Shown: positions 1-64,000 of the stretch, piece after piece | Numbering within the stretch: the first letter of the stretch is position 1 | Layout of the letters: each line of letters opens with the position of its first letter | Made by a program: the position numbers and the translations under genes | Notes under the pieces: generated by a model | Databases searched by the model: none | Told to the model about the DNA's origin: nothing | The model's input: only the letters and a program-made list of their open reading frames with translations | Assembly: GCA_043803015.1 (NCBI GenBank) | Contig: JAZDKK010000062.1 | Coordinates: 391-64,390 of the forward strand | Origin: Verrucomicrobiota bacterium | Lineage (GTDB): Bacteria > Verrucomicrobiota > Kiritimatiellia > CAIQIC01 > JAGNIJ01 | Reading direction: 5' to 3' | Length of the DNA: 64,000 bases

Positions 1-3000
1 TCGAAGGTCTTCCACTCCACCGTGCCGATCTCGCCCAGGAAGGCGGGTTTGTTGTACGCCTGGCGCAGGGTGCGGTGGTACTTCGAGACGGTCACGGGCG
101 GCGTGATCCAGTTGTACAGGTCGGCGTACGCGTGGATCTGCGGCACGTCCACGATCGGGAAGCCCTGGTCCCAGTACTCGTCCGTCGCATAGCTCGCCGT
201 CGTCGGATGGCCGAACGGGTCGTTGGTCTTGAAGTAGCTGTTGATGTACGTCAGCCACGGGATCGTGTAGTCGTTCCCGTCGCACTGGTTGGTGTCCATG
301 TTCAGGTAGGGGTTCTCGCCGAAGAGCGCGGACTTGTTGGTCACGTACAGCGGGTCCTGGTAGCGGATGCCGTTGGCCGAGTTGGCGAACGTGCCGAACA
401 TCTCGGAGACCAGCGCCCACACGCCGATCGCCTCGCTGTAGCCCCACCGCGCGATGATGTAGCGGTACAGCCGGTCCTGGTACTCCCGGTACGTCGAGTC
501 GTAGAAGAACTTCTGGTTCTTCGGCGGATCGTCCAGCTCGCTGAACGCGTTGACGTACCACTCCGGCTCGCTGAACTTGGTGCCGAACGCCTTGGCCCAG
601 CTCCCGTTCAGGCGCCACTTGTGGAAGTTGAAGTCGCGGATCGCGTCGTGCGGCCAGATCGTGAACGCCAGCTTCACGTTGTGCCGCTCGGCGTGGCCGA
701 GCACGCGGTCGACCTCGGCCGCGCGGTTCTGCTCGTACGTGTCGAACGACGACCGCTCGCGCCAGCTCTCCGTCGGGTCGGCGGGTTTGACGGTCAGCAA
801 GGTGTCCCACGGCGCCGACCACCAGTGGATCATGTTGATGCCGTGCTCCTCGCAGTTCGCGAAGAGGCCCTCGTCGTCGCCGTCCCAGGCGTGGCAGTAG
901 CCCCTGCCGAAGAACGGCGTATCGTCCGCGTGCTCGAAGTAGTGCGCGTCGTTGTCGGACACGCGGATCCAGCCGTGCCGGTCGCCGGCGACGCACGTGA
1001 AGTTCTGCACGGAGCTCGTGCTCGCGCCGAGGTGATTGCCCACGGTCACGCGGTAGCTCCACGAGCCGGCCTGGTTCGGCGCGAAGCGGATCCTCCACGT
1101 CCCGTTGCCCGGCGTGTCGCCCGGGCTTTCCATGTAGAAGCCGTTCACCTTGCACGCGGTGCCCGACGGCGAGGTGAACGTGGCGTTCAGGTCCACCATG
1201 TGCGGGTCGAACGGGTTCAGGCCCTGCACGTTGTTCAGGCCCACCGCCACCTCGTACTTCTGGTACCGGCCGACCGAGTTCGTCGCCGGCGTGATGGACG
1301 AGATCGAAGGCGCCGCCACCGGCCCCTTCGGCAGCACGTTGATCGAGTCGATCCCGACGCCCCCTTCCCAGATATCCCGGTTGGCCCAGACGATCTCCAG
1401 GCCCACTTCGTCGACATCCGTCAGGACCGCGGTCGGCAGGCCCGACAGGTCCCACGACAGCAGGTTCCACTGGCACGGCGTCAGGACGAATTCGGGGCTC
1501 ACGTGAGTGTAGACCCAGTTGTCCGAGGAGGAACGGACGTAGATCTTCACGCGGACCGCGTGGTGCGGGTTGGACGGCGCATCGCACGGCGCCCAGACGT
1601 AGGTCTGCAGGATCGGCCGGTAGAGGAGGTTCTCGTTCTCCACCAGGTCCCAGTCCTTCACGTAGAACTTGCCGTAGCCGGCGCCGTTGCTCGGCGTGAC
1701 CCACAACGCGCCCCCCGTCGGGTTGCCCAGGCCGTTCGTCCACTGGATCGTCGGCATGCCGAAGCTCCAGTCCTCACTCGTCCAGCTCTCCGTGTTCGTG
1801 CGGAACGAGTAGAGGTTCCTGCCCATCACGGGGAACGTGGCCGCGTCGATGTAGATCGGTCCGGTGTAGTCCGAGCCGGCGCCGCCGCGCTTGATGCGCG
1901 CGCCGATGGCGCGGATCTTCTGCGGGTTGAAGCCCGTGTCCGTCCAGACGCCCGGCCCGCCGTTCGTCAGGACGGTGAGCGTGAGCGTCATCCAGGAGTT
2001 CTCGACGATGTCGGACTCGCCGGCCCACTGCGCGAGCCATTGCGCGTCCTTCGCGTAGACCTGGACCTTGTTCGGGTTCGAGGTGCTGCCGCGGGAGCCG
2101 GTCGGACAGTACAGGCTGACCTGCAGCGGCTGGCCGTCGAGGTTGACCGGACCCTGGAGTCCCGCCGGCGGGTCGTACTCCATGTTCACCTCGGCGTCGC
2201 CGCGGTCGTACAGGTTGCTGCCGAAGATCTTCACCCACGCCTTCAGGCTGCTGTTGCTGTGGAGCGAGCGCTCCGTTGTGCGGACGACGCCCGTGATGCC
2301 GTAGCCGGCCCAGGACTGGTAGTTCGCGTACCAGCCTTCCAGCCCCGTCTCAAAGCTGTAGCGCATGTTGTCGAACGAGGTCCGCGTCACGGTCACGACG
2401 GCCTCCGCGCTGTCCGCGAGCCCGTCGTACGCCACGTACGAGAAGCTGTCCTCGCCGTTCCAGCCGAGCTGCGGCTTGTAGACCATGTTCGGCGGCGTGC
2501 CGAAGACCCAGCCGTGCTGCGGCTTCGTCTTGATCCGGTACGAGAGCGGGTCGCCGTTCGCGTCGGAGGCCACGAGCGTGAATGCCGTCGTATCGCCGTT
2601 CGGCTTGGCCACGATCCAGAGGTTGGACGCCACGGGGGCCGCGTTCGCCCGGTTCGTCGGGATGTTCCGCGCCGCCAGGCGGTCCGCATGCGCCTTGATC
2701 ACCGGGTTCACCGGGTCGTCCGCGTAGATCACGAACCCGTCGTCGCGCTTGATCTTCACGTTGTCCACGAAGACGTCGCCGTGGCCGGCCGGCAGGTCCT
2801 TGAACACGAGGGCAACCTGGCGGACGTCCTCCAGCACGTTGGAGGCCGGGCTCGGGATGTTGATCAGGTAGTTCGTCCTCGTGACGCCATTGCTGACCCA
2901 CACGTAGTGGCCGGCGCTCAGGTCGAACAGGACCCGGTTCCAGCCGGCCGTCAGGGCACTCGCCGCCCCTTCGCACCAGGTGAGGTCGGGGCCGCCGACC

Positions 3001-6000
3001 ACGGCGAGCGAAACCTTCAGCGTGTAGGCGTTCGGGTTGTAGAAGCTCCAGAAGAACTTGGTCCGGTTGATGCCGCGCGTCGGCGGGTCGTTCGTCAGGC
3101 TGTTGTCCACGCGCAGGACCCACGTCTCGTTGGTCGGGCACTTGAACAAGGCCTGGTTCGCGCCGTTCGTGCCGTACCAGGACATCTTCAGGGCGTTGGT
3201 CCCCTGAACGACGTGTTCGCCGGAGAGCACGATCGACGTCGCGCAGCCGCTGCCGGTTTCCGCGTACCACGGCGCCACCTGCTCGCCCGCGTGGAAGAAG
3301 TCTTCCCACATGCCCTGGAACCCGAAGTTCCAGAAGAAGGACCCGGAGATGCCCGAGTTCTCGATGTGGCCGTAGTACTGGCTGTAGATGTTCACCCGGT
3401 CCTGGAGCGTGTACTCCGGCGTGCGCGTGAGCTGCACCTGCCCGTAGGACCCGTTGAAGATCCAGCCGATGGCGTGGATGCCGAACTCCTCCAGGATCAT
3501 CGGCTTGCCGATCGTTTCGTGCGCGTCGTACCAATGATCGTTGATCCACTCGAAGCGTTGGTCAGCGCCGTTCTGGTTCGTGCGCCAGACGTTGTATTCC
3601 TTCTGGTCCACGTAGATGCGCGCGGTGCAGAAGTTGATGTTGGAATTGCCGGCCCGCCACTCCGAGTTGGTCGGCTGTTGGTTCGTGTAGAACCCGTCCT
3701 GCCACTGCACGAACGTGGCCAGCGTGTTGTTGTCGCTGAGAAAATCCACGCCGTGCCCGCGTCCGCACCCGTACAGGTCGCACGTCGAACTGCCGGTCCC
3801 GTACACCCCGTAGTGGTAGTAGTTGATCGGGTAATCTTCCCACGGGATCGTGTCGGCGAAGTCATACGTGTTGACGTAACCGCCCTCTTCGCCGTTCCCC
3901 AGGATGTGGTTGGCGTCGATCGTCCGCACCCAGTCGCTCTGGTCGTGCAGCCAGGTGTGGATCTTGCCGCCGCCGAAGTCCGACTCGCACCGCGGCTCGT
4001 TCACGATCTCCCACGCGAAGACCGTCGGGTCGTTCTTGTACACCACCCCCGTGATCGTGTTCGTCCGGTTCAACAGCTTCGTGACGTAGTCCCGGTACCA
4101 CTGCCGGCACCACTGGTTGGTCCAGAACTGGTCGTGGTACTCCACCCCCTCCTTGTTCAGGTTCGTGTTCACCGACTCCGGGTGCTCCCGGGTGGCCCAG
4201 TGGACGTACTGGAAGATGCCGCCGTTGTGCGCCCAGTTGTCGCAGAGGCCCAGCATCAGCCGGATGTTCCGGTGGCCCGCCTCCGCCACGATCCGGTCCA
4301 GGTGCTCGAACATCAGCTCGTTCCACACGCCGCGCTGCGGCTGGAAGCTGTAGGGTTTGCCTTCCTGCATCGCCCACGTGCGGATCACCTGCAGGTGGTT
4401 GCTCGACGCCCAGTCAAGGCACTGCCTCACGATCGCGTCGGGCTCGGTCTGCAGGTACTCGATGTTCGCGCCGCAGAAGTAGAAGTTCGTCCCGCCGACG
4501 ATGAACTTGGTCCCGTTGGGCTTCACGAACGCGCCCGCGAGCTTCACGTAATTGGTCCCGGTTTCCTTGCCGCCGACGACGAGGTCATCGATGAAGACCG
4601 CGCCGGTCCAGGCCGCGTTGGCGTAGACCTGGATGGCGACGAACCCGATCGCCTCGGTGTTCATCGGCCCCGCCGGCGAATTCGTCGCGTAGTCGAGCGG
4701 GTTGTCGAGGTCGAAGTCGAACGTGTTGTACCCGGCGCCGCCCGCGCCGAACTTCTTGAAGTACCACTGGTCCGTGATCTTGTCGTAGACATTGATCGAC
4801 ACCTCGAAGTTCAGCAGCCCCTCGACGGCCGGGTAGAAGCCGAGCCGGGCCTGGATCCTGCGGTGGTCCTTCGTGCTGAGGTTCAGGGCCGGCTGGTAGC
4901 CGATCTCGAACACGCCCTTGCGCAGGACGTCGTAGTTCGTCGTGACCACGCCATTGTTGGTGACCACCTCGTCCACGCCGAGCTGGAAGGCCGCGTTCGC
5001 GCCCAGCGCGACCGACCCGTTCACGCCCCAGTTGGTCCCGTAGTACACGCTGTTCCACGCCTTGGCGTGCCAACCCTCGGGGTTGGCGCCCCACTTCCAC
5101 CATGCCTGCTGGGAGTTGGCCTCCATGTCGTAGAGGTGCTGCGTGTTGTTCGTGATGGCCGGCGGCGGATCGCCCGGGAACATCACGGTGTCGGCGTAGA
5201 TCGGCCCCTGGTAGTTGCCGCCCATGGAATGGCGGTAGACGTTGATGCCGATGGAGATGATCTTGCGCGGGTTGAAGCCCGCGTTCGTCACCACCACCAG
5301 CGAAAGGGTCTGCGTGGTGGTGCCGAAGGGAATCGAGAGGTAGTTCGTCGCGTAGATCGAGTTCCAGTTCTCGTCCTTGGCGAACAGCTTGAGCTGGTGG
5401 TGAGCCCAGAGCTGGGAGTTGGTGCCGCTCGACCCCGCCGGGCACAGGACGCGCACCGTGACCGTCGCGCTGTTGAGGTCAACCGGGATCGGCGTCCGCG
5501 ACAGCGGCGGATAGTAGCGCATGTCCACCGACGATTCGCCCGTGTCCTGGCCCGCCGTGAGATTGCAGTCGATCTTCAGCGAGCGGTATCCCGTGTCCGC
5601 CCAGTTGGTGCTGTGCGAGGTGTTCGTCACCCCGCCCCAGGTGCCCCACCCTTCCTTGTTCGGCTCGAAGCCGTACTGCTCGTTGCCGTAACGGACGACC
5701 TCCCAGGTGCCCGTCGGGGCGGGATACGAAAACGCCACCACCCTGAACAGCGCGCTCGTCGAGATCGCGCTGTCTGCGTAGCCCGCCGCCCGCGCGAAGG
5801 CCCGCACGTTGTTGCTGTACGGCTGGAACAGCCCGATGCTGTTCCCGCTCGGGACCGACGGCGAATTCGTCGTCGGCGCCGTCCCGTTCGTCGCGTAGTA
5901 GATGGTCGAACCGGGGGTCGTCGAGCTCAAGGCCACGCTCACCGAGTTCGTAAACGTCCCGCCGTTCGGATTGTACGTCGGCGCCGCCGCCTGCGAAGAC

Positions 6001-9000
6001 GCCACCACCCTGAACAGCGTGCTCGTCGAGATCGCGCTGTCCGTGTAGCCCGCCGCGCGCGCAAAGGCCCTCACGTTGTTGCTGTACGGCTGGAACAGCC
6101 CGACGCTGTTCCCGCTGGGCACCGACGGCGAATTCGTCGTCGGCGCCGTCCCGTTGGTCGAGTAGTAGATCGTCGAGCCGGGAGTCGTCGAACTCAGCGT
6201 CACGCTGACCGAGTTCGTAAACGTCCCGCCGTTCGGGTTGTACGTCGGTGCCGCCGCCGGCGGATACGCGACCACCCTGAACAATGCGCTCGTCGAAATC
6301 GCGCTGTCCGTGTAGCCCGCCGCCCGTGCAAACGCCCTCACGTTGTTGCTGTAGGGCTGGACCAGTGCGATCGAATTGCCGCTCGGAATGGACGGCGAGT
6401 TCGTCGTCGGCGCCGTCCCGTTCGTCGCGTAGTAGATGGTCGAACCGGGGGTCGTCGAACTCAGCGTCACGCTCACCGAGTTCGTAAACGTCCCGCCGTT
6501 CGGGTTGTACGTCGGTGCCGCCGCCTGCGAAGACGCCGGCACGGGCAGGAGCTGGCCTCCGCCGCTCAGGTTGTACGTCTGGCTCTGCAGGTAGCTGTTG
6601 GAGGGGTGGTCGGACCGGTAGTAGACGTTCAGGGCCGAGGAGAGGTTCGTCACGCGGCCCGCGCTCCCGTCGAGGTCGAGCCAGGTCACGTAGAGCGCGG
6701 GCGACCCCACGCCCGGCGCCCCCTCGACCGTCAGCAGGGCGGGCGACCCGAGGTAGAGCCGGCCGAGCGCGAAGCTGTTGCTGTAGCCGGCCAGCGACTG
6801 GCCCAGGTTCGCCCCGGCCACCAGCATCGTGTGGACGCCGGAGCCGGTGAACCGCAAGGTCATGGTGTTGGCGCCGTAGTTCGCCGGGTTGGTGATCTGG
6901 CACGCGTAGTTGCCGTTCACGACCGTCACGGTGCCGCTCGGCGCAAAGAACCCGGCGCCGTTCCCCATCGCCACGCCGTTGGAGAACGTGGCCGAAACGT
7001 TGTTGCTGAACGTCACCTGCCCGGCATTCGTGGCGATCAGGCCCGCGCTGAACGTTGCGCCGTCGCGCACCGTCAGCCGGCCCAGCGAACCCACGTTCAG
7101 GGCGCCGACCTTCACGTACGTGCCCGCGCCCTGCGCATCCACCAGCCCGGCTCCGCCGCCGCCGTTGTATCCTATATAGGTCGTGCTGCCGTTGGTCTGC
7201 ACCCACTGCCCGCCCGCGGCCACGTTCACGATCCCCGTGCAGCCGGCCGAATAGCCCACGACCGACGAGTTGCCGTACGTGGCCGTCGACCCGTTCAGGA
7301 GCAGTTTGCCCTGCGAGGTATAGCCGATGTACTGCGCGCCGGCGAATTCCACGACCGAGTTCAACGCCGTGATCGTGCCGTCACCGCCGTAGCCGATGAG
7401 GGCCTGGGCGCCGTTGATCAGGCGCAGGCAGCTGTTCGAAAGGATGTATTTCGCCGTACTGCCGGCGGCACTGCCCATGTAGAGCGCCCCGCCCACCGTG
7501 GATGTGCTGGCGGAGAGTTGGACCTCTCCGTACGACCCGGCCGCCTGCGCCATGTACTGTCCCCCGTAGGCGAAGACCTGGGAATTCGACGCCGAGATGC
7601 TCCCGTAGCCGTAGTAGCCCAGGTAGTTCACGCCCCCGGTCACGATCAGCGTGCTGCCCGCCGCCAGGTTGTAGATTCCCGTGCTGGCCGCGCTGTTCCC
7701 CATCATGAGGGTGCTCCGAACGAGGTTGGTGCCGGCGTTCAGACGGATGGTGCCCACACCGTTCGAGCTGTTGCCGACATACGTCACCCCCGCGCTGATC
7801 AAAGCTGAATTCGAGATCCACACGGTGCCCTGCCCGGAGTTTCCAATGTACGTGTACCAACCGCTGTTGGTGGTCTCCAGCCGGCTCCCGTTCGCCAGGT
7901 TGACAACGCCCGTGCCGCCCGCGGCGACGTTCAGCTCCGCGCCGATGATGTTGGTCCCCGCGTTGAGGTCGAGCCGCCCGGAACTGCTAACGCCGTAGGA
8001 CACGAAAATCTTGCCGCCCGTGTTGAACAGCGAATTGGAGACGAACACATTCCCCTGGCCCCCGTCCTTCCCGATGTAATAGGTGCCCGGCCCCTCCAGC
8101 CGGCTGCCCTGCGCCAGAACGATCACCGCCGTACCGCCCCCGCCGTACCCGATGTATCCGCCCGACTGCACCGTGCCGGTCGAGGCGTACAGGCTCACCT
8201 GCCCGTGGCTGCGGCTGTTGAAGCCCACCTCGACATCCATGCACACGAGCGCCGAGTTGGTGACCACCAGGAAGCCGCGTCCCGCCGAGTTGCCGACGTA
8301 CACCGCCGCGCCCGTTATGCTCAGTAAGCTGTTCCCGGCCACCGTCACCATGCCCGTGCCGGCCCCGGACGCCCCAATCTGAAATGCGCTGCTCAGGATG
8401 CCCGTCGAGGCGTAAAAGTCCATCCGCCCGTAGCTGTTGCTCCCGCCGCCGGCCACCACCCCACCGCCCAGGCGCACCATGGAGTTCGAGACGATAACCA
8501 AGCCGCGCCCGGCGGAGCCGATGCTGAGGCTGGAGTAGTTGGTGGTCTCCAGCAGACTGCCCGAGGTCAGCGTGATGGTGCCTGTGCTTCCCGCGTAGTA
8601 GCCCACGTAGATCGGATCGCTGATCGTCTCCGTCGACGCAGCCAAGCTGAGCTGGCCCGCACTGCCCTCCGACTGCCCCACGTACTGGCGGCCCCCGATG
8701 TTCAGCGTCGCGCCGGTCGCCAGCAACGTGCCCCGGCCCATGTTGCCGACAGACATCCCGTCTCCGCCCGTGTTCGAGATGACCAGCAGGCTCCCCGCGC
8801 TCAGGGTCATGTCGCCCGTGCTGCCGCCGATGTAGCCGATCATGACAAACCAGCCGACCTGATTCGTCGAGCGGGAGAGCAGCAGACTTCCGTAGCTTCC
8901 ACTGTTGTAGCCGATGTACTCCCCCTGCGCGACGTTAATGCACGACGTGTACCAGTTGTGCCACGTCCTTTGTCCGTTGGTTTCGCCGACGTAGTAGTCG

Positions 9001-9164
9001 GTGTAGTTCGTCGTCACGTTGTACCACGAGCTCGTCTGGGCGAGCGCCCCGACGGCGAGGAGCCAGACCGAGAGTGCAAGAAGCCGCCCAACTGCGGGCG
9101 GCCGTTTCCGTTGCTTGAGGTGGAGATTCAGGTTCTGGGCGGCGCACGAGGCGCTCGTCTTCAT
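1..9164 (-). CDS. Giant secreted multidomain glycoside hydrolase, C-terminus cut by the window edge (at least 3054 aa). Domains in order: signal peptide, PATR-like beta-helical repeats, 3 CHB_HEX_C-like repeats, CBM-like modules, GH5 mannanase-like barrel, cadherin-like Ig domain, DUF5060-like domain plus a second clan GH-A barrel
   Basis: Own translation of the minus frame (codon starts = 2 mod 3). ATG 9164..9162 follows GGAGG (9175..9171) after a 6-nt spacer. The N-terminus MKTSASC...GRLLALSVWLLAVGALAQTSS is a signal peptide. No minus-strand ORF of this frame appears in the track between 1 and 9201, consistent with one open frame with no stop in the window. Hand-verified motifs: FAWEIVNEPRCE at 4019..3984 (GH5 acid/base), GKPMILEEFG at 3509..3480 (nucleophile), YCHAWDGDDEGLFANCEEHG at 899..840, FLGEIG at 41..24. 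The N-terminal third is made of G/S/T-rich repeats (for example GSLLVISNTGG, GTLLATGATLNIGG). Domain boundaries are approximate. Confidence 0.85.
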   Translation of the reverse strand, partial: MKTSASCAAQNLNLHLKQRKRPPAVGRLLALSVWLLAVGALAQTSSWYNVTTNYTDYYVGETNGQRTWHNWYTSCINVAQGEYIGYNSGSYGSLLLSRSTNQVGWFVMIGYIGGSTGDMTLSAGSLLVISNTGGDGMSVGNMGRGTLLATGATLNIGGRQYVGQSEGSAGQLSLAASTETISDPIYVGYYAGSTGTITLTSGSLLETTNYSSLSIGSAGRGLVIVSNSMVRLGGGVVAGGGSNSYGRMDFYASTGILSSAFQIGASGAGTGMVTVAGNSLLSITGAAVYVGNSAGRGFLVVTNSALVCMDVEVGFNSRSHGQVSLYASTGTVQSGGYIGYGGGGTAVIVLAQGSRLEGPGTYYIGKDGGQGNVFVSNSLFNTGGKIFVSYGVSSSGRLDLNAGTNIIGAELNVAAGGTGVVNLANGSRLETTNSGWYTYIGNSGQGTVWISNSALISAGVTYVGNSSNGVGTIRLNAGTNLVRSTLMMGNSAASTGIYNLAAGSTLIVTGGVNYLGYYGYGSISASNSQVFAYGGQYMAQAAGSYGEVQLSASTSTVGGALYMGSAAGSTAKYILSNSCLRLINGAQALIGYGGDGTITALNSVVEFAGAQYIGYTSQGKLLLNGSTATYGNSSVVGYSAGCTGIVNVAAGGQWVQTNGSTTYIGYNGGGGAGLVDAQGAGTYVKVGALNVGSLGRLTVRDGATFSAGLIATNAGQVTFSNNVSATFSNGVAMGNGAGFFAPSGTVTVVNGNYACQITNPANYGANTMTLRFTGSGVHTMLVAGANLGQSLAGYSNSFALGRLYLGSPALLTVEGAPGVGSPALYVTWLDLDGSAGRVTNLSSALNVYYRSDHPSNSYLQSQTYNLSGGGQLLPVPASSQAAAPTYNPNGGTFTNSVSVTLSSTTPGSTIYYATNGTAPTTNSPSIPSGNSIALVQPYSNNVRAFARAAGYTDSAISTSALFRVVAYPPAAAPTYNPNGGTFTNSVSVTLSSTTPGSTIYYSTNGTAPTTNSPSVPSGNSVGLFQPYSNNVRAFARAAGYTDSAISTSTLFRVVASSQAAAPTYNPNGGTFTNSVSVALSSTTPGSTIYYATNGTAPTTNSPSVPSGNSIGLFQPYSNNVRAFARAAGYADSAISTSALFRVVAFSYPAPTGTWEVVRYGNEQYGFEPNKEGWGTWGGVTNTSHSTNWADTGYRSLKIDCNLTAGQDTGESSVDMRYYPPLSRTPIPVDLNSATVTVRVLCPAGSSGTNSQLWAHHQLKLFAKDENWNSIYATNYLSIPFGTTTQTLSLVVVTNAGFNPRKIISIGINVYRHSMGGNYQGPIYADTVMFPGDPPPAITNNTQHLYDMEANSQQAWWKWGANPEGWHAKAWNSVYYGTNWGVNGSVALGANAAFQLGVDEVVTNNGVVTTNYDVLRKGVFEIGYQPALNLSTKDHRRIQARLGFYPAVEGLLNFEVSINVYDKITDQWYFKKFGAGGAGYNTFDFDLDNPLDYATNSPAGPMNTEAIGFVAIQVYANAAWTGAVFIDDLVVGGKETGTNYVKLAGAFVKPNGTKFIVGGTNFYFCGANIEYLQTEPDAIVRQCLDWASSNHLQVIRTWAMQEGKPYSFQPQRGVWNELMFEHLDRIVAEAGHRNIRLMLGLCDNWAHNGGIFQYVHWATREHPESVNTNLNKEGVEYHDQFWTNQWCRQWYRDYVTKLLNRTNTITGVVYKNDPTVFAWEIVNEPRCESDFGGGKIHTWLHDQSDWVRTIDANHILGNGEEGGYVNTYDFADTIPWEDYPINYYHYGVYGTGSSTCDLYGCGRGHGVDFLSDNNTLATFVQWQDGFYTNQQPTNSEWRAGNSNINFCTARIYVDQKEYNVWRTNQNGADQRFEWINDHWYDAHETIGKPMILEEFGIHAIGWIFNGSYGQVQLTRTPEYTLQDRVNIYSQYYGHIENSGISGSFFWNFGFQGMWEDFFHAGEQVAPWYAETGSGCATSIVLSGEHVVQGTNALKMSWYGTNGANQALFKCPTNETWVLRVDNSLTNDPPTRGINRTKFFWSFYNPNAYTLKVSLAVVGGPDLTWCEGAASALTAGWNRVLFDLSAGHYVWVSNGVTRTNYLINIPSPASNVLEDVRQVALVFKDLPAGHGDVFVDNVKIKRDDGFVIYADDPVNPVIKAHADRLAARNIPTNRANAAPVASNLWIVAKPNGDTTAFTLVASDANGDPLSYRIKTKPQHGWVFGTPPNMVYKPQLGWNGEDSFSYVAYDGLADSAEAVVTVTRTSFDNMRYSFETGLEGWYANYQSWAGYGITGVVRTTERSLHSNSSLKAWVKIFGSNLYDRGDAEVNMEYDPPAGLQGPVNLDGQPLQVSLYCPTGSRGSTSNPNKVQVYAKDAQWLAQWAGESDIVENSWMTLTLTVLTNGGPGVWTDTGFNPQKIRAIGARIKRGGAGSDYTGPIYIDAATFPVMGRNLYSFRTNTESWTSEDWSFGMPTIQWTNGLGNPTGGALWVTPSNGAGYGKFYVKDWDLVENENLLYRPILQTYVWAPCDAPSNPHHAVRVKIYVRSSSDNWVYTHVSPEFVLTPCQWNLLSWDLSGLPTAVLTDVDEVGLEIVWANRDIWEGGVGIDSINVLPKGPVAAPSISSITPATNSVGRYQKYEVAVGLNNVQGLNPFDPHMVDLNATFTSPSGTACKVNGFYMESPGDTPGNGTWRIRFAPNQAGSWSYRVTVGNHLGASTSSVQNFTCVAGDRHGWIRVSDNDAHYFEHADDTPFFGRGYCHAWDGDDEGLFANCEEHGINMIHWWSAPWDTLLTVKPADPTESWRERSSFDTYEQNRAAEVDRVLGHAERHNVKLAFTIWPHDAIRDFNFHKWRLNGSWAKAFGTKFSEPEWYVNAFSELDDPPKNQKFFYDSTYREYQDRLYRYIIARWGYSEAIGVWALVSEMFGTFANSANGIRYQDPLYVTNKSALFGENPYLNMDTNQCDGNDYTIPWLTYINSYFKTNDPFGHPTTASYATDEYWDQGFPIVDVPQIHAYADLYNWITPPVTVSKYHRTLRQAYNKPAFLGEIGTVEWKTF
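5735..6540 (-). repeat. Three tandem coding repeats, each about 268 bp (about 89 aa), inside the giant hydrolase gene; they resemble the chitobiase/hexosaminidase C-terminal domain
   Basis: Near-identical DNA blocks are visible. For example, ccaccaccctgaacagcg...gtcccgccgttcgg recurs near 5737, 6003 and 6268. The translated unit is AAAPTYNPNGGTFTNSVSVTLSSTTPGSTIYYATNGTAPTTNSPS(I/V)PSGNS..PYSNNVRAFARAAGYTDSAISTSALFRVV. Confidence 0.85.
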
Positions 9165-9210
9165 GGGCATCCTCCTTGAACAAACGACTTCGGACTTCCA
9201 AGCAGTGTGC

Positions 9211-9222
9211 TCAACCGGTTGA
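9211..9222. promoter_or_regulatory. Candidate LacI-type operator, perfect palindrome (C)TCAACCGGTTGA(G)
   Basis: gcTCAACCGGTTGAgt has a central CG. It lies 47 bp upstream of the giant hydrolase ATG (9164), in the divergent intergenic region shared with the LacI gene. Confidence 0.55.
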
Positions 9223-9260
9223 GTCACGCGCACAAAGAAAAACACTGACAACATAGGAGA

Positions 9261-9271
9261 TCAACCGGTTG
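9261..9271. promoter_or_regulatory. Candidate LacI-type operator, second copy (TCAACCGGTTG)
   Basis: agaTCAACCGGTTGcgc has the same core, 50 bp from copy 1. Confidence 0.5.
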
Positions 9272-9387
9272 CGCGCAGTAGAGCAAAAAAAGTGCTTTCC
9301 GTCAACCACAAAAAGGGGTATGAGTTACAATAGGCTGTAGACCAATGAGTTCCGTAACAGCTGTTGCGCGCAACAACCTCATAGGAC

Positions 9388-9399
9388 TCAACCGGTTGA
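9388..9399. promoter_or_regulatory. Candidate LacI-type operator, third copy (TCAACCGGTTGA)
   Basis: acTCAACCGGTTGAtg lies 20 bp upstream of the LacI ATG (9419), just before its GGAGG ribosome-binding site. This position fits autoregulation. Confidence 0.55.
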
Positions 9400-9418
9400 T
9401 GCAACTGGAGGCTTCCGT

Positions 9419-10447
9419 ATGAAGGTGACCATCAAGGATCTCGCCGCGGAGTTCGGCGTAGACAAGGCAACCGCTTCCCGCGCCCTGCGAGGCAAGCCCG
9501 GCGTCAGTTCGGAACTGCGCGACAGAATCGTCGCCGGAGCCAAGACCCTCGGCTTCTTCCCCAACGCGCAGGCGCGAAGTCTCGCCACAGGCAAGACGGA
9601 AACCCTCGCCCTCGTCTTCTGCGACGAGACCAGCTGGTTCTTCGAGAACCCCTTCTACTCCGGCGTCCTCGCGGGCATCGCGTCCGAGTCCAACGCCCGC
9701 GGGTTCACCCTGGCCTTCCACTCCCTCGCGTCGGCGAAGTTCCGGCCGGGAGATTCGCTGCCGAAGGAAATACGCGGACACCGGGCCGACGGCTTCCTCT
9801 TCGTCGGCGACCAGAACGACGCGCTCATCACGGCCGTTTCCGAGGCGCGATATCCCGTCGTGCTCGTGGATCACTCCGTGCCCGGCGCGGACCTCCCGGC
9901 GGTCACCGTGGCCAATACGAGCGGCGCGCGGTCGGCTGTCGAATACCTCATTTCACTGGGCCACCGACGAATCGGGTTCGTCAGCGGATGGCTGAAGAGC
10001 CCGAGCTATCGCGAACGATTGGCCGGTTACAAGGCGGCCTTGCAGGCCCACCGATGCGATCGCGATCCTTCCCTGGTTCGGACCCACGGGAAGGATGCGG
10101 GCTACGAGGGCATGCGTGAGCTGCTCGCTCTCCCTTCGCCGCCCACCGCGGTCTTCGCGGCCAACGATGTCCTCGCGGTCACCGCCGTCGCGGCCATCCA
10201 TCACAAGGGGCTGCGCATTCCTCAGGACGTCAGCATCATGGGGTTCGACGACTCGCGCTGTGCCACCGACACGTGGCCGCCGCTGACCACGATGCGTGTC
10301 GACAAGAGACTCATGGGACAGCTTGCCGTGCGCAAGCTCATCGGCTTGATCCAGCGCAAAGACGCCGGACCGCGTCAGACGCCTCTGGACGTCAACTTGG
10401 TGATCCGCGATTCCACGGGGCCCAACCTCACACGGCCCAACGCCTGA
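9419..10447 (+). CDS. LacI family transcriptional regulator
   Basis: The N-terminal HTH is MKVTIKDLAAEFGVDKATASRALRGKPGVSSELRDRIVAGAKTLGFFPNAQARSL. It is followed by a periplasmic-binding-protein-like sugar-binding core (342 aa). GGAGG lies upstream of the ATG. Confidence 0.92.
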   Translation: MKVTIKDLAAEFGVDKATASRALRGKPGVSSELRDRIVAGAKTLGFFPNAQARSLATGKTETLALVFCDETSWFFENPFYSGVLAGIASESNARGFTLAFHSLASAKFRPGDSLPKEIRGHRADGFLFVGDQNDALITAVSEARYPVVLVDHSVPGADLPAVTVANTSGARSAVEYLISLGHRRIGFVSGWLKSPSYRERLAGYKAALQAHRCDRDPSLVRTHGKDAGYEGMRELLALPSPPTAVFAANDVLAVTAVAAIHHKGLRIPQDVSIMGFDDSRCATDTWPPLTTMRVDKRLMGQLAVRKLIGLIQRKDAGPRQTPLDVNLVIRDSTGPNLTRPNA

Positions 10448-10625
10448 CGCGGATCGGGCTGGCCGCCTCTTGGTTGTGGACGCATTCATCGGCCCTTCAC
10501 CTCTCTCGGTAACCTCCGCGGTTCTTTCGCGGCCGGCCACAACGACCTCCAGCGCGCCTGCCGCAACTGCAACTTCCTCAAGGTCTGCCCGAAGTGGACG
10601 CGCCAGCGCCTTCGCCCTCCGGGCT

Positions 10626-10658
10626 TCCGCCGTCGCCGACGGCTTCGGCGGACAAGTC
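10626..10658. repeat. REP-like hairpin module (TCCGCC-N15-GGCGGA followed by CAAGTC), in inverted orientation
   Basis: The reverse complement reads gacttgTCCGCCgaagccgtcggcgacGGCGGAag. This matches the module gacttgTCCGCCgtagccttggcgaaGGCGGAag in the element at 11896..12010. A degenerate copy of the CCCCTCC region follows at about 10700..10725. Confidence 0.5.
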
Positions 10659-10733
10659 GGCGAGGCAGGCAAGATGCCCATGCGGAGAGCCTCCGGTCCC
10701 CGCGTCCTCCCTCTTTGGGGCTGATCACGGGAA

Positions 10734-10785
10734 CTTGACAATACTTCCACGTCGTACTTGACAATTACCTGACAATAAGTATTGT
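10734..10785 (+). promoter_or_regulatory. Upstream copy of a 40-bp module (CTTGACAAT-N14-CTTGACAAT-N2-CCTGAC), overlapping a putative TTGACA-N16-TATTGT promoter
   Basis: CTTGACAAT starts at 10734 and 10757 (23-bp spacing), and CCTGAC is at 10768. TTGACA (10758..10763) is 16 nt from TATTGT (10780..10785). Only 6 nt separate the -10 box from ATG 10792 and there is no Shine-Dalgarno sequence, so the mRNA may be leaderless. Confidence 0.45.
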
Positions 10786-10791
10786 GGCGAC

Positions 10792-11835
10792 ATGAAGGCC
10801 AGCCAATCGATTCTCGCCCGCCTCCGCCGGGGCCCCGCCAGCGGGTCCGGGCTGGCCCGGGCGCTTGGCGTGTCGCGCCAGGCCGTCCACGAACACCTGA
10901 AAGCGCTGTCCGGACACGGGCTGATCGTCAAGGAGGGGGTGACGCGCGGCGCCCGATACCGGATCGCCGGCCGAAGGGAGCAAGGAAGCGCCGTCCGCAC
11001 GGTCAGGCGGCTTCTCGATCTTCACGGCCTGGAAGAGGACCGCGTGTTCGACGAGATCAGCACGGCCCTGGGGCTGGCGCGCCGGACGGGGGAGCGCGCG
11101 CAGGAGATTGCCCAGTACGCCTTTTCGGAGCTGCTCAACAACGCCATCGAGCATTCGCGGTCGCCGAAGGGCCTGGTCGAGGCCCGACTCGACCCCTACG
11201 CCTGCTCCTTCGTGATCCGCGACTATGGAATCGGCGTATTCCAGTCCATGGCCGCGAAGTTCATGCTCCAGGATGAGAGCGCAGCGCTGTTCGAGATCCT
11301 GAAGGGCAAGCGGACCACGGCACCGGAGAGGCACAGCGGCGAGGGCATCTTCTTCACCTCCAAGGCGGTGGATCGCATCCTGTTTCGCTCCCACCGCCTC
11401 CGGCTGGAGATTGACAACCTGCACCCCGACGTCGTCGTCGAGGAGGCGCGTCTTCTCAAGGGCACCGAGGTCCGCTTCTTCGTGGCGCGACACGCAAGGC
11501 GGCGCCTGGGAGACGTCTTCGCGAAGTTCGCGCCGGAGGAATTCGACTTCCGCTTCGAGAAGACGCGCGTCCTGGTTCGCCTTCTCGGGAACGACTACGT
11601 ATCGCGCTCGGAAGCCCGGAGGCTCCTGGCCGGGCTGGACCGGTTCAAGGAGATCGAGCTCGATTTCGAGGGCGTGCAGCGACTGGGCCAGGGGTTTGCG
11701 GACGAGATCTTCCGCGTCTTCCGGCGCGCCCATCCGGGGATCGCCCTCCGCGCGGTCAACGTCCGCCCGCCGCTCCAGGCGATGATCCGGCACAGCCTTG
11801 ACAATACTGTTTCATCTAGCTTGACAATATCCTGA
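10792..11835 (+). CDS. Fusion protein: winged-HTH + GHKL/HATPase_c (RsbW/SpoIIAB-like) + C-terminal STAS-like DUF4325 domain
   Basis: HTH: ILARLRRGPASGSGLARALGVSRQAVHEHLKALSGHGLIVKEG. ATPase N-box ELLNNAIEHS, G1 box IRDYGIGV, G2 box HSGEGIFF. The C-terminus LDFEGVQRLGQGFADEIFRVFRRAHPG is typical of DUF4325. 347 aa. Confidence 0.8.
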   Translation: MKASQSILARLRRGPASGSGLARALGVSRQAVHEHLKALSGHGLIVKEGVTRGARYRIAGRREQGSAVRTVRRLLDLHGLEEDRVFDEISTALGLARRTGERAQEIAQYAFSELLNNAIEHSRSPKGLVEARLDPYACSFVIRDYGIGVFQSMAAKFMLQDESAALFEILKGKRTTAPERHSGEGIFFTSKAVDRILFRSHRLRLEIDNLHPDVVVEEARLLKGTEVRFFVARHARRRLGDVFAKFAPEEFDFRFEKTRVLVRLLGNDYVSRSEARRLLAGLDRFKEIELDFEGVQRLGQGFADEIFRVFRRAHPGIALRAVNVRPPLQAMIRHSLDNTVSSSLTIS

Positions 11836-11836
11836 C
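11797..11836 (+). repeat. Downstream copy of the 40-bp CTTGACAAT-N14-CTTGACAAT-N2-CCTGAC module
   Basis: CTTGACAAT starts at 11797 and 11820 (23-bp spacing) and CCTGAC is at 11831, the same internal spacing as the upstream copy. It overlaps the last codons and the stop of the 10792..11835 gene. Confidence 0.6.
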
Positions 11837-11895
11837 GAAATCGCCCGCCGCCGGCGCGATTTCCTTGAGGTGGACCTGAAGTGGACGCAGGGGTG

Positions 11896-12010
11896 ACCCA
11901 CCCCTCCCGTCCCCTCCGGGGAGCGGACGCCGATGTGCCGGTCCCCTCCCTCGGAGGGGTGCCCGACTTGTCCGCCGTAGCCTTGGCGAAGGCGGAAGGG
12001 CGGGGTGGGT
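11896..12010 (+). repeat. REP/MITE-like element, copy A (115 bp): 9-bp terminal inverted repeats ACCCACCCC / GGGGTGGGT, a CCCCTCC-N3-GGAGGGG hairpin, and a GTAG-containing hairpin module
   Basis: The 5' end acccacccctcccgtcccctccg is identical in copies A, B and C. Hairpin cccctccctcggagggg; module gacttgtccgccGTAGccttggcgaaggcgga; 3' end ggggtgggt. Confidence 0.8.
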
Positions 12011-12023
12011 AGAGAGGCACCGT

Positions 12024-12875
12024 ATGCGCATGAAGATCGTTCGAAGGTTCGCGCTCTTCGCGGCCGCCGCGGGCATCGCCCTGCTGACGGCAGGACACGC
12101 CGCGGCGCAGACGACGACGATCAGGGTCGCCCTCTGCCAGATCTTCTGCGTTGACGGCGACCGCGCCGGCAATTTCGTCCGGATGGAGAACGCCCTGGCC
12201 GAGGCCAGGCAGAAAGGCGCCGACCTCGCGTGCTTTCCCGAATGCGCCGTGCTGGGATGGGTCAATCCCGACGCCCACCGGCGCGCGTACCCGATCCCCG
12301 GCCCGGACTCGGATCGCCTGTGCGAGCTGGCAAAGAAATACCGGATGCATGTGTGCGCCGGATTGGACGAGAAGGACGGGACCAACCTGTACGACACCGC
12401 CGTGCTCATCAGCGACGAGGGCAAGCTCCTGCTCAAGCACCACAAGATGCACAACCTCGACAACGACCACCTGATCGAGCCGCCCTACACGTCGGGGCAC
12501 GACATCCGGGCCGTGGACACGAAGCTCGGCAGAATCGGCCTCCTGATCTGTGCCGACACGTTCATTGACGACTTCCTGAGAAAGATGGCGGATTTGAAAC
12601 CGGGCCTCGTCCTGGTTCCGTACGGCTGGGTCGGAGCGGAGAACGATTGGCCCGGCCACGGCCAGAATCTGGTCAACGTCGTCCGGCACGCAGCCGAGGT
12701 CATCGGCGCGCCGGTGGTCGGCACGGACTCCGTGGGGGAAGTCACGCACGGCCCGTGGGCGGGGCGCACCTACGGCGGCTTCAGCAACGTTTCAGACCGG
12801 CGCGGCCAGACCTTGGCGGTCGCCAAGGACCGGGACCGGGACGTCCTGATCGTCCCGATCGAGGTGGGGCGATAG
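12024..12875 (+). CDS. Carbon-nitrogen hydrolase (nitrilase superfamily) with an N-terminal signal peptide
   Basis: Signal MRMKIVRRFALFAAAAGIALLTAGHAAA. Glu-Lys-Cys triad contexts: ACFPECAV, LLLKHHKMH, GLLICADTF. 283 aa. The start could be ATG 12024 or 12030. Confidence 0.8.
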   Translation: MRMKIVRRFALFAAAAGIALLTAGHAAAQTTTIRVALCQIFCVDGDRAGNFVRMENALAEARQKGADLACFPECAVLGWVNPDAHRRAYPIPGPDSDRLCELAKKYRMHVCAGLDEKDGTNLYDTAVLISDEGKLLLKHHKMHNLDNDHLIEPPYTSGHDIRAVDTKLGRIGLLICADTFIDDFLRKMADLKPGLVLVPYGWVGAENDWPGHGQNLVNVVRHAAEVIGAPVVGTDSVGEVTHGPWAGRTYGGFSNVSDRRGQTLAVAKDRDRDVLIVPIEVGR

Positions 12876-12912
12876 CTGGCGCGAATAGCTGCAAGGGCGC
12901 GCCGGAAGCGGT

Positions 12913-12958
12913 GGATCGCGTTGCCCCCAACGCGATCCGCGCGATGAGGGCATCGCGC
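12913..12958 (+). terminator. Two consecutive GC-rich hairpins downstream of the nitrilase-family gene, followed by a T7 run at 12982..12988
   Basis: GGATCGCGTTG-cccc-CAACGCGATCC (12913..12938) and GCGCGATG-aggg-CATCGCGC (12939..12958). The T-run is not directly adjacent, so this is not a textbook intrinsic terminator. Confidence 0.35.
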
Positions 12959-12986
12959 GCCACCAAGCCCGCCCGGCCCCGTTTTT

Positions 12987-13032
12987 TTCCAAACGTTGGA
13001 AGTTTTCCCCGCCGATTTTCCAAGCCTTGGAA
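12987..13032. repeat. Pair of TTCCAA-N3-TTGGAA palindromes with starts 31 bp apart
   Basis: TTCCAAacgTTGGAA (12987..13001) and TTCCAAgccTTGGAA (13018..13032). The second extends to the 23-bp palindrome GATTTTCCAAgccTTGGAAAATC. The pair ends 10 bp from the stop of the 13042..14991 gene. Confidence 0.6.
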
Positions 13033-13041
13033 AATCGGGTC

Positions 13042-14991
13042 CTACCGCTCCACGCCGACGCGGTAGAAGCGGTAGAGGGCCGGGGCTGCGGGATCGGTGT
13101 ACGTGTTCTCCGGCGGAGTGGCCGGAATGTTGGTGGCTAGCGGCCAAAACTCGGCAACAGGCACCAGGTTGCTTCCGCGGCCGACGGCATACCACCGATT
13201 CGTCACGCTGAGCCACCGGACCAGCACGTCTCGGTTCGTGCTTCGCCCGGTCCACTTCACCCGGAAGAACGATGACCCGAGCACCGGGTCCGTTCCCGCC
13301 CACACTTCATCCCCGTCGCCTTGTGTATCGCCGTCGGTATCCGGGTTCGTCCAGTCCGTGCCGTACTTCGCCCGCTCATCGTAATCGCTGAGCCCGTCGG
13401 AATCGGCATCCGCCCACGGATTCCCATGTTCGTAGCAGCCCATGTCGAACTCTGCCGTGCCGCTGTTGTTGCCGTCGAGCGGCCGCTCCGTCCCCTCGAG
13501 GTCGTTCGTGATCCCGAAGGCCGCCAGGTTCGTGCCGGTGTCGATGCAGGGCGAGTTGGTCAGCAGGTGGTAGTTGCCCGCCGCGGCGTTCACGAACTGT
13601 GGATCATTCGTGATGTTACCGGTGCCGCCGGGATCGGTGGATGTGCAGCTATACGAAAAGCCAGAACCAGCCCAATTGAAGCACTGGTTGAAGTAGCTGA
13701 TCACGTTCACAACGGCGCTGTTGCTGTAGGCTTCAACGCCCGCGACGGACGGGGGAGGCTCGCACGTGTTGCTGGCCACCGTCGAGTTCTGCAGCACACT
13801 GTTCTCGCAATGGACTCCTCCGTTGAGGTCGTCGACCACCAGGCAGTTGACCGCGCGGCTCGCGCCGGCGAGACCCAAGCCGCCGCCCGTGCCCGAAAAC
13901 GCGACGGAGAATGCGAACCGCCTGAGCGCACCGTTTCCTCTTATGCTGCAATCCCTCACGCTGCACTGGTTGACCGCGTAGACTCCGCCCCCGCAGCAAT
14001 CACCCCATGGCGGGGTTCCTGGTCCAGTTGCCCCTCCAGCCATGGTCGAGTTGCTGACGACCGAGCAACTCGTGACGGCGGACGTGTTGCAGGCATAGAC
14101 TCCGCCGCCGAGCCCATCGCCGCCACTCCCCGTGCCCGTCGCGCCCCCGCCCGGTCCGTCGGCGTTCTGCCCGTACGCCGTGTTGTTGGAGACAGCACAG
14201 GTCTCTAGGCGGCTTCCGTTGGACAGATAGACTCCGCCGCCGAACCCGCTGCCACCGTCAAGCTTACTCGACGTGCTGGCGTAGCCTGCGGCGCCGCCAT
14301 TCCCGCTGTTGCCCCTGATCGTGCAGAGCCTCACAACGCTCGAATTGTCGGCGAACACCCCGCCCCCGTGGCCGTCCCCGCCGTTTCCTCCAGGTGTGGC
14401 CCACATCGGGTCCCCCCCGCCGTACCCTCCGTTGGCGGTGTTGCCCGCCACGTCACAGCGCTCCACGAAACTGCCATGATCGCAGTAGACCCCGCCGCCG
14501 TACCCCGGATCGCCGTGATCGCCATAGTAGGCCCAATTCTCGCCATTGGCTGAGTTGCTGACGATCAGGCAATTCCGAACTGCCGACCCGTGATCGGCGA
14601 AAACGCCGCCTCCTCCGCTGGTGTTGCGTCCGTGCGTGACGGTGAAGCCGTCGATCAGCGCATTCGAATGGTTCAGGTAGAAGCAGCGATTCGACCAACT
14701 TCCGTCCACGGTCGTGTGCGCCGCGCCCCAGGCGCTCCGAACGGTTGCGCCGTTCGTGACTACGACCTGGGTGAAAACCCGATAGTACCCGTCGGTGACC
14801 ACGACGCTCTCTCCCTCCGTCGCCGCGTTGATCGCCTGCTGGATGTTCGTCGCAGCCGTCACCCAGTTGGTGTACGGCGGAACGGGGTTCGTGGAGGCGA
14901 GGTCAACGTAATGAGTGTCGGCAGAGGCAAGGCCCAGGAAGAGCGGCAAGAACAGCAGACCCAACGACCACCTGACAGCCCGTGTGTGCAT
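13042..14991 (-). CDS. Secreted right-handed beta-helix protein with thrombospondin-type-3-like Asp-rich repeats and a conserved C-terminal domain ending YRFYRVGVER
   Basis: I prefer the start at internal ATG 14991 (MHTRAVRWSLGLLFLPLFLGLASA signal peptide) over the track start at 15087. It has GGG(V/I)(Y/F)-type parallel beta-helix repeats. DADSDGLSDYDE...NPDTDGDTQGDGDE is calcium-binding-like. It is a paralog of 15118..16473. Confidence 0.8.
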   Translation of the reverse strand: MHTRAVRWSLGLLFLPLFLGLASADTHYVDLASTNPVPPYTNWVTAATNIQQAINAATEGESVVVTDGYYRVFTQVVVTNGATVRSAWGAAHTTVDGSWSNRCFYLNHSNALIDGFTVTHGRNTSGGGGVFADHGSAVRNCLIVSNSANGENWAYYGDHGDPGYGGGVYCDHGSFVERCDVAGNTANGGYGGGDPMWATPGGNGGDGHGGGVFADNSSVVRLCTIRGNSGNGGAAGYASTSSKLDGGSGFGGGVYLSNGSRLETCAVSNNTAYGQNADGPGGGATGTGSGGDGLGGGVYACNTSAVTSCSVVSNSTMAGGATGPGTPPWGDCCGGGVYAVNQCSVRDCSIRGNGALRRFAFSVAFSGTGGGLGLAGASRAVNCLVVDDLNGGVHCENSVLQNSTVASNTCEPPPSVAGVEAYSNSAVVNVISYFNQCFNWAGSGFSYSCTSTDPGGTGNITNDPQFVNAAAGNYHLLTNSPCIDTGTNLAAFGITNDLEGTERPLDGNNSGTAEFDMGCYEHGNPWADADSDGLSDYDERAKYGTDWTNPDTDGDTQGDGDEVWAGTDPVLGSSFFRVKWTGRSTNRDVLVRWLSVTNRWYAVGRGSNLVPVAEFWPLATNIPATPPENTYTDPAAPALYRFYRVGVER

Positions 14992-15061
14992 CCGCGCTCC
15001 CATTCCCCATTTCCATCGTACCCCCCCCGCCCGGCCGAAGAAAGCATGCAAAGCCGCGTTC

Positions 15062-15107
15062 TTCCAATCCTTGGAAAAACGGCCCAATAAACTTCCAATG
15101 TTTGGAA
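15062..15107. repeat. Second pair of TTCCAA-N3-TTGGAA palindromes with starts 31 bp apart
   Basis: TTCCAAtccTTGGAA (15062..15076) and (C)TTCCAAtgtTTGGAA(G) (15093..15107). The pair ends 11 bp from the stop of the 15118..16473 gene and lies upstream of the 14991 start. Confidence 0.6.
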
Positions 15108-15117
15108 GAATCCGGCG

Positions 15118-16473
15118 CTACCGCTGCACGCCCACGCGGTAGAAGCGGTACGCGGCGCCGACCACGTCCGTGTAGGTGTTCTCGGGCGGGCTGCTGGTGA
15201 CGTTGTTCGCCAGTGCGTAGAAGTTGGTGCCCCAAACCAGGTTGGTGGAGCGCAGCACGGTGTACTGTCGGTTGCTGATGCTGGGCCAGCGGACCAGCAG
15301 GCCGGTGTTGGTGGACAGGGCCGCCGAGGCGACGCGGAAGTAGGACGACGCGGCCAGCGGATCCGTCCCGGCCCACGTCTCATCGCCGTCGCGCTGGGTG
15401 TCGCCGTCGCAGTCCGGGTTCTTGGGGTTCGTGCCGTACACGTTCACCTCCGCCCCGTCCGTCAGGCCGTCGGCGTCCGCGTCCGTGTTCGTGCCGGCGA
15501 ATTCGAAGCAGCCCATGTCGTAGTTCGTGGAGCCGTCGGCGTCGCCGTCGAGTGGGCGCGGCACGCCGTCCAAGTCCTCCGGCAGACCGACCACGGACCA
15601 CGCCGTATCGATGCACGGCGATCCCTGGGCCAGGTGGAAGTTCCCGCTGGCCGTGTTCACGAACGCCGGGTTGCTGGCAATGTTGCCCGGCGCGATGATC
15701 AAGGGGGCCATGCAGGAGTAGGCGTAGACCCAGTCCGGGCCGGTGTTGAAGTAGTTGGAATCCGCGCCCCCCGAATTGTGGTAGATGATCGAGTTGCGCG
15801 AGGTGGCGGCGTTGTTGCAGTAGATGCCCCCGCCCTGGGCGGCGGTGTTGCTGCTGACCGTGCAGTGCTGGATCGTCCCGCCGCTCTCGAAGAAGACTCC
15901 CCCGCCCTGACCCGCCCAGTTGTCAACGACCAGGCAGTTCTGAAGGGTCCCGCCGTGGTACAGGTAGGCCCCGCCCCCGAAGGCCGGGGACCCGAAGAAC
16001 TTGGCCTGGTTGCTCTGGATGATGCAGTTCCGGACCACGCTGCCCGGCCAGCAGTAAACCCCGCCCCCGAAGCCGAAAGAGAGGGCGGCGTAGTCGGCGT
16101 TTCCGTTCCTGAGGGTAAACCCATCCACCACCGCGTTCGAATGATAGACGTAGAAGCAGCGGTCGGTGCCGCCGGCATCCACGATGGTGTGGGCAGCGCC
16201 GTTGACGCTCTGCACCGTGACGGCGCTGAAGAGCTGGAGCTCGGTCGTGATGCGGTACGTCCCGTTGCTCACCAGCACCAGGTCGCCGTTGGCCGCGAAC
16301 GCCAGCGCCTGCTGGATGTTCGTGGCCGCGATCGTCCACATCGTGTAGGGCGGCGACGGGATCGGGTTGTCCACCCTCACGTAGTAGGTGGTGCCGGCGG
16401 CCGCGGGCAGAGGAAGGGCCCGCCACGCGAGGCACGCGAGGGCCGCGCCGATGAGGAACCTGCGCCCGCTCAT
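15118..16473 (-). CDS. Secreted right-handed beta-helix protein, paralog of 13042..14991, with C-terminus YRFYRVGVQR
   Basis: Signal MSGRRFLIGAALACLAWRALPLPAAA. Beta-helix repeats (GGGVYC, GGGAYL, GGGVFF, GGGIYC). DADADGLTDGAE...NPDCDGDTQRDGDE. A GAAGGA ribosome-binding site lies upstream of the ATG. Confidence 0.85.
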   Translation of the reverse strand: MSGRRFLIGAALACLAWRALPLPAAAGTTYYVRVDNPIPSPPYTMWTIAATNIQQALAFAANGDLVLVSNGTYRITTELQLFSAVTVQSVNGAAHTIVDAGGTDRCFYVYHSNAVVDGFTLRNGNADYAALSFGFGGGVYCWPGSVVRNCIIQSNQAKFFGSPAFGGGAYLYHGGTLQNCLVVDNWAGQGGGVFFESGGTIQHCTVSSNTAAQGGGIYCNNAATSRNSIIYHNSGGADSNYFNTGPDWVYAYSCMAPLIIAPGNIASNPAFVNTASGNFHLAQGSPCIDTAWSVVGLPEDLDGVPRPLDGDADGSTNYDMGCFEFAGTNTDADADGLTDGAEVNVYGTNPKNPDCDGDTQRDGDETWAGTDPLAASSYFRVASAALSTNTGLLVRWPSISNRQYTVLRSTNLVWGTNFYALANNVTSSPPENTYTDVVGAAYRFYRVGVQR

Positions 16474-16613
16474 AAGACATCCTTCATTGGAAGAACACCT
16501 CTACAATACAACGCCGGCGGGTACCTTTGGAAGGAGCGACGACGCCGGCCCGAACCGCTTGATCTTCGGGCGGGCGTGTGTTTGGATGCGGCGTGTCGGA
16601 TCGGAGTCCGCGA

Positions 16614-19502
16614 ATGCTCAGACCGAAACACTTGCTGGTGCTCGGCTTTCTCGTCTTCTCATCCTGCCTCGTTTTTGCTGAGCCACCACCCCTCACCCCG
16701 GATCTCCGCGCCGTGCCCGGCGAGCAGGCCACGCCCTGGCTCAGGTACCAGAACCCCGCGGCGACCAGCGTGATGGCAGCCGGATCCTGGGACGGCTGGG
16801 CCGGCCGGTACCCGATGGATAAGTCGAACGGGGTCTGGGTCCTCGACGCCCGCGTCTTCGGCGCCGCGTTCGGCCAGCACGAGTTCAAGTTCCTGCCCAA
16901 CAACGACTGGGAGGCCGGCCCGAACCGCCCGATCTACATCAACGGTGAGGGCGAGCTGGAGCGGCCATCGGACCTCATCTTCAGCGCGGCCATCGAGGCG
17001 CCGAACGAGATCGTCGTCTGGTTGCGGCGCGGCGTGTCCGCGAATGCGCCGCTGAAGGCCCGCCTCGTGCCGGAGACGCCGATCAAGGAATTGCGCTTCT
17101 CCTCGGGCCTGGAGGCCGGCGCCCTGCAGGGCTGCTTCATCGCGGGCGGGCCCGCCCGCATCGCTACGCGAAGCGTTGCGGGCGGGCTGTTCACGGTCGT
17201 GTTCGATGAGAAGACCTACGGCCTGAACCTCGAACCGGCGGCGGACCGCGTCGTCGCCGCGGGCAACTTCAACGGCTGGGACTCCAGCGGGGGCAACGGG
17301 CGCTGGCTCCTCAAGGACGACAACAACGACGGCATTTGGGAGCTGACTACCCAGCTGGCGGGGCTCCGCCAGCCGGCCGACGAGAAGGACCTTCTCTTCA
17401 AGTTCGTGATCAATGGGAACCGATGGCTGCCGCCTCCTCCGGGTGCGCTCAATGCCACGGCGGACGGCAAGGGCAACGTCAACCTGAAGATCGACCCGCA
17501 GTCCGGCGGCGGGACCAGCCTGAAGGTCGTCACCGAGAACCCCCTGGTCCTGTCACAGTCGTATGTCATTGTGCTGGAAGGTGTTGCGGATCGCCCGATC
17601 TGGTCCACGGTCACGCCCGGCGAGATCATGGAGGACCTGAAGTCCGCCAAGCAGCTGGGCGCGATCCTCGACCGGGAGCACCGCTGCACGACGTACCGGC
17701 TTTTCGCCCCGCGCGCGCGGAGCGTCCACCTCTGCCTCTTCGACACGCCGCAGTACGAGGTCCGCCAGCCCGAGTTCCGCCGCGTGGAGCCGGTCGAGCG
17801 CTACCCGCTGTGGAAGGACGAGCAGGACGGCGTCTGGGAGATCTCGCTCCTGGGGCTGGACGTCGGGAAGTACTACTCGTTCAACGTGGACGGCCCGGCG
17901 GGAAACGGCGAGGGCTTTGAACCCCTCGCGCAGATCGGAGATCCGTACGCGCGGGCCGCCGCCCACTCCCAGAACAACACCATCGTGGTGGACCCCGACG
18001 AAACCAACGCGTGGTTCGGCGGTTGGTCGGACGATTCGTACGTGGCGGTCGCACCCCAGGATGCGGTCATCTACGAGATGCACATCCGGGACCTGACGGT
18101 CCATCCGTCTGCCGGCGTGCCGCCGGAGGATGCCGGCAAGTACGAGGGCCTGATCGCCACGGAAGCCGCGGGCACGGGCCTCGGCTACCTCAAGGACCTC
18201 GGCGTCACGACCCTCGAGATCATGCCGATGGCGGAGTTCTCGAACGGCGAGGACGAGTACAACTGGGGCTACGCGCCGGTGTTCTATTTCGCGCCCGAGG
18301 CGTCCTACGCCAAGCGCCCCCTGAAGGGCTCGCAATACTTTGAATTCAAACGACTTGTGAACGAGCTCCACCGGATGGGCTTCGGCGTAATCCTCGACGT
18401 GGTCTTCAACCACGTCGGGTCGCCGAACATCTTCCACCTGATGGACAAGAAGTACTTCTTCCGGCTGAACCCGGATTTCTCGTACAGCAATTTCAGCGGG
18501 TGCGGGAACGATTTCAAGACCGAGTCCCCGATGGCGCGCCGGCTGATCGTGGACAACATCGTGTACTGGATGAAGGAGTTCCACGTGGACGGGTTCCGCT
18601 TCGACCTGGCGGAGCTGATCGACATGGACACGATGCTCGCGCTCCGCGACGCGGCGCGCGCGGTGAACACGAACGTGATCCTGGTCTCCGAGCCGTGGAG
18701 TTTCCGGGGCGAGAACAAGCACCAGCTCAAGGGCACCGGGTGGTCCGCGTGGAACAACGACTTCCGCTACGCGGCGAAGGACTTCGTCATGGGCCGACGC
18801 AACCGGGAGTGGCTGCAGAAGAACATCTTCGGGTCCGTGGACACGTGGGCATCCGACCCGCTGCAGCCGGTCAACTACCTCGAGAGCCACGACGACATGG
18901 CCCTGGCGGACGAGCTCTGCACGCGGCCGGACCGCGACGGGCGGAGCCTCCAGGACATGGACGTGGCCGTGAACCGGCTGGCCGCGACGGTGCTGTTCAC
19001 GTCGCTGGGCATCCCGATGATCTCGGAGGGGCAGGAGTTCATCCGGAGCAAGTGGGGATTGGGGAACACGTACAACAAGGGCGACGAGGTGAACGCCATC
19101 CGCTGGACGGACCGCGAACGGCCGAAGGCGGCCGAGGCCCTGGCGTACTACAAGGGCCTGATCCAGCTCCGCCGGAGCCCGCAGGGCGCAGCGTTCCGTG
19201 TGGCGAAGCGTCCGCCGGCAAGCTATTACCAATGGATCCTGCCGCCCGATGCCCAGACGCTGGCCTACATCGTGAACGCGCCGCGCATCCACGACGGCAG
19301 CGGCTTCGTCGTCCTGCTGAACGCGAGCGGAACGACGTTTACCTTCACCGTTCCCCTGCCCGCCGGCCGCTGGCGTTTGATTGGCGACGGCGAGCGGATC
19401 GATCCGGCCGGCCTCCCGGACACGCCCGTCGCCGAAGGCCCGCAACAGATGACGATCCAGGTCCCCGGCCTCCGCGCGTTCATCCTGATGGACGGGTTCT
19501 AA
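16614..19502 (+). CDS. Pullulanase / glycogen-debranching type GH13 enzyme with N-terminal glycogen-binding (CBM48/AMPK-beta-like) modules
   Basis: GH13 conserved regions: VILDVVFNHVG, DGFRFDLAELID, LVSEPWS, NYLESHDD, plus YNWGYAPVFYFAPEASYA. I prefer the start at ATG 16614 (MLRPKHLLVLGFLVFSSCLVFA signal) over the track start at 16578. Confidence 0.88.
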   Translation: MLRPKHLLVLGFLVFSSCLVFAEPPPLTPDLRAVPGEQATPWLRYQNPAATSVMAAGSWDGWAGRYPMDKSNGVWVLDARVFGAAFGQHEFKFLPNNDWEAGPNRPIYINGEGELERPSDLIFSAAIEAPNEIVVWLRRGVSANAPLKARLVPETPIKELRFSSGLEAGALQGCFIAGGPARIATRSVAGGLFTVVFDEKTYGLNLEPAADRVVAAGNFNGWDSSGGNGRWLLKDDNNDGIWELTTQLAGLRQPADEKDLLFKFVINGNRWLPPPPGALNATADGKGNVNLKIDPQSGGGTSLKVVTENPLVLSQSYVIVLEGVADRPIWSTVTPGEIMEDLKSAKQLGAILDREHRCTTYRLFAPRARSVHLCLFDTPQYEVRQPEFRRVEPVERYPLWKDEQDGVWEISLLGLDVGKYYSFNVDGPAGNGEGFEPLAQIGDPYARAAAHSQNNTIVVDPDETNAWFGGWSDDSYVAVAPQDAVIYEMHIRDLTVHPSAGVPPEDAGKYEGLIATEAAGTGLGYLKDLGVTTLEIMPMAEFSNGEDEYNWGYAPVFYFAPEASYAKRPLKGSQYFEFKRLVNELHRMGFGVILDVVFNHVGSPNIFHLMDKKYFFRLNPDFSYSNFSGCGNDFKTESPMARRLIVDNIVYWMKEFHVDGFRFDLAELIDMDTMLALRDAARAVNTNVILVSEPWSFRGENKHQLKGTGWSAWNNDFRYAAKDFVMGRRNREWLQKNIFGSVDTWASDPLQPVNYLESHDDMALADELCTRPDRDGRSLQDMDVAVNRLAATVLFTSLGIPMISEGQEFIRSKWGLGNTYNKGDEVNAIRWTDRERPKAAEALAYYKGLIQLRRSPQGAAFRVAKRPPASYYQWILPPDAQTLAYIVNAPRIHDGSGFVVLLNASGTTFTFTVPLPAGRWRLIGDGERIDPAGLPDTPVAEGPQQMTIQVPGLRAFILMDGF

Positions 19503-19987
19503 CCCACCCCTCCCGTCCCCTCCGTTGGAGGGGACACCCGTTTCCTCATCCCCTCCTCCGGAGGGGCTTGTCTCGGCGAAGCTCGTAGAGCGAAGCCGGA
19601 TGGCCGCAGGCCGGGGTGGGTTCTCTGCCGTTCCTCAATCCAGTCCCTGATCCGTTGGAGTACCGCCTGACGATCCTCCTTCACTTCACAATCCCAGAAG
19701 CGAAGAACACGGACACCCAGCGACTCGAGTGCCTGTTGCCGATCCAGGTCCTGCTCTTCCTTCAGGTTGTGGCTCCATCCGTCCACCTCGATGGCCAGCT
19801 GCAGATCCTTGCAGTAGAAATCCACAATGAATCCGCCAATCGGCCGCTGCCGGTCGAAATCGTATCCGCACAGCTTCCGGCCCTTGATCTCCTTCCAGAG
19901 AAGAACTTCCGCGAGGGTCATGTGGGCGCGAAGTTCGCGCGCGCGTTCTACGAGGAATGGAGCATATGGAATGATCCGGCGCCTCAC
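19499..19987 (-). CDS. DUF559 (Vsr-like endonuclease fold) domain protein, with its C-terminal tail read through the REP-like element
   Basis: ARELRAHMTLAEVLLWKEIKGRKLCGYDFDRQRPIGGFIVDFYCKDLQLAIEVDGWSH matches the DUF559 pattern. GTG start at 19987. The last 40 or so aa (RTHPGLRPSG...PTEGTGGVG) are encoded by element copy B and are probably not native. Confidence 0.75.
   Translation of the reverse strand: MRRRIIPYAPFLVERARELRAHMTLAEVLLWKEIKGRKLCGYDFDRQRPIGGFIVDFYCKDLQLAIEVDGWSHNLKEEQDLDRQQALESLGVRVLRFWDCEVKEDRQAVLQRIRDWIEERQRTHPGLRPSGFALRASPRQAPPEEGMRKRVSPPTEGTGGVG
19502..19621 (+). repeat. REP/MITE-like element, copy B (120 bp)
   Basis: acccacccctcccgtcccctccgttggagggg ... cccctcctccggagggg ... 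ctcGTAGagcgaagccgg ... ggggtgggt. It starts on the last base of the pullulanase TAA stop. It also encodes the C-terminal tail of the DUF559 ORF on the opposite strand. Confidence 0.8.
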
Positions 19988-20060
19988 ATCCTTAGGAAGG
20001 TTTGACCGAAGGCTTTTTCCGGATCTTTCTTCGTGCTGGTGAAAGAAAGGGCCGTAAGGA

Positions 20061-20143
20061 ACCCACCCCTCCCGTCCCCTCCGGTGGAGGGGACCCCCCG
20101 ATTCCGTCCCCTCCTCTGGAGGGGTGCCGGAGGCGGGGTGGGT
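20061..20143 (+). repeat. REP/MITE-like element, copy C (83 bp, lacks the GTAG module)
   Basis: acccacccctcccgtcccctccggtggagggg ... cccctcctctggagggg ... ggggtgggt. Its last base overlaps the TGA stop (20145..20143) of the DUF11 gene. Confidence 0.8.
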
Positions 20144-21273
20144 CAGCGCATCCCCACCTTCACCCGGTACACGCGGCCGCCGTTGGGCGGCGGACCGCCC
20201 GTGGTGTTAACGCTCTCGTTGTCCAGGAAGACGTGGTTCGTCGGGTTCAGCGCGGTTTCGATCCACACGCCGTAGTTCGTGTTGGCGAACGCGGACCACG
20301 GCGCGTTGTTCGAGAGCCTCTGATCGGTGAAGTACATGGTGTACTTCCGGTTCGGCACGGTCCAGACCGTGACCTGGTGGTTCGACTGGCCCTGCGGCGT
20401 CACCACGCTCCGCACGCGGAAGACCGAGGTCGAGCTGGCCGGCTCCGTGCCGGAAACATACTCGAAGTAGTTGTTCGCGCCGTCGCCGTCGTAGTCGCCC
20501 GTCGGCGTGTTGGTCAGCGACCCTAGCTTGGTCCACTCCCAGCCGTCGCCCATGCCGTCCGTGTCCCAGTCGAAGGGGACCATGATGGTCGTGGTGTTCG
20601 TCGTGATGCTGTTGGTCTCGCCCTGCTGGTCGTTGGCGACGAAGACCACGAGGTTGGTCGTGTTCGTGGCGCTGGCCGGCGCCGTCCACGTGAAGTTCGT
20701 GCCGTCGAACGTGGAGCCCGAGGGCTTGGTGGGGTTGGTGAGGAGCACCGGGTCGCGGTTGTTGTCCGTCACCTCCACGACGAAACTCGTCGTGGCCCCG
20801 ACGGGCAGGACAAAGGGGCCCGGCGGGTTGAACGTGATCACCGGCGCGTGGTTGACCTGGAGCACCGTGGTCGTCGTCGCGGTGCGGTCGTTGCCCGTTT
20901 GCGTGTCGCCCGTGATGCTGACGTCGTTCGTGATGGTCCCGTCGAGGGTCGGCGAGACGACGATGGTGACGGCGGCCGTGGCCCCCTTGGACAGGTTGCC
21001 GAGGTTGCAGGTCACGATATCGGCCACCTGGCTGTACGTCCCCTGGCTGAGCGAGCACGACACGAAGTTCGCCGCGGCCGGCATGACGTCCGTGACGACC
21101 GCGTTCGTCACCGTGTCGGGGCCGACGTTCGTGACGGCGATGGCATAGGTCAGGTTCTTGCCAACCCTCACCGGGTCCGGGCTGTCCGCGACGCTGATCA
21201 GCGCGTCCGACGTGGCCGGGCACACCCCTCGCGAGAGGAGCACCAGCATGGCTATGGAAAGGAGTTTCTTCAT
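20143..21273 (-). CDS. Secreted DUF11 (conserved repeat domain) protein with an Ig-like middle region and a C-terminal domain ending RVYRVKVGMR
   Basis: I prefer the start at ATG 21273 (MKKLLSIAMLVLLSRGVCPA signal). DUF11 signature: VGKNLTYAIAVTNVGPDTVTNAVVTDVMP. Its ATG overlaps the TGA of the upstream giant gene (ATGA at 21273..21270). Confidence 0.8.
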   Translation of the reverse strand: MKKLLSIAMLVLLSRGVCPATSDALISVADSPDPVRVGKNLTYAIAVTNVGPDTVTNAVVTDVMPAAANFVSCSLSQGTYSQVADIVTCNLGNLSKGATAAVTIVVSPTLDGTITNDVSITGDTQTGNDRTATTTTVLQVNHAPVITFNPPGPFVLPVGATTSFVVEVTDNNRDPVLLTNPTKPSGSTFDGTNFTWTAPASATNTTNLVVFVANDQQGETNSITTNTTTIMVPFDWDTDGMGDGWEWTKLGSLTNTPTGDYDGDGANNYFEYVSGTEPASSTSVFRVRSVVTPQGQSNHQVTVWTVPNRKYTMYFTDQRLSNNAPWSAFANTNYGVWIETALNPTNHVFLDNESVNTTGGPPPNGGRVYRVKVGMR

Positions 21274-24200
21274 GGTCCCTTCTCCCATCGCACGTAGTCA
21301 ATGTAGAAGGCATGGTCGATGGTCGGGTCCGTCCCCATGAACGGGCTTCTGATGTTCGACAGGGCCACGCCGGCAAAGTTGGTGATGGGGATCACCTTGT
21401 GCTGCCACTCGGCCGCGCCGAGACTGTTGGTTGTCGGGTTGTACCACGCCCCGATGGCCGTGTTCGTGACGCCGCCGGCGACGCTCTGGATCTCCACCTT
21501 GGTGTACCCGGAAGACTTGAGGAAGAACTTCAGGTACCCGTTCCCGTAGTCCGACAGGTCAACCGTTGTGTTGTTCGTGTAGAAGACCCCCCACCCTGAC
21601 CAGTTGACGCAGTACGACCTGAAGCAGCGCGCGCCCTCGGGCGGACTCGGGTCGCCAGGGTACTGGCCGTTGAAGCTGTTCCCCTGCTTGAGAACCACGT
21701 CGTCGAAGTCGGCCACGCTCACACCGGCGGAGCCGGGCTTCTGGACGACCAGCTCGAGCCGGACGTAGGCCGAGTTGACCGTCGCCGTGGTGTCCGGGAT
21801 CGAGCACTGGGTCCAGCCCTGCGCAGCGGTTGTGACGCGCACGGCCGACGTCACGCTCGACAGCAGCGTGTCCCACCCGTCGTAGAAGCTCATGCGCACG
21901 AACGCTTCGGAGCCGGAGACCCACCCCTGGCCGGAGGGCTGGCGGACCCAGGCCTCGGCCTGGAAGACGTCCTCGCCGACGGCCGGGTGCTCCTGGTACG
22001 GCGCGCACCAGACCGACCCGGTTTCGGTCCCGGTCTTGTTCCTGAGGCCGGCGGCGCCGGTGTAGAGTGCGGCCGTCGTGCACTGCGCCGTGGCGCTGCC
22101 GCCGGCCGTGGCCGGCTTCCAGAACCCGGCGTTCGGGAACGTGCCGTTCGCGGTGCTCTGCTCGAACCCCCCGTCGTTGGTCGCCGGGCTCACGTGGCTG
22201 AAGTACGCGACGTCCTTCCACACGTAAATGTCGCTGCCCTGCGGGATGCCCTCGTCCGAGTAGAACATCTTGCTTTCGATTCCGGGCGTGACGTTCGTGG
22301 AGCGCGTCCAGCTGACATCATCCACCAGGTACGTGGCGCCGGTCGTCGAGCTGATCGAGAACAGGCCGTACACTTGCGAAAGGTTGACGCCGCCGAAGTT
22401 CGTGATCGGCAGCTGGAACTCCTGCCAGACACCGGCCGTGGACGCCACCGAGTTGGTCCGCGAGGTGCCCTGCGGCCCTTCCAGCTGGACCTTGAGCGCG
22501 TTGGTGCTCTTGAGCCAGAACCGGAGGAAGCCGTTGGAGTAGGCCGCCATGTCGAGCGTGTTGGTCTTGAAGACGCCCCACTTCGACCACGTCCCGGAGG
22601 AGGCCCGGTAGCAGGTGCTGCCTTCGGGCGGCGTGTCGCCCAGGTACGCCGGCTCGAACGTCGCCGCCCCGCCGGACCACGTCAGGTTCGTGCAGCCCAC
22701 CGGGATGCCGAAGTCGCGGTACACGCGGTACACGCCGCGGACCCAGCGGATGTGGTCCACGTAGAACGTGTTGAGCCCGTACACGGTGAAGGCGCCCAGG
22801 CCCATGATCTTCGAGAGGTTGACGACGCTGCTGAACGTGGTGATCGGGATTGAGATTTCCTTCCACTGGTTGGTGGTGGACGGCACGGTCGTATTCTTCT
22901 TGGTGCCCTGCGGCCCTTCCAGCTCGACATAGACGGTGGTGGAGCTCTTGAGCCAGAACTTCAGGAACCCGTCCGCGTACGCCGAGAGGTCCACCGTCGT
23001 ATTCGTGTAGAAGACGCCGTAGCCAATGGAGCTGGCCGTCGTGGCGTAGATGCATTTCACCCCTTCGGGTGTCGTGATGCCGGTGTAGTTGCCGTCGACG
23101 CTGCCCGAGCCCCATATCCACAAGTTGCAGCCCAGCGGCAGGCCCAGGTCGGAATACGCCGTGAACTCCTCGCCCGGCGGCGGGGTCACGATGATGGTCG
23201 TTTCGGGTCCGACCGGCAAGCCCTGCGCGTTGAACCGGAAGGTGTCGTCCAGGCCGACGCGCTCCAGGAGCGGGTTCAAGGATCCGGTCGGATGCATGTA
23301 CGACACCCACAGGAAGTTGTTGCCGGAGGGCATGGCGCCGGGGAGCGTCACCGGGAACCAGCCGGTGCCGGTCTTGTTCGTGACGGTGAAGACCTGGCTC
23401 ACGTAGCTCGTGCCGACGTACGGGTCCTCGAGCCCGATGGTCAAGGCCTCCGGCACCTGGTCGAGGTTCTCCCACTCCACGGGGACCTGCACGGTCTGGC
23501 CGGAGTGCATATTGGTCGGGAACGCGGGGTTCTCGACCATCAGCCGCGGCGCGAAGTAGACCGCCGTGTTGGAGTACGAGTGCGCGTCGCCGCCGCGCAG
23601 GTAGAAGTACCACTCGTACTGCGCCCCGAGCGTCGAGCCCTCGTGCTCCCAGCTGCCCGGGTCGTAGTCGGGCACGAACGGCCAGAACGCGTTGGTCGGG
23701 ATGTACACGCCGGTGACCGCCTGGGTCACCAAGCCGTACTGCTCGTCCGCGACGCGGAAGTTGTCCCACTCCGTGTAGCCCTGGTAGTAGGAGCTCAGGA
23801 AGCCGACCGACGCGGAGGTCAAGTTGGTCACCTCGATCGGCTCGTCCATGAACACCACGCGGTCGTTCACGAAGAGGTCGCTCCGGAGGTACGGGTCGCC
23901 GTCGCGGACATTGAGCCGCACGTGCTGCCAGGCTCCGGTCGAGACCAGGTTGGTGTAGTAGAGGTACACGTTCGTGTCGTTCCAGCCGCAGAGTTGGGGA
24001 TTCACGTAGAGCACGCGGCCCGCGTACACGATGCCGCCGTTCGTGGCGCCGTTCATGAAGCGCGTGGTGTACTCGATCGTCACGTTGCGCCCCGTCACGT
24101 TGAGCCCGTCGCGCGTGATGTACGCGTAGCCGCCCGTGCTGACGACCGTCGCGCGCAGGGCGCCGTTGCTCACGGTCCACGAGATGTTCGGGTTCGCCGC

Positions 24201-27200
24201 GATCGTCCAGCCGGAGTAGTTGCCGTCGTTGAAGTTGTCCTCGCTGGTGAGGCCTTCCCTGTCCTTGAGCCCGTACTCGCCGATGTAGTTGCTGCTCCCC
24301 GCGTTCCAGGCCACCCACAGGTCCCACTCCCGGCCGGCGAACACCTTGTTGCCCACCCCGATGATCTGGAGGCCGATGCCCGGGATGCTGACGAACTTGC
24401 CCGGCCCGTCATTGATGGACGTGTAGAACCCGGCGTGCGCGCCCCACGGGTAGCCGGCATCCCACGGGTAATTGAAGATCGCCCAGTACAGGTTGGTGCC
24501 GGTCATGATCCCGTCGGTAGGCAGGCTGAAGAACACGTTCGTGCTCCCGGTTCCGCCGAGGACCCAGGCCATCCCCTGGGCTACGACGAAGTCGTAGTTC
24601 CCCCCGGCCGGGGTCTGGCACTTCAGCTGGACCAGCACGCGGTGCGCCTCGCCGCGCGTCCACTCGAACGCCCGCCGCGCGAGCTGGCGGCACGCGTTGG
24701 TCAGCTGGCCCTGCGTGTCCACCGGGAAGTTGAAGCAGAAGGCCTTGGACGGCGACCAGACGTCCGGCCCGGTCAGGTTGCAGAGCGCGGCCGGGATGCT
24801 GCTCGACCCGTTGTCCGCCGTGACCACCGCGGTGGCGCTCGTTACGGTCGTCCAGTCGGTGCCCGTACCGGCCGCCGTCAGCTGGGCGCCGGGCGCGTAG
24901 TCCAGCGCCACGTAGTGGTCGCTCGTCCCGACCGTCAATCGGTTCAGGCCCGAGATCGTGGTGACCGCCGGCGCGACGCCGAAGATGCTCTCGATCCGGC
25001 CGAGGTCGTCCTGGCCGGCCTCATTCTTGCGGGCGATGCCGCCGTCCGTGGCGATTACGTTGTAGGTGCCGCCGTGGACCCACGTGATCACGTTCGACAC
25101 CTCGGTGTCGCTCATGACGAACGTGCTCGGCAGGATCACGGTCCCGTAGAACGTGCGCAGGTAGCCCCAGTCGAGGTTCAGCGGGTGGCCGAGCGTGCCG
25201 CCGCCCGGGTTCTCCGCCGACCAGTAGCTGTACTCGTCGTCGTCGATGAAGAAGTAGCCTTTCTGCGGCTCCCAGATGCCGAGCTGCCCGGCCGTGGTGC
25301 CGATGGCGATGCGCCCCGACGTGTACGGGAAGCTCGCGGGCGAGCCGAAGGAGCCGACGTTCTTTCCGTCGAGGTACACGGTGTAGTTCGTGCCCTGCGC
25401 ATCCACCTTGAGGTTGTACCACGTGTTCTCGGCGGGCTGGTTCGTCTTCGAGAACTCGTAGATCCAGCCCTGCGTCACGTTGTTGGTGTCCACGCGCACG
25501 ATGTACTTCAGCCGCCAGAACCCGTAGAAGTTCTGGATCAGGACCTTCACGAAGTTGTCGCGGTTCTGGTAGCGGAGGTAGAGCTCCGCGTTGTTCAGGT
25601 ACGGCCCCTGGCGGTTGTAGCGGATGTTGGCCTCGACGGCGTAGTTGGTCCAGGCCGGGTCGCCGGCGGCCAGGATGTTGTCGTCGTTGCCGATGCGCCA
25701 GGCGCGGAGCGCCCCGCCTTCCACCGTCCAGTTCGCCGCGCCGGCGGCGCGCGTCCAGCCCGTGCCCAGCCCGCCGTTGAACGGCTCGAACAGCAGGACG
25801 CCGCTGGCCACGATCCGGACGTTGAGGTTGTCCAGATACCAGCCCCGGTAGCTGTTGTAGAGGCCGTCCACGCTGTCGAAGAAGAACTTGATCTTGATCT
25901 GGCGGCCGACAAACGGGCTCAGGTCGCAGCTCTGCATGGTCCACTGCTTGTTCGGGCCGGACACCTGGAGCACCTGCGTCCAGTTGGTGCCGTCGGTCGA
26001 GGCATAGACCAGCTTCTTGTCCCACGAGATGCCGGTGTCTTCCGTCTCGTACCAGCTTTGGAAGGAGAGCGTGGCGCTCTCGGCGGTCGTGAGATCGATC
26101 CACGGCGTGACGAGCGCGCCGGAGTTGCGGGCGCCGGTGTTGTAGTTCGACCCGTTGTTGTACGCCCAGCTGTGCGTCGGGCCGGCGTAAAGGTCACCCG
26201 CCTGGTGCCAGAGCCCCGCGGCGCTCCAGCCGTTGGTCCCCGCCTCCACGGCGTCGGAGAAGACGGACATGCCCGCGCTGCTGACCGTGGTGATCTTGAC
26301 GTCGTCCACGTACCAGCCCTCGAACTGGTTCGCGAGGCCGTCCACGGTGTCGAAGAAGAAGCGGAGCTTGATGCGCTGGCCGGAGTAGGCGCCCAGGTCG
26401 AGCGCCTGCGCGGTCCACTGCTGGTTGGACCCCGACACCTGGCCGACCTGCGCCCAGTTCGTGCCGTCCGCGGAGACGTACACGAGCTTGCGGTCCCAGG
26501 TCGTCCCGGTGTCCTCGGTCCGATACCAGCTCTTGAACGCCAGCGTGGCGCGCGATATGCCGGTGAGGTCGATCCAGCGGGAGACGAGCGACCCGGAACT
26601 GCGGACGCCCGTGTTGTAGTTCGAGCCGTTGTTGTAGACCCAGCTCTTCGTCCCGCTTGCCGCCCGGTTCGTCGCCAGCCGCCACAGGCCGTCGCCCACC
26701 CAGTTCGTGGTCGACTCCATGGTGTCCGCGAAGAGCTCCACGGGGGTCCCGCTGAGGGCGGCGACCTTGACGTCGTCCACGTACCAGCCCTTGAAGGTGT
26801 TGTAGAGGGCGTCCATGGTGTCGAAGAGGAACCGCAGCTTGATGCGCTGGCCGGCGTACGTGCCCAGATCGTACGAGGCGGTCGTCCACTGCTTGTTGGG
26901 CCCCGAGACCTGCAGGAGCTGCGTCCAGTTCGTGCCGTCCACGGAGGCGTAGACCAGCTTCCGGTCCCAGCTCGTCCCCGTGTCCTCGGTCTCGTACCAG
27001 CTCTTGAAGCTGAGCGTGGCGCCCGCGACGGCCGTCAGGTCGATCCAACGCGTTTCCAGCGTGCCGCTGTTCCGCACGCCGGTGTTGTAGTTGGTGCCGT
27101 TGTTGTACGCCCAGCTGTGCGTGGGGCTGGACGAGAGATCGGTCGCCAGGTGCCACAGGCCGCTCGTCGTCCAGTTCGTGAGCGTGCCTTCCAGGTCGTC

Positions 27201-30200
27201 GTTGAACAGGTACACCGTCCCGCCCGTGCTCACGCCGGTGGAGACGACGATGTTGTCAAAGCTGATGTCGAGGTCGTTGCCGTTGCTGTAGCCCAGGCTC
27301 TCCAGCCAGTCGCAGACCTGGTTGACGCGGTCCAGGTGGCCGGGGAACTGCTGTTCGGTCTTGGTGGAGCGGAACAGGGCCACGCGCGTCGGGAAGGCGT
27401 CGTTCCGGGACATCGGGGAGTGCTGCCAGTAGAGGTATTCGTAGAGCTCTTCCCACTCGACCGCGATGTTGGTGGAGATGCCCTTCGTCATCGACGTGGG
27501 CAGCGGCGAGGCCGGGCTGATGCCCCACTTGAGCTGCGTGGACTGCGAAGCCGCCGTCGCCACCGCGTTGCTCGCCGGGTCCTCCAGCCAGGTCTGCCAC
27601 GTGTACGACCCGCCGTCCGGCGTCGAGACATAGTTCGTGTCGCTCTGGTTCGCGTCGGGGATCCACATCCAGAAGACCTGCGAGCCGGCGCCCGTGACGT
27701 TCGTGGCGATCGTTTGGTAGACCTGCTTGCCGTTGAGCCCGCCCACGAGGGCGATCTTCAGGGTGAGGTTGGTCTTGCCGAGCGTGTCGTACTTGATCGT
27801 GATCGAGTAGTTCTTGTCGCCGAAAGGATGGATCACCGCCGGGGCGTCGGCGAGCTGGCAGATCAGGTTGTTGGTGCCGGCCGTGTACGCCAGGAACATC
27901 TCCTGGCCGTCCGGCGCGAGCGTGAGCTGGATCGTGCCGTCGCTGTTGGTCTCCAGGACCCGGCCCTGCTCGTACGCGCGGATGTTCCGGCCGAGCAACA
28001 GGGGGCTGGCGAGGGTGAAGGTCTGCGGATCGCCCCCGGTCTGGTTGGCCGCGAAGCGGTCGTACATGTAGTTCTTCACCTGCCACAGCGTGGCGCCGTT
28101 CGTGCAGGTGCGGTACTCCGCCAGGCACAGGAACGCGTTCGTGCCGAGCACCTGCAGCGGCGGCTGGACGCCGAAGTAGTCGCGGACGACGCTGCCGAAG
28201 TAGTCGTAGCGCCACTGCCACGGGAGGACGTCCATGTCCCAGTCCTCGTTGCCGTCGGGCAGCATGTCGCCGGAGGAGAACAGGAAGATGGCCGCCTTGG
28301 CCGTGCCGTGGTTCTTCACCACCACGGCCGGCGATTTGGCGTAGTGGTCCACGTACAGCGACCCATCGCCCGAGCCGGTGATCCGGATAATCCTCCGACC
28401 CTTGATCGCGTTGGAAGGCGCCACGGCATCCACTTTGTACTGCACCCAGGCGTTGCCCGGCGTGTTGGTGGTCAGGCGCGGGCTCTCGTTGGTGGAGATG
28501 ATCTGGCCGTTGTTGTCATACCACTCGATGGAGAGGTAGCCCTGCTTGCCGTTGCGCAGGGGGTCGTCGTTGTTGTTCCGCAGGTACGTGCTGAAGACGT
28601 AGCGGCCGAAGGGCGCCACCTGGAAATCCTGCCAGATCCCCGCGTCGCCCCACATCTGCAGCATGTTGGTCCCGTCCATGGGGAACCAGTGCTGGATCGT
28701 CATGTTGTTCGTGCTCCAGGCAAACCAGTTCGGGACGCCCTTGTCGCTGTCCTCGAACCCCTTGTTCCGGCGCACGTCCATCTTCGCCCACACGGTGCCG
28801 TCGAGGACCCGGACCTCGTCGTTGTACTTCCAGACCTGCGGCGTGCAGCGGTAGCCGTTGGTGAGGACGCCGGGTGCGTTGCTGAACACCACCGTGATCG
28901 GCACCGTGTTGCTGGCGATGTAGTTGCCCGTGCGGGGAGCCACTTCGAACCCGCCGGCGTCGCTGGCGTCAATGCCAAACAGCGCCGCCAGCTCGTTCGT
29001 GTAGCCGGGGAGAGGATTGCCGTTCTGGTTCTGCATGCCCGGCAGGTCCGCGCTGGCGAGGATGTGGATTCCCTTCGTGAGGACGTTTTCGCGGAGGAAC
29101 TGCAGGACGCCCTTGCCGGTCCCCGGCACCTCGGTGTCGACGCGCATGTTCCGGGGCAGGATGATCATCTTGTAGTTGGTATAGACGCCGGAGGCCAGGT
29201 CCTCCAGGTTCACGAAATTCGGCTCGTAGCCCAGGCGCTCCAGCGCGCCGGAGATCTGCTGCATCTCGCACTCGTAGCGGTTGAACTGGGAGTCGTTCGC
29301 CGCGGTCCACAGGAACGCCACGTCCGGTTTCGGATCCTTGGAGCCGGCGAGCAGGTTGTGGATGTTGATCTGGTCCATGAGCATGTAGGTGTCGCGCGAG
29401 ACCCAGAAGGCGGCCTTCACGTTGCGGTCGGCGTAGAGAACGCCGAAGCCCTTCTCGCGGTCCGTGATGTACGGGCGGTCATGCCAGGCGAAGATGTGCG
29501 TGCCGATCGCGCCCGCCTCGAGGCTCTCCCACAGCGCGTTGCGGATCAGGGGCCCCTGCCGGTACTCGTTCATGCCCGGCCACATGGTTTCCGAGCTGGT
29601 GAACCCGGTCTCGGTGTACAGGACCGGCATGCCCTGTGGGTCGTTGGTCGAGATCGTGACCTTCTTCGTGTAGGAAATGCCCCAGTGGCCGTTCTGCGAC
29701 TCGTGGCCCAGGATGGACCACGGGTAGTTGTTCACGGAGAAGAAGCTCAGCGGCGCGTTGGTGGCGGCGCACGCGCGCGTGATCTTGCCGCGGTCCTCGG
29801 CGTGGTACCGCCAGTCTTCCTCGCCCCACTGCATGCCGACGGTGGAGTAGGAGAGCAGGTGGTTCGTATCCGCCGCGCGGGCCGCGGCGGCGCCCGCCGC
29901 CGTGTAGCCGGCAATGGACTCCTCGCGCCACTGCACCATGTCCGCCCACTCCGCCCCCTCTGATCCGTACTCCCGGTACTGCTCGACGAACACGATGTTG
30001 GAGAACGCAGGATACGACGTGCCCCACTGGGCGTTCACGCTGGAGATGGTCCCGTACTTGACTTCACACCAGTTCCGGAACGCCTGCTCGCACTGCGGGT
30101 CGTAGCCGTCCAGCAGGCCGCTCCACAGGCCGAGGTAGCCGTACTCGTTGCCGACGATCCACGCCACGATGGCTTTGCTGTTCTTGTAGCGGCCGCACAC

Positions 30201-30764
30201 GTTGCTGAAGAATTCCGCGTACTGCGCGCGGGCCTGCGGGTGCTCGTAGTTGATGATGTCGGAAGACCACCGCCCCCCATGCCAGATTCCGCCCGAGTCG
30301 TAGTCCGGCGGGTGCATGGTGTACCACGCGTCCGGGAACCAGCCCGGCGGCCACTGGTAGCCGATCAGGGCGAAGATGCGGATGCCGCGCTGCTCGCAGG
30401 CCTGGATCAGGTAGTCGTAGTTCGCCCAGCTCCACTGGTTGTCGCCGGTCTCCTCGATGTGCTGCCACACGAAGTCGACGCGGATCGAGTTCGCACCCAT
30501 CTTCACCATCTCGTCCAGGTCGTAGTCGACCTGGCCGAAGCTCTGCCACACGCCCAGCGGCCGGTTCCACGTCTGGTACGCGATGCCGTGCGGCACCCAC
30601 GGCTTGCCGGAGCCCGCGTCCAAGAAGTAGCCGTCCTTCATCTTGATGAAGCCGTCGAACGCGCGAGCACTCGCGCTCCAACCTACGAGCAGCCCCACCG
30701 CAAGACCCACCGCGGCTCGGACCGCCCGTCCCCGGCGCCTCGTTTCAGACAGTGATTTTTGCAT
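21270..30764 (-). CDS. Giant secreted multidomain glycoside hydrolase (3164 aa). Domains: N-terminal GH42-like clan GH-A barrel plus GH42M-like domain, CBM-like modules, 3 tandem ~157-aa jelly-roll repeats, DUF1080/LamG-like modules, and three C-terminal CBM-like modules
   Basis: I prefer the start at ATG 30764. GGGAGGAG lies 6 nt upstream, and the signal peptide is MQKSLSETRRRGRAVRAAVGLAVGLLVGWSASARA. GH42-like motifs: IVGNEYGYLG and FRNWCEVKYGTISSVNAQWGTSY. The C-terminal module recurs three times (GVFYTNTTVDLSAYADGFLKFWLKSS.., GVFKTNTLDMAAYSNGFLRFWLKST.., GVFYTNNTTVDLSDYGNGYLKFFLKSS..). The track ORF 21270..30929 carries a 55-aa N-terminal extension that I reject. Confidence 0.88.
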   Translation of the reverse strand: MQKSLSETRRRGRAVRAAVGLAVGLLVGWSASARAFDGFIKMKDGYFLDAGSGKPWVPHGIAYQTWNRPLGVWQSFGQVDYDLDEMVKMGANSIRVDFVWQHIEETGDNQWSWANYDYLIQACEQRGIRIFALIGYQWPPGWFPDAWYTMHPPDYDSGGIWHGGRWSSDIINYEHPQARAQYAEFFSNVCGRYKNSKAIVAWIVGNEYGYLGLWSGLLDGYDPQCEQAFRNWCEVKYGTISSVNAQWGTSYPAFSNIVFVEQYREYGSEGAEWADMVQWREESIAGYTAAGAAAARAADTNHLLSYSTVGMQWGEEDWRYHAEDRGKITRACAATNAPLSFFSVNNYPWSILGHESQNGHWGISYTKKVTISTNDPQGMPVLYTETGFTSSETMWPGMNEYRQGPLIRNALWESLEAGAIGTHIFAWHDRPYITDREKGFGVLYADRNVKAAFWVSRDTYMLMDQINIHNLLAGSKDPKPDVAFLWTAANDSQFNRYECEMQQISGALERLGYEPNFVNLEDLASGVYTNYKMIILPRNMRVDTEVPGTGKGVLQFLRENVLTKGIHILASADLPGMQNQNGNPLPGYTNELAALFGIDASDAGGFEVAPRTGNYIASNTVPITVVFSNAPGVLTNGYRCTPQVWKYNDEVRVLDGTVWAKMDVRRNKGFEDSDKGVPNWFAWSTNNMTIQHWFPMDGTNMLQMWGDAGIWQDFQVAPFGRYVFSTYLRNNNDDPLRNGKQGYLSIEWYDNNGQIISTNESPRLTTNTPGNAWVQYKVDAVAPSNAIKGRRIIRITGSGDGSLYVDHYAKSPAVVVKNHGTAKAAIFLFSSGDMLPDGNEDWDMDVLPWQWRYDYFGSVVRDYFGVQPPLQVLGTNAFLCLAEYRTCTNGATLWQVKNYMYDRFAANQTGGDPQTFTLASPLLLGRNIRAYEQGRVLETNSDGTIQLTLAPDGQEMFLAYTAGTNNLICQLADAPAVIHPFGDKNYSITIKYDTLGKTNLTLKIALVGGLNGKQVYQTIATNVTGAGSQVFWMWIPDANQSDTNYVSTPDGGSYTWQTWLEDPASNAVATAASQSTQLKWGISPASPLPTSMTKGISTNIAVEWEELYEYLYWQHSPMSRNDAFPTRVALFRSTKTEQQFPGHLDRVNQVCDWLESLGYSNGNDLDISFDNIVVSTGVSTGGTVYLFNDDLEGTLTNWTTSGLWHLATDLSSSPTHSWAYNNGTNYNTGVRNSGTLETRWIDLTAVAGATLSFKSWYETEDTGTSWDRKLVYASVDGTNWTQLLQVSGPNKQWTTASYDLGTYAGQRIKLRFLFDTMDALYNTFKGWYVDDVKVAALSGTPVELFADTMESTTNWVGDGLWRLATNRAASGTKSWVYNNGSNYNTGVRSSGSLVSRWIDLTGISRATLAFKSWYRTEDTGTTWDRKLVYVSADGTNWAQVGQVSGSNQQWTAQALDLGAYSGQRIKLRFFFDTVDGLANQFEGWYVDDVKITTVSSAGMSVFSDAVEAGTNGWSAAGLWHQAGDLYAGPTHSWAYNNGSNYNTGARNSGALVTPWIDLTTAESATLSFQSWYETEDTGISWDKKLVYASTDGTNWTQVLQVSGPNKQWTMQSCDLSPFVGRQIKIKFFFDSVDGLYNSYRGWYLDNLNVRIVASGVLLFEPFNGGLGTGWTRAAGAANWTVEGGALRAWRIGNDDNILAAGDPAWTNYAVEANIRYNRQGPYLNNAELYLRYQNRDNFVKVLIQNFYGFWRLKYIVRVDTNNVTQGWIYEFSKTNQPAENTWYNLKVDAQGTNYTVYLDGKNVGSFGSPASFPYTSGRIAIGTTAGQLGIWEPQKGYFFIDDDEYSYWSAENPGGGTLGHPLNLDWGYLRTFYGTVILPSTFVMSDTEVSNVITWVHGGTYNVIATDGGIARKNEAGQDDLGRIESIFGVAPAVTTISGLNRLTVGTSDHYVALDYAPGAQLTAAGTGTDWTTVTSATAVVTADNGSSSIPAALCNLTGPDVWSPSKAFCFNFPVDTQGQLTNACRQLARRAFEWTRGEAHRVLVQLKCQTPAGGNYDFVVAQGMAWVLGGTGSTNVFFSLPTDGIMTGTNLYWAIFNYPWDAGYPWGAHAGFYTSINDGPGKFVSIPGIGLQIIGVGNKVFAGREWDLWVAWNAGSSNYIGEYGLKDREGLTSEDNFNDGNYSGWTIAANPNISWTVSNGALRATVVSTGGYAYITRDGLNVTGRNVTIEYTTRFMNGATNGGIVYAGRVLYVNPQLCGWNDTNVYLYYTNLVSTGAWQHVRLNVRDGDPYLRSDLFVNDRVVFMDEPIEVTNLTSASVGFLSSYYQGYTEWDNFRVADEQYGLVTQAVTGVYIPTNAFWPFVPDYDPGSWEHEGSTLGAQYEWYFYLRGGDAHSYSNTAVYFAPRLMVENPAFPTNMHSGQTVQVPVEWENLDQVPEALTIGLEDPYVGTSYVSQVFTVTNKTGTGWFPVTLPGAMPSGNNFLWVSYMHPTGSLNPLLERVGLDDTFRFNAQGLPVGPETTIIVTPPPGEEFTAYSDLGLPLGCNLWIWGSGSVDGNYTGITTPEGVKCIYATTASSIGYGVFYTNTTVDLSAYADGFLKFWLKSSTTVYVELEGPQGTKKNTTVPSTTNQWKEISIPITTFSSVVNLSKIMGLGAFTVYGLNTFYVDHIRWVRGVYRVYRDFGIPVGCTNLTWSGGAATFEPAYLGDTPPEGSTCYRASSGTWSKWGVFKTNTLDMAAYSNGFLRFWLKSTNALKVQLEGPQGTSRTNSVASTAGVWQEFQLPITNFGGVNLSQVYGLFSISSTTGATYLVDDVSWTRSTNVTPGIESKMFYSDEGIPQGSDIYVWKDVAYFSHVSPATNDGGFEQSTANGTFPNAGFWKPATAGGSATAQCTTAALYTGAAGLRNKTGTETGSVWCAPYQEHPAVGEDVFQAEAWVRQPSGQGWVSGSEAFVRMSFYDGWDTLLSSVTSAVRVTTAAQGWTQCSIPDTTATVNSAYVRLELVVQKPGSAGVSVADFDDVVLKQGNSFNGQYPGDPSPPEGARCFRSYCVNWSGWGVFYTNNTTVDLSDYGNGYLKFFLKSSGYTKVEIQSVAGGVTNTAIGAWYNPTTNSLGAAEWQHKVIPITNFAGVALSNIRSPFMGTDPTIDHAFYIDYVRWEKGP
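25805..27215 (-). repeat. Three tandem coding repeats of about 471-473 bp (about 157 aa) inside the giant gene
   Basis: The DNA block gacgtcgtccacgtaccagccc...gtgtcgaagaagaa..cttgatgcgctggcc recurs near 26770 and 26297, with a diverged copy near 25830. Protein units: LFNDDLEGTLTNWTTSGLWHLA...GWYVDDVKV, LFADTMESTTNWVGDGLWRLA...GWYVDDVKI, VFSDAVEAGTNGWSAAGLWHQA...GWYLDNLNV. Boundaries are approximate. Confidence 0.8.
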
Positions 30765-30863
30765 GGCCGGCTCCTCCCTCGCGTGCAGTTTCAGGACATC
30801 TAGGCTACGTCTCGTGCAGGCACCACGTTCGAACGAACTTGGCAGGACTATCACCCGCCGCTC

Positions 30864-31162
30864 GGGACCGTTCCCATCTTCACGCATTAAACACTTTGTT
30901 CCGTTTGAAGTCAATGCAAAACTGGTCACGTTCCCGGCCGTTTCCCAACCAAGGCCAGCCCGCCCAAAGAAATCGCCGCTTTCCTCAGCAAATAGCCCAT
31001 TTCACGAGCCAAACCGAATTCCCAACACCCCCCTCTGCACCCCCCAGATCGTGGCCGCCTAAGGCCCTGTGGCGGGACCGGTCCCCTCCATTCCATAATG
31101 ACAGAAATTACACTTGCGCCATTCTGGGACCGTGGTAGTATGAGAGGCGTGGGACCGTTCCC
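30864..31162. promoter_or_regulatory. Cluster of GGGACCG(T/G)TCCC near-palindromes in the 464-bp divergent intergenic region
   Basis: GGGACCGTTCCC at 30864..30875 and again at 31151..31162 (identical 12-mers). GGGACCGGTCCC at 31074..31085 is a perfect palindrome. A half-site GGGACCGTGG is at 31126..31135. The hairpin CCCGCGacggagCGCGGG is at about 31160..31177. Confidence 0.45.
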
Positions 31163-31228
31163 GCGACGGAGCGCGGGAGCGGTGGTTGGGTGTGAGAGAT
31201 CTCCTCTTCGGGGGGAGGAGGTGGAGGG

Positions 31229-31864
31229 ATGACGAGAAGACCCAAGCGCTGGGTGGCTTTGGGGTGCGCAGTGGGGTTGCTCCTGGGCAGGGTGCCGCTC
31301 CACGCGCAGGAACTCCAGAATCCATCCTTCGAACAGCCGATGGAATCGGGCATCTGGGGCAGCGACCGGGCGGCAAGCTGGGAGCGCCTCGGGGGCTGGT
31401 TCAACCGGGAGACGACATGGTCCCCCGTCTTCGACGGGGAGTGCATGCTCGCCTACCACCACTGGCAGATCAAGCAGAACGAGCCGTCGGTGGTCTATCA
31501 GGATATCGCCAACGTTCCCACCGGGAAGCTTTACACGTTCAGCATCAAGACCTTCAAAGACAAGTTCACTAATGCCGAGTTCGTGGAGCTCCGCCTGGAG
31601 CCGTTCCTGGGAGGAGCGCCGCTGGCCACGAACACCTACCGGATGAGCAATCTCAAGGGAGGGAAATGGAACGAGCTCTCCGTGACCGGCATGCCCGTCA
31701 AGGCGGGGGTCCGCGTGCTCGTGTGCGTGAAGCCCGGCCGCGGCAGCGAGCGCAAGGGAGCCCTCAAGTTCGACCAGGCTGCCTTCACGGTCAGGAATCA
31801 GTTCCCCTTCGGCGGGGGAGAGGTCTGGCGCGCCAGCTCGTACGGGATCACGCGAAGACAATAG
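31229..31864 (+). CDS. Small secreted CBM_4_9-like (galactose-binding-like jelly roll) protein
   Basis: A strong ribosome-binding site (GGAGGAGGTGGAGGG) precedes the ATG. Signal MTRRPKRWVALGCAVGLLLGRVPLHAQ. The N-terminal NPSFE motif and terminal KFDQAAF are typical of CBM4/9/22-like modules. Its 3' end overlaps the convergent apt gene by 17 bp. Confidence 0.7.
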   Translation: MTRRPKRWVALGCAVGLLLGRVPLHAQELQNPSFEQPMESGIWGSDRAASWERLGGWFNRETTWSPVFDGECMLAYHHWQIKQNEPSVVYQDIANVPTGKLYTFSIKTFKDKFTNAEFVELRLEPFLGGAPLATNTYRMSNLKGGKWNELSVTGMPVKAGVRVLVCVKPGRGSERKGALKFDQAAFTVRNQFPFGGGEVWRASSYGITRRQ

Positions 31865-32372
31865 GCGCGAAGACGTTGTACTTGGAGAGTTTCTCCCGGC
31901 CCTTGAGAAACGCCAGCTCGATCAGGAACTGGATCTCCACGATCTCGCCGCCCAGCTTCTCGATCAGCTGCGCCGACGCCGCGGCCGTCCCCCCCGTGGC
32001 CAGCAGGTCGTCGATCAGCAGGACCCGCGTCCCCTTCCGCAGGGCGTCCACGTGGATCTGGAGGGTGGCCGTGCCGTACTCGAGATCGTAGGAGGCCTCC
32101 AGCGTCTGGTAGGGAAGCTTGCCTTTCTTGCGGATCGGCACGATGCCCGCGCCCAGCTGGGCGGCCACCGCAGACCCGAAAATGAACCCTCGCGCCTCGA
32201 TGACGCACACCTGGTCGATGCGGTGCCGGGCGTGCCGGCCCGCCAGGGTGTCCACGGCCAGCTTGAACAGCGCGGGGTCCGCCAGCACCGGCGTGATGTC
32301 CTTGAAGACAATGCCCTTTTTCGGCCAGTCGGGCACGTCGCGGATCGCTGCTCGGAGTTGGTCGATCGTCAT
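31848..32372 (-). CDS. apt: Adenine phosphoribosyltransferase
   Basis: KKGIVFKDITPVLADP, CVIEARGFIFG, and the PRPP-binding motif VLLIDDLLATGGTA. 174 aa. Confidence 0.95.
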   Translation of the reverse strand: MTIDQLRAAIRDVPDWPKKGIVFKDITPVLADPALFKLAVDTLAGRHARHRIDQVCVIEARGFIFGSAVAAQLGAGIVPIRKKGKLPYQTLEASYDLEYGTATLQIHVDALRKGTRVLLIDDLLATGGTAAASAQLIEKLGGEIVEIQFLIELAFLKGREKLSKYNVFAPIVFA

Positions 32373-33220
32373 CCGTGGGCCCTCCTGGGTTTCGCGGCCC
32401 TCGGGCTGTCACGCTGCTCCAGCATGTCGCGGAGCCGGAGGACGGTGGCATTCTGAATCTGCCGCACGCGCTCGCGCGTGATGTGAAACCGTTTGCCGAC
32501 CGTCTCCAGCGTCTCGGGCTTGACCCCGCGCAGGCCGTACCGGAACTTCAGGATGTCCCGCTCGCGGCGGCCGAGGCGGTCCAGCAGGCCCTCGATCTCG
32601 GCACGCAGCTGCCGGTCGTTGATGTCGTCGTACGGCGTCCGGCCCTTCTCGTCGCCCACGATATCGCCCAGTTCGCCCCGGTTGTCGTCTCCGATCGGCG
32701 CATCGAGCGAGGCGGGCCTCAGCGAGAGCGTCTGCCACTGGGACACCGTGCGCGCAGGGACGCCCAGTTTCTTGGCCAGTTCCTCGTCGGTCGGCTCGCG
32801 GCCCGTCTTCTGGGTCAGGGCACGCTGGGTTCTCCGCATCTTGGAAATCTTGTCCACGAGATGGGCCGGGAGCCGGATGGTCTTGCTCTGGTTGGCGAGC
32901 GCGCGCTTGATGGCCTGCTTGATCCACCACGCGGCGTACGTGCTCAGCTTCCCGCCCTTCTTCGGGTCAAAGCGCACCACGGCCTTCATCAGCCCGATGT
33001 TGCCCTCGGAAATCAGGTCGAGGAGCGGCAGGCCGTAGCGGGCGTAGTCGTGGGCGATCTTGACGACGAGGCGAAGGTTGGCCCGGATCATCAGCTGGCG
33101 CGCTTCCTCGTCGCCCCGCTTGATGCGCTTGGCCAGCTGGACTTCCTGCTGCCGAGTCAGCAGGGCGGTCTGGCCGATCTCCCGCAGGTAAATCCGTATG
33201 CCTCTGTCTTCTGTTTCCAT
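32369..33220 (-). CDS. RNA polymerase sigma factor, RpoD/SigA-like (sigma-70 regions 1.2-4, no region 1.1)
   Basis: YLREIGQTALLTRQQEVQLAKRI (region 1.2), DLISEGNIGLMKAVVRFDPKKGGKLSTYAAWWIKQAIKRALANQSKTIRLPAHL (region 2), HITRERVRQIQNATVLRLR (region 4.2). Its TGA overlaps the apt ATG (ATGA at 32372..32369). Confidence 0.9.
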   Translation of the reverse strand: METEDRGIRIYLREIGQTALLTRQQEVQLAKRIKRGDEEARQLMIRANLRLVVKIAHDYARYGLPLLDLISEGNIGLMKAVVRFDPKKGGKLSTYAAWWIKQAIKRALANQSKTIRLPAHLVDKISKMRRTQRALTQKTGREPTDEELAKKLGVPARTVSQWQTLSLRPASLDAPIGDDNRGELGDIVGDEKGRTPYDDINDRQLRAEIEGLLDRLGRRERDILKFRYGLRGVKPETLETVGKRFHITRERVRQIQNATVLRLRDMLEQRDSPRAAKPRRAHG

Positions 33221-33334
33221 AGAGAAACACGCCGACCAGGGACCGGCCGTTCAGAGCTTAGACAGGGTACTGCATCTCCTGTTCGCCGAATCTTGCCAGA
33301 CCTTTTTCATAAAGCAAGTCCCACAGACAACGCA

Positions 33335-33363
33335 GGCTCCGCCCCGGAGCCCGGGGCGGAGCC
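33335..33363 (-). terminator. Putative intrinsic terminator downstream of ppdK: perfect 13-bp GC stem with a 3-nt loop
   Basis: GGCTCCGCCCCGG-agc-CCGGGGCGGAGCC lies 29 bp past the ppdK stop. On the minus strand it is followed by the moderately U-rich ugcguugucugug. Confidence 0.55.
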
Positions 33364-33391
33364 TGCCCATGAAACCGCGCTGGGCCGGCGG

Positions 33392-36166
<2,775 letters not shown>

Positions 36167-36298
36167 GGTCGTGTTGCTCCTGTCGTTCGCGTGTCTGTTG
36201 ATCGTTGGGTCGGATTGGAAGAGCGGACATGCTAGCAGACGCCCCCCGGGTGTCAAGCGCCCGAACCCGTGGGCTCGGAGGGCTGTTCCGTGGGAGCG

Positions 36299-38272
36299 CT
36301 AGTGGGGCGGCAGCTTGGTTGTCGCTTCCACGGCAACGATGCAGATATCGTCGGAAATCGGCTCGTAGCCCACGAAATTGGAGATGGCCTCCATCATCCC
36401 ATCCACCATCTCCTTGGCGCTCTTGAACATCATGCTCTGGAGCGTCTGTTCCATGCGCGCGATCCCGAATTCCTCGCCCCGCGTGTTCCGGGCCTCGTAC
36501 ACGCCGTCGGTGAACAGGATGAACACGTCCCCGTCCACCAGCCGGCTGTACCCCCCCGTGTAGTTCTCGCTGGGGAGGAGGCCCAGCGCAGTGCCCCGCG
36601 GCATCGGCACTTCCAGCCGCGCCACCCGCTGTGCGCTGCGCCGGATCTGGAACGGCGCGGGATGGCCCGCCGACGAGTACGTAGCCACGCGGGCTGTCGT
36701 GTCGGCCACGAAGTAGAAGCAGGAGGCATAGAGCGGCGTCGGCACGCTCCGCAGCAGGCCGCAGAAAAGCTTGTTCATCTCGGTGAGAAAATGGCGCGCG
36801 TTGCGGCCCTGCGGAGCCAGGTCGTCGATGAGCGTCCGGATGATCGCGGTGATCAGCGCGCTGCGCGTGCCGTGGCCCATGACGTCGGCAATGAACACGC
36901 CCGCGCAGTCCGGCGCCAGCGTCAGGATGTTGTAGAAGTCGCCGCCCAGGGCCAGCGCCGGCTCGTACCGGTGGTAGAATTCAAGCCGAAGCCGGCCGTC
37001 CACGTGCACGGCCGGGATCTTCGGGTAGGCGCGGTCGATGTACGCCTGCTGGAAGTCGCGGGCCAGATTCAGGTCCCGCTGCATCTCGAACGTCTGGGTC
37101 GTGTACTCGTCCTGAAGGTCCTGGAGAACGCGGTGAAGCCACTTCTGCAGTTCGCGCTGCAGGGGCGTCGCCTCGGGCAGGGCGCGCTTCGCAGGATCTT
37201 TGGACATCGGTTGGGGGATGACGGCGGACCTGCCGAGCGCCGTCCGCAGGATCCAGTCGCCAGCCTCCAGGAGCTCCGCCTGCGGGCCTATGATTTCCCG
37301 CGCGAAGAATCCGCGGAAATACCTGGCGCAAAGCAATGCAATAAGGACACTTAGGGCAAACACCGCCGCCGCCAAACCGTAGATTCCGAACGGCAGGAGC
37401 GCCTCGTGTTTGATCACCACGATCCACACGGGCTGACCCCAGGAAATGTCCGCGCCGAGGGGCCGCGCCAAGTAGCGCACACCGGCATACCATCCCCGCT
37501 CTTCCTCGGCTTGTCGCAGCCGGGCCGCCAGGCCCTTGATCACCTGCTCCCCCGCTTCGCCGGCCCCGACTGTCCATGCCCCACCCATCACCATCACCGC
37601 CGTGTCGCCCATCCTGGCGCTCGAGACCAGGTCCCTCGTCAAGCGGTCCATGTCCAGTTGCTCACACAGGACCCCTCTCAGGGCCGACGCCTCGCCGGCT
37701 TGGCCCAGGCCCAGCGCCAGCCCCATCAGGCGTCCGCTGGACATGCCGTCGCTCACCACCTCGCCCGGCCCGCGCATCTTCGCCAGCACCCACCACGGCT
37801 TGTCGCTGCAGTCGGCCGGTTGAGTCTTCCCTGACGACGCCAGCACGACGCCCTCGTGGTCCGTCAGCAGGAGGCCGCTGATGAAGGCCCGGCTGGCTTG
37901 CGCCCGCTGAAGAATTTCCGCGGCCGGATTGTTGAGCGCGCTCGCGGCGAGGGCGTTGCCTTGGTTGAGCACCGGTCCTTTTGGTTGGATGCCGGCGCCC
38001 GCTCCCGACCCCGCGGCCGCCGACCTTGGAGCCCCCACCCCGAGAAGCTCCTCCGTGGCGGACAGGCTGCCCAGCACACGCAGGCGGCCGATCTCGGTCG
38101 CCAGCCGCTGGTCCAACTCGCTCCTGACCTTCAGCTCGACGTTCTCGAGCTCAGACCAGTGTTTCCGGTTGAAGACGTACCAGGCCGCGACATTGATCCC
38201 GAGCAGCAACAGGGTGAGCGGCACGATCGCGAAGAGCGTCAAGCTGCGGTTGAGCCGGCTTATCAGGTTCAT
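36299..38272 (-). CDS. Membrane-anchored sensor protein phosphatase, PP2C/SpoIIE (RsbU-like) family
   Basis: Start ATG 38272 (MNLISRLNRSLTLFAIVPLTLLLLGINVAAWYVF, transmembrane segment). A second transmembrane segment follows (LLPFGIYGLAAAVFALSVLIALLCA). C-terminal PP2C motifs: LGGDFYNILTL, VFIADVMGHGTRSA, FILFTDGVYEARN, DDICIVAVE. Confidence 0.85.
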   Translation of the reverse strand: MNLISRLNRSLTLFAIVPLTLLLLGINVAAWYVFNRKHWSELENVELKVRSELDQRLATEIGRLRVLGSLSATEELLGVGAPRSAAAGSGAGAGIQPKGPVLNQGNALAASALNNPAAEILQRAQASRAFISGLLLTDHEGVVLASSGKTQPADCSDKPWWVLAKMRGPGEVVSDGMSSGRLMGLALGLGQAGEASALRGVLCEQLDMDRLTRDLVSSARMGDTAVMVMGGAWTVGAGEAGEQVIKGLAARLRQAEEERGWYAGVRYLARPLGADISWGQPVWIVVIKHEALLPFGIYGLAAAVFALSVLIALLCARYFRGFFAREIIGPQAELLEAGDWILRTALGRSAVIPQPMSKDPAKRALPEATPLQRELQKWLHRVLQDLQDEYTTQTFEMQRDLNLARDFQQAYIDRAYPKIPAVHVDGRLRLEFYHRYEPALALGGDFYNILTLAPDCAGVFIADVMGHGTRSALITAIIRTLIDDLAPQGRNARHFLTEMNKLFCGLLRSVPTPLYASCFYFVADTTARVATYSSAGHPAPFQIRRSAQRVARLEVPMPRGTALGLLPSENYTGGYSRLVDGDVFILFTDGVYEARNTRGEEFGIARMEQTLQSMMFKSAKEMVDGMMEAISNFVGYEPISDDICIVAVEATTKLPPH

Positions 38273-38548
38273 CGTTCGTCCCTGTGTCCCAGATCCTTGA
38301 TGCCTCCGACTAGCCCGCGGCCCCATGCTGCCCTGGAACTCATCACGGGCTCCAGCCGTCCATCTATCCTACACTCCAGCTCGGCCCATTGTATGCGGCG
38401 TGGCCGCCGCCCGCCATGCTTTTCCGCACCGAGCTGCTTACCGGACGGGTTGCGTCTTGTAGGGAAATCGGAAAAAGGCCACTTCGTGGTTGCGCGGGCC
38501 TCCTCGCCGGTCTAAGCGTAGTCTGGAGTTTTTCGCCTCGGAGCTCTC

Positions 38549-38956
38549 ATGGCCACGCGCAAGGTCAGCGTACTCGTCATCGACGACCAGGACGATAATT
38601 GCTCGTTTTTCCGCAACGTCCTGACCGCCCATGGCTACGCGTGCGATTGCGCACGCGGCGGCCAGGAGGGTCTCGTCAAGCTCAGCGAGAAGGCCTACGA
38701 CGTCGTGTTCCTCGACCTCTTCATGCCCGGGATCGACGGCGAAGCCATCCTTTCGTGGTTGAGGTCCCGCCTTCCCAGGACCTCCGTCGTCATCTCCTCC
38801 GTTCAGGACGATCACACGACCATGCGTCAGATGCTTGTCGCAGGCGCGACCGCATACCTCATCAAGCCGCTGACCCCGGAGCAGGTGCTGAGCGTGATGA
38901 GGGGCATCGAGAACCGGCGAACCGCCGCAGGACTCGACCTCGTGGCGTCGGGTTGA
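38549..38956 (+). CDS. Stand-alone response regulator receiver (CheY-like)
   Basis: VLVIDDQDD, the phosphoacceptor context DVVFLDLFMPGIDG, VVISSV and YLIKP. 135 aa. Divergent from the PP2C gene. Confidence 0.88.
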   Translation: MATRKVSVLVIDDQDDNCSFFRNVLTAHGYACDCARGGQEGLVKLSEKAYDVVFLDLFMPGIDGEAILSWLRSRLPRTSVVISSVQDDHTTMRQMLVAGATAYLIKPLTPEQVLSVMRGIENRRTAAGLDLVASG

Positions 38957-39073
38957 TGCCGGCCTGCAGTTTGTTCCCCGCACCGGAACGAGTCTACTTG
39001 GGCTGACCCCGCTTGCGCCTGCTCAATCAGGCTGTAACATCCGTATTATAAAGTAGTTACAACTTCTGTGCGC

Positions 39074-41020
39074 CTAGGAGTTTCTGGCCTCGCTTGACCG
39101 CCGCGCGCGTGCCTGCTTCTCGATCCACACCGAGAGTATGGCGATGTCGGAGGGGTTCACTCCGGAGATTCGCGAGGCCTGTCCCAGGTTCTCTGGCTGG
39201 ACCCGCTCCAACTTCTCGCGCGCCTCGAACCGGAGCGCGCGTATTTCGCCGAACTTCATGCCGGGCGGGATCCTGATGTTCTCCAGCTTCTCCGAACGCA
39301 GAACGTCCCTGTACTCCCGCTCAATGTAGCCTTCGTACTTGACGCTGATCTCGACCAGCTCGGCCACCTCCGGAGAAAGGTCGCGTCGCGCTCCCGGGAG
39401 AGTCTGATAGCTCATCTCCGGCCGTCGAAGGATCTGCGCCAGGGAGCACCCATCGGCGAACGTGCTCTTGAGCCGCGCCAGTTCTTTCTCGACGTCCGCG
39501 CCCACGCCCTCGACTTCGCGCAGTCGTTCTGCCGGCACGACGCCCAGCCTCCGGGCGTGACGGACCATTCGCAGGGCCGCATTGTCTTGCCGCAGGATCA
39601 GCCGCCGTTCAGCACGAGAGGTGAACATTCGGTAAGGCTCGTCCGTGCCCTTCGTGACCAGGTCGTCGATAAGAACGCCGATATAGGCTTCGTTCCTGCT
39701 CAGGACAAACGAGTCCTCTCCGCGGACCCTGAGCACGGCATTTGCGCCAGCCATAAATCCTTGGCCCGCAGCTTCTTCATAGCCCGTGGTGCCATTGATC
39801 TGCCCGGCGAAGAAGAGGTTGTCCACGAGCTTCGTCTCCAGGCTGTGGCGGAGTTGCGTTGGATCCGCGAAGTCGTATTCGATCGCGTAGCCGGGCCTGA
39901 CAAACACAGCTCGTTCAAGGCCTGGAATCGAGTGGATCATCTCCAGCTGCACGTCCTCTGGGAGGCTGTTGGATGTGCCATTGGGGTACACCTCGACCAG
40001 TTCACGCCCCTCCGGCTCGACGAAGATGTGGTGCGCCGAATGGTGTGGGAACTTGACGATCTTGTCCTCGATGGATGGACAGTACCGTACGCCGGTGCCT
40101 GTTATGACCCCTCCGTAGAGGGCACTCTTGTCCAAGTTGTCGGTTATGATCTGGTGGGTCCGTTCCGTGGTGTGCGTAAGGTAACAGGGGATCTGGCCGC
40201 TGCCGGGAGGCCACGGCCGGAGGGGGTCCGAGCCTTGTTCCACGTGGAACAATCCCTGGTCGGACTTCTGATTCGTGACCCCTGACTTCACGCCCTGTTC
40301 CACGTGGAACAACCGCCATTCCAGCCTTGCTGACGCCGAGAAGAACGGGGGTGGTTCCAACCCGGGCTGAATCTGCATGCTCCCGTACTCCACGCTATCC
40401 CTGTGGAGCCTGGGCGGCGTGCCTGTCTTCAATCGGCCCATGCGGAATCCGAGGTGCCTGAGCGACCGACTGAGCTCGTTGGATGCCTTCTCGCCAATAC
40501 GGCCGCCCTCAAAGCTCCGTTTTCCGATGTGAATCGTGCCGTTCAGGAAGGTGCCCGCTGCAATCACCACCGTTTTCCCCGCGATGGAGGAGCCATCGGC
40601 TGTCTTGACCCCTCTGAGCCGGCCGTTCTCAACCCATATTTCGGTGACCAGCGCTTCTATGACCTCCAGCCCCCGTGTTCGCTCGATTACGGCGATCATC
40701 CGCCTTGGGAAAGCGGCCTTGTCGCATTGAGCCCGGTGGGCCTGGACCGCCGGGCCCTTACGGGTGTTGAGAGTGCGGAACTGGATGCCGGTGTAGTCCG
40801 TGTTCCGAGCCATCTCGCCGCCCAAGGCGTCGAGCTCGAAAACGATGTGGGACTTCGCCATCCCGCCAACCGAAGGATTGCACGACATCCTCGCGATCGC
40901 ACTTCGGTCGATCGTTACGAGTGCCGTCTTCGCGCCCATCCTCGCAGCCGCCAGCGCCGCCTCGTAACCAGCATGTCCGCCCCCAACGACAATCACGTCG
41001 AATGGTAGACCTCTATGCAT
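39074..41020 (-). CDS. mnmG: tRNA uridine 5-carboxymethylaminomethyl modification enzyme MnmG (GidA), carrying an insertion of about 35 aa that contains two parS sites
   Basis: FAD motif [22 protein letters not shown]. Also [39 protein letters not shown] and [19 protein letters not shown]. The insertion is [35 protein letters not shown], just before the conserved QIPCYLTHT. Confidence 0.95.
40237..40252. other. parS centromere-like site (ParB-binding consensus), copy 1
   Basis: TGTTCCACGTGGAACA is a perfect 16-bp palindrome (18 bp including the flanking T/A). It matches the parS family consensus TGTTNCACGTGAAACA. Confidence 0.8.
40297..40312. other. parS centromere-like site, copy 2
   Basis: An identical TGTTCCACGTGGAACA lies exactly 60 bp (20 codons) from copy 1. 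Both are translated in frame as FHVEQ within mnmG. Confidence 0.8.
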
Positions 41021-41104
41021 TGTGTAAGTCTTTAATAAGCAACATGTTACATTAATAATGCTGCGCCGCTGTACGCTCCGTAAACCGGACGGACTGGCTC
41101 GCGA

Positions 41105-42496
41105 TTACTTGCCGATACAGAATCGTGAGAAGATGCTGGCGAGCAGTTCCTCCTGGTAGACTCTTCCCGTAGCCGAGCCGACCGATTCGAGCGCTGATCG
41201 CAAACACTCTGCAGCCAGAACCGTATTGTCACCCGGCCCCTTCTCCAGGAGTTCGAGCGCCTTGCCGATCTCGCCGCCAGTTTCCGTCAGCAATTGGCGG
41301 TGCCGTTCGGAAATCACCGCATGCGGCGGGGCGGACAGGTCCACGCCGGACTCGAGCTTCAGCGACATCTCGCGCCGGACTTCATCAACACCCACCCCCT
41401 TCACCAGGCTCGTCTCCACCGCGGCGAATCCGGGAACGTCCTCGGCTTTCACGACCCTGCCCAAATCTGTCTTGTTGAGGACCACCACCGTTCGCTCGTC
41501 CCCGAGCGTCTTCAGTCGGTCACGGTCCTCGGCCTCCAGGGGAGCCGACGCGTCAACAACGTACAGGTGGAGGTCCGCTTTCTGCATGTGCGCCTTGGTC
41601 CGGCGGATGCCCTCCTGCTCGATTTCGGACTGCGCCTCTCTCAGCCCGGCGGTGTCCACCAGCCGGATCGGTATACCGTCCAGCACAAGCCCTTCCTCTA
41701 TCGTATCGCGCGTGGTACCAGGTAGATGTGAAACGATGACGCGGTCCTTACCCAGCAGGGCATTCATCAGGGTCGACTTGCCCACGTTGGGTCGTCCGGC
41801 GATGACCACGAGCGCCCCTTCCCGGATCAGATGCCCCTCGTCCCACGTTCCGAGCAGGCTGCCAACCTCGTCCCTGGCACTCGTCAATCGGGCTGCCAGC
41901 TCGGTCACCGTCGAGGAGGGAAGCTCGTCGTCGGGGAAGTCCAGGGTTGCCTCCAGGTCCGTCGCCACGGAAAGCAGGCCGTCGTAGATCACGTTGAAAC
42001 GGCGGCTCAGCCCGCCTTCGAGCTGCTCCACCGCGGCCGCCGCCGCGCGGTCCGACCGGGCTCGCACCAGGTCCAGTACGGCCTCGGCCTGCAGAAGGTC
42101 GATCCTTCCGTTCAGGAAGGCGCGCCGGGTGAACTCGCCGGGCTCGGCCATCCGCGCCCCCGACTCGAGCACGCGGCGCAGGATCCGCCGCGCGGCGAGC
42201 GTGCCGCCGTGGCCCTGGATCTCCACAACATCCTCGCACGTGTAGCTGTGCGGGGCCCGCATGATCAGCAGCAGCACCTCGTCCACGTCGCCGCCGTCGC
42301 CCGTGATGCGCCCGTGCAGGACCACGTGCGAGGACCGCTCGGACGGCCGCGGGGGGGGGCCGGAGAAAACCTTGTCCGCGACCCGGAGGCTGTCCGGGCC
42401 GGATATCCTCACGATCGAAACGCCGGCCTCGCCGGGCGCGGTCGCGATCGCTGTAATGGTGTCGTCCTGGCAGCTCACCTGCGTCCTCCCACCCAT
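41105..42496 (-). CDS. mnmE: tRNA modification GTPase MnmE (TrmE)
   Basis: DTITAIATAPGEAGVSIVRISG, G1 box GRPNVGKSTLMN, DTAGLR, and the C-terminal CIGK tetrapeptide. I prefer the start at ATG 42496 because a perfect TATAAT box lies inside the longer track ORF (start 42538). Confidence 0.92.
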   Translation of the reverse strand: MGGRTQVSCQDDTITAIATAPGEAGVSIVRISGPDSLRVADKVFSGPPPRPSERSSHVVLHGRITGDGGDVDEVLLLIMRAPHSYTCEDVVEIQGHGGTLAARRILRRVLESGARMAEPGEFTRRAFLNGRIDLLQAEAVLDLVRARSDRAAAAAVEQLEGGLSRRFNVIYDGLLSVATDLEATLDFPDDELPSSTVTELAARLTSARDEVGSLLGTWDEGHLIREGALVVIAGRPNVGKSTLMNALLGKDRVIVSHLPGTTRDTIEEGLVLDGIPIRLVDTAGLREAQSEIEQEGIRRTKAHMQKADLHLYVVDASAPLEAEDRDRLKTLGDERTVVVLNKTDLGRVVKAEDVPGFAAVETSLVKGVGVDEVRREMSLKLESGVDLSAPPHAVISERHRQLLTETGGEIGKALELLEKGPGDNTVLAAECLRSALESVGSATGRVYQEELLASIFSRFCIGK

Positions 42497-42508
42497 GTCG
42501 GGCCGCGC

Positions 42509-42539
42509 ATTATATACCGTGCGCCATCCTGCATGCAAA
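42509..42539 (-). promoter_or_regulatory. Putative sigma-70-type promoter of mnmE
   Basis: On the minus strand: TTTGCA (42539..42534), then TATATAAT with a perfect TATAAT at 42514..42509. Only 12 nt separate the -10 box from ATG 42496, which implies a very short leader. Confidence 0.4.
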
Positions 42540-42813
42540 CGGCCGTGCGCCCGCTCCTCGGGTCCCGCCGGCGCGCCGGAAGGGGATCCTCACGCCGGTC
42601 ACGCGCATGCTGCGAACAGCGTTTTCAGTCCGTGTTTAAAGGCCTGGAACGATGTGTGTGGGACCGGTACCCATTTCCCGTTGACAGGGGTATTCTTTCT
42701 ATGCAGACTCCGCGCCCTCATGAATCGGGAAGGGCAGGAGGGCACCGGTTGATGCGGCGTCCGGGTGGGCGTCAGTTCCTCGTTGTTCTGGTGACCGGCG
42801 TTTACTATTTTAC

Positions 42814-45800
42814 ATGGAAGCAACGCGACTGGACTCTGGAGACATGATGAAGAAAAGCGCCCGCCCGACGCCGGGGTATCTGCTGGGAGGATCCGGCGAG
42901 TTTGTCATCGAGCACTACAACGAGGCCAAGCCCTTTGCCAGCTTCTTTCCCGGCATCGCGGGGCCGCACGGCATCCCCATGTGGGCGTTCTACGTCAACC
43001 GCGGCCAGTGCGTCTGCAGCATGGGCATCGAGGACAAGGAGCATCCCATCATGGAGTTCCTGTCCGCGAACGCCGCCTACCAGCTGACCTCCGTCCAGGG
43101 ATTCCGCACCTTCATCAAGCTGCAGGACGGACGGCGTACGCGCTTCTATGAACCTTTCCAGCAACGCCTGAGCGACGAGGGGATGAACCGAGTCCAACGG
43201 ATGATCATCCTGCCGGCCCAGCTGACCCTGGAAGAGGTCAACCGGACGCTCGGCCTGCAGTTCACGATCGACTACTTCAACGTTCCCGAGGACAGCTACG
43301 CCGGCCTGATCCGGGTCCTCCGCATCCGCAACCTCAGCCGCAGGACGGCCCGCCTGCAGTTCCTCGACGGCCTGCCCCTCATCATTCCCTTCGGCGTGGA
43401 CAACTACAACCTCAAGCACATGCGCCGCCTCGTGGAGTCGTTCGTCGAGGTGATCAATTACGAGCGCGGGGTCCCGTATTTCAAGGGGAAGGTGAAGCAG
43501 GAGGACCGGCCGGAGATCATGGAGATCAAGGAGGGCAACTTCTACGCCGGCTTCGTCGTCGGACCGAAGGGGTCGCGGCTGGCGACGCCGATCGTGGACC
43601 CGCAATGGATCTTCGGCAGCCTGACGGACTTCAGCTATCCCGAGCGCTTCCTGGCCGCCACGCCGTTCCGCATCAAGCCGGGCCAGATCCTCGAGAACCG
43701 GCTCCCGTGCGCCATGGGCCTGGCTTCGGCCAACATCCCGGCCGGCGGCACGTTCACCTACTGCTCCATCATCGGCTCGACGTCTACTGTCGAGGAACTC
43801 AACCGCCTCGTGCCGCGCATCACGCGGATGAGCTACGTCGAGCGCAAGCAGCGGCAGAACGCGGACCTGATCGAGCAGCTCACGCAGAACAACTTCACCG
43901 CGAGCGGTTCCGGGACCTTCGATCTCTACTGCCGGCAGAACTTCCTGGACAACACCCTGCGCGGCGGCCTGCCGGTCTCGCTCTCGGGCAACGGCTCCGT
44001 GACCACGTTGCACCTGTACTCGCGCAAGCACGGCGACCTGGAGCGGGACTACAACGACTACCGGCTGTCGCCCACGAACTACTCGCAGGGCAACGGCAAC
44101 TTCCGCGACGTGAATCAGAACCGCCGGAACGATCTCTTCCTCAACCCCGACGTGAGGGAGAGCAGCGTCGAGCACTTCCACAATCTCATCCAGCTCGACG
44201 GCTTCAATCCGCTCGTCGTCAAGCCCACCAGCTTCAGCGTGAAGAACCACAAGGTGCTGGACCGTATTCTTCGTAAATCCATCCCCTCTAAGTACTTGGC
44301 GACGGTGCGCGAGTTCTTCGGCCAGCGGTTCTCTCCCGGCCAGCTGATGTCGTTCCTGGCCGAGCGCCGCATCCGTCCTTCCCTGCCGCCCGATGACTTC
44401 GTCGGGCAGATCCTCGCCGTCTGCAGCAAGCACCAGGAGATCGATGTCGGGCACGGCTACTGGAGCGACCACTGGACGTACAACCTCGACCTGCTCGAGA
44501 ACTACCTGGCGGTGTACCCGGAGAACCTGCGCTACGTCCTCCTGGAGAAGAAGAGCTTCACGTTCTTCGACAACCCGCACCGCGTCCTGCCCCGCGACGA
44601 CAAGTACGTGGTCTGGGACGGCCGCCTCATGCAGCTGGGGTCCGTCGTGGGCAGCCCGGAGAAGGAGCAGCTGATCCGCCAGCGGACGGACACCCCGTAC
44701 GAGGTCCGGACCCGCTCCGGCAAAGGCGACATCTACCACACGACGCTCCTCGGCAAGCTGGTCTGCCTGGTGGCGAACAAGCTTGCCTCGCTGGACCCCT
44801 TCGGCGTCGGCATCGAGATGGAATCCGACAAGCCGAACTGGTACGACGCCCTGAACGGCCTGCCGGGCCAGCTCGGCTCAAGCATTTCAGAAACCCTTGA
44901 GCTTAAACGGCTTATGCTGTTCATCCTGGACTCCCTGCGCAGGCTGAACGTCGGCCAGGGCGAGGCGTGCATGCTGTTCGCCGAGGCGGAGGAGCTGGTG
45001 GACCGCTTGCACCGGCTCATGAAGGAGTACTTCGGGCGCCGCGACGGTTCGCGCGATTTCGATTTCTGGGACAGGGCCTCCTCCGCCAAGGAGGAGTACC
45101 GCGAGAAGACGCGGCTGGGCATCGCCGGCGGGGAGAAGGCGGTGCGCATGGGCGACCTCCGCGATTTCCTCGAGCTCGCGGTGAAGAAGCTGGACCTCGG
45201 CATCGCGAAGGCGTGGGACCGCAAGAGGAAGATCCTCTACACGTACTTCATCAACAAGGTGGTCCAGTCGCAGCCCATCGTCCAGTACGGCCCGGGCGGC
45301 ACCCGCAGCGTGAAGCGCAGCCGCAAGGGGTTGCCCTGTTTCCGCGCGCTTAAGTTCAAGCAGGTCCCGCTGCCGCTGTTCCTCGAAGGGCCCGTGCATT
45401 TTCTTCGGATCGAGCACGATGCCAAGAACGCCGCCGATCTCGTCCGGCGCATCCGCAACAGCGGGCTCTACGACCGCAAGCTCAAGATGTACAAGGTCAA
45501 CGAGTCGCTCGAGGACCAGCCCATGGAAATCGGCCGCACGCGGACGTTTTCCCGCGGCTGGCTGGAGAACGAGTCGATCTGGCTCCACATGGAGTACAAG
45601 TACCTGCTCGAGCTGCTGCGCTGCGGCCTGCACCGGGATTTCTACCAGGACATGAAGACGATGCTCGTTCCGTTCCTGAAGCCGGAGGTCTACGGGCGCA
45701 GCATCCTGGAGAACTCGTCCTTCATCGCCAGCAGCGCCAACCCGGATGTGGCCGTCCACGGCAACGGCTTCGTGGCCCGCCTGAGCGGCTCGACCGCCGA

Positions 45801-46194
45801 GTGGATCCACATCCTCCTGTTGATGACGGTGGGCGAGAAGCCGTTCCGCGTGAATACCCAGGGCGACCTGGAGCTCCAGTTCCGCCCGGCCTTGCCGGCC
45901 TGGCTGTTCACGCGGAAACCGACGTCCGCGCAGCTGTGGATTGACGGAGAGCGCAGGACGGTCCGCTTCCCGGCCAACACGTTCAGCTTCTTCTTCCTGG
46001 GGAGCACGCTCGTCACGTTCCATAACCCGCGCCGGCGGGATACCTTTGGCGAGCGCGCCGTGCAGCCGCGCGCGTGGACGCTCACGCATGCAAGCGGCCC
46101 CGTCACGCGGATCGAAGGCAACAGCATCAGCGGCCTTCTGGCGCGGCAGGTCCGCGAACGGAAGATCCGGCGGATCGAGATCGAGCTTGGTTAA
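42814..46194 (+). CDS. Large conserved protein, putative glycan phosphorylase/hydrolase (COG3459 / GH94-related; function uncertain)
   Basis: A 1126-aa ORF with a coherent protein-like sequence. The N-terminal motif FFPGIAGPHGIPMWAFYVNRGQ is one I recall, from memory only, from proteins annotated as cellobiose-phosphorylase-like. Alternative starts are at 42844 and 42847, after GGAGA. Confidence 0.6.
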   Translation: MEATRLDSGDMMKKSARPTPGYLLGGSGEFVIEHYNEAKPFASFFPGIAGPHGIPMWAFYVNRGQCVCSMGIEDKEHPIMEFLSANAAYQLTSVQGFRTFIKLQDGRRTRFYEPFQQRLSDEGMNRVQRMIILPAQLTLEEVNRTLGLQFTIDYFNVPEDSYAGLIRVLRIRNLSRRTARLQFLDGLPLIIPFGVDNYNLKHMRRLVESFVEVINYERGVPYFKGKVKQEDRPEIMEIKEGNFYAGFVVGPKGSRLATPIVDPQWIFGSLTDFSYPERFLAATPFRIKPGQILENRLPCAMGLASANIPAGGTFTYCSIIGSTSTVEELNRLVPRITRMSYVERKQRQNADLIEQLTQNNFTASGSGTFDLYCRQNFLDNTLRGGLPVSLSGNGSVTTLHLYSRKHGDLERDYNDYRLSPTNYSQGNGNFRDVNQNRRNDLFLNPDVRESSVEHFHNLIQLDGFNPLVVKPTSFSVKNHKVLDRILRKSIPSKYLATVREFFGQRFSPGQLMSFLAERRIRPSLPPDDFVGQILAVCSKHQEIDVGHGYWSDHWTYNLDLLENYLAVYPENLRYVLLEKKSFTFFDNPHRVLPRDDKYVVWDGRLMQLGSVVGSPEKEQLIRQRTDTPYEVRTRSGKGDIYHTTLLGKLVCLVANKLASLDPFGVGIEMESDKPNWYDALNGLPGQLGSSISETLELKRLMLFILDSLRRLNVGQGEACMLFAEAEELVDRLHRLMKEYFGRRDGSRDFDFWDRASSAKEEYREKTRLGIAGGEKAVRMGDLRDFLELAVKKLDLGIAKAWDRKRKILYTYFINKVVQSQPIVQYGPGGTRSVKRSRKGLPCFRALKFKQVPLPLFLEGPVHFLRIEHDAKNAADLVRRIRNSGLYDRKLKMYKVNESLEDQPMEIGRTRTFSRGWLENESIWLHMEYKYLLELLRCGLHRDFYQDMKTMLVPFLKPEVYGRSILENSSFIASSANPDVAVHGNGFVARLSGSTAEWIHILLLMTVGEKPFRVNTQGDLELQFRPALPAWLFTRKPTSAQLWIDGERRTVRFPANTFSFFFLGSTLVTFHNPRRRDTFGERAVQPRAWTLTHASGPVTRIEGNSISGLLARQVRERKIRRIEIELG

Positions 46195-46283
46195 CGCAAA
46201 GGCGCAAAGGTGACAGAAAGACGCTGAGCAGACGCGTTGCGCACGGCTTTGCGCCTTTCCCTCCGGCTCTGCGCCTTTGCGTT
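46193..46283. repeat. Intergenic inverted-repeat structure (possible terminator or REP-like element)
   Basis: AACGCAAAGGCGCA (46193..46206, overlapping the TAA stop) pairs with TGCGCCTTTGCGTT (46270..46283). The left arm can instead pair with CTTTGCGCCTT (46247..46257). No U-tract follows. Confidence 0.4.
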
Positions 46284-46318
46284 GAGAATCTGAAACATGC
46301 AGGAAAGGAAGTACCGCC

Positions 46319-49075
46319 ATGTCTGAGAATCAGAAACCCATCGCCTACGACGCCAGGAGCTTCATCGTTCGCGGAAAACGCGAGTTCCTGATCGGCGGCG
46401 AATTTCACTACTTTCGTACGCCCAACGACTTGTGGGAGGACCGCCTCATCAAGATGAAGCGGAGCGGCGCCAACCTCGTCACCACCTACATCCCGTGGAA
46501 CTGGCATGAGCCGGTGGAGGGCCGCCAGCGCTGGACCGGCGACTACGACCTCGCCCATTTCCTCGATCTGTGCACCAAGCACGGCCTCTTCATCGTGGTG
46601 AAGCCCGGTCCGTACTGCTGCGCCGAGTGGGATTTCGGCGGGCATCCCGACTGGCTCCTGAGCAAGAAGATCCCCCTCCGCGTGCTGAACGACAAGTACC
46701 TCGAGTACGTGCAGGCGTGGTACAAGAAGGTGGCCGAGGTCATCCAGCCGTACATGGTCACCCGCGGCGGGAACATCATCTGCATCCAGGTCGAGAACGA
46801 GTACGACCACCTGATGGAGTTCGGCGAGGAGAAGATCTCCAAGGAAGACGCCATCGCCTACTTCACGCGGCTGGGCAGGATGATGGAGGAGTTCGGCATC
46901 GACATCCCGAAGTTCGCCAACGAGGCGGCGTTCCTCCGCGGAAAGAACAACATCATCGACACGCGGACGTACTACCCGAACATCCCCCTCTTCCAATTCT
47001 GGATGTATCAGCATAACTACTTCGACGGCAAGATCTTGGCCGCGAAGAAAGGCCAGCCGAACTGCCCGACCATGATCCTCGAGCTGCAGGTCGGCTGGTT
47101 TGCCCAGTTCGGGCGCCCGCTGTACGTGGCGGAACCCCACCTGACGGAAAGCGTGTCCAAGAGCGTCGTCGCCCTCGGCGCGTCGCTTCTCAACTACTAC
47201 ATGTATGTCGGCGGAACGACGTTCCCCTTCTGGGGCTGCCGCGGGAACATCTGGGACATCCACCCGCGCGGCTCCGGCACGGCGACCACGTTCGACTTCG
47301 GGGGGTCGCCCATCCGGGAATGGGGCGAGTTCATGCCCGGCCGGATCGATTTCATCCGCGCGCTGTCGCGCTTCGCGCAGGACTACAAGGACCTCGTGCT
47401 GAGCTCCGACAACGTGGACGACCTCAAGGTGATCGCCGGCGGCGAGAACGTGTTGATGGTCCAGCCCGGCGCCGCCGAGCCGGACACGGCGATCCGCAGC
47501 GACACCGAGAACTTCCGGCTGATCACCAAGAAGCTGGGCAGCCAGTACCTCGTGTGCGTGCGCAACCTGAGTCCGGAGACGAAGGTGGTGGATATCGGCT
47601 GGGCCGCTTCCGGCCAGCCGGTGTTCCAGAAGCTGGAAGTGCGGGCGCGCGAAACGCACCTCCTTCCGGTGGGCGTGCAGGTGCCGGGGACCGACATCAC
47701 GATTGCGCACTCGACGTCGGAACTCCTTTTTGCAGAACAGGTTGGATCACACGTGGTGTTCGGGCTGTACGGCAAGCCGGAGCGGCCCGGCGAAACGGTG
47801 CTCAAGGTCCCCGCTGCTGACGTCAAGGTGCTCTCCGGCGCGGCCACGGTGTCCGGAGACGGCGAAGCCAGGCTGCAGTACGTGCACGACGGGATCCAGG
47901 TGATCCAGATCAGGGGACACCGCCTGCTGATCGTCGACCAGAACCTCGCCGGCAAGATCGAAGAGCTGGAGAACGGCCTCGTCATCACGGACGCGTACTA
48001 CGTGCGGGACATCCACCAGCAGGGCAACGCGGTCACGCTGAAGACGTCCATGCGCAACGGGTCGAAGAACCACTTCCACTTCTTCAACGGCCGGGGTCTC
48101 GCGGGCGTCAAGGCGGACGACAAGGATGTGGAGTTCGCCAACGACACGGCCACGGGTCAATCCTCGTTCATGTACCGGAACCCCCGCCAGCGCCCGGTCC
48201 GCCTGGAGTGGGCAGGGGACTGGAGGATCATGCCGGACGCCGCGGAGGCGGCGCCGGACTACCAGGATACGGGCTGGAAGGAGCTTCCAAATCCGATCTC
48301 CCTCGAGGAGGCCGGCCTGCTCCAACACGGCTACATCTGGTACCGGGCCGAGTTTGACCTGCCGGCCGATGTCGAGAATGCCGACCTCGTGTACCCCGGC
48401 AACGACTGCGATCGCCAGCACGTGTTCGTGAACGGGCACCGCCTCTGGGACGGCATCACGACGGAGCAGACCATCGGGTTCCGGCACGCGATGAAGCCCG
48501 GGAAGAACGTTCTGGCCGTCCTCTACGAGAACTTCTTCCACAGCAAGTCGCACCCGCACGAGGGCGCGATCCGCAAGTACAGCGGCATCATGAAGCCCGT
48601 CATCGTCAAGGGCCGGTCCAAGGGCGGGCTGCCGTTCACCCGGGAGATCGCCAGCTTCAAGGTCCGCGAGCAGCTGGCGGGGATCCTGAACGGCTACGTC
48701 AACTTCGGGCACAACGACGCGGACTGGCAGAGCGTGCCGGCCGCGCACAAGTACGTGATGGACGACAAGCTCGGCGCCATCGTCTGGATGCGGCGCAAGT
48801 TCCGCTACCAATGCAAGAAGAATTGGGATGTGGCCGTCCGGCTCACGATTCCGGATGCGCGCGAACGGTGCCTGCTGTACATCAACGGCCGGGCCGTGGG
48901 GCAGTACGAGTCGATCGGGCCCCAGCACGAGTTCTACGTCCCGGCTCCTTTCCTGAAGCGCGAGAACGTCCTGGCCATCGTCCTGGAAGGTCCCCGCAGC
49001 TTCTTGGTCGAGCCCGTCCTCGACACCTTCTACGAGGCCAAGGAAGTGGCCGTCCAGATCACGCTGGCGGGGTAG
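46319..49075 (+). CDS. GH35 family beta-galactosidase
   Basis: GGEFHYFR, TYIPWNWHEP, FIVVKPGPYCCAEWDFGG and ICIQVENEYD (acid/base). 918 aa. An AAGGAAG ribosome-binding site lies upstream. Confidence 0.88.
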   Translation: MSENQKPIAYDARSFIVRGKREFLIGGEFHYFRTPNDLWEDRLIKMKRSGANLVTTYIPWNWHEPVEGRQRWTGDYDLAHFLDLCTKHGLFIVVKPGPYCCAEWDFGGHPDWLLSKKIPLRVLNDKYLEYVQAWYKKVAEVIQPYMVTRGGNIICIQVENEYDHLMEFGEEKISKEDAIAYFTRLGRMMEEFGIDIPKFANEAAFLRGKNNIIDTRTYYPNIPLFQFWMYQHNYFDGKILAAKKGQPNCPTMILELQVGWFAQFGRPLYVAEPHLTESVSKSVVALGASLLNYYMYVGGTTFPFWGCRGNIWDIHPRGSGTATTFDFGGSPIREWGEFMPGRIDFIRALSRFAQDYKDLVLSSDNVDDLKVIAGGENVLMVQPGAAEPDTAIRSDTENFRLITKKLGSQYLVCVRNLSPETKVVDIGWAASGQPVFQKLEVRARETHLLPVGVQVPGTDITIAHSTSELLFAEQVGSHVVFGLYGKPERPGETVLKVPAADVKVLSGAATVSGDGEARLQYVHDGIQVIQIRGHRLLIVDQNLAGKIEELENGLVITDAYYVRDIHQQGNAVTLKTSMRNGSKNHFHFFNGRGLAGVKADDKDVEFANDTATGQSSFMYRNPRQRPVRLEWAGDWRIMPDAAEAAPDYQDTGWKELPNPISLEEAGLLQHGYIWYRAEFDLPADVENADLVYPGNDCDRQHVFVNGHRLWDGITTEQTIGFRHAMKPGKNVLAVLYENFFHSKSHPHEGAIRKYSGIMKPVIVKGRSKGGLPFTREIASFKVREQLAGILNGYVNFGHNDADWQSVPAAHKYVMDDKLGAIVWMRRKFRYQCKKNWDVAVRLTIPDARERCLLYINGRAVGQYESIGPQHEFYVPAPFLKRENVLAIVLEGPRSFLVEPVLDTFYEAKEVAVQITLAG

Positions 49076-49115
49076 GGACGCACCCAAGTACAGCCGTCTT
49101 CGGCAAGAGAGCACG

Positions 49116-49139
49116 GGCCCGGGGCATAAGCCCCGGGCC
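49116..49139. terminator. Hairpin between convergent genes, a putative bidirectional terminator
   Basis: GGCCCGGGGC-ataa-GCCCCGGGCC (10-bp GC stem), followed by gtttg on the plus strand. Confidence 0.55.
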
Positions 49140-49153
49140 GTTTGCGTGCGTGG

Positions 49154-49792
49154 TTACCGCCTGTTCCGGCGGACCAGCGGACGCAGGAGCAGGAGCGCCA
49201 ACCCCAGGATGGACGCCGTGGCCGGTTCGGGAATGAGGGCCTCCGCATCATCGAAGTACAGGCTGCCTGACGAAGACCCGCCTTCGAGGGACGTGAATAC
49301 CACGAGGCGATACTTGGCGTAGACATCGCCGGCCAGTACCGTACCGTTGTTGACGAGTTGCATCCACTGGTTCGTCGTGTGGGTCGGCAGCAAGTCGCTC
49401 TTCAGCTTGTGGCCGGTTTCGGCCATGCCCGCGTCGAGGAATATCGTTTCGAGATACACCTCCGCGTTGTTGACCGGTGCCGCCTCGGGTACCAGCGCGT
49501 AGACCGAGGCTTCCCAAGGGTCGCCCGAATTAACGGCGACCGTCTGTTTGGCGTCAAACAGGTTCCACTGGGCGATGGGCTGGGTCCACTTGACCTCGAG
49601 CGCCTCCACCCCGCTTCTCGTGTACGCTGTGGCGTCGAAGTCGTACTCGAACGCGTTGGTACTTGCACCCGGATCCCAAGCGGCGCTTCCGCTGTTTTCG
49701 AATCCCGGATCTGTCAGCAGGTTGGCGGAGACCAGATTCGCCGCCAGCCCGACGCTTATCAATCCAACAAGAACGACCTTGGTTTTCTTCAC
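49154..49792 (-). CDS. PEP-CTERM sorting-domain protein with a CBM_4_9-like jelly-roll domain
   Basis: Signal MKKTKVVLVGLISVGLAANLVSA and a DPGFEN motif. The C-terminus is IPEPATASILGLALLLLRPLVRRNRR, which is a PEP motif, a transmembrane helix and a basic tail. Confidence 0.88.
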   Translation of the reverse strand: MKKTKVVLVGLISVGLAANLVSANLLTDPGFENSGSAAWDPGASTNAFEYDFDATAYTRSGVEALEVKWTQPIAQWNLFDAKQTVAVNSGDPWEASVYALVPEAAPVNNAEVYLETIFLDAGMAETGHKLKSDLLPTHTTNQWMQLVNNGTVLAGDVYAKYRLVVFTSLEGGSSSGSLYFDDAEALIPEPATASILGLALLLLRPLVRRNRR

Positions 49793-50088
49793 GTAACTTC
49801 CTTTCCATCCCTAGTGACTACCATGTATTCACGACTCGCTGAAACCGCTTTCAATAACTGGCCAAAAAAAAGAGAATGCATGCCCATGATCCATGATCTT
49901 GCGCCCTGAACCACCTCCAATCGGCTATTGTTGCTGACTGTAACCGTTACCAATCGTCGTAGGTGTTAATGTAACCGCTTGCCTTTTTCAAGATATTTGT
50001 TAGACTTTTTTCCCGTCATGCTAGGTGTGTGTGCTTGGTCGGCGGCCAGCCGTCGCACGATTTCGAGCTTGGCTGACGGGGGTGAAGT

Positions 50089-50889
50089 ATGTGTTCAGAA
50101 GCCCTTCTCAGGCCCTCGAGTAACCGACTCGGTTCAGTCCTTCGTTCCCACGCCGGCTTGCCGCCTTGCCCCGGCAGGATCGCAGCGCGCACTGCTGCGG
50201 TCCTGTTGTTCGCCGCCGCAGCGCACAACAGCCGGGGCCAGGATGACCTGCTGAACTTGGCCTCCAATGCGAGTTTCGAGACGCCGGCGGCCAGTGCAGG
50301 GAACCAGTTGCCCGACGGGTGGGGCTTCTTCACGAGCCGTGGGCGAACGCTGCAGCTCACCAAGGAGAAGGCGCGCACCGGCACGCAGAGCCTCGGGATC
50401 AGCCCGCAGCAGGTTCCCGGTGCGGACATGGGCATCCTGCAGAAACTGAGCGTGCAACCCAAGGCCAGGTACACTTTCAGCGCCTACTGCTTGAACTCCA
50501 AGGCCGATGCCCTCAAGGGTCCTCTCTTCGGCGTCCTGTCGATCGAATGGCTCGACGCCAGCGGGAAGGAGATAGAGAGGAACGAGAGCCCGACATGGAA
50601 CGCCGGGTTGTCACGCATGCTTTGGACCCTGATCAGTCTCTCCGCAAAGGTTCCGGACCAGGCCGTCCGGGCCAACTTCGTGATTCGCGTGAACGACGGC
50701 GCGGGTCAAAGCACCGGGACTTGCTTCGTCGACGATGTCTGCATCCGGGTCCGAGCGGCAGATCCCCAGGCGTCCGATCGCTCAGCCCGATCGCGGCACT
50801 CCTTGACGAATACCTCCACGCCGGAGATTCGTCGCGCTCCGCAGCCCGGCCTGGCCCGCTCGCCGCAAGCACGTCCGGTCCTCCCTTAA
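50089..50889 (+). CDS. Secreted CBM_4_9-like protein with a low-complexity C-terminal tail
   Basis: A hydrophobic leader (IAARTAAVLLFAAAAHN), an NASFE motif, and CFVDDVCI at the end of the jelly roll. The start codon is uncertain. Confidence 0.6.
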   Translation: MCSEALLRPSSNRLGSVLRSHAGLPPCPGRIAARTAAVLLFAAAAHNSRGQDDLLNLASNASFETPAASAGNQLPDGWGFFTSRGRTLQLTKEKARTGTQSLGISPQQVPGADMGILQKLSVQPKARYTFSAYCLNSKADALKGPLFGVLSIEWLDASGKEIERNESPTWNAGLSRMLWTLISLSAKVPDQAVRANFVIRVNDGAGQSTGTCFVDDVCIRVRAADPQASDRSARSRHSLTNTSTPEIRRAPQPGLARSPQARPVLP

Positions 50890-50942
50890 CGACGGCTTGC
50901 TCCGCCGTATGGGATTGCGCCGGCACACCCCTTGATAGTAGG

Positions 50943-50958
50943 CTGTAATCGGTTACAG
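50943..50958. promoter_or_regulatory. Candidate LacI-type operator CTGTAATCGGTTACAG
   Basis: A 16-bp near-palindrome with a central CG (half-sites TGTAATC / TGTAACC). It ends 3-15 bp upstream of the possible starts of the second LacI gene. Confidence 0.5.
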
Positions 50959-50960
50959 GG

Positions 50961-51977
50961 GTGCTCTCCGTGATGCCCAGACCTACACTGAAAGACGTAT
51001 GCCGGCAGGCCCTGGTCTCCGAGGCCACGGTGTCGCGCGTGATCAACAACAGCCCGCTCGTTCACCAGCGAACCCGCGATCGCGTGCTCGAGGTGATCCG
51101 GCGACTCGGCTACACGCCGAACGCCGCCGCCCGGAACCTGTCGCGAAGCCGGACGGACGTGATCGGGGTCGTGTTCCACCAGATGTCGTCCGGCTTCTTT
51201 GCCCAGGTGATGGCGGGCATCGACGCGGCCGCGAGGGAGAATCGCTACCACCTGCTCTGCGCGTTCACCCGCGACGACGCCGATCCTTTGCCTGCGTACC
51301 AGCGCATGGTCGACGAAATGCGCGTGGACGGGGTGATCATCCTGGATCCTTCCTTGAGCCCTCAGTTCCTCGCCCAACTGAAGATGTACCAGCGTCCGCT
51401 GGTGATGATCCAGCGCGAGCTCGAGGACGCCGCGATCAGCAGCATCTCGGTCGACAACCGGCGCGGAGCATACAACGGGATGAAGCATCTCCTCTCGCTA
51501 GGCTACCGCGACCTCCTCGTGGTCAAGGGTCCCGCCGGAGCCCAGGACGCCCAGTTGCGCCTGAAAGGGTGCGAGCAGGCGCTGGCGGAAGCCTCTCAAC
51601 CTCCGGCCACGTGCCGCCAGATCGACGGGGGCTACGCGCCCCATGCAGCTCTCGAAGCTTTCCGAGAGTACCGCGGGCGCCACGGTCTCCCCCGTGCGAT
51701 CTTCGCCCTGAACGATGCCATGGCCCTGGCCATTCTCAAGGAACTCCGGGAGACCGGCGTCCGGGTGCCGCAGCAGGTGGCCATCATCGGTTTCGACGGC
51801 ATCGATTGCGCCGGCTACGTCGGTCTGACCACGGTCGAAACCCCCATGCTGGAGCTCGGAAAGGGCGCCGTCGGGCTCTTCCTGCAGCACGTCCAATCGC
51901 CCGACGCGGACGCCAGACACGTGAAGCTCGAGACCCGGCTCGCGGTGCGCGATACGTGCGGCGGGAAAGCAAGCTGA
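50961..51977 (+). CDS. LacI family transcriptional regulator (second copy)
   Basis: HTH: PTLKDVCRQALVSEATVSRVINNSPLVHQRTRDRVLEVIRRLGYTPNAAARNL. The track start is GTG 50961; ATG 50973 (MPRPTLKDV) is equally plausible. Confidence 0.9.
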   Translation: MLSVMPRPTLKDVCRQALVSEATVSRVINNSPLVHQRTRDRVLEVIRRLGYTPNAAARNLSRSRTDVIGVVFHQMSSGFFAQVMAGIDAAARENRYHLLCAFTRDDADPLPAYQRMVDEMRVDGVIILDPSLSPQFLAQLKMYQRPLVMIQRELEDAAISSISVDNRRGAYNGMKHLLSLGYRDLLVVKGPAGAQDAQLRLKGCEQALAEASQPPATCRQIDGGYAPHAALEAFREYRGRHGLPRAIFALNDAMALAILKELRETGVRVPQQVAIIGFDGIDCAGYVGLTTVETPMLELGKGAVGLFLQHVQSPDADARHVKLETRLAVRDTCGGKAS

Positions 51978-52035
51978 CGTCTCTGTAGCGGCGACCAGGG
52001 CTTCTGCGGACAGGCCGGTCGCCGACTAACCAACC

Positions 52036-52078
52036 CGTCGGTCAGACTTGTCCGCCGGTCGTTTGGCGGAGACCGACG
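52036..52078. terminator. Nested hairpin between convergent genes, containing the REP-like gacttgTCCGCC...GGCGGA module
   Basis: Outer stem CGTCGGTC / GACCGACG and inner stem TCCGCC-ggtcgttt-GGCGGA. It abuts the stop of the 52079..54694 gene. Confidence 0.45.
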
Positions 52079-54694
52079 CTACGGCGAACGGGGCCGGATG
52101 ATGTAGCATGGGCTCCATTCGCCTTCAGCCAGCTCGGCGACCGGTTCAACGTTGCGCATGTCCGCGGCGGTGAACACGGCGCAGCCGCCGATCTCGCGGA
52201 TGCCGACGGCGATCTCGCGGCCCGCGCTGGTAACCTGCACGATGTCTGAAACCTCTTCTCGCGGGATCGGCAGGCTGACCGCCGTGCGGCCGGCTTCGTT
52301 CTGAACGTTCACCACCGACACTTCCCACGGGCCATCCGCGCGGCGGCAGAAGTACAGGTCACACGGGTCCGCCGCGGCCAGAACGTGTTCCCCGAACTTC
52401 AGCATCGGCGCCGCCGCCACCTTGTCGAGATCGTTCCAGCCTTTGATCATCGCAGCCGCGATGCGGCCGCGCTCGAAGCCCACCAGCGCGCCGCTCCGTC
52501 CCGAAAGCTGGATCTCAAAGACATCCGCTTCGTCGGCTGCATCGGTCAGACGAAACCGGTACATGGCCGGTTTCTCCTGCCGCGTAAGCATGAAGACGTA
52601 GCGCCGGTCGGCAACGCCACCGCGATACTGGGCGACTTCGACCAGCGGGTCGGCCGGCTCGGGAACGATGGAGGCGGTCACCGCGACGCCGGCCAGTTCC
52701 CTGGCCAGGTATTCGATGAGTCCGATGTGGCCGCTGTCGCCGGGCTGGTCCAGCCAAGGGCACAAACCTAGGAACATCGCTTTGCCGCGCCCATAACAAC
52801 TTGTTACAGAGCATGTTACATTAGCGTTTCCGATCCGGACCGCGCCCGCCGAAGCCACGTTCCTGCCGGGCTTCGAGACGCCCAGTACGGTTCCGCGCCC
52901 TGTCCCGCGGAAACGCCCGTCGCCGAGCCGGTACTCGAACGACGTCCCGCCGTCGACCACCCGCATTTCGCACGGGAACAGCGCGTCCTTCAGCAGGCGG
53001 CACGGATGGAAGAACTCATCCATCTCCGGCACCCGCGAGGTGATGACCAGCACGCCGCCGCGCTCGACGTAGTTCAAGAGCTTCTGCTGGGTCGCCGCGT
53101 CCATCCAGTCGCCGCCGTCGAGGAAGAGGATCTTCCGCTGGAGCAGGCGCTCGACCGATTCCTCGCGCGGATAGCAGATGCCGTTTTCCGTCTTGCCGTG
53201 ATCGCACAGCGCCATGAACCTGTCCCAGCCCGGCGATGCCGCGCGAGGCCTGTCCGAGAAGCCGGCTTTCCGCCAGTCGTCCGCCGGGCTTTCCCAGCTG
53301 GCCGCCTGCGCATACGGCGTGTAGAAGACCCACGCGATGGGCTCGATCTTCTCCCGGCTGACCAGGTCGCTGCCGATGTTCCTCATCAGGGCGCCCATCT
53401 GGTGACAGGTCCAGAAGGAGGAGCGGTACGATCCGTCTTCGGCGATCGGGTGGTTGTGCATGTACACGCCGCCGGCGTCCACGGCGAGGTAGTCGGTCCA
53501 GCAGTCGCACGATACCCCGAGGTAGATGTTCAGGCCGGTCGCGCCCATGAGTAGGTAGGCCATGGACTGGAAGAACGACGGCTGCACGTGCCAGTAGTGG
53601 GGCGGGTCGTAGGAATCGAAGCCCCAGTTCTCCTCCATGTTGATCCCTCGTGCCGCTCGCGCGAGGTACCTGTAGCGCCACCAGGCGTGCACGTCGTGCG
53701 ACACCAGCCCGGTCCAGTTCGTGTAGCCGTAGGCGATGACGTCGCTCAGGTACGGGGCGTTGTATCGTCCCATAACCGTTTCTAGGCCAACGCCTTGCGT
53801 CGAAGGCGGTGGGTTCAGGTTCAGCACGGCGGGCACGGTCACTCCCGCCTCGCGCAGGTAGCCGACGTAGGTGGTCAGGATCAGCTTGTAGAAGTACTGG
53901 CCGAACCCGGCCCAGTCGATCCACGGCCGCACTTCGCCCCGGGTGGCGCGCGGCGACCAGGGGCCGGGCGCCGGAACGTCCGAGAAGCTGGCGAACCGCG
54001 CGCCGCAGACGGCGTTGTACTGGTCGATCGAGCCGTACTGCTGATCGAGGAACTTCGCGTAGTGCGCCACGGCACTCGACTCGAAGTTGAACTTGTCCAC
54101 GCCGGCGCCGCCGTCGGAGTACACACCCTCGTTCAGCACCTGCACGGCGAGGATGGGCCCGTGCGGGTACTCGTTGGGCACGATCACTTGGCGGGCCACG
54201 GTGTGGAACCATTCCTTGACGTACGGCAGGTACTCCGGGTCCATGGGGGCCGGGGGGCGCTCGAAGCCCCAGCAGGCGGGGTTCGGCCGGCCTTGCTGGT
54301 CCACGCGGACCTGGATCCGCGGGTTGTTGTCCGGCAGCACATAGTCGGGCAGCGAGCCGAAGCGGGTCTCGGCGTGAATGTAAGGGCCGGGCTTCACGAT
54401 GCAGAACATGCCCTTCGCGCGGATCAGCCGGATGAATTCGAGCACATCGGTCCGGTCGTGGAGCTGGCCGCTGAAGTCGTAGATGCCGCCTGCGCGCAAG
54501 GGATCCTTCGGCGCGTGGTGGCGCCAGGGAATGTAGAACGTCACCACGTTGACGTTCATCTTCTTGAGGCTGTCGAGCTGGCTGGACCAGTCCGCCCGCT
54601 GATCGCGGTAGTAGGGGTAGTCGGCGGTCCAGGCGAACGTGGGCTTCCCGTCGACGTGAAGCACGCCTTCTTCGATCTTGACGTACGGATTCAT
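52079..54694 (-). CDS. GH35-like (clan GH-A) beta-galactosidase family protein with a C-terminal extension of about 290 aa
   Basis: The N-terminus parallels the GH35 gene at 46319: VVTFYIPWRHHAP, FCIVKPGPYIHAETRFGSLPDY, and AVQVLNEGVY at the acid/base position. 871 aa. Confidence 0.7.
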   Translation of the reverse strand: MNPYVKIEEGVLHVDGKPTFAWTADYPYYRDQRADWSSQLDSLKKMNVNVVTFYIPWRHHAPKDPLRAGGIYDFSGQLHDRTDVLEFIRLIRAKGMFCIVKPGPYIHAETRFGSLPDYVLPDNNPRIQVRVDQQGRPNPACWGFERPPAPMDPEYLPYVKEWFHTVARQVIVPNEYPHGPILAVQVLNEGVYSDGGAGVDKFNFESSAVAHYAKFLDQQYGSIDQYNAVCGARFASFSDVPAPGPWSPRATRGEVRPWIDWAGFGQYFYKLILTTYVGYLREAGVTVPAVLNLNPPPSTQGVGLETVMGRYNAPYLSDVIAYGYTNWTGLVSHDVHAWWRYRYLARAARGINMEENWGFDSYDPPHYWHVQPSFFQSMAYLLMGATGLNIYLGVSCDCWTDYLAVDAGGVYMHNHPIAEDGSYRSSFWTCHQMGALMRNIGSDLVSREKIEPIAWVFYTPYAQAASWESPADDWRKAGFSDRPRAASPGWDRFMALCDHGKTENGICYPREESVERLLQRKILFLDGGDWMDAATQQKLLNYVERGGVLVITSRVPEMDEFFHPCRLLKDALFPCEMRVVDGGTSFEYRLGDGRFRGTGRGTVLGVSKPGRNVASAGAVRIGNANVTCSVTSCYGRGKAMFLGLCPWLDQPGDSGHIGLIEYLARELAGVAVTASIVPEPADPLVEVAQYRGGVADRRYVFMLTRQEKPAMYRFRLTDAADEADVFEIQLSGRSGALVGFERGRIAAAMIKGWNDLDKVAAAPMLKFGEHVLAAADPCDLYFCRRADGPWEVSVVNVQNEAGRTAVSLPIPREEVSDIVQVTSAGREIAVGIREIGGCAVFTAADMRNVEPVAELAEGEWSPCYIIRPRSP

Positions 54695-54807
54695 CGTCGG
54701 AGTCCCCAGCCCGATTGTTACCGATATCAGGGGCGCGTACTATGCCTTCCGGCCGGCGGAAATAAAGCAAAAAAAGTCAGGCGACGGCCCTCCTGCGGAT
54801 TCACGGC

Positions 54808-55731
54808 CTATTTCTTGGCGTTCGGCACACGCCAGTCGAACGTAGGGCCGAGAACCATCGGCGCCTGGGTCGGGTTGTAGTCCGACGGGTAGCTGCCGAC
54901 GGTCTTGGCGTACTCCTCCATGGCGTAGGGAAGCATCTTGCTGAGCTCGCGGTACCGCCAGTCGCTCGAGGGATGCGTGTTGAAGACGCTGAGCGCGTTC
55001 GCCAGCACCCCTTCGTCCTTCTTCTTGTCCTTCGCGCGCTGCCAGATCCTCGGCGCGGCCCGGGGATCGAAGCCCGCCTTCGCCATGTAGAACAGGCTCA
55101 CCCGGTCGGCCTCCGCCTCGTCGCCCCGCGAGTGCTTCGGGACCCACAGCGCGGAGCCGACGACGAAGAGCGCGCGGATCGCGGTCGCGACGTCGCCCTT
55201 GTCGTTGTGGTCGGCCACCGTCGCCGCCAGCTCGGCAATCATGGCCGCCGTCATAATCTTGCTCAGCTCCTCGGTGGAGTGCCTGCAATTCACGTGCGCG
55301 ATCTCGTGCGCCAGCACGGCGGCGAGTTCGTCCTCGTCCCGCACCAGCCCTTCCTTGGGATCGTACAGGCCTTCGAACACCATCATCTGGCCGCCGGGCA
55401 TGGCGCAGGCATTCACGATGCTCGTGTGGACCAGCGTGATCTCGTACGGCAGCTGGGGCATGTCCGAGACCGCCACGATCCGCTGGACGATGTTGCTGAA
55501 CTGGGCCATGCGCGAGGGGTCCGCGTTCACGCGCACGCCCTGCTTGTGAAGCTGCTCCAGGTTGGCCTTGATCGCGTCCTGGCCCAGCTGGACGTCGTCC
55601 TGGACCGTGTACATGTTGTACACGTTCCGGCCGGTCACGGCGTCGAGGGTGCCGCAGGAACTCAGGAGAAGAGGCAGGAGAACCGGCGCGCCCAGGAACC
55701 ACAGGATACGGCCGAGTCGCTTGATCGTCAT
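54808..55731 (-). CDS. M48 family zinc metallopeptidase lipoprotein
   Basis: Lipobox LLLSSC and zinc motif HEIAHVNCRH. 307 aa. Confidence 0.85.
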   Translation of the reverse strand: MTIKRLGRILWFLGAPVLLPLLLSSCGTLDAVTGRNVYNMYTVQDDVQLGQDAIKANLEQLHKQGVRVNADPSRMAQFSNIVQRIVAVSDMPQLPYEITLVHTSIVNACAMPGGQMMVFEGLYDPKEGLVRDEDELAAVLAHEIAHVNCRHSTEELSKIMTAAMIAELAATVADHNDKGDVATAIRALFVVGSALWVPKHSRGDEAEADRVSLFYMAKAGFDPRAAPRIWQRAKDKKKDEGVLANALSVFNTHPSSDWRYRELSKMLPYAMEEYAKTVGSYPSDYNPTQAPMVLGPTFDWRVPNAKK

Positions 55732-55766
55732 GTTTCCCTCGCAGAGACGTCAGGAACTTAGACCCG

Positions 55767-57227
55767 TCACGAGCTCGCCTTATTCATATACACCAAATCC
55801 ATGTTCTTGGCGGCGGCCACTTCGTCCAGCCGCCCGACAGGCGTCGTGACCGGGGCGCGGCGCAGGGCTTCCGGGTCGGTTTTGGCCAGCTCCGCCAGCT
55901 CGATCATGGCCGCCACAAACTCGTCCAGCGTTTCCTTCGTCTCGCTTTCCGTCGGCTCGATCATGATGGCCTCGGGCACGTTCAGCGGGAAGTAGATCGT
56001 GGGCGGATGAAGGCCGCGATCGATCAGGCCCTTGGCGATGTCCAGCGTGTGCACGCCGTACTTCTCCAGGTCCTTGCCGCTGAACACGCACTCGTGCATG
56101 CAGCGCCCGGGCGCCACGGCCCGGTAGTACGGTCGCAGTTTCTCCTGCACGTAGTTGGCGTTCAGCACCGCAATGTCGCTCGCCTCGCGCAGGCCCTCCC
56201 GGCCCAGCATGAGCATGTACGCGTAGGCCCGCACGATCACGCCGAAGTTGCCGTAGAACGGGGCGATGTAGCCGATGCTCTTCGGCGCGTCGTAGTCCAG
56301 GGAGAACGCGCCGTCCTTCGTTCTTACCACCCGCGAGATCGGGAGGTACGGCCGCAGCTTCTCAACCACGCCCACCGGGCCCGAGCCCGGCCCGCCGCCG
56401 CCGTGCGGCGTGGAGAAGGTCTTGTGAAGGTTCAGGTGGCAGACGTCGAACCCGATCTCGCCGGGCTTCACCCGGCCGAGGATCGCGTTCAGGTTCGCGC
56501 CGTCGTAATACATGAGCCCGTCCACCGCGTGGACCGCGTCGGCGATCTCCCGGATGTTGGACACGAAGAGGCCGAGCGTGGAGGGGCAGGTCAGCATGAC
56601 GCCCGCCGTTTCCTTGTTGAGCGCCTTCCGGAAGGCGGCCATGTCGATGTCGCCCTTGGCATCCGACGGTACGGTCACGACTTCGTAGCCGGCGATCGCC
56701 GCGCTCGCGGGGTTCGTGCCGTGGGCGGAGTCCGGAACAAGGATGTGCGTCTTCTGGTTGCCGCGGTCGTGGTGGTACGCCGCCATGATCATGACCCCGG
56801 TGAGCTCGCCGTGAGCGCCGGCCAACGGCTGAAGCGTAAACTCCGCCATGCCCGTGAGTTCCGACAGCAGGCGCTCCGTCTCGTAGAGCAGCTGGAGCGC
56901 GCCCTGCGTGAGCAGGCCCCCGTGCCGGAGCTGGGGCCAGAGCGGGTGAACATCCACGAACCCCGGAAGCTGGGCCGCGGCCTCGCACGCCTTCGGGTTG
57001 TACTTCATCGTGCACGAGCCGAGCGGATAGAAGTGAGTGTCCACGGAGAAGTTGCGGCGGGAGAGCGCCGTGAAATGCCGCACGACCTCTACCTCCGAGA
57101 CCTCCGGCAAGTCGGCGGGCTGGTCCCGCAGGAGCCGCGGATCGATCCGCGGAGCCTGCTCCACCTGGTCCTCCGGCACCTGCACGGCCCGGCGGCCTGG
57201 AGAGCCTTCTTCGTAGATAAGTTTCAT
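55767..57227 (-). CDS. gcvPB: Glycine dehydrogenase (aminomethyl-transferring) subunit 2
   Basis: FYPLGSCTMKYNP and the PLP-lysine context NLHKTFSTPHGGGGPG. 486 aa. Confidence 0.95.
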   Translation of the reverse strand: MKLIYEEGSPGRRAVQVPEDQVEQAPRIDPRLLRDQPADLPEVSEVEVVRHFTALSRRNFSVDTHFYPLGSCTMKYNPKACEAAAQLPGFVDVHPLWPQLRHGGLLTQGALQLLYETERLLSELTGMAEFTLQPLAGAHGELTGVMIMAAYHHDRGNQKTHILVPDSAHGTNPASAAIAGYEVVTVPSDAKGDIDMAAFRKALNKETAGVMLTCPSTLGLFVSNIREIADAVHAVDGLMYYDGANLNAILGRVKPGEIGFDVCHLNLHKTFSTPHGGGGPGSGPVGVVEKLRPYLPISRVVRTKDGAFSLDYDAPKSIGYIAPFYGNFGVIVRAYAYMLMLGREGLREASDIAVLNANYVQEKLRPYYRAVAPGRCMHECVFSGKDLEKYGVHTLDIAKGLIDRGLHPPTIYFPLNVPEAIMIEPTESETKETLDEFVAAMIELAELAKTDPEALRRAPVTTPVGRLDEVAAAKNMDLVYMNKASS

Positions 57228-57233
57228 GGTCGC

Positions 57234-58574
57234 TTACAGAACTGACTCCAGTTTCGCCGCCAGGATGTCGATTTCTTCCTTCGTCCGTTTCTCCGTGAAC
57301 GCCAGCAGGAGGACGTTCTCCATGCCCGGGTAGTAACGGCCTACCGGGAAGCCGGCCGCGATGCCCTGGTCGACCAGGGCGCTGACCACATCGGACGCGT
57401 CGCGCGGCAGGGTCACGGCGAACTCGTTGAAGAAGGGCTGGGGAAACGTCGGGTGGACGCCGCTGATGTTCTTCAGGCGCTTGCGCGCGTACGCCGCGCG
57501 CGATGCGCACAGCCGCGCCACGTCGACGAGGCCCTGCTTGCCCAAGAGCGTGAGGTAGATCAGCGCGCGCAGGGCGCAGAGCGCCTCGTTGGTGCAGATG
57601 TTCGACGTGGCCTTCTCCCGCCGGATATGCTGCTCGCGCGCCTGCAGGGTGAGCACGAAGCCGCGCCGCCCCTGGGCGTCCTTGGTCGAGCCGACGATCC
57701 GGCCCGGCATCTTGCGGACGTGCTTCCGGAGGGTCGCCATGAAGCCCAGGTACGGACCGCCGAACGACAGCGGAAGGCCCAGGCTCTGGCCCTCGCCGGT
57801 GACCACGTCCGCGCCCATGGAGCCCGGCGTCTTCACCAGCCCGAGCGCCAGCGGATACGCCGAGAAGACCGCCAGCGCGCCGACGCGGTGCGCGGACGCC
57901 ACGAGGTCGGCCAGGTCGTCGAGACAGCCGAAGAAATTCGGGTTCTGGAGCAACACCGCCGCGACGGTCTTGTCCAGCTTGGCGGCGAAGGCCGCACGGT
58001 CGGCCAGGCCCAGCGCCACGGGGATCTCCTCGTAGTCGATCGAGAGGTTCCGCGTGTAGCAGCGGAGCATGGTCCGGTAGATCGGGTTGACGCCTTCGTC
58101 CACGAGGATCCGGTTCCGGCCGGTGATCCGCAGGGCCATCATCAGGCCTTCGAACAGCGCCATGCCGCCGTCGTAGAGCGACGCGTTGGCCACCTCCATC
58201 TCCGTGAGCCGGGCGATGGAGGTCTGGTACTCGTAGATCGCCTGGAGCGTGCCTTGGGAAGCCTCCGCCTGGTAGGGGGTGTACGCGGTGTAGAACTCGC
58301 CGCGGCCGGCCAGGGCGTCCACGGCGGAGGGGATGAAGTGATCGTAGAACCCGCCGCCGCAGAAGTTGGTCAGCCGGCCCGAGTTCCGCGCGGCCAGCCC
58401 GCGCAGGGCCTGCAGCATCTCCAGCTCCGACCGGCCCCCGGGGAGGCGGAACGACGACGCCTGGTACTCGCGCGGGACGTCGGCGAACAGCTCGTCGAAC
58501 GACTTCGCGCCGACGGCGGCCAAGAGGGCCCGGCGTTCCTGGTCGCTCGCCGCGCAGAAGGATGTGTGCGACAT
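57234..58574 (-). CDS. gcvPA: Glycine dehydrogenase (aminomethyl-transferring) subunit 1
   Basis: FCGGGFYDHFIPSAVDAL, YTPYQAEASQGTLQAIYEYQT and REQHIRREKATSNICTN. 446 aa. Confidence 0.95.
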   Translation of the reverse strand: MSHTSFCAASDQERRALLAAVGAKSFDELFADVPREYQASSFRLPGGRSELEMLQALRGLAARNSGRLTNFCGGGFYDHFIPSAVDALAGRGEFYTAYTPYQAEASQGTLQAIYEYQTSIARLTEMEVANASLYDGGMALFEGLMMALRITGRNRILVDEGVNPIYRTMLRCYTRNLSIDYEEIPVALGLADRAAFAAKLDKTVAAVLLQNPNFFGCLDDLADLVASAHRVGALAVFSAYPLALGLVKTPGSMGADVVTGEGQSLGLPLSFGGPYLGFMATLRKHVRKMPGRIVGSTKDAQGRRGFVLTLQAREQHIRREKATSNICTNEALCALRALIYLTLLGKQGLVDVARLCASRAAYARKRLKNISGVHPTFPQPFFNEFAVTLPRDASDVVSALVDQGIAAGFPVGRYYPGMENVLLLAFTEKRTKEEIDILAAKLESVL

Positions 58575-58637
58575 CGAGAATGCTCCGAATCGTGCGGGAG
58601 GAATCTACCTGCGAACGCGGCGCGGCTCAATACAGAA

Positions 58638-58853
58638 TCAGCTCCGCTCGAGATTCATGGCGGCGATCCTCTTCTGGATCATGTCCATGTGCTTGGCTTC
58701 CTCGCCGCGGAGCGTCTCCAGCAGGTCGCGCAGGATGGGGATCCGGGTTGCGCTCAGCATCTCATCATAGAAGCGGTAGGCGGCTTTCTCCTTCCGCAGG
58801 GCCGCCTGAAGGATCTCCTCCCACGTGGCGGGTCTCTTGTTTCCGTTGGTCAT
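58638..58853 (-). CDS. Small ferritin-like / rubrerythrin-family two-helix protein (71 aa)
   Basis: MTNGNKRPATWEEILQAALRKEKAAYRFYDEMLSATRIPILRDLLETLRGEEAKHMDMIQKRI. It starts at ATG 58853, with GGAGAA upstream. The rest of the 241-aa track ORF is Arg/Gly/Pro-rich and not protein-like. Confidence 0.6.
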   Translation of the reverse strand: MTNGNKRPATWEEILQAALRKEKAAYRFYDEMLSATRIPILRDLLETLRGEEAKHMDMIQKRIAAMNLERS

Positions 58854-58906
58854 GGGCGTTCTCCGGTTTCCGTGGAATCTACTCGCGGCCCCGGGCCGGC
58901 ACAAGC

Positions 58907-60373
58907 TCACGGCGCGGTGGGGGCCGGCGCCCTGGCCGGAAGCAGGACGATGCTGTACTCGTCGTTCTGAAACCACACCGACGGCTGGGACCAGCGCCGC
59001 CGCCGTTTCTCGAGGACCCGGATCACCTTCCCGGTCTCGCCCCGCCGCGACACGATGTAATGGTTGCGCTCCTTCTCGCGCGTGAACCGTCGCAGGTCGC
59101 GGCCGATGGAGTTCGCCCAGATCGTGTTCGCCACGAAGCCGCTGTAGAACATCAGCGCGTCGGCCGGCACGCGCACGCTGACCACGACCGGTCCCTGCCC
59201 GGCCGCGGCCTTGATCTGCAGGGCGGCCTCCTTCAGCCGCGGGCAGCCGTCGATGACCGGTTTGTAGCGGGCCCCGAGGTAGGCGACCGAGATGGCCACG
59301 ACCGCGGCCGCGCACGCGAGCCGGGCGGAGGCAGGACGGACGGCGGCCAGGAGGTCGTGCCACAGCCCGCCGGAGACGATGGCCGCAAACGGGTAGACGA
59401 GGAGCAGGTAGTTACCCCTCTTGCTGGCGGCCAGGCTGATCAGGAGCAGGAGCACAAGGGAGAGCGCGGCCAAAGAGAGGTAGGGCTTCAGGACCTCGCG
59501 CCGGCGCGCCAGGAACCAGGCGAGCGGCAGGGCGAACAAAAAGAGCGATACCGCTGACCCGCCCCACCAGGTTTCCAGGTAGAAGAAGAAACCGGCTTCC
59601 TGCCCCTCGATCGGCTCCGTGATGCGCCTCAGGATGTTGTAGCCCAGGAACTGGTCGAGGACGATCGGGCCCCAGCGAAGGAACTGTATGACGTACCAGC
59701 CCAGCACGAGCACGGCGGCCAGCCCCGCGGCCTGAAGGGCTTCGCGGGCGCGGGCGCCCGACTTTTCGATCCACCTGAACTGGACGAACGGAACGACGGC
59801 GGCCAGAAGCGCCAGCGGGTTCTTCACGAGGCACCCGAAAGCCAGGGCGGCGGCCGACCCGACGACCCGGCGCCCGGGCGCGCGTCCGTGCAGGAGCCCG
59901 TAGATCCCCGCGAGCATGCCGAGCAGGAGCCCCGAGTCGGGCATGCCCTGGCGCGTGCCGTTGATCCAGTGCGGATTGGCCGCGAGGAACACGGCCGCGA
60001 GCAGGCCGGCCCACGGGCTGCGGCCGGCCCGCGCGGCCAAGACCTGGACGACCCCGAGACAGGCCAGCGCGAACAGCACCGACCAGAGCCGAACGGTGAA
60101 CTCGCTCTGCCCGAACGCCGCGAAGGCGGCCGCCGTAAGCCAGTAGTAGACCGGCGGCTTGTTGAAGTTGCTGATCCGGTTGCTGTACGGCGTGAGCCAG
60201 TCCCCGGTGACCAGCATCTCGCGCGAACGCTCCGCCGTCAGCGCCTCGTCCCAGAACTCGAGGCTGCCTTGCCCGAGGTGCCGGAAGTAGACGAAGGCCA
60301 CCGCGATCCAGAACACCCAGGCGGCGATCACCGCGGCCCTAGCGCTAGCGCGGGGACGTTCTAGATAACTCAT
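58907..60373 (-). CDS. GT-C fold membrane glycosyltransferase (family 39, ArnT/PMT-like)
   Basis: I prefer the start at ATG 60373 (MSYLERPRASARAAVIAAWVFWIAVAFVYF). It has about 11 hydrophobic segments. EFWDEALTAERSREMLVTGDW...NKPPVYYWL resembles the first-loop motif of ArnT/PMT enzymes. The track ORF is extended to 60733, across the RayT gene. Confidence 0.72.
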   Translation of the reverse strand: MSYLERPRASARAAVIAAWVFWIAVAFVYFRHLGQGSLEFWDEALTAERSREMLVTGDWLTPYSNRISNFNKPPVYYWLTAAAFAAFGQSEFTVRLWSVLFALACLGVVQVLAARAGRSPWAGLLAAVFLAANPHWINGTRQGMPDSGLLLGMLAGIYGLLHGRAPGRRVVGSAAALAFGCLVKNPLALLAAVVPFVQFRWIEKSGARAREALQAAGLAAVLVLGWYVIQFLRWGPIVLDQFLGYNILRRITEPIEGQEAGFFFYLETWWGGSAVSLFLFALPLAWFLARRREVLKPYLSLAALSLVLLLLISLAASKRGNYLLLVYPFAAIVSGGLWHDLLAAVRPASARLACAAAVVAISVAYLGARYKPVIDGCPRLKEAALQIKAAAGQGPVVVSVRVPADALMFYSGFVANTIWANSIGRDLRRFTREKERNHYIVSRRGETGKVIRVLEKRRRRWSQPSVWFQNDEYSIVLLPARAPAPTAP

Positions 60374-60417
60374 TTCTGCCGTGTGGATTACGTTGTTATT
60401 CCCGCTCTCCTTGATGC

Positions 60418-61077
60418 TCACCACCGCCTTCCCCGCTTCGCCTTGTGCCGCCCTCCCTTCGCCTCTAACCCTTTCACGAACCCCCGGCTGCCAAGCACGC
60501 GTTGCTGCCTCATCTCCCTCATCTGCGTGTCGATTTCCGTGCTCATGAGCGCGTCGCCGTAGAGCTTGCGGTCTCGGGGTGTGATCTCGTCGAATCCCAG
60601 ATGCGTGTTGGCGTCGGTGACCCCGTCTTGCTCGCCCGCGACGTAGAACCGTGCGCTGGACCAAGGGTATTCCCAGGCGCAGGACGCGATGCCCGCTCTG
60701 ACGGGGTTGCGCTCGATGTACCGGCCGCAGCACGCCAAGTAGTCGCCTATCTCAACTGGCTCGCTCCTGTACCGGCCCTGCCAGAACACTCCCGACGTGC
60801 CGTGGCGGGCGTGGTGGTACTGTGCGTAGGCCTGCTGGAAACCTCCCACGAAACTCCGTAGCCTCTGGAACGGCACCTCGATCAGAAGGTGGTAGTGGGT
60901 TTCCATCCATGCCCAGTGGAAGATTCGTACGCCGCACATGCGCTTGTACTTCCGGACCGCCTTGATGAGAAAGTCTCTGTCATGTTCATCGCGAAAGATG
61001 GGTTGCCGATTGATCCCGCGGTTGAACACGTGATAACAGAGGGCCGTCTGCTGATGTGTTCTGGCTATCCTTGGCAT
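60418..61077 (-). CDS. HUH/Y1 transposase-like protein (IS200-like, REP-associated tyrosine transposase RayT family)
   Basis: HUH motif in WMETHYHLLIEV, and the catalytic-Tyr helix CCGRYIERNPVRAG. 219 aa. I saw no terminal inverted repeats or tnpB next to it. Confidence 0.82.
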   Translation of the reverse strand: MPRIARTHQQTALCYHVFNRGINRQPIFRDEHDRDFLIKAVRKYKRMCGVRIFHWAWMETHYHLLIEVPFQRLRSFVGGFQQAYAQYHHARHGTSGVFWQGRYRSEPVEIGDYLACCGRYIERNPVRAGIASCAWEYPWSSARFYVAGEQDGVTDANTHLGFDEITPRDRKLYGDALMSTEIDTQMREMRQQRVLGSRGFVKGLEAKGGRHKAKRGRRW

Positions 61078-61152
61078 TGGCTCAGCTCCTGATCGCAGTC
61101 AGTTATTCGGTTCGGGAATTACAACGTAACATGTTCTAGTGGAAGAAGTTAT

Positions 61153-62256
61153 CTAGAACGTCCCCGCCGCGTCCTTTCTCCGCGCCGTGCCGTCCCTGTA
61201 GAACGGGAGTTCCGCCACGGCCGCGGGCAGGAGTTTGCCGTGCACGTCGAGGTCGAGCCGCCTTCCGGCCTGGCACAGGTCGCGGTCCACGTACGCCATG
61301 GCGACGGCCACGCCCAGGCTGGGCGCCACCGAGCCGCTCGTGACCTCGCCCACCGCTTTCCCCTCGAGCATCACCTGGTCGTGGGCTCGGGCGGCGCGCT
61401 TGCTGTCGAGCCGGAGCCCCACGAGGAGCCGCGGAACGCCTTGCTCCAGGTCCCGCAGGACGGCCGGCTTCCCGGTAAAGTCCTTCTTCGTATCAACGAA
61501 CTGGCCGCGGCTGGCGGCGACCGGCGTGCGGTCCGGCGACAGCTCGTGGCCGTACAGCGGGTAGCCGACCTCCAGCCGCAGGGTATCCCGCGCGCCCAGT
61601 CCGGCGGGCTTGATCTCGCCCTTTTCAAGAAACAGCTCCCAGAAATGCACGGCCTCGTTAGCCGGGCCGTAGAGCTCGTAGCCCCATTCGCCCGTGTAGC
61701 CGCTGCGGCTGAGCGTGCACGGCGTGCCCGCCAGGACCACGTCCGTGAAGCAGAAGTACTTGAGGTCCGGCAGGCGCACCTGGAGCACGGCTTCCATCGC
61801 CTCGCGCGAGCGGGGGCCCTGGATGTCCAGCTTGGCTGTCCGGTCGGACAGGTCATTGAAAACCGTTTTCGCCGAGAGGCGGCCGCGGATCCAGTCCGCG
61901 TCCTGCTGGAGCGTGCCGGCGTTGACCACGAGCCAGAAATGATCTTCGCCGCGGCGGTAGCAGGTGAGGTCGTCGAGCACTCCGCCGTCGTCCCGCAGGA
62001 GGTAGCCGTACCGGCACTGGCCCTGGCGGATCCCGGCCACCGACTGCGTGAGCAGGCGTTCGAGGTCCGCCCCGGCGGTCGGGCCCTTGAGCTCGAACTC
62101 GCCCATGTGACAGGTGTCGAAGATCGAGGCCCGGCGGCGGGTCTGCTCGTGCTCGGCCAGGATGCCCTCGTACTGGATCGGCATGTCCCAGCCGCCGAAG
62201 GGGGCCATCCTGGCTCCGAGGGCCACGTGCGCGTCGTGGAGCGGCGTCTTCTTCAT
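61153..62256 (-). CDS. gcvT: Glycine cleavage system aminomethyltransferase
   Basis: MKKTPLHDAHVALGARMAPFGGWDMPIQY, CHMGEF and SRSGYTGEWGYEL. 367 aa. Confidence 0.95.
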   Translation of the reverse strand: MKKTPLHDAHVALGARMAPFGGWDMPIQYEGILAEHEQTRRRASIFDTCHMGEFELKGPTAGADLERLLTQSVAGIRQGQCRYGYLLRDDGGVLDDLTCYRRGEDHFWLVVNAGTLQQDADWIRGRLSAKTVFNDLSDRTAKLDIQGPRSREAMEAVLQVRLPDLKYFCFTDVVLAGTPCTLSRSGYTGEWGYELYGPANEAVHFWELFLEKGEIKPAGLGARDTLRLEVGYPLYGHELSPDRTPVAASRGQFVDTKKDFTGKPAVLRDLEQGVPRLLVGLRLDSKRAARAHDQVMLEGKAVGEVTSGSVAPSLGVAVAMAYVDRDLCQAGRRLDLDVHGKLLPAAVAELPFYRDGTARRKDAAGTF

Positions 62257-62315
62257 GCTGGCCGTTATACGTCAGGACGCGCCGCCGGGCCAAACCTTTT
62301 TGGCCCGCCGCGCAT

Positions 62316-62344
62316 TTGAAAAAAAACCGCCTCGCCACTATCCT
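62316..62344 (+). promoter_or_regulatory. Putative sigma-70-type promoter TTGAAA-N17-TATCCT for the UVR-domain gene
   Basis: TTGAAA (62316..62321), a 17-nt spacer, TATCCT (62339..62344), then the GGAGAGAGG ribosome-binding site and GTG 62365. A hairpin GGGCCAAA-cctt-TTTGGCCC lies just upstream at 62287..62306. Confidence 0.4.
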
Positions 62345-62364
62345 ATAGGAGAGAGGAAACGCGC

Positions 62365-63144
62365 GTGAACCAGGACATCTCAGGGATCACCGGGAGCTGG
62401 GACTACGATCCGTCCAGCGTGACCGCCCGGTGGATCAAGGGCAACGACGGCAAGCTGAAGGTCCAGCTGCGGCTCGACCTCGGCCTGTTCCAGATGGAGG
62501 CCGAGGGCCGCCCCGACGGCACGCACCCGCGCGGCTACCCCTCGCTGCTGGATTTCTACCTGGCGCTGGAGAAGACGTCGCCCCAGACCAAGAAGGCCTT
62601 CACGCTCAATGCCGAGTCCTGCGCCGAACTCCAGCAGGAGGCGATGCAGTACTACTACCGGTACCTGTCCTTCTACGCGCTGCGGCATTTCGACGGCGTG
62701 GTCGGCGACACGGAGCACAACCTGGGTCTCCTGGAGCTGGTCCAGCGCCACGCCGACGACGAGGACCTCGTCTGGCAGTTCCTCCAGTTCTACCCCTACG
62801 TCCGCATGATGAACGCGCGGGCCCGCGCCGAGCGCGCCATGGAGGCCAAGCACCACGAGCAGGCCGTCCGCGCCCTGCAGAAAGCGCTCGACGACATCCA
62901 GGCCTTCTGGAACGAGCACGGGGAGAGCGAAGGATTCGGCGGAAGCCAGGAGATCGACCTGCTGACCGACCTGCTGAGCCAGGTCAAGCAGCACACGCCG
63001 AAGAGCACGGCCGACCGCCTGCGCGAACAGCTCGATCACGCGATTTCGGTGGAGAACTACGAGAAAGCGGCCGTTCTGCGCGACCGGTTGAACGATCTGT
63101 CGCACAAGCAGTCCGGCCCTGGCGACGAGTCGTCGAACGCCTGA
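62365..63144 (+). CDS. UVR (UvrB/UvrC motif) domain-containing protein of unknown function
   Basis: The C-terminus LREQLDHAISVENYEKAAVLRDRLNDL matches the UVR motif. GTG start with a good ribosome-binding site. 259 aa. Confidence 0.75.
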   Translation: MNQDISGITGSWDYDPSSVTARWIKGNDGKLKVQLRLDLGLFQMEAEGRPDGTHPRGYPSLLDFYLALEKTSPQTKKAFTLNAESCAELQQEAMQYYYRYLSFYALRHFDGVVGDTEHNLGLLELVQRHADDEDLVWQFLQFYPYVRMMNARARAERAMEAKHHEQAVRALQKALDDIQAFWNEHGESEGFGGSQEIDLLTDLLSQVKQHTPKSTADRLREQLDHAISVENYEKAAVLRDRLNDLSHKQSGPGDESSNA

Positions 63145-63155
63145 CCGTTGCCCCC

Positions 63156-63803
63156 TTAGAAGGCGTACTTCGCGCCCGCGCGGAGGAACCAAGCCTGCAG
63201 TTCGTTGTCCCTGAGATGGCCGTTGTCCACCTCGGTGCGCCCGTGCGTGATATCGGTCTGGTAGCCGCCGCCCAGGAACAGGGACCAGCTTTCGTTCCAC
63301 AGGCGCTCGAAGTCCCCGCCGATCAGGCCGACCCACGCGCTGTCGATATCGAGGTCCACGCGGTACGCGGTGTCCGGTAGGGTGCGGAGAAAATCGATGT
63401 CCGATTGGGTGATCACGTAGCGCACGCCCGCCTCGACGGTGAGATTCCAATCGGCCCAGTCCGCGACCTTGTACAGCAGCGACCCGCCCACGGGAATCAG
63501 CGTCAGGTCGCCGTCGAAATCGCTCATGTCGGGCGCGGAGATGTCGGTGCTGTCGCTGTTGGCCGTCCAGATCGCGTAGCCCAGGGACAGCCCGAGTCCG
63601 AGGGGATCGAAGGCCCAGTTCCGGTACTGGACCTCGAGGCCGGTGCCGGTGCTTTCGTACAGGTCGAACTTGTCGCCGCCGGGGAACCAAAGCGTGAGAT
63701 CGCCCCTGACTTCGTTCAGGAAGTACGCGAAGGAATCCGATTGCGCCAGGGCCGCAACGCCCATGAGGACGACTACGATCACCGCCAGAAGTTTCTTCAT
63801 CAC
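63156..63803 (-). CDS. Small outer-membrane beta-barrel protein
   Basis: Signal MMKKLLAVIVVVLMGVAALAQS, alternating amphipathic strands, and a C-terminal AGAKYAF with a terminal Phe. A GGAGG ribosome-binding site is present. Confidence 0.78.
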   Translation of the reverse strand: MMKKLLAVIVVVLMGVAALAQSDSFAYFLNEVRGDLTLWFPGGDKFDLYESTGTGLEVQYRNWAFDPLGLGLSLGYAIWTANSDSTDISAPDMSDFDGDLTLIPVGGSLLYKVADWADWNLTVEAGVRYVITQSDIDFLRTLPDTAYRVDLDIDSAWVGLIGGDFERLWNESWSLFLGGGYQTDITHGRTEVDNGHLRDNELQAWFLRAGAKYAF

Positions 63804-63912
63804 ACTCCTCCTTTTCTTGGCTTACTCCCGCTCCATGACACATCCCTCCGACCACCGTGTCAAGCCGACATCCGCCTAGTCCGCCTGGCGCCAATGTCGT
63901 AGGATAAGGGCC

Positions 63913-64000
63913 ATGCAACAGCCGGCTTCAACCTCACGCCTGCGGCCCGACCCGAAGCAGGGGGGGCGGTGGGGCTTTTGGCTGAGGATCGTCCTGCTCG
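63913..64000 (+). CDS. 5' end of an ORF that runs off the right edge (unknown, possibly a membrane protein)
   Basis: ATG 63913 follows AAGGG. Translation: MQQPASTSRLRPDPKQGGRWGFWLRIVLL. It is not in the track because it has no stop in the window. Only 29 codons are visible. Confidence 0.3.
   Translation, partial: MQQPASTSRLRPDPKQGGRWGFWLRIVLL

Follow-up and report, generated by a model that had tools for sequence, protein, structure and literature searches.

The first 9.2 kb of the window, by which we mean the whole 64,000-nucleotide stretch analysed (positions 391-64390 of contig C62), carry on their minus strand the 5' part of a real gene. Its product is predicted from sequence to be a secreted multimodular enzyme degrading beta-mannan, encoded by a member of the Verrucomicrobiota, and we put the probability of this reading at about 0.8. 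The enzyme is a well-built and fairly ordinary polysaccharide degrader, and its novelty lies in the domain architecture. The features recorded are listed in Table 1.

The existence of the minus-strand gene is confirmed. Its frame was free of stop codons from position 9254 down to base 3 of the window, and the 390 further bases up to the contig end were also stop-free in the gene frame, giving 3,184 codons from ATG 9164. Since the frame is open through the contig end, it is the edge of the contig, rather than a stop or a frameshift, that cuts the gene. The public gene call for the contig is likewise 3,184 aa long (P0002). GC contents at the three codon positions were 0.54/0.49/0.94, and 36 homologues were found, ten of them full-length-like with 58-70% identity across aa 1533-3054. 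A preliminary description of this DNA had placed the gene on the minus strand, started it at ATG 9164 behind a ribosome-binding site and a signal peptide, and followed it open to the window edge over at least 3054 aa. All of this was borne out: a Shine-Dalgarno motif precedes the ATG, neither a stop nor a frameshift is present in the frame between 3 and 9164, and by inspection the N-terminus (MKTSAS...KQRKR...LLALSVWLLAVGALA, followed by QTSS) resembles a Sec signal, similar to that of the relative P0003 (MRTSRS...). The alternative start, ATG 9254, would add 30 codons down to 9165, in which GC3 is about 0.6 by our own count, versus 0.94 in the gene, and this stretch contains an operator palindrome. 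The true C-terminus was not recovered from the assembly or from public runs, where only 6-8% of the sampled words were present, pointing to relatives only. Three contigs were considered as continuations and rejected. C59, found by tblastn with the tails of relatives, is a paralogue fragment, since its overlap with the final 654 nt reaches an identity of just 79%. The gene on C71 is distinct and complete, at about 2,400 aa, and has a LacI of its own, and C9 carries a 1,447-aa paralogue.

Table 1. Features of the gene region, in window coordinates (aa, residues of the minus-strand product)
Feature	Position	Strand	Basis or remark
Giant gene, 5' part	1..9164	-	3,054 codons in window, 3,184 to contig end, stop-free
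Shine-Dalgarno motif AAGGAGG	9171..9177	-	6 nt 5' of ATG 9164; direct reading
Signal peptide, aa 1-42	9039..9164	-	Basic n-region KQRKR, hydrophobic LLALSVWLLAVGALA, inferred cleavage between ALA and QT; by inspection
N-terminal head, aa 43-870 (828 aa)	6555..9038	-	G/S/A/T/N-rich all-beta repeats; 25-aa coil, 75-aa super-repeat
Three tandem CHB_HEX_C / Fn3_assoc domains, aa 871-1146	5727..6554	-	PF13290 HMM, DNA repeat
Jelly-roll a, aa 1147-1332, Mann_GBD_bact-like, putatively carbohydrate-binding	5169..5726	-	HMM below cut-off; hhalign
Jelly-roll b, aa 1333-1532, first element of conserved core cassette	4569..5168	-	hhalign b with d, 76%
Module 1, aa 1533-1975, GH5 beta-mannanase (PF26410 GH5_mannosidase)	3240..4568	-	phmmer, precomputed Pfam
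Module 1 acid/base E1723 in VNEPRCE	3996-3998	-	
Module 1 nucleophile E1893 in ILEEFG	3486-3488	-	
Jelly-roll c, aa 1976-2140	2745..3239	-	hhalign c with e, 92%
Linker and Big_9 / cadherin-like Ig domain, aa 2141-2262	2379..2744	-	3.3e-13
Jelly-roll d, aa 2263-2447, Mann_GBD_bact-like	1824..2378	-	1.1e-4, 22.8 bits
Jelly-roll e, aa 2448-2612	1329..1823	-	hhalign
DUF5060 beta-sandwich, aa 2613-2725, N-terminal domain of module 2	990..1328	-	PF16586 HMM, model
Module 2 barrel, aa 2726-3125, ManDH5-type GH5 (beta/alpha)8	1..989	-	Model, Foldseek; last 71 aa outside window
Module 2 acid/base E2921 in ALVSEMFGT	402-404	-	
Module 2 nucleophile E3045 in FLGEIG	30-32	-	
Three palindromes (T)CAACCGGTTG(A), candidate operators	9211, 9261, 9388 (9211..9399)		Divergent intergenic region
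LacI-family regulator, 342 aa, divergent	9419..10447	+	LacI HTH 1.4e-9, Peripla_BP_3 5.4e-37
Antisense shadow ORF, 2,577 codons, not a gene	75..7808	+	GC pattern, composition, no Pfam

The first catalytic module matched 17 PDB entries in phmmer searches, all of them mannanases or mannosidases (E 1e-46 to 1e-14), including 9m20 (1.1e-46), 1rh9 (1e-43), 8gf3 (1.5e-43) and 3pz9 (2.5e-34), and the precomputed Pfam family for the protein is PF26410. Over beta1-beta4 the module is like the solved GH5 endo-beta-1,4-mannanases GmMAN19-1 from soybean (9m20), LeMAN4 from tomato (1rh9) and 3pz9 from Thermotoga petrophila, and the NEPR acid/base and E-F-G nucleophile motifs align as well. WEIVNEPRCE aligned with high posterior to WELMNEPRSQ of 9m20 and WELINEPRCP of 1rh9, the NEP lying at the end of beta4. 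PMILEEFG aligned with PIVVGEFG (9m20) and PLLIAEFG (1rh9) at the end of beta7, in a weak region of the alignment with a domain E of about 1-4; the ILEEFG-type motif is kept in all relatives. Unlike these mannanases, module 1 sits inside a giant multidomain protein and has about 75 residues between beta4 and beta6 that stay unaligned to the solved structures, while in the weakly aligned second half R-I-Y stands opposite the beta6 His-x-Tyr (H-L-Y) of the solved enzymes.

The second module begins with a DUF5060 domain (PF16586, 1.6e-16, 60.8 bits against a cut-off of 27.2), and residues 1-112 of its AlphaFold2 model (pLDDT 85.5, pTM 0.89) were all-beta. The top Foldseek matches of this model were all entries of ManDH5 (9gpa, 9gpe, 9gpg, 9gmj and 9gpc; E 1e-33 to 6e-33, probability 1.00, TMq 0.67-0.70 over approximately 530 columns), labelled "beta-D-mannanase of GH5 family" and including E303Q-mannotetraose complexes. 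ManDH5 (PDB 9gmj, 9gpa, 9gpc-g; released 2025) is a GH5 beta-D-mannanase from Dictyoglomus thermophilum. In both proteins a DUF5060 beta-sandwich at the N-terminus precedes a (beta/alpha)8 barrel. With phmmer the module matched 9gmj at 8e-15, placing E2921 opposite E303, which is the mutated position of the substrate complexes, and FLGEIG opposite LVGEFG, so that the GE(F/I)G nucleophile motif is shared. E2921 and E3045 were invariant in 72/72 homologues, as were R, N, H, Y and W residues. The differences are that ManDH5 is a stand-alone enzyme of about 565 aa, while module 2 is part of a giant protein with two low-confidence insertions relative to it (segment residues 240-245 and 320-348). 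The acid/base position reads SE instead of NE, but the idea that this marks an inactive module was rejected, as S, D or C is usual in the clade and the Glu is invariant.

Two separate clan GH-A modules had been proposed in the preliminary description, a GH5 mannanase-like one with NEPRCE and ILEEFG and a DUF5060-like domain with a second barrel ending in FLGEIG. The homology searches for GH5/GH-A returned matches (PF26410 and solved GH5 mannanases), the DUF5060 domain and the barrel were recovered by HMM and model, and the quoted motifs contain the catalytic glutamates. The second barrel had been left as a generic one; its place in GH-A stands, whereas by Foldseek it is of the ManDH5 type of GH5. 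Because of this assignment both modules are expected to target mannan-type substrates: both are mannanase-type, with specificity read from homology.

A bifunctional protein, in which module 1 is a mannanase and module 2 acts on another glycan (for example a side chain or some further beta-linked hemicellulose), so that two parts of one composite substrate would be attacked, appears rather unlikely. It would fit the low identity of module 2 to ManDH5 (20-22%), the residue before the acid/base Glu (S in module 2 and S/D/C in its clade, N in ManDH5), and the further structural neighbours, namely 4n0r, an uncharacterised Bacteroides protein, and then GH2 glucuronidases. The DUF5060 family is also very large and diverse (2,859 representative clusters) and annotated as DUF5060 alone. 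However, its sole characterised or solved member is ManDH5, a beta-mannanase with manno-oligosaccharide complexes, the next GH5 neighbours of module 2 are classic GH5 mannanases and mannosidases, and the cassette has Mann_GBD-like modules in a protein whose examined relative lies in a GH130/GH5_mannosidase neighbourhood. In the literature that could be searched, no publication was found on enzymes with DUF5060 or on ManDH5.

Four non-catalytic modules lie between the two catalytic ones. Jelly-roll a matched Mann_GBD_bact at 5.9e-5 and 23.7 bits, under the 27-bit cut-off, and was aligned to jelly-roll d by hhalign with 99.8%. Three of the five jelly-rolls had no family match, and a sequence search of the jelly-roll modules against solved structures found nothing. 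We assume the jelly-rolls to be carbohydrate-binding.

The preliminary description had called a secreted enzyme with two catalytic modules of this size unusual. This was overstated, as the core with its two modules forms a conserved cassette, with nine domains that were collinear in at least ten giant proteins of Verrucomicrobiota MAGs. The giant "DUF5060 domain-containing proteins" P0003-P0011 (Verrucomicrobiota, Spartobacteria and Kiritimatiellae MAGs, for example RZZM01000144.1 and DAISJM010000037.1) share all nine domains of the core and their order, with 58-70% identity to the present core over 1,522 aa. P0003-P0011 are complete, with a tail of approximately 1,000 aa, whereas the present copy is truncated by its contig; relatives reach 997-1,010 aa beyond its last residue. 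They begin with extra jelly-rolls and have no head of beta-helix and CHB_HEX_C. One locus around a relative's giant gene was examined, that of P0003, and there the orthologous giant was accompanied by GH130, a DUF5060+Cellulase+CBM9 gene, another GH5_mannosidase and a LacI-type gene. The present 2.15-Mb partial genome has two GH130 genes and about ten genes of at least 2,000 aa. An uncharacterised family of 3,000-3,600-aa enzymes of environmental Verrucomicrobiota is thereby defined, in which the order of domains is fixed and two distinct GH5 mannanase lineages are joined. Together with the ManDH5 structure, the cassette gives a concrete functional context to the DUF5060 family (about 2,900 representative clusters), while the present understanding of CAZymes is not overturned. 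Relatives were also seen in groundwater and wetland metagenomes.

The part in front of the core is of a different character. Autocorrelation of the head gave peaks at 25, 50, 75 and 100 residues, and a single-sequence AlphaFold2 model was all-beta with strand triplets, at low confidence (pLDDT 47). The best Foldseek matches of this model were all beta-helices, TibA (6.6e-4), Ag43 and pertactin, and were weak (TM at most 0.38). The head is probably a right-handed beta-helix of adhesin or passenger type, as judged from the model. It had been described as about 850 aa of PATR-like beta-helix repeats, and of this a beta-solenoid-like character is probable, while the family name has to be dropped: aa 43-870 gave no Pfam match at E<=1, PF12951 (PATR) included, and no PDB sequence match, and PATR was absent from the whole protein at E<=0.01. 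The T5SS/PEP-CTERM-associated repeat TIGR04393 matched in 2 stretches with E 0.004 and 17.1 bits, under the cut-off of 23. The three CHB_HEX_C repeats reported behind the head are well founded, both by HMM (PF13290 in three stretches, 4.6e-32, 110 bits against a cut-off of 22) and by the DNA, a 267-bp tandem repeat in three copies with 89% identity. Relatives of the head were sought in several ways. The genome holds no paralogue, a word-indexed search gave only matches driven by CHB_HEX_C plus one weak relative (P0089), a pattern scan across 185,579 species' genomes gave none, and in 60 related genomes searched in six frames there were only three matches, weak and partial. The combination of beta-helix and CHB_HEX_C head is thus unique to the present copy among the relatives compared.

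This singularity would also be expected if two genes, one for the head (aa 1-1146) and one for the core with both mannanases, had been misjoined in a metagenome-assembled contig, and the junction does adjoin the 267-bp repeats in a fragmented assembly of 84 contigs that is 66% complete. Nevertheless, neither the frame nor the strand changes at the junction, GC3 and codon usage run on across it, and the 9.5 kb are stop-free. The repeats, being only 89% identical, can be assembled, module a behind them is a normal N-terminal element of relatives (P0004 and P0006), and contamination of the assembly is 0.04%. We consider such a chimera very improbable.

As a single secreted beta-mannan-degrading protein, the product would be exported by its Sec signal peptide, and the beta-solenoid head with the three Ig-like CHB_HEX_C domains would probably form a stalk, an adhesin or a spacer. 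The core would follow in the order jelly-roll b, GH5 mannanase, jelly-roll c, Big_9, jelly-rolls d and e, DUF5060, ManDH5-type barrel and a further jelly-roll. One chain would thus carry a pair of unlike retaining GH5 beta-mannanase modules, with the clan GH-A glutamate pairs E1723/E1893 and E2921/E3045 and with putative mannan-binding modules between them. Acting on the same polymer, the two lineages may show proximity synergy, for example by differing side-chain tolerance or differing endo/exo modes, and if they do, the cassette would offer hemicellulase engineering a natural template. The products would pass to the GH130 phosphorylases encoded elsewhere in the genome. Judging by the relatives, this copy probably lacks about 1,000 residues at its C-terminus, and this tail would end in a TSP3-like region and a domain of about 90 aa common to many secreted proteins here.

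A more far-reaching interpretation is doubtful. The cassette might be a single-chain "mannanosome" of a few Verrucomicrobiota lineages, fused here to an adhesin-like head serving as surface or particle adhesin. A plant-type GH5 endo-mannanase and a ManDH5-type GH5 would then, though we hold this to be improbable, work in obligate intramolecular synergy. Equally speculative is a head that self-associates like autotransporter passengers, with display through the TSP3-plus-CTD tail of the lineage; if true, TSP3-plus-CTD sorting would be a secretion or anchoring route so far undescribed.

Among known systems, the multimodular glycoside hydrolases of Caldicellulosiruptor likewise have two GH domains on one secreted chain with non-catalytic, binding-type modules between them, and intramolecular synergy is the benefit proposed for both. 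The present protein, with at least 3,184 aa and probably about 4,200, has approximately double the length. Both of its catalytic domains are of GH5 mannanase type, whereas the Caldicellulosiruptor type combines two different families. Its spacers are Mann_GBD-like jelly-rolls and Big_9 instead of CBM3, and it has a probable beta-solenoid head. The hosts are a diderm Verrucomicrobiota bacterium and a thermophilic Firmicute, respectively, and, in contrast to the Caldicellulosiruptor type, the present enzyme is known from sequence and models alone.

The gene shares its upstream intergenic region with a divergent gene for a LacI-family protein. The palindrome CAACCGGTTG was found in only 3 copies in the 2.15-Mb assembly, 3/3 of them in this region, and a scan of the region for sigma-70-like promoters found none. 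The LacI-family protein probably represses the giant gene via the three candidate operators, and repression would presumably be relieved by a sugar ligand.

On the opposite strand, the long ORF had been taken for an antisense shadow of the gene, and our analyses agree. It is the exact codon-on-codon antisense frame of the minus-strand gene, its GC pattern is inverted (0.95/0.48/0.54), its translation is rich in V (18.6%), R (18.4%) and A (12.5%), together 49.5%, and it gave 0 Pfam families. The ORF is a compositional shadow of a gene almost without TTA, CTA and TCA, of which only 2 were found in 3,184 codons. Genome-average codon usage predicts 9-10 antisense stops (probability of none about 4e-5 to 8e-5), while at the rate of the GC3>=0.93 genes of this genome about 3.2 are expected (about 0.04), and the idea that the shadow is statistically remarkable was dropped once it was conditioned on the GC3 class. 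That the plus-strand ORF is the true gene, or a second overlapping one, is effectively already refuted: its 2,577 stop-free codons with a GTG start, and the stops predicted from genome-average usage, are set against the inverted composition, the lack of Pfam matches, the exact antisense register to a gene with strong homologues, and the equally long shadows of other giant high-GC3 genes. ORF tracks that drop open-ended frames can thus lose the largest gene of a window and show its antisense shadow instead, an effect that occurs beneath several giant genes here. Such shadows are common beneath the giant genes of this genome, two others measuring 2,409 and 2,369 codons.

When ORFs with open ends are listed too, the minus strand shows a frame without a stop between 9254 and base 3 of the window; opposite to it, on the plus strand, lies the ORF 75..7808. 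The source assembly consists of 84 contigs and 2.15 Mb, the window being positions 391-64390 of contig C62. From ATG 9164 the giant gene comprises 3,184 codons, including the 390 bases between the window and the contig end. The preliminary description had placed the real gene on the minus strand and open to the window edge, and no stop was found in this frame, neither in the window nor in the remaining 390 bases; the gene is thus truncated by the assembly and not by mutation. The public gene call for the contig, P0002, is likewise 3,184 aa. The proposed start was retained as the best one, since the 30 in-frame codons upstream (9254-9165) have a GC3 of ~0.6 and overlap an operator-like palindrome. 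The ribosome-binding site is AAGGAGG, 6 nt upstream of the ATG. The N-terminus, with a basic stretch, hydrophobic LLALSVWLLAVGALA and then QTSS, resembles that of the giant relative P0003 and on inspection is built like a Sec signal peptide, as had been predicted.

The minus strand is the coding one. GC at codon positions 1/2/3 was 0.54/0.49/0.94 in the minus frame versus 0.95/0.48/0.54 in the plus ORF. The 2,577-codon ORF, previously read as an antisense shadow, is indeed the exact codon-on-codon antisense frame of the giant gene; its translation is rich in V (18.6%), R (18.4%) and A (12.5%) and matched no Pfam family. A stop in it requires sense TTA, CTA or TCA, of which the giant gene has two in 3,184 codons. 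With genome-average codon usage 9-10 antisense stops would be expected (P0 ~4e-5 to 8e-5), and the shadow would then appear as an improbable feature, but this was dropped, as the three codons make up 1.24 per 1,000 in the genome's genes of GC3>=0.93, giving ~3.2 expected stops and P0 ~0.04. Because, in addition, other giant genes in the same genome cover shadows of 2,409 and 2,369 codons, the plus ORF is a by-product of base composition rather than a feature in its own right. The whole assembly (2.15 Mb, 66% complete) holds ~10 genes of at least 2,000 aa, most with GC3 0.89-0.95 and each lying over an antisense shadow 800-2,700 codons long. ORF tracks made for it will be systematically misleading.

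Features of the giant gene, its protein and the surrounding region (aa numbering from M1 = 9164)
Feature	Position	Strand	Basis or remark
Predicted signal peptide	aa 1-42		by inspection
Head	aa 43-870		G/S/A/T/N-rich, repeat period
CHB_HEX_C x3	aa 871-1146		4.6e-32
Module 1	aa 1533-1975		GH5 mannanase homology
Big_9 Ig domain	within aa 2141-2262		Pfam match
Module 2	aa 2613-3125		DUF5060 1.6e-16, then barrel
Palindrome sites with CAACCGGTTG core	9211, 9261, 9388 (window 9211-9399)		between giant gene and LacI gene
LacI-family gene	9419-10447	+	divergent from giant gene
TSP3-like C-terminal module	C62, window ~13050-13340 and 15120-15410		tblastn
TSP3-like C-terminal module	C71, C77, C64, C31, C23, C26, C56, C11, C51, C47, C7		tblastn

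Both catalytic modules are of GH5 mannanase type. Module 1, already described as mannanase-like, has 17 matches among solved structures, all of them GH5 mannanases or mannosidases (best 1.1e-46), and is annotated in precomputed data as GH5_mannosidase, PF26410. The acid/base motif is matched by VNEPRCE (E1723) and the nucleophile motif by ILEEFG (E1893). Between beta4 and beta6, ~75 residues have no counterpart in the alignment to solved mannanases, and in the weakly aligned second half of the module the beta6 'HxY' reads 'RIY'. The Arg in the His position (TARIY, aa 1847-1851, window 3612-3626) occurs in the giant protein and all close relatives seen; it reflects either misalignment or a real active-site difference.

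The second barrel, earlier described as a clan GH-A fold behind a DUF5060-like domain, could be specified further by its match to the mannanase ManDH5. By sequence, module 2 matched PDB 9gmj at 8e-15, with ALVSE aligned to WEFWNE, ending at E303, and FLGEIG to LVGEFG. Across 72 aligned, diverse homologues E2921 and E3045 were invariant, as were a single R, N, H, Q and Y and two W; most of the homologues have S, D or C just before the acid/base Glu, and 'SE' is therefore nothing unusual. Their alignment yielded a confident AlphaFold model (pLDDT 85.5, pTM 0.89), in which a beta-sandwich precedes alternating beta/alpha units. Foldseek placed ManDH5 first (E 1e-33, TMq 0.69), followed by the uncharacterised BVU_0362 and then GH2 glucuronidases and classic GH5 mannanases. 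PDB titles name ManDH5 'a beta-D-mannanase of GH5 family from Dictyoglomus', and E303Q-mannotetraose complexes are among its entries; mannan specificity of module 2 is suggested by this homologue at ~21% identity.

The head shows autocorrelation peaks at 25, 50, 75 and 100 residues, the one at 75 being strongest. Neither Pfam (E<=1) nor the sequences of the PDB (E<=5) gave a match to it, and its score against TIGR04393 was 17 bits, below the cut-off of 23. A single-sequence AlphaFold model of low confidence (pLDDT 47) was all beta with strand triplets every ~25 residues, and its best Foldseek matches, weak in score, were right-handed beta-helices throughout: passenger domains (TibA, Ag43, pertactin), then lyases and GH28. 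The head is probably a non-catalytic beta-solenoid. The three CHB_HEX_C repeats noted before were recovered; they are encoded by a 267-bp x3 tandem repeat of 89% identity. Five jelly-roll modules (a-e) of ~165-200 aa and the start of a sixth were found, a and d falling just under the Mann_GBD_bact threshold. Profile-profile comparison linked a with d (99.8%), c with e (92%) and b with d (76%), while sequence search found no solved relative for any of them.

At least ten proteins of 3,046-3,619 aa share 58-70% identity over the whole of residues 1533-3054. Segment mapping showed the order b-GH5-c-Big_9-d-e-DUF5060-barrel-tail to be strictly collinear in all ten giant relatives, and each half of the cassette alone in other proteins. 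The hosts that are named are MAGs of Verrucomicrobiota, Spartobacteria and Kiritimatiellae. In 60 related genomes, the fused form was confined to two members of the same family, one of them carrying two copies on one contig (C17); split forms occurred in four genomes of that same family. Separate halves exist within the window's own assembly as well, the GH5 half on C29 and the DUF5060 half on C9 and C59. The relatives run 997-1,010 aa beyond the last residue of the giant protein, which would therefore probably be ~4,200 aa in full.

The head and the CHB_HEX_C repeats behind it are absent from all giant relatives. The sole database relative of the head is P0089, a secreted repeat protein of 1,722 aa whose C-terminal domain is of the kind found in the giant relatives. 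The head could thus have been joined to the core as a chimera, but this is very unlikely, since frame, strand and codon usage run on continuously across both and contamination of the assembly is 0.04%. With the protein taken as one continuous product, the architecture is new, in that proteins of >3,000 aa unite two lineages of GH5 mannanase within a nine-domain cassette of fixed order, and the putative beta-solenoid head on this cassette is unique to the giant protein. The family is uncharacterised and deserves a biochemical look, although it would not surprise a CAZyme specialist.

Contig C59 (2,249 bp, open at both ends) holds a fragment of a second gene of dual-cassette type; its DNA is 79% identical to the last 654 nt of the giant gene and its protein 80% identical to the P0003 tail. 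It may be a neighbouring paralogue, comparable to the two copies on one contig in genome G009. The C-terminal module of the relatives consists of a TSP3-like Asp-rich stretch and ~90 aa ending ...YYRVEVE. In the assembly, at least 12 ORFs, spread over 12 contigs, end with it by tblastn, and P0089 has it too; it is a candidate domain for sorting or anchoring specific to this lineage. P0004, P0006, P0008 and P0010 have, ~650-700 aa ahead of the C-terminus, the motif QSN(Y/F)TG(A/V)A.C.WM...YL.G, resembling the Gln/Cys region of C39-like or papain-like peptidases; the Cys is missing in P0003, and Pfam gave no match in this region of the tails.

Of the 10-mer CAACCGGTTG, the palindrome core, the entire 2.15-Mb assembly contains three copies, and each of them falls within the 254-bp intergenic region shared with the divergent LacI-family gene. 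The three palindromes look like a private operator set, and this arrangement speaks for a repressor-operator pair dedicated to control of the giant gene. A scan of the intergenic region for a sigma-70-type promoter found none. In one relative, P0003, the giant gene is accompanied by GH130, a DUF5060+Cellulase+CBM9 protein, a further GH5_mannosidase protein and a LacI-type regulator, which together form a gene set for mannan utilisation. The window's genome has two GH130 genes, and the window is rich in further CAZymes: GH13, a giant GH42-like protein and two GH35.

Derepressed by manno-oligosaccharide, the protein would be exported by Sec, the head and Ig domains serving as stalk or adhesin and the missing C-terminal tail mediating surface display. 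The jelly-rolls would bind mannan, so that two retaining GH5 mannanases of different lineages could work in proximity on the same polymer and pass their products to GH130 phosphorylases.

A second giant gene is located at 21270-30929 (-), over a 2,369-codon shadow ORF; its product (~3,200 aa) combines a GH42-like barrel at the N-terminus with three InhA-like MAM domains and one domain resembling 3-keto-disaccharide hydrolase. The layout of the LacI-family gene and the giant gene recurs on C71, where a LacI-family gene (4742-5770, -) is divergent from a giant gene (5938-13227, +) for a secreted protein of ~2,400 aa ending in the shared C-terminal domain.

Follow-up and report, generated by a model that had tools for sequence, protein, structure and literature searches.

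A single-gene wHTH–GHKL–STAS-like cassette with a triple-box module at each end, proposed to repress its own promoter

Introduction

What does a lone gene do that joins a winged helix-turn-helix (wHTH), a SpoIIAB-like GHKL ATPase and a STAS-like domain in one chain, and why does the same DNA module occur at both of its ends? The question is raised by a short segment of the window, by which we mean the whole 64-kb stretch of DNA analysed. The NCBI name of the identical protein is "DUF4325 domain-containing protein", and the literature on DUF4325 and on STAS, GHKL and wHTH proteins was not found to describe this architecture. Our favoured answer, to which we give somewhat better than an even chance, is that positions 10735–11839 form a self-contained single-gene cassette, a one-component switch repressing its own promoter. 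This provides a testable model for a family now known by the DUF4325 name only (about 900 clusters at 50% identity, at least 589 loci). The features discussed below are collected in Table 1.

Table 1. Features of the cassette and its surroundings, in window coordinates.
Feature	Position	Strand	Remarks
Left direct repeat (DR-L)	10555..10601	+	remnant of PDDEXK_1 nuclease gene 3′ end; encodes ..ACRNCNFLKVCPKW
Left inverted-repeat arm, REP-like	10610..10660	.	pairs with 11963–12012 at 75–95% complementarity
5′ triple box, proposed operator	10735..10776	+	boxes start-to-start 23 and 11 bp
5′ box 1	10735–10742	+	TTGACAAT
5′ box 2	10758–10765	+	TTGACAAT
5′ box 3	10769–10776	+	CTGACAAT
Sigma-70-type promoter	10758..10785	+	−35 TTGACA 10758–10763 = box 2; spacer 16 nt; −10 TATTGT 10780–10785
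wHTH-GHKL-STAS-like gene	10792..11835	+	347 aa; first start codon past upstream stop
wHTH	10792–10971	+	domain of the 347-aa protein, ~aa 1–60
SpoIIAB-like GHKL ATPase	11029–11487	+	domain of the 347-aa protein, ~aa 80–232
STAS-like DUF4325 domain	11506–11796	+	domain of the 347-aa protein, ~aa 239–335
3′ triple box, proposed auxiliary operator	11798..11839	+	overlaps last 13 codons and stop
3′ box 1	11798–11805	+	read as L-D-N
3′ box 2	11821–11828	+	read as L-T-I
3′ box 3	11832–11839	+	CTGACGAA; holds TGA stop 11833–11835
Right direct repeat (DR-R)	11842..11888	+	degenerate copy of nuclease-gene 3′ end
Hairpin/REP-like element	11896..12012	.	stem 11896–11912 with 11994–12010; includes right arm 11963–12012; outside cassette
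SpoIIE/PP2C ORF	36299..38326	−	24 kb from cassette

Domain Composition of the Encoded Protein

The three-domain fusion proposed in the preliminary description is confirmed by both Pfam profiles and structural matches. HTH_20/HTH_11 score above the cut-off at aa 6–46, HATPase_c_2 covers aa 101–199 (33.1 bits; cut-off 27.4) and DUF4325 covers aa 275–324 (45.3 bits; cut-off 23); passing the curated cut-offs of both latter profiles places the protein in the DUF4325/HATPase_c_2 architecture family. The best PDB matches of the AlphaFold2 model (pLDDT 84, pTM 0.76) are SpoIIAB (Foldseek, target TM-score ~0.7), STAS proteins (4xs5, SpoIIAA, RsbV) and ArsR/SmtB wHTH proteins. Neither Pfam nor the PDB structure matches revealed a nuclease, recombinase or transposase fold, and the 347-aa protein contains no effector domain.

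GHKL (Bergerat-fold) proteins are defined by an N-box ExxxNxxxH, a G1 motif DxGxG and a G2 motif GxG, plus the fold. Far from being degenerate, these motifs are intact: N-box residues E113, N116, N117 and H121, G1 residues D144, G146 and G148, and G2 residues G183 and G185 are invariant in an alignment of 119 homologous sequences. By motif and fold, the protein belongs to the GHKL ATPases and kinases, its catalysis being predicted.

The STAS-like domain departs from the classical kinase substrates. In the model, a helix at 300–313 follows a strand at 287–291, and the canonical phospho-acceptor position, the N-terminus of STAS helix 2, is occupied by G299-Q300-G301, which is nearly invariant in homologs; position 297 varies among R, S, A and T. 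The homolog alignment, read in a register taken from the secondary structure of the model, has no conserved Ser/Thr at the acceptor position, and hhalign gave no alignment between this domain and a SpoIIAA query sequence. Because a conserved Ser/Thr is missing at G299-Q300-G301, the domain looks, on the model, more like the internal sensor STAS of CapK (see below) than like a substrate. The earlier idea of a kinase fused to its own STAS substrate or partner is thus not borne out.

The 5′ Triple Box, Promoter and Start

A 40-bp module had been reported at 10734–10773 and 11797–11836. The two copies do share identical spacing, with 75% identity overall and agreement at 24 specified positions, but each contains three boxes rather than two, in the layout TTGACAAT-N15-TTGACAAT-N3-CTGACAAT. 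The gene is also not simply flanked by them: the upstream copy precedes it, whereas the downstream copy is made of its last 13 codons and stop. Exact TTGACAAT occurs four times in 64 kb, always within the two modules (expected 0.56; four copies reached in 1 of 100 shuffles), and no further box targets were found within the 64-kb window.

The previously noted promoter TTGACA-N16-TATTGT, close to the sigma-70 consensus, holds up and is the only sigma-70-like site within 10300–12300. Homologs conserve its geometry, with the 5′ triple box followed by N3-TATAAT-N6-ATG; the distance from the end of box 3 to the ATG is 15–19 nt in 30 of 41 loci. This arrangement makes box 2 the −35 element, and the mRNA is probably leaderless, since a −10 box ending 6 nt before the ATG at 10792 provides space for neither a leader nor a Shine-Dalgarno sequence. 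The same triple-box layout lies 5′ of most homologs, in many phyla.

The 3′ Triple Box

The 3′ module lies inside the open reading frame in the same orientation as the 5′ module. Among 30 homolog loci, the stop codon falls between boxes 1 and 2 in 16, within box 3 in seven, after box 3 in three, before box 1 in two, and within box 1 and within box 2 in one each; in locus L015, the 3′ copy lies 123 nt beyond the stop. Since the stop occupies six different box-relative positions, the 3′ triple box is conserved as DNA and not as protein. A DNA site would here override coding constraint, the proposed operator being written into the last codons with the same 9-mer read in two frames.

Three other roles for the 3′ module were considered and rejected. 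As a conserved C-terminal peptide ("DN...LTIS"), it is at odds with the variable stop position and the persistence of the boxes in non-coding DNA. As a promoter of the downstream gene, it lacks a −10 box (mean −10 score 2.2 of 6 for 3′ copies versus 3.9 of 6 for 5′ copies), and downstream genes lie on the + strand in 12 cases and on the − strand in 10. As a promoter of a tandem paralog, it would have nothing to serve, each of 80 loci having one copy of the gene.

Distribution of the Family and Its Boxes

A word-indexed search returned more than 6,000 matches to the family. Clustering at 50% identity (E ≤ 1e-30) gave 904 clusters, nearly all of 335–352 aa. Species-representative genomes contain at least 589 family loci in many phyla, some with several copies per genome. 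The neighbourhood comparison suggested in the preliminary description found no conserved neighbour, no family besides the gene itself being common to more than 4 of 80 loci. The single-gene unit recurs stand-alone in many bacterial phyla and is apparently mobile.

The boxes accompany the gene. A double box lies directly upstream of it 59 times and at its 3′ end 23 times, always on the + strand; the remainder of about 560 kb contains only eight. Of 67 loci, 44 have one or more triple boxes at the gene, with only three triple boxes elsewhere in 1.06 Mb. The genomic comparison therefore supports a conserved link between the gene and the CTTGACAAT repeats, as anticipated earlier. One 5′ and one 3′ triple box are present in 22 of the 67 loci, and two 5′ copies with no 3′ copy in four. 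Another 16 have a single 5′ triple box without a second copy, so the cassette can do without an auxiliary operator.

Clades with TTTACAAT or CTGTCAAT boxes have a different recognition helix, although this co-variation of helix and box is confounded by phylogeny. We infer autoregulation, a reading that gains strength from the joint change of recognition helix and box sequence. In distant relatives from IMG/VR contigs (31–39% identity), the genes are preceded by ordinary Shine-Dalgarno leaders and lack the triple box, indicating that the layout is a trait of a clade and not of the whole family; as judged from 80 homologous loci, it defines a large clade spanning many phyla.

Proposed Mode of Action

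We hypothesize that the N-terminal wHTH binds the boxes head-to-tail, which would occlude the −35 element and the spacer and keep expression low. The 3′ triple box, or the second upstream triple box in some relatives, could act as an auxiliary operator, with cooperative binding or looping strengthening repression. The ATP-binding GHKL and STAS-like domains would together act as the sensor: if CapK is a guide, oligomerisation may change in response to a ligand or the ATP state, releasing the DNA. As a downstream output, a host or invader protein could be acted on in the manner of a kinase or an anti-sigma factor. The consensus sigma-70 signals make the operator, promoter and start directly testable in E. 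coli. No selective value is evident for a repressor whose sole target is its own gene, which we counted against this explanation.

A similar layout is known from phage lambda, where cI is bracketed by the tripartite operators OR and OL, the PRM transcript is leaderless and the upstream operator overlaps the gene's own promoter. Two three-site operators around a repressor gene, a leaderless mRNA and an operator over the gene's own promoter are what the cassette would share with cI, and long-range cooperation between operators in lambda is the role proposed here for the second operator. This is an analogy of layout only: the proteins are unrelated, the boxes are direct repeats instead of palindromes, the 3′ operator overlaps the coding end, and there are no divergent lytic promoters.

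Flanking Repeats and Signs of Insertion

The 11-mer GAAGTGGACGC, noted earlier at 10591 and 11878, is indeed present at both positions but belongs to a longer structure, the 47-nt direct repeat DR-L/DR-R (72% identity; 1287 nt start-to-start). Relatives L227 and L228 carry this sequence as the end of an intact PDDEXK_1 gene and once more directly after the cassette. Because the 11-mer is part of a duplicated nuclease-gene 3′ end, the cassette behaves as an insertion, a new result of the present comparison of sequences.

Other loci show the same pattern. Direct repeats of local sequence scoring at least 30 bits flank the cassette in 10 of 67 loci, compared with 1 of 67 for inverted and 2 of 61 for shifted controls; their spacing in these ten loci is uniform (1208–1456 nt), and the span holds only the cassette gene. 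The flanking duplications are 12 to 123 nt long and lie 1–230 nt outside the boxes. They occur at gene ends: besides the nuclease gene of the window, L227 and L228, the repeat is a tRNA-Leu 3′ end in L038 and a gene 5′ end in L080. Adjacency to tRNA as a general rule was rejected, being seen in only 3 of 60 loci, and the window has no tRNA. Paralogs (L038/L044 and L001/L004) share homology confined to the unit itself, and close Nitrospira relatives differ in whether they have the cassette, the sites being empty in L232 and L233. For the locus of the window itself, no empty site was found; L227 joined to L229, the nearest relative, has the same cassette–hydrolase order, and L230 has a different upstream gene.

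These observations invite the speculation, which we rate as rather unlikely, that the unit with its two triple boxes represents an unrecognised class of minimal mobile element of about 1.2–1.46 kb. Equipped with a consensus sigma-70 promoter and a leaderless start, it would insert at gene ends with long target duplications and spread across phyla, moved by its own protein or by host recombination on the repeats. A cassette that is discrete, duplication-bracketed and variably present yet without a recombinase would, if self-moving, be a new kind of mobile element. It differs from insertion sequences and transposons in having no transposase fold, direct-repeat ends and duplications of varying length, and from an integrase-borne islet in that the span between the repeats contains no recombinase gene. 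Non-autonomous integrative elements (att-flanked islets) likewise have imperfect direct repeats duplicating a target-gene end, and the cassette is a comparably discrete unit; however, no integrase lies inside it or recurs nearby, targets differ by locus, and the cargo is always the same regulator-like gene.

A stricter version, in which the triple boxes are the recognition ends of such an element, the protein is its mobility factor (directly or via host recombination) and regulation is secondary, seems to us unlikely. Apart from the repeats, paralogs and empty sites, two further observations favour it. The 122 neighbouring proteins include no recurring integrase or transposase, and the 5′ and 3′ boxes evolve in concert: in 25 of 26 loci, the copies within a locus agree in spacer length (15 or 16 nt), and in 9 of 26 they share the box 2–3 spacer, versus 9% between loci. 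However, the protein has no nuclease or recombinase fold; the repeats lie beyond the boxes and are detectable in only about 15% of loci; the junctions of L039 show no duplication; and repeats as long and imperfect as these fit integration by trans factors, whether integrase-type or homology-driven. Moreover, tblastn found no match to the family in 72,556 plasmids and 50,697 phages, and the window copy has the same GC content as the DNA around it, so this copy is not a recent arrival.

Comparison with CapK/CapS and a Possible Defence Role

The closest characterised system is CapK/CapS, in which a GHKL kinase acts with a STAS-wHTH repressor that binds the promoter of its own gene as well as another site farther downstream (Chambers et al., EMBO J 2026, PMC13373217). 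CapK/CapS and VapKSC respond to ssDNA and protect against phages, and work of the Corbett lab places CapK activation by ssDNA in the STAS-GHKL groove (W68) (PMC13373217). A coupling of DUF4325 proteins to PIN.4/VapC genes had been pointed out before (PMC5499597).

Like the cassette, CapK/CapS and the VapKSC toxin-antitoxin are portable units combining HTH, SpoIIAB-like GHKL and STAS domains, and the CapK/CapS DNA-binding component represses its own promoter and binds a second site 3′ of its gene, as in the layout proposed here. However, CapK/CapS consists of two proteins, CapK (HTH-STAS-GHKL) and CapS (STAS-wHTH), whereas the protein studied here is one chain in the order wHTH-GHKL-STAS, which is not that of CapK. 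On STAS helix 2, CapS carries a phospho-serine that is invariant, whereas this protein has G-Q-G there in the model-inferred register and so does not share the acceptor of CapS, VapS, SpoIIAA and RsbV. The CapS sites are TTAA palindromes instead of three direct TTGACAAT repeats, and capS always follows capK, usually with an immune operon after it, in contrast to a gene with no conserved neighbour. The self-repressing switch would extend the CapK/CapS principle, a GHKL and STAS sensor controlling a wHTH repressor: the same parts in a single chain, without the canonical phospho-serine.

The cassette might instead serve in defence or stress as a one-gene module of the CapK/VapK type, in which a phage or damage signal (e.g., ssDNA) lifts autorepression and the GHKL domain phosphorylates or sequesters a host or phage protein, leading to growth arrest. 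The shared domain types, the portable stand-alone unit with universal expression signals, the several copies in some genomes and a few AbiEii or AAA-type defence-like neighbours are consistent with this. On the other side, the neighbours are heterogeneous and mostly housekeeping, with no defence-island enrichment; PADLOC 2.0 defence models yielded only generic HTH matches (Csa3/CasR, E 2e-7 or weaker); and the protein has neither an effector domain nor sequence similarity to the solved structures of CapS, VapS or SpoIIAA. We regard such a module as improbable to much the same degree as boxes acting as mobility ends, and it is compatible with the self-repressing switch, from which it differs only in the proposed output.

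Boxes as Promoter Parts and Partner Switching

In a simpler reading, the boxes would be mere promoter parts, such as redundant −35 hexamers or UP-like sequences, and the 3′ copy a relic of tandem duplication or a product of coding constraint, with no protein binding. TTGACA is indeed the sigma-70 −35 consensus, and a scan of metagenome contigs for the double box, a pattern of 16 specified bases, returned 82 matches, most of them unrelated to the family, as expected by chance; 11 of the 82 lie beside a family gene. However, the conserved stretch of 8 nt exceeds the hexamer, and box 3 is located within the promoter spacer; the 3′ copy is retained whatever the reading frame and also where the DNA is non-coding; the 80 loci include no tandem gene arrays; and in L059 and L065 variant boxes are altered at both gene ends together. 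We therefore consider this reading very unlikely.

The SpoIIAB-SpoIIAA and RsbW-RsbV pairs provide the best structural matches for the GHKL and STAS folds, and the N, G1 and G2 boxes are kept, but here the domains are fused, joined to a wHTH and devoid of a canonical phospho-acceptor; unlike the Rsb and SpoIIA operons, the cassette is a lone gene, spread by horizontal transfer, with no sigma-factor or phosphatase gene adjacent in the window. Classical partner switching, with the GHKL domain as anti-sigma kinase, the STAS-like domain as its phosphorylated antagonist, the PP2C enzyme resetting the system and a sigma factor under control, is suggested by these matches and by the SpoIIE-family phosphatase that was correctly pointed out in the window, and is highly improbable, given the near-invariant G-Q-G without a conserved Ser/Thr, the 24 kb separating the phosphatase from the cassette, and 80 homologous loci with no conserved sigma-factor, phosphatase or other partner gene nearby.

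Other Elements in the Window

Rfam models gave nothing near threshold. The REP-like inverted pair described earlier on the outer sides of the gene exists but is probably incidental: related genomes carry other REP-like hairpins at the left-arm position. As termini of the element, the pair was rejected, the right arm lying beyond the right direct repeat and relatives having different hairpins there. The inverted-repeat core occurs three times only in the window.

Triple boxes and the predicted promoter

The gene for the wHTH-GHKL-STAS-like (DUF4325) protein carries at each end a triple box, i.e., three direct TTGACAAT-type repeats, and is referred to with both copies as the cassette. The preliminary description had reported a 40-bp module here; it does occur twice with the spacing described, but each module also has a third box, giving a unit box-N15-box-N3-box with start-to-start spacings of 23 and 11 bp. 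Exact TTGACAAT is found four times in the 64-kb window, always within the two modules (0.56 copies expected).

The DNA of 80 homolog loci, all from MAGs and spread over many phyla, was inspected. Most of them read GG-TTGACAAT-N15/16 (AT-rich)-GG-TTGACAAT-N3-TTGACAAT-N3-TATAAT-N6-ATG upstream of the gene. Among the 41 loci with both an identified triple box and an in-frame ATG, box 3 ends 15–19 nt before the ATG in 30, which makes box 2 the −35 hexamer and places box 3 in the spacer. In the window, no second sigma-70-like site occurs in 2 kb, and the one present stops 6 nt short of the ATG. Transcription should therefore start approximately at the A of the ATG, and this conserved geometry strongly supports the promoter and predicted leaderless start proposed earlier. 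The link between homologs and repeats is likewise conserved: a strict pattern search finds one or more triple boxes at the gene in 44 of 67 loci and just three elsewhere in 1.06 Mb, and the boxes are specific to the family gene.

Features of the cassette and its surroundings (window coordinates unless aa are given)
Feature	Position	Strand	Remarks
PDDEXK_1 pseudogene remnant	10448-10601		frame of AAG at 10592
47-nt direct repeat, left copy	10555-10601
GC-rich hairpin/REP-like element	10610-10660
40-bp module, first	10734-10773
5′ triple box	10735-10776
Predicted promoter	10758-10785		TTGACA-N16-TATTGT
Box 3 of 5′ copy	10769-10776		CTGACAAT
Gene of 347-aa protein	10792..11835	+
Winged HTH	aa 6-57		Pfam, above curated cut-off
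HATPase_c_2	aa 101-199		Pfam, above curated cut-off
DUF4325 (STAS-like)	aa 275-324		Pfam, above curated cut-off
40-bp module, second	11797-11836
3′ triple box	11798-11839
Box 3 of 3′ copy	11832-11839		CTGACGAA
47-nt direct repeat, right copy	11842-11888
GC-rich hairpin/REP-like element	11896-12012		stem 11896-11912 with 11994-12010
681-aa ORF	13042-15087	-
1286-aa ORF	32375-36235	+
SpoIIE/PP2C ORF	36299..38326	-

The 3′ copy as a candidate operator

Rather than flanking the gene, as had been thought, the second module forms the gene's 3′ end: CTT-GAC-AAT encodes L-D-N, the same 9-mer, recurring 23 nt on, gives (S)L-T-I in a different frame, and the TGA within box 3 serves as stop codon. A 3′ triple box in the orientation of the 5′ copy is present in 30 loci, with the stop codon in six different positions (between boxes 1 and 2 in 16 loci, inside box 3 (tTGAcaat) in seven, after box 3 in three, before box 1 in two, and in box 1 or box 2 in one each). 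In locus L015 the entire element lies 123 nt beyond the stop. Since the stop position varies to this extent, the 3′ element is evidently conserved as DNA. The "VDN...LTIS" tail of protein alignments, considered as a conserved peptide, is a by-product of this element.

The 3′ copy is not a promoter for the neighbouring gene, since it has no −10 box (mean best −10 score 2.2/6 vs 3.9/6 for 5′ copies) and the downstream genes divide into 12 on the + and 10 on the − strand. Four loci have two tandem upstream triple boxes and no 3′ copy, and 16 have a single upstream triple box; tandem arrays of the family gene are absent from all 80 loci. A second operator on either side is consistent with cooperative or looped repression, without being obligatory. 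The nearest analogue in layout is the lambda cI region, where a leaderless repressor gene stands between two three-site operators.

In 25 of the 26 loci compared, the first spacer is equally long (15 or 16 nt) in the 5′ and 3′ copies, and in 9/26 the two have the same box 2–3 spacer (9% between loci). This likeness suggests that one binding protein imposes selection on both, or that the copies are homogenised. Variant boxes occur as TTTACAAT in six loci (L059, L063, L065, L066, L071, L072) and as CTGTCAAT in L061; in L059 and L065, the variant-box loci with a 3′ copy, boxes are altered at both gene ends. The recognition helix reads SRQAA[AHN] or SRQTVL in these clades vs the usual SRQA[VLI]N, a co-variation that hints indirectly at recognition of the boxes by the protein but is confounded by phylogeny.

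Domains of the protein and known relatives

The 347-aa ORF begins at the first start codon past the upstream stop. Its reading as a three-domain fusion is borne out by Pfam, by an AlphaFold2 model (119 homologs as input; pLDDT 84, pTM 0.76) and by the top PDB matches of this model: anti-sigma kinase SpoIIAB (1til, 1l0o, 1th8), STAS proteins (4xs5, SpoIIAA 1h4z, RsbV) and ArsR/SmtB wHTH repressors. The ATPase motifs are intact in alignment, with ATP-binding residues E113, N116, N117, H121, D144, G146, G148, G183 and G185 invariant across 119 sequences. PADLOC returned only generic HTH matches.

A phosphorylatable Ser/Thr at the canonical site of the STAS-like domain, a possibility raised by the preliminary description, is not supported. 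In the model, the phospho-serine-equivalent position is G299-Q300-G301, at the N-terminus of helix 300–313 after strand 287–291; no conserved Ser/Thr lies near it in the homolog alignment and model register, and the invariant S271-R-S273-E motif caps helix 1 instead. Because of this, the domain would more likely sense a signal or provide an interaction surface than serve as substrate of a kinase. Its suggested role follows the model's register, as no sequence alignment to SpoIIAA was obtained.

The only literature matches for this domain set are CapK/CapS and VapKSC (PMC13373217). ssDNA activates CapK (HTH-STAS-GHKL), which phosphorylates Ser54 of CapS (STAS-wHTH), a repressor with binding sites at its own promoter and at another promoter downstream (Chambers et al., EMBO J 2026, PMC13373217). 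The 347-aa protein has the same domain types, but in one chain and another order, and its gene has neither a capS-like partner nor a downstream operon. It lies outside CapK, CapS and the classical partner-switching families, and by analogy may plausibly work like them.

Apparent insertion and possible mobility of the cassette

The 11-mer noticed earlier at two places belongs to the 47-nt direct repeat. In L227 and L228, contigs of the window's relatives (encoding proteins with 76% and 75% identity to that of the window), an intact PDDEXK_1 nuclease gene ends in the left repeat copy (...ACRRCNFLKVCPKW*), and the right copy starts at most 10 nt after box 3. The end of L227 overlaps the start of the same-sample contig L229, which gives the order nuclease, cassette, CN-hydrolase; the right side is syntenic with the window. 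The window itself retains only a remnant of the nuclease gene (Cas4/RecB-like, Cys-rich C-terminus; 306 aa when intact in L227 and L228), comprising some 20 codons from its end (..NDLQRACRNCNFLKVCPKW) without the stop.

Direct repeats of at least 30 bits (400 nt on each side of the gene, boxes masked) flank the gene in 10/67 loci, vs 1/67 for the inverted and 2/61 for the shifted control. They are 20–123 nt long, 70–95% identical, different in sequence between loci and spaced by 1208–1456 nt in the ten strongest (1287 nt in the window). In locus L038 the repeat corresponds to the 3′ end of tRNA-Leu(caa), in L080 to the first ~40 codons of the downstream gene. Similarity between copies within a genome is confined to the unit: counted from box 1, identity is 95% between L038 and L044 as far as 10 nt beyond the stop, and 86% between L001 and L004 as far as ~115 nt beyond it. 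In Nitrospira, L039 and L042 have the cassette between genes for DUF488 and a BT1 transporter; at this place L232 has 23 nt, and L233 (BT1 protein 96% identical to that of L039) has ~80 nt and no DUF488 either.

From these comparisons, the cassette is apparently an insertion, and such long imperfect repeats preserving coding sequence would resemble att-type or homology-driven integration. The repeats sit outside the boxes and have no recombinase between them, L039 shows no junction duplication, and the window copy does not differ from its surroundings in GC content. Our slight preference is for a one-component switch that represses itself and is carried by a portable cassette, the 3′ triple box being an auxiliary operator; we regard it as improbable that the cassette represents a new type of minimal mobile element.

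The Nitrospira slot between the BT1 and TfoX_N genes varies among close relatives (L231, L232, L233, L039, L042), being empty (~80 nt) or holding DUF488 alone, DUF488 with the cassette, or an 80-aa ORF, and looks like a small hot spot of gene gain and loss. The REP-like elements of the window include an inverted pair of 50 nt bracketing the cassette region; related Verrucomicrobiota contigs have another REP-like unit (GCCGCAAAGAGGCGCAAG) at equivalent places, where assemblies break (L227/L229 junction). In L001 (2240-2420, 3540-3640) and L004 (3860-3940, 5060-5230), the cassette lies within 7-nt repeat arrays with nnnYTAC units on both sides, and L011 has at least nine copies of (GAGGACT)n upstream of 3940; these arrays resemble cyanobacterial STRR repeats and could perhaps be targets for insertion.

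Neighbours and distribution of the family

In all-against-all ORF clustering of the 80 loci, only the family gene is common to all, the next family occurring in four. The 122 flanking proteins (Pfam and PADLOC) are mostly housekeeping, with sporadic defence genes and no recurrent integrase, transposase, sigma factor or phosphatase. The SpoIIE/PP2C ORF noted earlier is present, but nothing ties it to the cassette gene. The 681-aa and 1286-aa ORFs have no Pfam match at E ≤ 1e-5; the former product is Gly/Asn-rich and repeat-like with a signal-like N-terminus, and has a homolog at the same position in L229.

A word-indexed search with the 347-aa protein gave >6,000 matches, and the family comprises 904 clusters at 50% identity (E ≤ 1e-30), nearly all of 335–352 aa, with at least 589 loci in species-representative genomes. 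The identical NCBI protein is a "DUF4325 domain-containing protein" of a Verrucomicrobiota MAG; the family is annotated yet uncharacterised, and in the literature neither the triple-box and leaderless layout nor the cassette behaviour was found described. The initial finding is real, better supported than the sequence alone allowed, and reaches beyond what was then proposed.

A related subfamily (37–42% identity, helix SRQY[VIL]N) on metagenome contigs L108, L110, L114, L116, L119, L128 and L177 has two TTGACAAT boxes, then two TTTACAAT, then the ATG, so that two box specificities could meet at one promoter. Six short metagenome contigs (L124, L185, L143, L175, L138, L125) carry double or multiple TTGACAAT boxes with no detectable family gene, L124 and L185 also with a box-1-like site upstream; excision may have left these as solo triple boxes, or they match by chance. 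Distant relatives (31–39% identity) in predicted prophage contigs from IMG/VR (L081-L106) have usual Shine-Dalgarno leaders (GGAGG) and no triple boxes; in L081 and L082, two TTTACAAAAA repeats lie immediately 5′ of the ATG.

Follow-up and report, generated by a model that had tools for sequence, protein, structure and literature searches.

Within the 64-kb stretch of DNA analysed here (the window; GC content 65%), we found three palindromic elements belonging to a repeat family to which one gene is physically and repeatedly linked, namely a gene encoding a DUF559 endonuclease located between two of the elements, copies B and C. The physical association of this repeat family with one clade of DUF559 genes is tight, recurs at independent loci and spans several phyla. 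We slightly favour the explanation that the elements form a REP/REPIN-like family whose cognate gene is the PD-(D/E)XK (Vsr/EDxHD-fold) DUF559 nuclease, which would parallel the REPIN-RAYT systems with a different enzyme.

Exactly three copies of the 23-mer ACCCACCCCTCCCGTCCCCTCCG are present in the window, at positions 11896, 19502 and 20061, each of them on the + strand. No further copies with up to three mismatches were found in the 64-kb window, and the number expected from 100 shuffles was 0. Similarly, GGGGTGGGT was found on the + strand of the window only at 12002, 19613 and 20135, the ends of the three elements. Copies A, B and C are all bounded by ACCCACCCC and GGGGTGGGT, which form 9-bp terminal inverted repeats as in MITEs. 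The hairpin CCCCTCC-N2-6-GGAGGGG is present five times in the window (0.01 expected), each time within an element and with a spacing of N3, and the first hairpin of copy A is degenerate (GTCCCCTCCGGGGAGCGGAC, 11909-11928). On both strands, A, B and C folded into structures far more stable than those of shuffled sequences (z = -3.3 to -5.2), with the 9-bp ends as the closing stem of the minimum-free-energy folds. These results agree with what an earlier, sequence-only reading of this DNA had described: three copies with an identical 23-nt end, 9-bp terminal inverted repeats in all of them, two CCCCTCC-N3-GGAGGGG hairpins each in B and C and a degenerate first hairpin in A. Searches of Rfam, performed for the whole window at the gathering threshold and for the elements and the outside loci described below by E-value, gave miRNA/sRNA noise and no credible family, and six-frame translations of the elements used as protein query gave no match.

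Copy A (11896..12010, + strand) is located between an HTH/HATPase/DUF4325 gene (10792-11835) and a CN_hydrolase gene, starting 60 nt past the stop of the former (11835) and ending 13 nt ahead of the ATG of the latter at 12024. It is composed of the head ACCCACCCC (11896-11904), the degenerate hairpin 1, hairpin 2 (CCCCTCCCTCGGAGGGG, 11943-11959), a nested module-3 hairpin TCCGCC-N14-GGCGGA (11971-11996) and the tail GGGGTGGGT (12002-12010). Copy B (19502..19621, + strand) is the doublet downstream of the DUF559 gene and consists of a head (19502-19510), two hairpins (19517-19533 and 19550-19566), a diverged module-3 hairpin (19573-19600), the mini-hairpin GGCCGCAGGCC (19602-19612) and a tail (19613-19621). 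Upstream of the DUF559 gene lies copy C (20061..20143, + strand), a minimal doublet with a head (20061-20069), two hairpins (20076-20092 and 20108-20124), the mini-hairpin linker GCCGGAGGC and a tail (20135-20143). Internally, B and C differ in that module 3 is present in B only.

The first base of copy B is the last A of the TAA of the pullulanase-like gene (19500-19502), and the last base of copy C is part of the stop codon of the DUF11 gene (TCA/TGA, 20143-20145, minus strand). Insertion exactly at stop codons, as proposed previously, is thus true for B and C, with one base of overlap each, but not for A with its distance of 60 nt. No target-site duplication or common flanking target was found at A, B and C: their flanks (GGGGTG/AGAGAG, GTTCTA/TCTCTG and TAAGGA/CAGCGC, respectively) show nothing common or duplicated. 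A classical MITE is therefore unsupported, and of the features of a MITE the elements show the terminal inverted repeats but not the target-site duplication.

All copies compared are built from a basic unit, in which a 9-nt head (ACCCACCCC) is followed by a short linker and the 7-bp hairpin CCCCTCC-N2-3-GGAGGGG; written out, this is ACCCACCCC-linker-CCCCTCCNNNGGAGGGG. The linker is TCCCGT, TAA(AT) or, most usually, a mini-hairpin, for instance GCCTCCGGC, GGCCTGCGGCC or GCCCTGCGGGC. With a length of ~30-45 nt and a 7-bp stem (CCCCTCC/GGAGGGG), the unit has the size and palindromic nature of a REP (20-40 nt). The full element (head...hairpin-hairpin...tail) combines two units in inverted orientation, as in a REPIN, which is why its two ends pair over 9 bp and form terminal inverted repeats. 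All three elements are doublets of this REPIN-like type, copy A being a solo doublet. Across copies and genomes the linker mini-hairpin covaries, with 97.6% of the cells paired and two of the four pairs compensatory, a score that was reached by none of 500 shuffles. A covarying structural constraint therefore acts on the unit.

The loop of the linker mini-hairpin may hold a nested small hairpin, module 3 (TCCGCC...GGCGGA). The claim that this module also occurs alone was confirmed at one of two sites. At 10624..10660 (minus strand), in the intergenic region 10448-10791, a solo module-3 hairpin GACTTGTCCGCC...GGCGGA matches the third module of copy A (11963-11998) in inverted orientation over 37 nt with 89% identity (E = 4e-4). 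At 52045..52070 (+ strand), between the convergent stops at 51988 and 52079, a possible module-3-like hairpin GACTTGTCCGCC-N8-GGCGGA resembles module 3 weakly, by a 13-nt exact match and the hairpin itself (E about 0.06-0.1). The data support a family of small palindromic repeats that are dispersed and structured and have a modular build like that of REPs, REPINs and BIMEs.

The sequence-only reading missed an ORF of 162 aa (19499..19987, minus strand) that is located between B and C and reads through copy B. By Pfam, PDB and Foldseek it was identified as a DUF559 (Vsr-fold, PD-(D/E)XK) endonuclease. The conserved domain comprises residues 1-122 (19622-19987), whereas residues 123-162 (THPGLRPSG...GTGGVG), the last 40 codons, are copy B translated on the minus strand. 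The domain has no stop of its own at its end, and the reading frame continues through the entire copy B. The protein matched Pfam PF04480 (DUF559) with 2e-32 and 111.7 bits, compared to a curated cutoff of 20.6, and PDB entry 3HRL with E=1e-17. In an AF2 model the core (to residue 122-123) had a pLDDT >90 and the tail of about 50, and the C-terminal tail is predicted to be disordered. Foldseek with this model retrieved 3HRL (TM 0.90) as the closest solved relative, followed by the homing endonuclease I-Bth0305I (3R3P; E=2e-4, TM 0.67 on target), which ranks ahead of Vsr (1VSR; TM 0.53). The D/E/K/H columns are conserved in the DUF559 alignment, and the window protein has a bona fide nuclease fold. 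3HRL is NGO0050 of N. gonorrhoeae, an uncharacterised DUF559 protein. Between copy C and the GTG start of the gene is a spacer of 73 nt (19988..20060, minus strand), with AAGGA immediately ahead of the start; no sigma-70-like promoter was found in this spacer. From 20143 down to 19502, C, DUF559 and B form one cassette, which exactly fills the gap between two convergent stop codons.

Related loci were reached via DUF559 homologues, which share 60-68% aa identity within the subfamily. In total, we compared seven independent loci (the window, L011, L012, L014, L021, L031 and L033), with a genomic GC content of 40-66%. All seven have GGGGTGGGY with a hairpin just upstream, where it faces the gene start, and ACCCACCCC with a hairpin directly adjoining the domain end. 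In L012 (GC 66%), both flanks carry an element of this type as a 125-nt direct repeat (121/125 identical); the locus also has a unit whose module 3 nearly matches that of copy A and a tandem unit array (2992-3187). The direct repeats around the gene in L014 (GC 59%) are 131 nt long, with 122/131 positions identical, and the other contig end carries one more copy. L021-L024, one locus present on a 7.2-Mb contig (L021, GC 57%) and on three contigs of 0.47-5.7 Mb, have doublets on either side of the gene and, 2.4 kb off, a solo doublet. An upstream doublet or half-doublet and a downstream single unit were found in L011 and L031 (GC 49-54%). The arrangement in L033 (GC 40%) is minimal, with hairpin-TTA-GGGGTGGGT upstream and ACCCACCCC-TT-hairpin downstream, and the GC-rich motifs are retained at this 40%-GC locus. 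Solo doublets thus occur in other genomes as well (L021, 12933-13042; end of contig L014). Many of the homologue contigs are just 0.5-1.5 kb long or broken at the repeat, which would be expected if the flanks exist in multiple copies.

In two species, the cassette was present at one fixed locus in all assemblies seen (the four strains L021-L024 and 16 contigs, P0230), which argues against frequent transposition. The fixed position suggests a persistent RAYT-like relationship and not a frequently jumping element, and would fit a RAYT-like gene kept by vertical descent. The arrangement differs among loci, from direct doublets to inverted single units with their heads inward and, in distant subfamilies, heads outward, and no single transposition geometry accounts for every one of them. 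The synteny partners L009 and L010, with a pullulanase 72-74% identical to that of the window, harbour neither the elements nor a DUF559 gene after the pullulanase, and are too distant for the definition of an empty site. Homologues of the window pullulanase are annotated as Kiritimatiellia, Lentisphaerae or Verrucomicrobia.

The C-terminal tails of the DUF559 homologues resembled translated repeats, which was confirmed in the DNA. Among the best 120 homologues, 86 have tails of at least 8 aa, and 76 of these 86, a proportion possibly inflated by the presence of the tail in the query, bear the hairpin-peptide motif P[SPL]x1-2[EGR]G. The motif is absent from the core domains (0/120), and its density is 3.77 per 100 aa in the tails versus 0.065 in 120 pullulanase homologues, which served as control from similar organisms. 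The tails start with THP, PTP or PPxP, corresponding to the three frames of ACCCACCCC, which indicates that the frame of the junction varies and that the tail is without coding selection. Because the first query had contained the tail, the search was redone with the core alone, which partly corrects for this possible inflation. Among 1.84 billion representatives, this search gave 21,734 clusters (50% identity) at E<=1e-3. The 137 top-ranking representatives whose domain end is complete include 87 with tails, and 44 of these tails bear the hairpin-peptide motif; many of the other tails contain AT-richer variants of it, for example PFKKGE, PLLEKGE and PLERGG.

A core-only tblastn search of plasmid records led to more distant DUF559 genes (38-48% identical). 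Those of Picosynechococcus and Pseudanabaena have CCCCTAA / TCCCC-N5-GGGGA / TTAGGGG in their flanks, and those of Synechocystis have CTCACCCC/CCCCTCTCC as well as CTCACCCC plus CCCCCTCTCC. In Deinococcus psychrotolerans, the DUF559 gene is located between paaD and paaZ and bounded by a perfect inverted repeat of ~45 nt, and direct repeats of ~60 nt flank the gene of N. gonorrhoeae. The flanks of E. coli ycjD contain no shared repeats. From these few data points, the repeat type appears to vary with the nuclease clade, as would be expected for cognate pairs. The presence or absence of ycjD in E. coli was considered as an empty site and rejected, since strains without ycjD have other genes beside sapF.

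The exact 5′ end of the elements is lineage-specific. A genome scan with the exact 21/22-mer gave four matches, in Chitinibacter and in one Eubacteriales MAG, and a metagenome scan gave three chance C-rich matches and one match of the Chitinibacter type; none was found in viral contigs. The head-TCCCGT-hairpin unit is present in the Eubacteriales MAG, and in Chitinibacter it is the 3′ part of an sRNA-looking 150-nt repeat. No DUF559 gene was found within 8 kb of the identical 22-mer units in Chitinibacter. As the string is of low complexity, exact identity over 22 nt alone is weak evidence. One conserved RNA gene as the source of the Chitinibacter identity was set aside, the unit there being just the 3′ part of a longer repeat.

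The sequence-only reading took the elements for REPs or REPINs of the GTAG type that a RayT-like Y1 transposase, encoded at 60418..61077, mobilises in trans. A RAYT-like ORF matching Pfam Y1_Tnp, with HUH (HYH) and Tyr motifs, is indeed present at this position, the elements are palindromic extragenic doublets like REPINs, and GTAG occurs in A and B. However, the ORF scored 64.5 bits against NCBIfam REP_Tyr_transpos, which is under the cutoff of 80, and it is flanked by perfect 21-nt and 17-nt inverted repeats of its own, which are absent elsewhere in the window and unrelated to A, B and C. No element motifs were found near this gene. Di Nocera et al. 2013 (PMC3733652) reported a class of RAYT-like genes with long flanking TIRs, to which this gene corresponds. 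The supposed hallmark of a GTAG beside a palindrome could not be upheld either: this 4-mer occurs at chance level, copy C lacks it, and in A and B it lies inside the module-3 loops, not beside the conserved stem. The units carry ACCCACCCC as their conserved tag, with no GTAG or CGTC by the stem, and no cognate RAYT flanked by the same REPs in inverted orientation was found in the window. Moreover, the adjacent gene at the six outside loci (L011, L012, L014, L021, L031 and L033) is DUF559, and none of the called genes in the 2-20 kb fetched for each matched Pfam Y1_Tnp. Mobilisation by the RayT-like gene is therefore very improbable. Since B and C bracket the DUF559 gene and this arrangement recurs in distantly related bacteria, this nuclease, rather than the RayT-like gene 40 kb off, is the likely partner. 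Elsewhere in the source genome, a second RAYT could be present.

We also regard it as improbable that the elements are host cis-acting sequences only, i.e. terminators, mRNA stabilisers or structural DNA sites, with a link to DUF559 that reflects regulation and not mobility. This would agree with their very stable folding on both strands and with their location at the 3′ ends of genes, and for REPs in general, a position downstream of ORFs and a presumed role as RNA elements have been described (PMC3733652). On the other hand, the stems are without a T-tract and our computational check for the terminators raised earlier scored no terminator-like, T-tailed site within the elements, while their orientation to the upstream gene is inconsistent and copy C is antisense to DUF11. 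Nor does host function alone account for identical motifs on both sides of one gene family in unrelated phyla. An alternative that deserves more weight, albeit still unlikely, is that another enzyme or recombination has spread the repeats as a REP/MITE-like family in its own right, and that DUF559 is a selfish gene that uses them as a safe harbour for insertion or recognition, spreading itself only. The DUF559 fold includes the proven homing endonuclease I-Bth0305I, the position of the gene relative to head and tail is always the same, and solo units exist with no gene nearby. In addition, the gene-less junction GGGGTGGGT/ACCCACCCC is a perfect palindrome and might be a plausible site for a dimeric nuclease. 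Such homing, however, leaves unexplained why non-coding motifs are conserved almost base for base in genomes of 40-66% GC, and why the repeat type shifts with the DUF559 subfamily, unless repeats and gene travel together. If they do travel together, this alternative merges with the explanation that we favour.

For the favoured explanation, a cognate pair of repeat and DUF559 nuclease, we infer the following mechanism of the association. The nuclease would recognise the head-plus-hairpin unit and cut at or near it, and repair of the break or recombination among repeat copies could then lead to spread, duplication or deletion of material. Recombination of a gene-bearing copy with a solo doublet would yield the repeat-gene-repeat arrangement, and recombination between two flanking (direct) repeats would remove the gene and leave a solo doublet like copy A. 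With no stop at the end of the domain, translation would enter the downstream repeat in whatever frame the junction has. Host-level effects of the 3′ UTR hairpins, as terminators or mRNA stabilisers, would be secondary and possibly by-products. More tentatively, and as a possibility that may well not hold, small free-standing DUF559 (Vsr/EDxHD-fold) nucleases could represent a second class of repeat-associated nucleases that spans phyla, in which every clade would co-evolve with its own head-plus-hairpin repeat family and would recognise and propagate or maintain it.

REP/REPIN-RAYT systems were reportedly described by Nunvar in 2010 and by Ton-Hoang in 2012. The present family shares with them short extragenic palindromes, one end of which bears a conserved tag that stays unpaired (Bertels & Rainey 2011, PMC3116915; PMC3733652), inverted pairs of units that together form a longer hairpin (REPIN), a gene for a small nuclease that is flanked by its own repeats, apparently at a single locus and fixed within a species, and the location of repeats between convergent or co-directional genes. 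In contrast, the tag is ACCCACCCC instead of GTAG or CGTC, the flanked gene encodes a PD-(D/E)XK protein (DUF559/Vsr-fold) instead of a HUH Y1 transposase, and the ORF of this gene runs into the repeat. Furthermore, REP families are usually confined to one lineage, but the motifs found here are near-identical across several phyla. The BIMEs of E. coli are mosaics of REP variants and linker motifs. Our elements are similarly modular, with alternative linkers, an optional nested hairpin (module 3) and tandem arrays as in L012, but have no sequence relationship to BIMEs, and a different associated protein is expected.

Correia/NEMIS, RUP and ERIC MITEs are likewise elements of 80-150 bp with terminal inverted repeats and strong secondary structure that lie next to ORFs and can supply or alter C-terminal codons and stops. 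The elements described here differ from them in the lack of a target-site duplication and, apparently, of a DDE-transposase parent; the sole gene bounded by element ends is DUF559, which is outside the known transposase families. I-Bth0305I (3R3P; Taylor et al. 2011, PMC3239194) and Vsr (1VSR) have the catalytic fold in common with the DUF559 protein and are small nucleases of selfish DNA. Unlike I-Bth0305I, the gene studied here is free-standing and palindrome-flanked, outside a group I intron or intein. Finally, the cassette resembles an integron cassette in that a short ORF is followed by an imperfect inverted repeat of 60-140 bp at or over the stop, in a repeat-gene-repeat order. However, its cargo never varies, R''/R' core sites (GTTRRRY) are lacking, the ends are ACCCACCCC/GGGGTGGGT and not attC boxes, and no IntI integrase was found among the genes scanned in the surroundings of A, B and C.

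Few non-coding repeats of bacteria are as common as REP and REPIN elements. To our knowledge, the RAYT (Y1/HUH) transposases are the sole enzyme family tied to them so far. Many "untagged" palindromic repeat families have no known partner, which was raised as an open question by Di Nocera et al. 2013 (PMC3733652). In the searchable full-text literature, we found no description of DUF559 or Vsr proteins with flanking repeats, REPs, MITEs or REPINs, and the association of DUF559 with repeats appears to be undescribed within the literature searched.

For annotation, the 40 C-terminal codons of the window DUF559 gene are to be read as repeat read-through outside the conserved domain. If the favoured explanation is true, the same would apply to the recurrent proline/glycine-rich C-terminal tails of annotated "endonuclease domain-containing proteins", and a simple in vitro system would be available, consisting of the 122-aa protein and a 35-nt hairpin unit. 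The family would then be a PD-(D/E)XK counterpart of the REPIN-RAYT partnership, and if DUF559 nucleases do partner a second group of repeats, a large domain family of unknown function would gain a testable role.

The 5′ end shared by copies A, B and C, the palindromic doublets of the window, reads on its complementary (minus) strand as GGAGGGGACGGGAGGGGTGGGT (19502-19524, 20061-20083 and 11896-11918). With four G-tracts separated by loops of 1-2 nt, this is by its sequence a canonical G-quadruplex motif, located on the DUF559-coding strand.

On a plasmid of Deinococcus psychrotolerans (298327-298849), a DUF559 gene lies between paaD and paaZ, within the phenylacetate operon, with a perfect ~45-nt inverted repeat at its borders. 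Gene and repeat together look like a discrete insertion. The E. coli DUF559 gene ycjD was present at sapF-ycjD-fabI in 3372 of the 5426 complete genomes, and in E. coli lacking ycjD at this locus different genes adjoin sapF, for instance one for an MFS efflux pump. A second, partial copy of the ycjD 3′ end lies downstream, and 41 nt of the intergenic sequence recur elsewhere in the genome. At another DUF559 locus, a DDE_5 insertion sequence is located inside the second repeat unit adjoining a solo doublet (a doublet without a gene) in two of the four assemblies with the locus (L021, 13118-14473, versus L023 and L024).

Within the window, the RayT-like Y1 gene (60418-61077, minus strand; region 60350-61167) has gcvT (61153-62256) on one side and, on the other, a gene for a PMT-family glycosyltransferase (ATG at 60373). 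It has perfect 21-nt inverted repeats, one of which overlaps codons 2-8 of the glycosyltransferase, and the other the stop and last codons of gcvT. These 21 nt therefore serve as coding sequence at the ends of two different genes, read in opposite directions.

Two pairs of CTTGACAATA-N13-CTTGACAAT direct repeats were found around the gene encoding an HTH + HATPase + DUF4325 protein (10792-11835), one immediately upstream (10734-10773) and one overlapping its 3′ end (11797-11836). Both pairs resemble operators or promoter sites, perhaps serving the HTH protein that this gene encodes. Furthermore, a 62-nt inverted repeat (76%; 12976-13037 and 15057-15118) and a 108-nt direct repeat (75%; 13259-13366 and 15332-15439) link two large minus-strand ORFs (13042-15087 and 15118-16473), and probably represent paralogous gene segments.

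The unit ACCCACCCCTCCCGTCCCCTCCTTGAGGGG of the window elements also forms the end of a conserved ~150-nt repeat in Chitinibacter tainanensis and a metagenome relative (L002, 5440-5610; L003, 3190-3020, minus strand; L004, 1550-1720; L007, 5440-5605). A stem of this repeat shows a compensatory change (CTCGGC/GCCGAG versus CCCGGC/GCCGGG), and terminators are located downstream. Searching Rfam gave only weak anti-hemB matches (E about 0.03). The ~150-nt repeats may constitute a family of sibling small RNAs.

Follow-up and report, generated by a model that had tools for sequence, protein, structure and literature searches.

Results

The mnmG gene and its expanded loop

The window, by which we mean the whole 64-kb stretch of DNA analysed, carries an intact mnmG (gidA) gene at 39074..41020 on the minus strand, with mnmE (trmE; 41105..42538, also minus strand) directly upstream of it. 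The mnmG CDS encodes the tRNA-modification enzyme MnmG (tRNA uridine-5-carboxymethylaminomethyl synthesis), 648 aa long and with all its domains: Pfam scans identified GIDA (E = 5e-154) together with the C-terminal GIDA_C_1st and SAM_GIDA_C domains, comparison with the solved MnmG structures 2ZXH and 3CES gave E values of about 1e-177, and the protein matches NCBI MFH0954031.1, the annotated MnmG of a Verrucomicrobiota MAG, at 100% identity. The catalytic-type cysteines Cys47 and Cys279 are invariant and intact; the FAD domain, the helical domains, the Cys pair and the fold of a full-length MnmG enzyme are all present.

Within this enzyme lies a lineage-specific loop expansion (40217..40336, minus strand; about residues 229-268), positioned just N-terminal to the conserved RPW...PCYLTHT segment. 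Measured from GTPPR to the conserved C(Y/W)xT(H/Y)T the loop has 74 aa here as against 36 aa in most non-verrucomicrobial MnmGs, that is about 38 aa extra, in good agreement with an insertion of about 35 aa claimed in an earlier note on this DNA. The phmmer alignment to solved MnmG structures (including that from Aquifex) breaks at query residues 229-269. An AlphaFold2 model of the protein (44 homologs) had a mean pLDDT of 89 and a pTM of 0.91, and the sole internal segment with pLDDT below 50 was residues 241-259, which lie between two copies of a peptide motif, FHVE, that is the subject of most of what follows; the first copy closes a helix predicted for residues 229-242. The segment between the motifs is predicted on this basis to be disordered, and on the model the enzyme, otherwise intact, tolerates the loop as an expansion that is largely without structure. 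P269 and W270, directly past the second motif, are invariant in the Kiritimatiellia alignment, and this edge of the expanded loop is therefore also constrained as protein.

Two perfect parS palindromes within the loop

The DNA encoding each motif is a perfect copy of the 16-bp palindrome TGTTCCACGTGGAACA, which matches the parS consensus (TGTTNCACGTGAAACA). Copy 1, the gene-proximal one, lies at 40296..40311 and is read as (L237)FHVEQ242, and copy 2 lies at 40236..40251 and is read as (L257)FHVEQ262 (neither is assigned to a strand). The start-to-start distance is exactly 60 bp, and the 44-nt spacer (40252..40295, minus strand) codes for G243-G256 and is unconserved in both sequence and length among relatives. 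The window scan and the translation accordingly bear out the claim of two perfect in-frame copies inside mnmG, 60 bp apart and read as LFHVEQ; the span given for them, 40237-40312, located the two sites correctly and was off by one base, as the sites start at 40236. The assignment of the palindrome to parS has also held, since TGTTCCACGTGGAACA is identical to parS2/parS3 of Pseudomonas aeruginosa and to the parS of Pseudomonas putida (PMC4368675, PMC7022226), the P. aeruginosa sites being validated ones.

There is no third perfect copy of TGTTCCACGTGGAACA in the 64-kb window. With up to three mismatches allowed, four matches were observed against 0.28 expected per 64-kb window, and none of 100 shuffles reached four; with two of the matches perfect, a chance origin was rejected. 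The ParB half-site GTTCCAC gave 16 matches in the window against 9.5 expected, which is no real enrichment because four of the 16 belong to the two full parS sites. An Rfam scan of the window returned no RNA family matches.

Distribution of the site among relatives

Two sets of relatives were compared. The closest 120 MnmG proteins (64-71% identity; those that are named are from Kiritimatiellia or Verrucomicrobiota) all have the parS-encoding peptide in the loop, 104 of them in two copies and 16 in one. At the DNA level, the mnmG region was examined in 164 loci drawn from reference genomes and from metagenomes, phylum labels of the genome loci being taken from record titles and parS inside mnmG being scored at one mismatch or fewer. 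By this measure the site was present inside mnmG in 27 of the 28 genome loci labelled Verrucomicrobiota, which include Kiritimatiellia, Pontiella, Verrucomicrobiia, Akkermansia, Opitutaceae, Chthoniobacterales and 'Victivallales', and, among some 40 loci carrying labels of other phyla, in one or two (the Clostridia MAG L054 and a bin labelled Omnitrophota, L017). In this comparison of orthologs the site inside mnmG is carried by Kiritimatiellia and the wider Verrucomicrobiota, and rarely by members of other phyla. An insertion is no precondition for hosting the site, since some Verrucomicrobiia (L019, L097, L113) hold parS in a canonical-length loop of 37 aa.

Copy number and position vary within this pattern. 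Most Verrucomicrobiia, Opitutaceae and A. muciniphila have one copy in mnmG and most Kiritimatiellia, including this MAG, have two, and three were found in two metagenomic loci (L110, where they form a tandem 39-bp repeat, and L129). The sites in relatives are separated by anything from 27 to 156 bp, the figure for copies in the 120 closest proteins being 30-147 bp, and the spacers share no sequence relationship; the inter-parS spacers of some relatives contain heptanucleotide tandem arrays. An A. muciniphila MAG (L032) has parS in mnmG and another site 31 bp past the stop codon. In a clade of Akkermansia sp. (L052, L137-139, L151, L157) the site in the loop is degenerate, reading FRMEQ or FRMKQ, and the same genomes have an intact parS, read as MFHVEH, in the part of mnmG encoding the C-terminal helical domain. 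The best reading of this distribution, judged from the sequences compared, is that parS in mnmG is probably ancient in Verrucomicrobiota and was duplicated in Kiritimatiellia.

In the 164-locus set, those loci with an embedded site contained 118 parS sites in 166 kb of mnmG sequence compared with nine in 996 kb of flanking DNA, and four of those nine lay no more than 62 bp from the stop codon of mnmG. These densities bear on the idea that the 76-bp unit is a MITE- or REP-like mobile palindrome with parS-like terminal inverted repeats that was inserted in frame by chance. The geometry of the unit, two perfectly complementary 17-nt arms 44 nt apart, would suit such an element, as would the capacity of relatives' spacers to hold heptanucleotide tandem arrays. 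A mobile element should however be dispersed, and there is no further copy in the 64-kb window and only nine parS-like sites in the approximately 1 Mb flanking the embedded sites; moreover the sites are found in one and the same mnmG loop all over the phylum, and their spacers are unrelated. With dispersed copies found neither in the window nor in the flanks this explanation was rejected, and we regard it as highly improbable.

Selection acts on the DNA rather than the peptide

Codon usage was examined at sites defined by the peptide FHVE (98 motifs in 84 genes), and because they are defined by the peptide the test is not circular. The codons were almost completely fixed: F was TTC in 98/98 (the frequency elsewhere in the same genes being 0.52), H was CAC in 96/98 (0.46 elsewhere), V was GTG in 96/98 (0.28 elsewhere) and E was GAA in 98/98 (0.55 elsewhere). 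The binomial tails for this fixation range from 1e-26 to 1e-49, although it should be noted that sites are treated as independent in this calculation and the sequences are related. Constraint extends to the neighbouring codons. The codon before FHVE is NTG in 87 of the 98 motifs (TTG 40, ATG 39, CTG 6, GTG 2), and where Leu precedes FHVE it is encoded by TTG or CTG, the other four Leu codons being absent from all 98 motifs. The codon after FHVE is CAN in 95/98, and it is because of this constraint that Q and H alternate at that position. In some lineages the same DNA is read in a different frame: TGTTCCACGTGGAACA is read as CSTWN twice in L046 and three times in L129, and in the remaining frame as VPRGT at the second copy in L008 and L088. 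Variant sites carry single, uncompensated changes and show no covariation, and an RNA stem is therefore unlikely to be what selection keeps.

These results weigh heavily against FHVEQ being a functional MnmG peptide, for example one making a tRNA or MnmE contact, with the parS match a by-product of coding. A peptide function would account for the presence of the motif in every close homolog, for the first copy ending the predicted helix (229-242) and for the invariance of the neighbouring P269 and W270. It would not account for the fixation of synonymous positions (96-98 of the 98 motifs, where backgrounds are 0.28-0.55), for flanking residues that vary only as NTG and CAN codons permit, or for the same DNA being read as CSTWN or VPRGT; nor does it fit a copy number that varies from 1 to 3, an Akkermansia clade in which the loop site has decayed and the intact site is in a different domain of mnmG, or the absence of the motif from the MnmGs of other phyla. 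The codon and reading-frame data effectively refute the peptide explanation, to which we attach almost no probability. Codon choice, the use of all three frames, the density of sites and their presence in 120/120 homologs instead indicate a parS maintained as a DNA element, and at the level of sequence comparison these data show that, all through Verrucomicrobiota, what selection preserves at this one loop of MnmG is the 16-mer as DNA and not the peptide.

No parAB genes detected close to the parS sites

The mnmE-mnmG context is typical of origin regions. Here mnmE does adjoin mnmG, as had been claimed, and mnmE-mnmG is the sole neighbourhood common to the window and all four relatives whose gene maps were read. 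No dnaA was found in the window, matches to the DnaA box (TTATCCACA, one mismatch or fewer) numbered three against 3.4 expected in the window and did not cluster, and the GC skew across the window has no turning point at mnmG.

Genes for partition proteins were searched for by Pfam scans and by tblastn with B. subtilis Spo0J and Soj as queries, the tblastn search having a positive control in that it recovered parAB in Firmicutes, Acidobacteriota and Gammaproteobacteria loci. Pfam scans detected no parA, parB or rsmG in the 64-kb window and the Spo0J/Soj tblastn was also blank; among the embedded-site loci, tblastn revealed no parAB within 10 kb of mnmG except in the Clostridia MAG L054. Verrucomicrobial loci as a whole likewise yielded neither gene. 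The one weak tblastn match, in L087 (4139-4306), was rejected as ParB, as it is the C-terminal ParB-N-like domain of a 427-aa membrane protein of MscS-like appearance. The earlier note had described the lack of parA, parB and rsmG after mnmG as atypical. The absence itself stands and is indeed unusual in comparison with Firmicutes, Acidobacteriota and Gammaproteobacteria, but it is the rule in Verrucomicrobiota.

In those three other groups parS-family palindromes adjoin parAB downstream of mnmG-rsmG, and five Firmicutes loci (L042, L069, L079, L083 and L132) have a B. subtilis-type TGTTCCACGTGAAACA site 3.3-4 kb downstream of mnmG. Seven loci from Bacteroidota and Ignavibacteria (L060, L065, L073, L078, L080, L135 and L156) have parS 6-120 bp outside the mnmG ORF. 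Across the loci compared, the linkage of predicted parS sites to mnmG is broad, and in Verrucomicrobiota the site is inside the reading frame.

A further possibility is that the palindrome is kept for a factor other than ParB, such as a Noc-type ParB-like paralog or a transcription factor recognizing a CACGTG core, or as an mRNA hairpin by which expression or translation of mnmG is adjusted. Consistent with this, there is no parB near mnmG or in the window, the sites are inside a transcribed gene, and in some relatives the whole cassette is a long inverted repeat with strong predicted folding (in L003 the arms are 57 nt and z = -7.8). Against it, all 16 bp are conserved, which goes beyond a core or stem, and they equal validated ParB sites; as described above the variants are single and uncompensated, without covariation; and in other phyla the same motif adjoins parAB or sits just outside mnmG. 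In addition, ParABS homologs have been reported in A. muciniphila (PMC10197239), whose mnmG carries the embedded site. On balance we consider another reader of the palindrome unlikely, and ParB the better candidate. The ParABS homologs were reported in all 12 OMM12 genomes, that of A. muciniphila YL44 among them (PMC10197239), and the embedded mnmG site of this species is seen in the MAG L032.

Discussion

A predicted centromere in a permissive loop of MnmG

We consider it probable that the two palindromes are chromosomal parS centromere sites, as predicted from their sequence, located in a disordered and permissive surface loop of MnmG. A ParB/Spo0J dimer would nucleate at each palindrome, and the dimers would close into CTP-dependent clamps and spread onto the flanking DNA. 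ParA and SMC would act through the resulting complex in organising the origin region and segregating it. With a distance of 60 bp between them, the two sites would offer two independent loading points, and even the smallest spacing among relatives (27 bp) should accommodate two ParB dimers. The view that parS has been accommodated within the reading frame of mnmG, in the loop insertion, is supported by the identity of the sites with known parS, by selection at the DNA level and by the predicted disorder of the loop.

As to its history, the site probably came from an ancestor in which mnmG was part of an origin-proximal mnmG-rsmG-parA-parB cluster. It would have stayed in mnmG after parAB moved elsewhere and would later have been duplicated in Kiritimatiellia, and we propose that, with constraint confined to 16 to 18 bp, the loop could absorb both the duplication and the lengthening of the spacer. 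These elements can be combined into a more far-reaching joint reading, which we put forward tentatively, as one that may well be right and that we stop a little short of expecting. The principal, perhaps only, centromere of Verrucomicrobiota would be hard-wired in the frame of mnmG, where, separate from the parAB operon, it would have persisted ever since the phylum arose. The loop of MnmG would then be a 'centromere cassette' in which copy number (1-3), frame, spacer length and position in the gene turn over and 16-18 bp stay fixed, the spacer in some lineages growing via inverted heptanucleotide arrays. If this joint reading is true, placement in an indispensable gene would make the centromere hard to lose, and the site would mark the ParB-loading locus in any verrucomicrobial MAG.

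The mnmG sites are a clean natural case of double coding, in which a protein-binding DNA palindrome and an enzyme loop are specified by the same bases, and the frame switches, codon fixation and spacer turnover reveal which of the two constraints dominates. Gene order fails to reveal the centromere in Verrucomicrobiota because parAB is not beside mnmG; parS within mnmG provides a sequence marker of the likely ParB-loading locus in this phylum, which includes A. muciniphila and the largely uncultured Kiritimatiellia. The accepted view of how ParABS works is unchanged by the mnmG sites.

Comparison with known systems

One close likeness is to P. aeruginosa, in which one of parS1-4 is necessary and sufficient for segregation and parS2/parS3 are bound by ParB (PMC4368675). 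By prediction nine of the ten parS sites in this species fall within coding sequence, and several are clustered (PMC4368675), so that intragenic parS is well precedented. The sites parS1-4 are about 10-20 kb from parAB, which follows gidA-gidB (PMC13438810). The window sites share with parS2/parS3 the same 16 bp, the clustering and the intragenic siting, but differ in that both lie in one mnmG loop, have no parAB close by and have held their position over deep divergence. We found no report in the literature of P. aeruginosa parS sites conserved in one gene across a phylum.

A second likeness is to B. subtilis, in which Lin and Grossman in 1998 reportedly placed parS inside the coding sequence of spo0J (parB), near the origin. 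In both cases a palindrome is embedded in an ORF, but the spo0J site is said to be a single copy, of the form TGTTCCACGTGAAACA, in a host gene that is parB itself and has no loop insertion. Spreading of ParB has little effect on how neighbouring genes are expressed (reviewed in PMC7022226). The Bacteroidota and Ignavibacteria sites described above share the linkage of parS to mnmG and are likewise without parAB within 10 kb; they differ in being non-coding, and so without the double constraint, and are mostly TGTTTCACGTGAAACA or TGTTCCACGTGAAACA (that of L073 has the GGAACA form). Association of a chromosome-maintenance cis element with gidA/mnmG also has a parallel in oriCII of P. aeruginosa, which partially overlaps gidA and has its DnaA boxes upstream of that gene (PMC13438810). 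The elements of oriCII are, however, DnaA boxes rather than parS; they lie in and around the promoter and 5' region and do not form a translated, conserved in-frame cassette. A literature search found no account of parS conserved inside mnmG in Verrucomicrobiota. The element itself is a canonical parS; what is new is its phylum-wide in-frame context, its variable copy number and its uncoupling from parAB.

Arrangement of parS copies within mnmG

The 16-bp ParB-site palindrome (parS) takes several arrangements at the mnmG loci fetched from reference genomes and metagenomes (L-numbers). Three copies are present in each of two metagenomic mnmG genes: in L110 they lie at aa 265–296 as a tandem 39-bp repeat (FHVEQSSPRTPEM ×3), and in L129 they span aa 263–352 of a gene whose loop is 146 aa long, all three copies being read as CSTWN. 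Some Kiritimatiellia have, between their two parS sites in mnmG, a spacer that consists of heptanucleotide tandem arrays forming an inverted repeat (L003, 10701–10821; L028, 10714–10787; and the homologous MnmG proteins P0104, P0017 and P0101). The L003 spacer reads (ATTGCCA)×4.9 followed by (AAATTGG)×4.3, and the entire cassette has arms of 57 nt with 77% complementarity and a single-strand fold with z = −7.8. Such arrays are read in frame as peptides of the IADCGLR or IGNWKLE type, and a 7-aa periodicity was found in 14 of 27 long spacers; the window's own parS spacer has neither this periodicity nor a heptanucleotide array.

Six Akkermansia sp.-like loci (L052, L137, L138, L139, L151 and L157) have a loop site degraded to FRMEQ or FRMKQ, while the part of mnmG that encodes the C-terminal helical domain carries an intact parS, read as MFHVEH (about aa 548). 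A further parS with one mismatch lies about 5.2 kb downstream in all of them except L139. This pattern looks like a relocation of parS inside mnmG.

Other features of the window and of locus L087

Two degenerate parS-like 16-mers occur elsewhere in the window, one with two mismatches (18741–18756) inside a pullulanase-like gene and one with three (22753–22768) inside a giant ORF of 3219 aa (21270–30929, minus strand). These are probably chance matches, and the parS half-site count showed no enrichment in the window. The 3219-aa ORF is followed by a DUF11-repeat protein (20143–21288), and a second very large ORF, of 2577 aa, lies at 75–7808 on the plus strand.

At L087, where mnmG is of the Kiritimatiellia type, a gene some 500 bp downstream of it encodes a 427-aa protein (3086–4369) whose C-terminal end is a ParB-N-terminal-like domain with 37% identity to residues 44–98 of Spo0J, the B. 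subtilis ParB. In that domain AGHLRLQA stands in the position of GERRxRA. By eye the protein resembles MscS-type membrane proteins, and it is not a canonical ParB.

parS at mnmG outside Verrucomicrobiota

In Bacteroidota- and Ignavibacteria-type loci (L060, L065, L073, L078, L080, L135, L148, L150 and L156) parS lies on one side or the other of the mnmG ORF, about 6–120 bp upstream or downstream of it, with no parAB within 10 kb; the linkage of parS to mnmG therefore extends beyond Verrucomicrobiota. An uncultured Clostridia MAG (L054) has parS (TGTTACACGTGGAACA, about 10680–10695, read as LLHVEQ) in the same MnmG loop, which here hosts the site without any insertion, and parA–parB follow about 1–2.7 kb downstream. 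The permissive loop may thus have gained a parS independently in this lineage.
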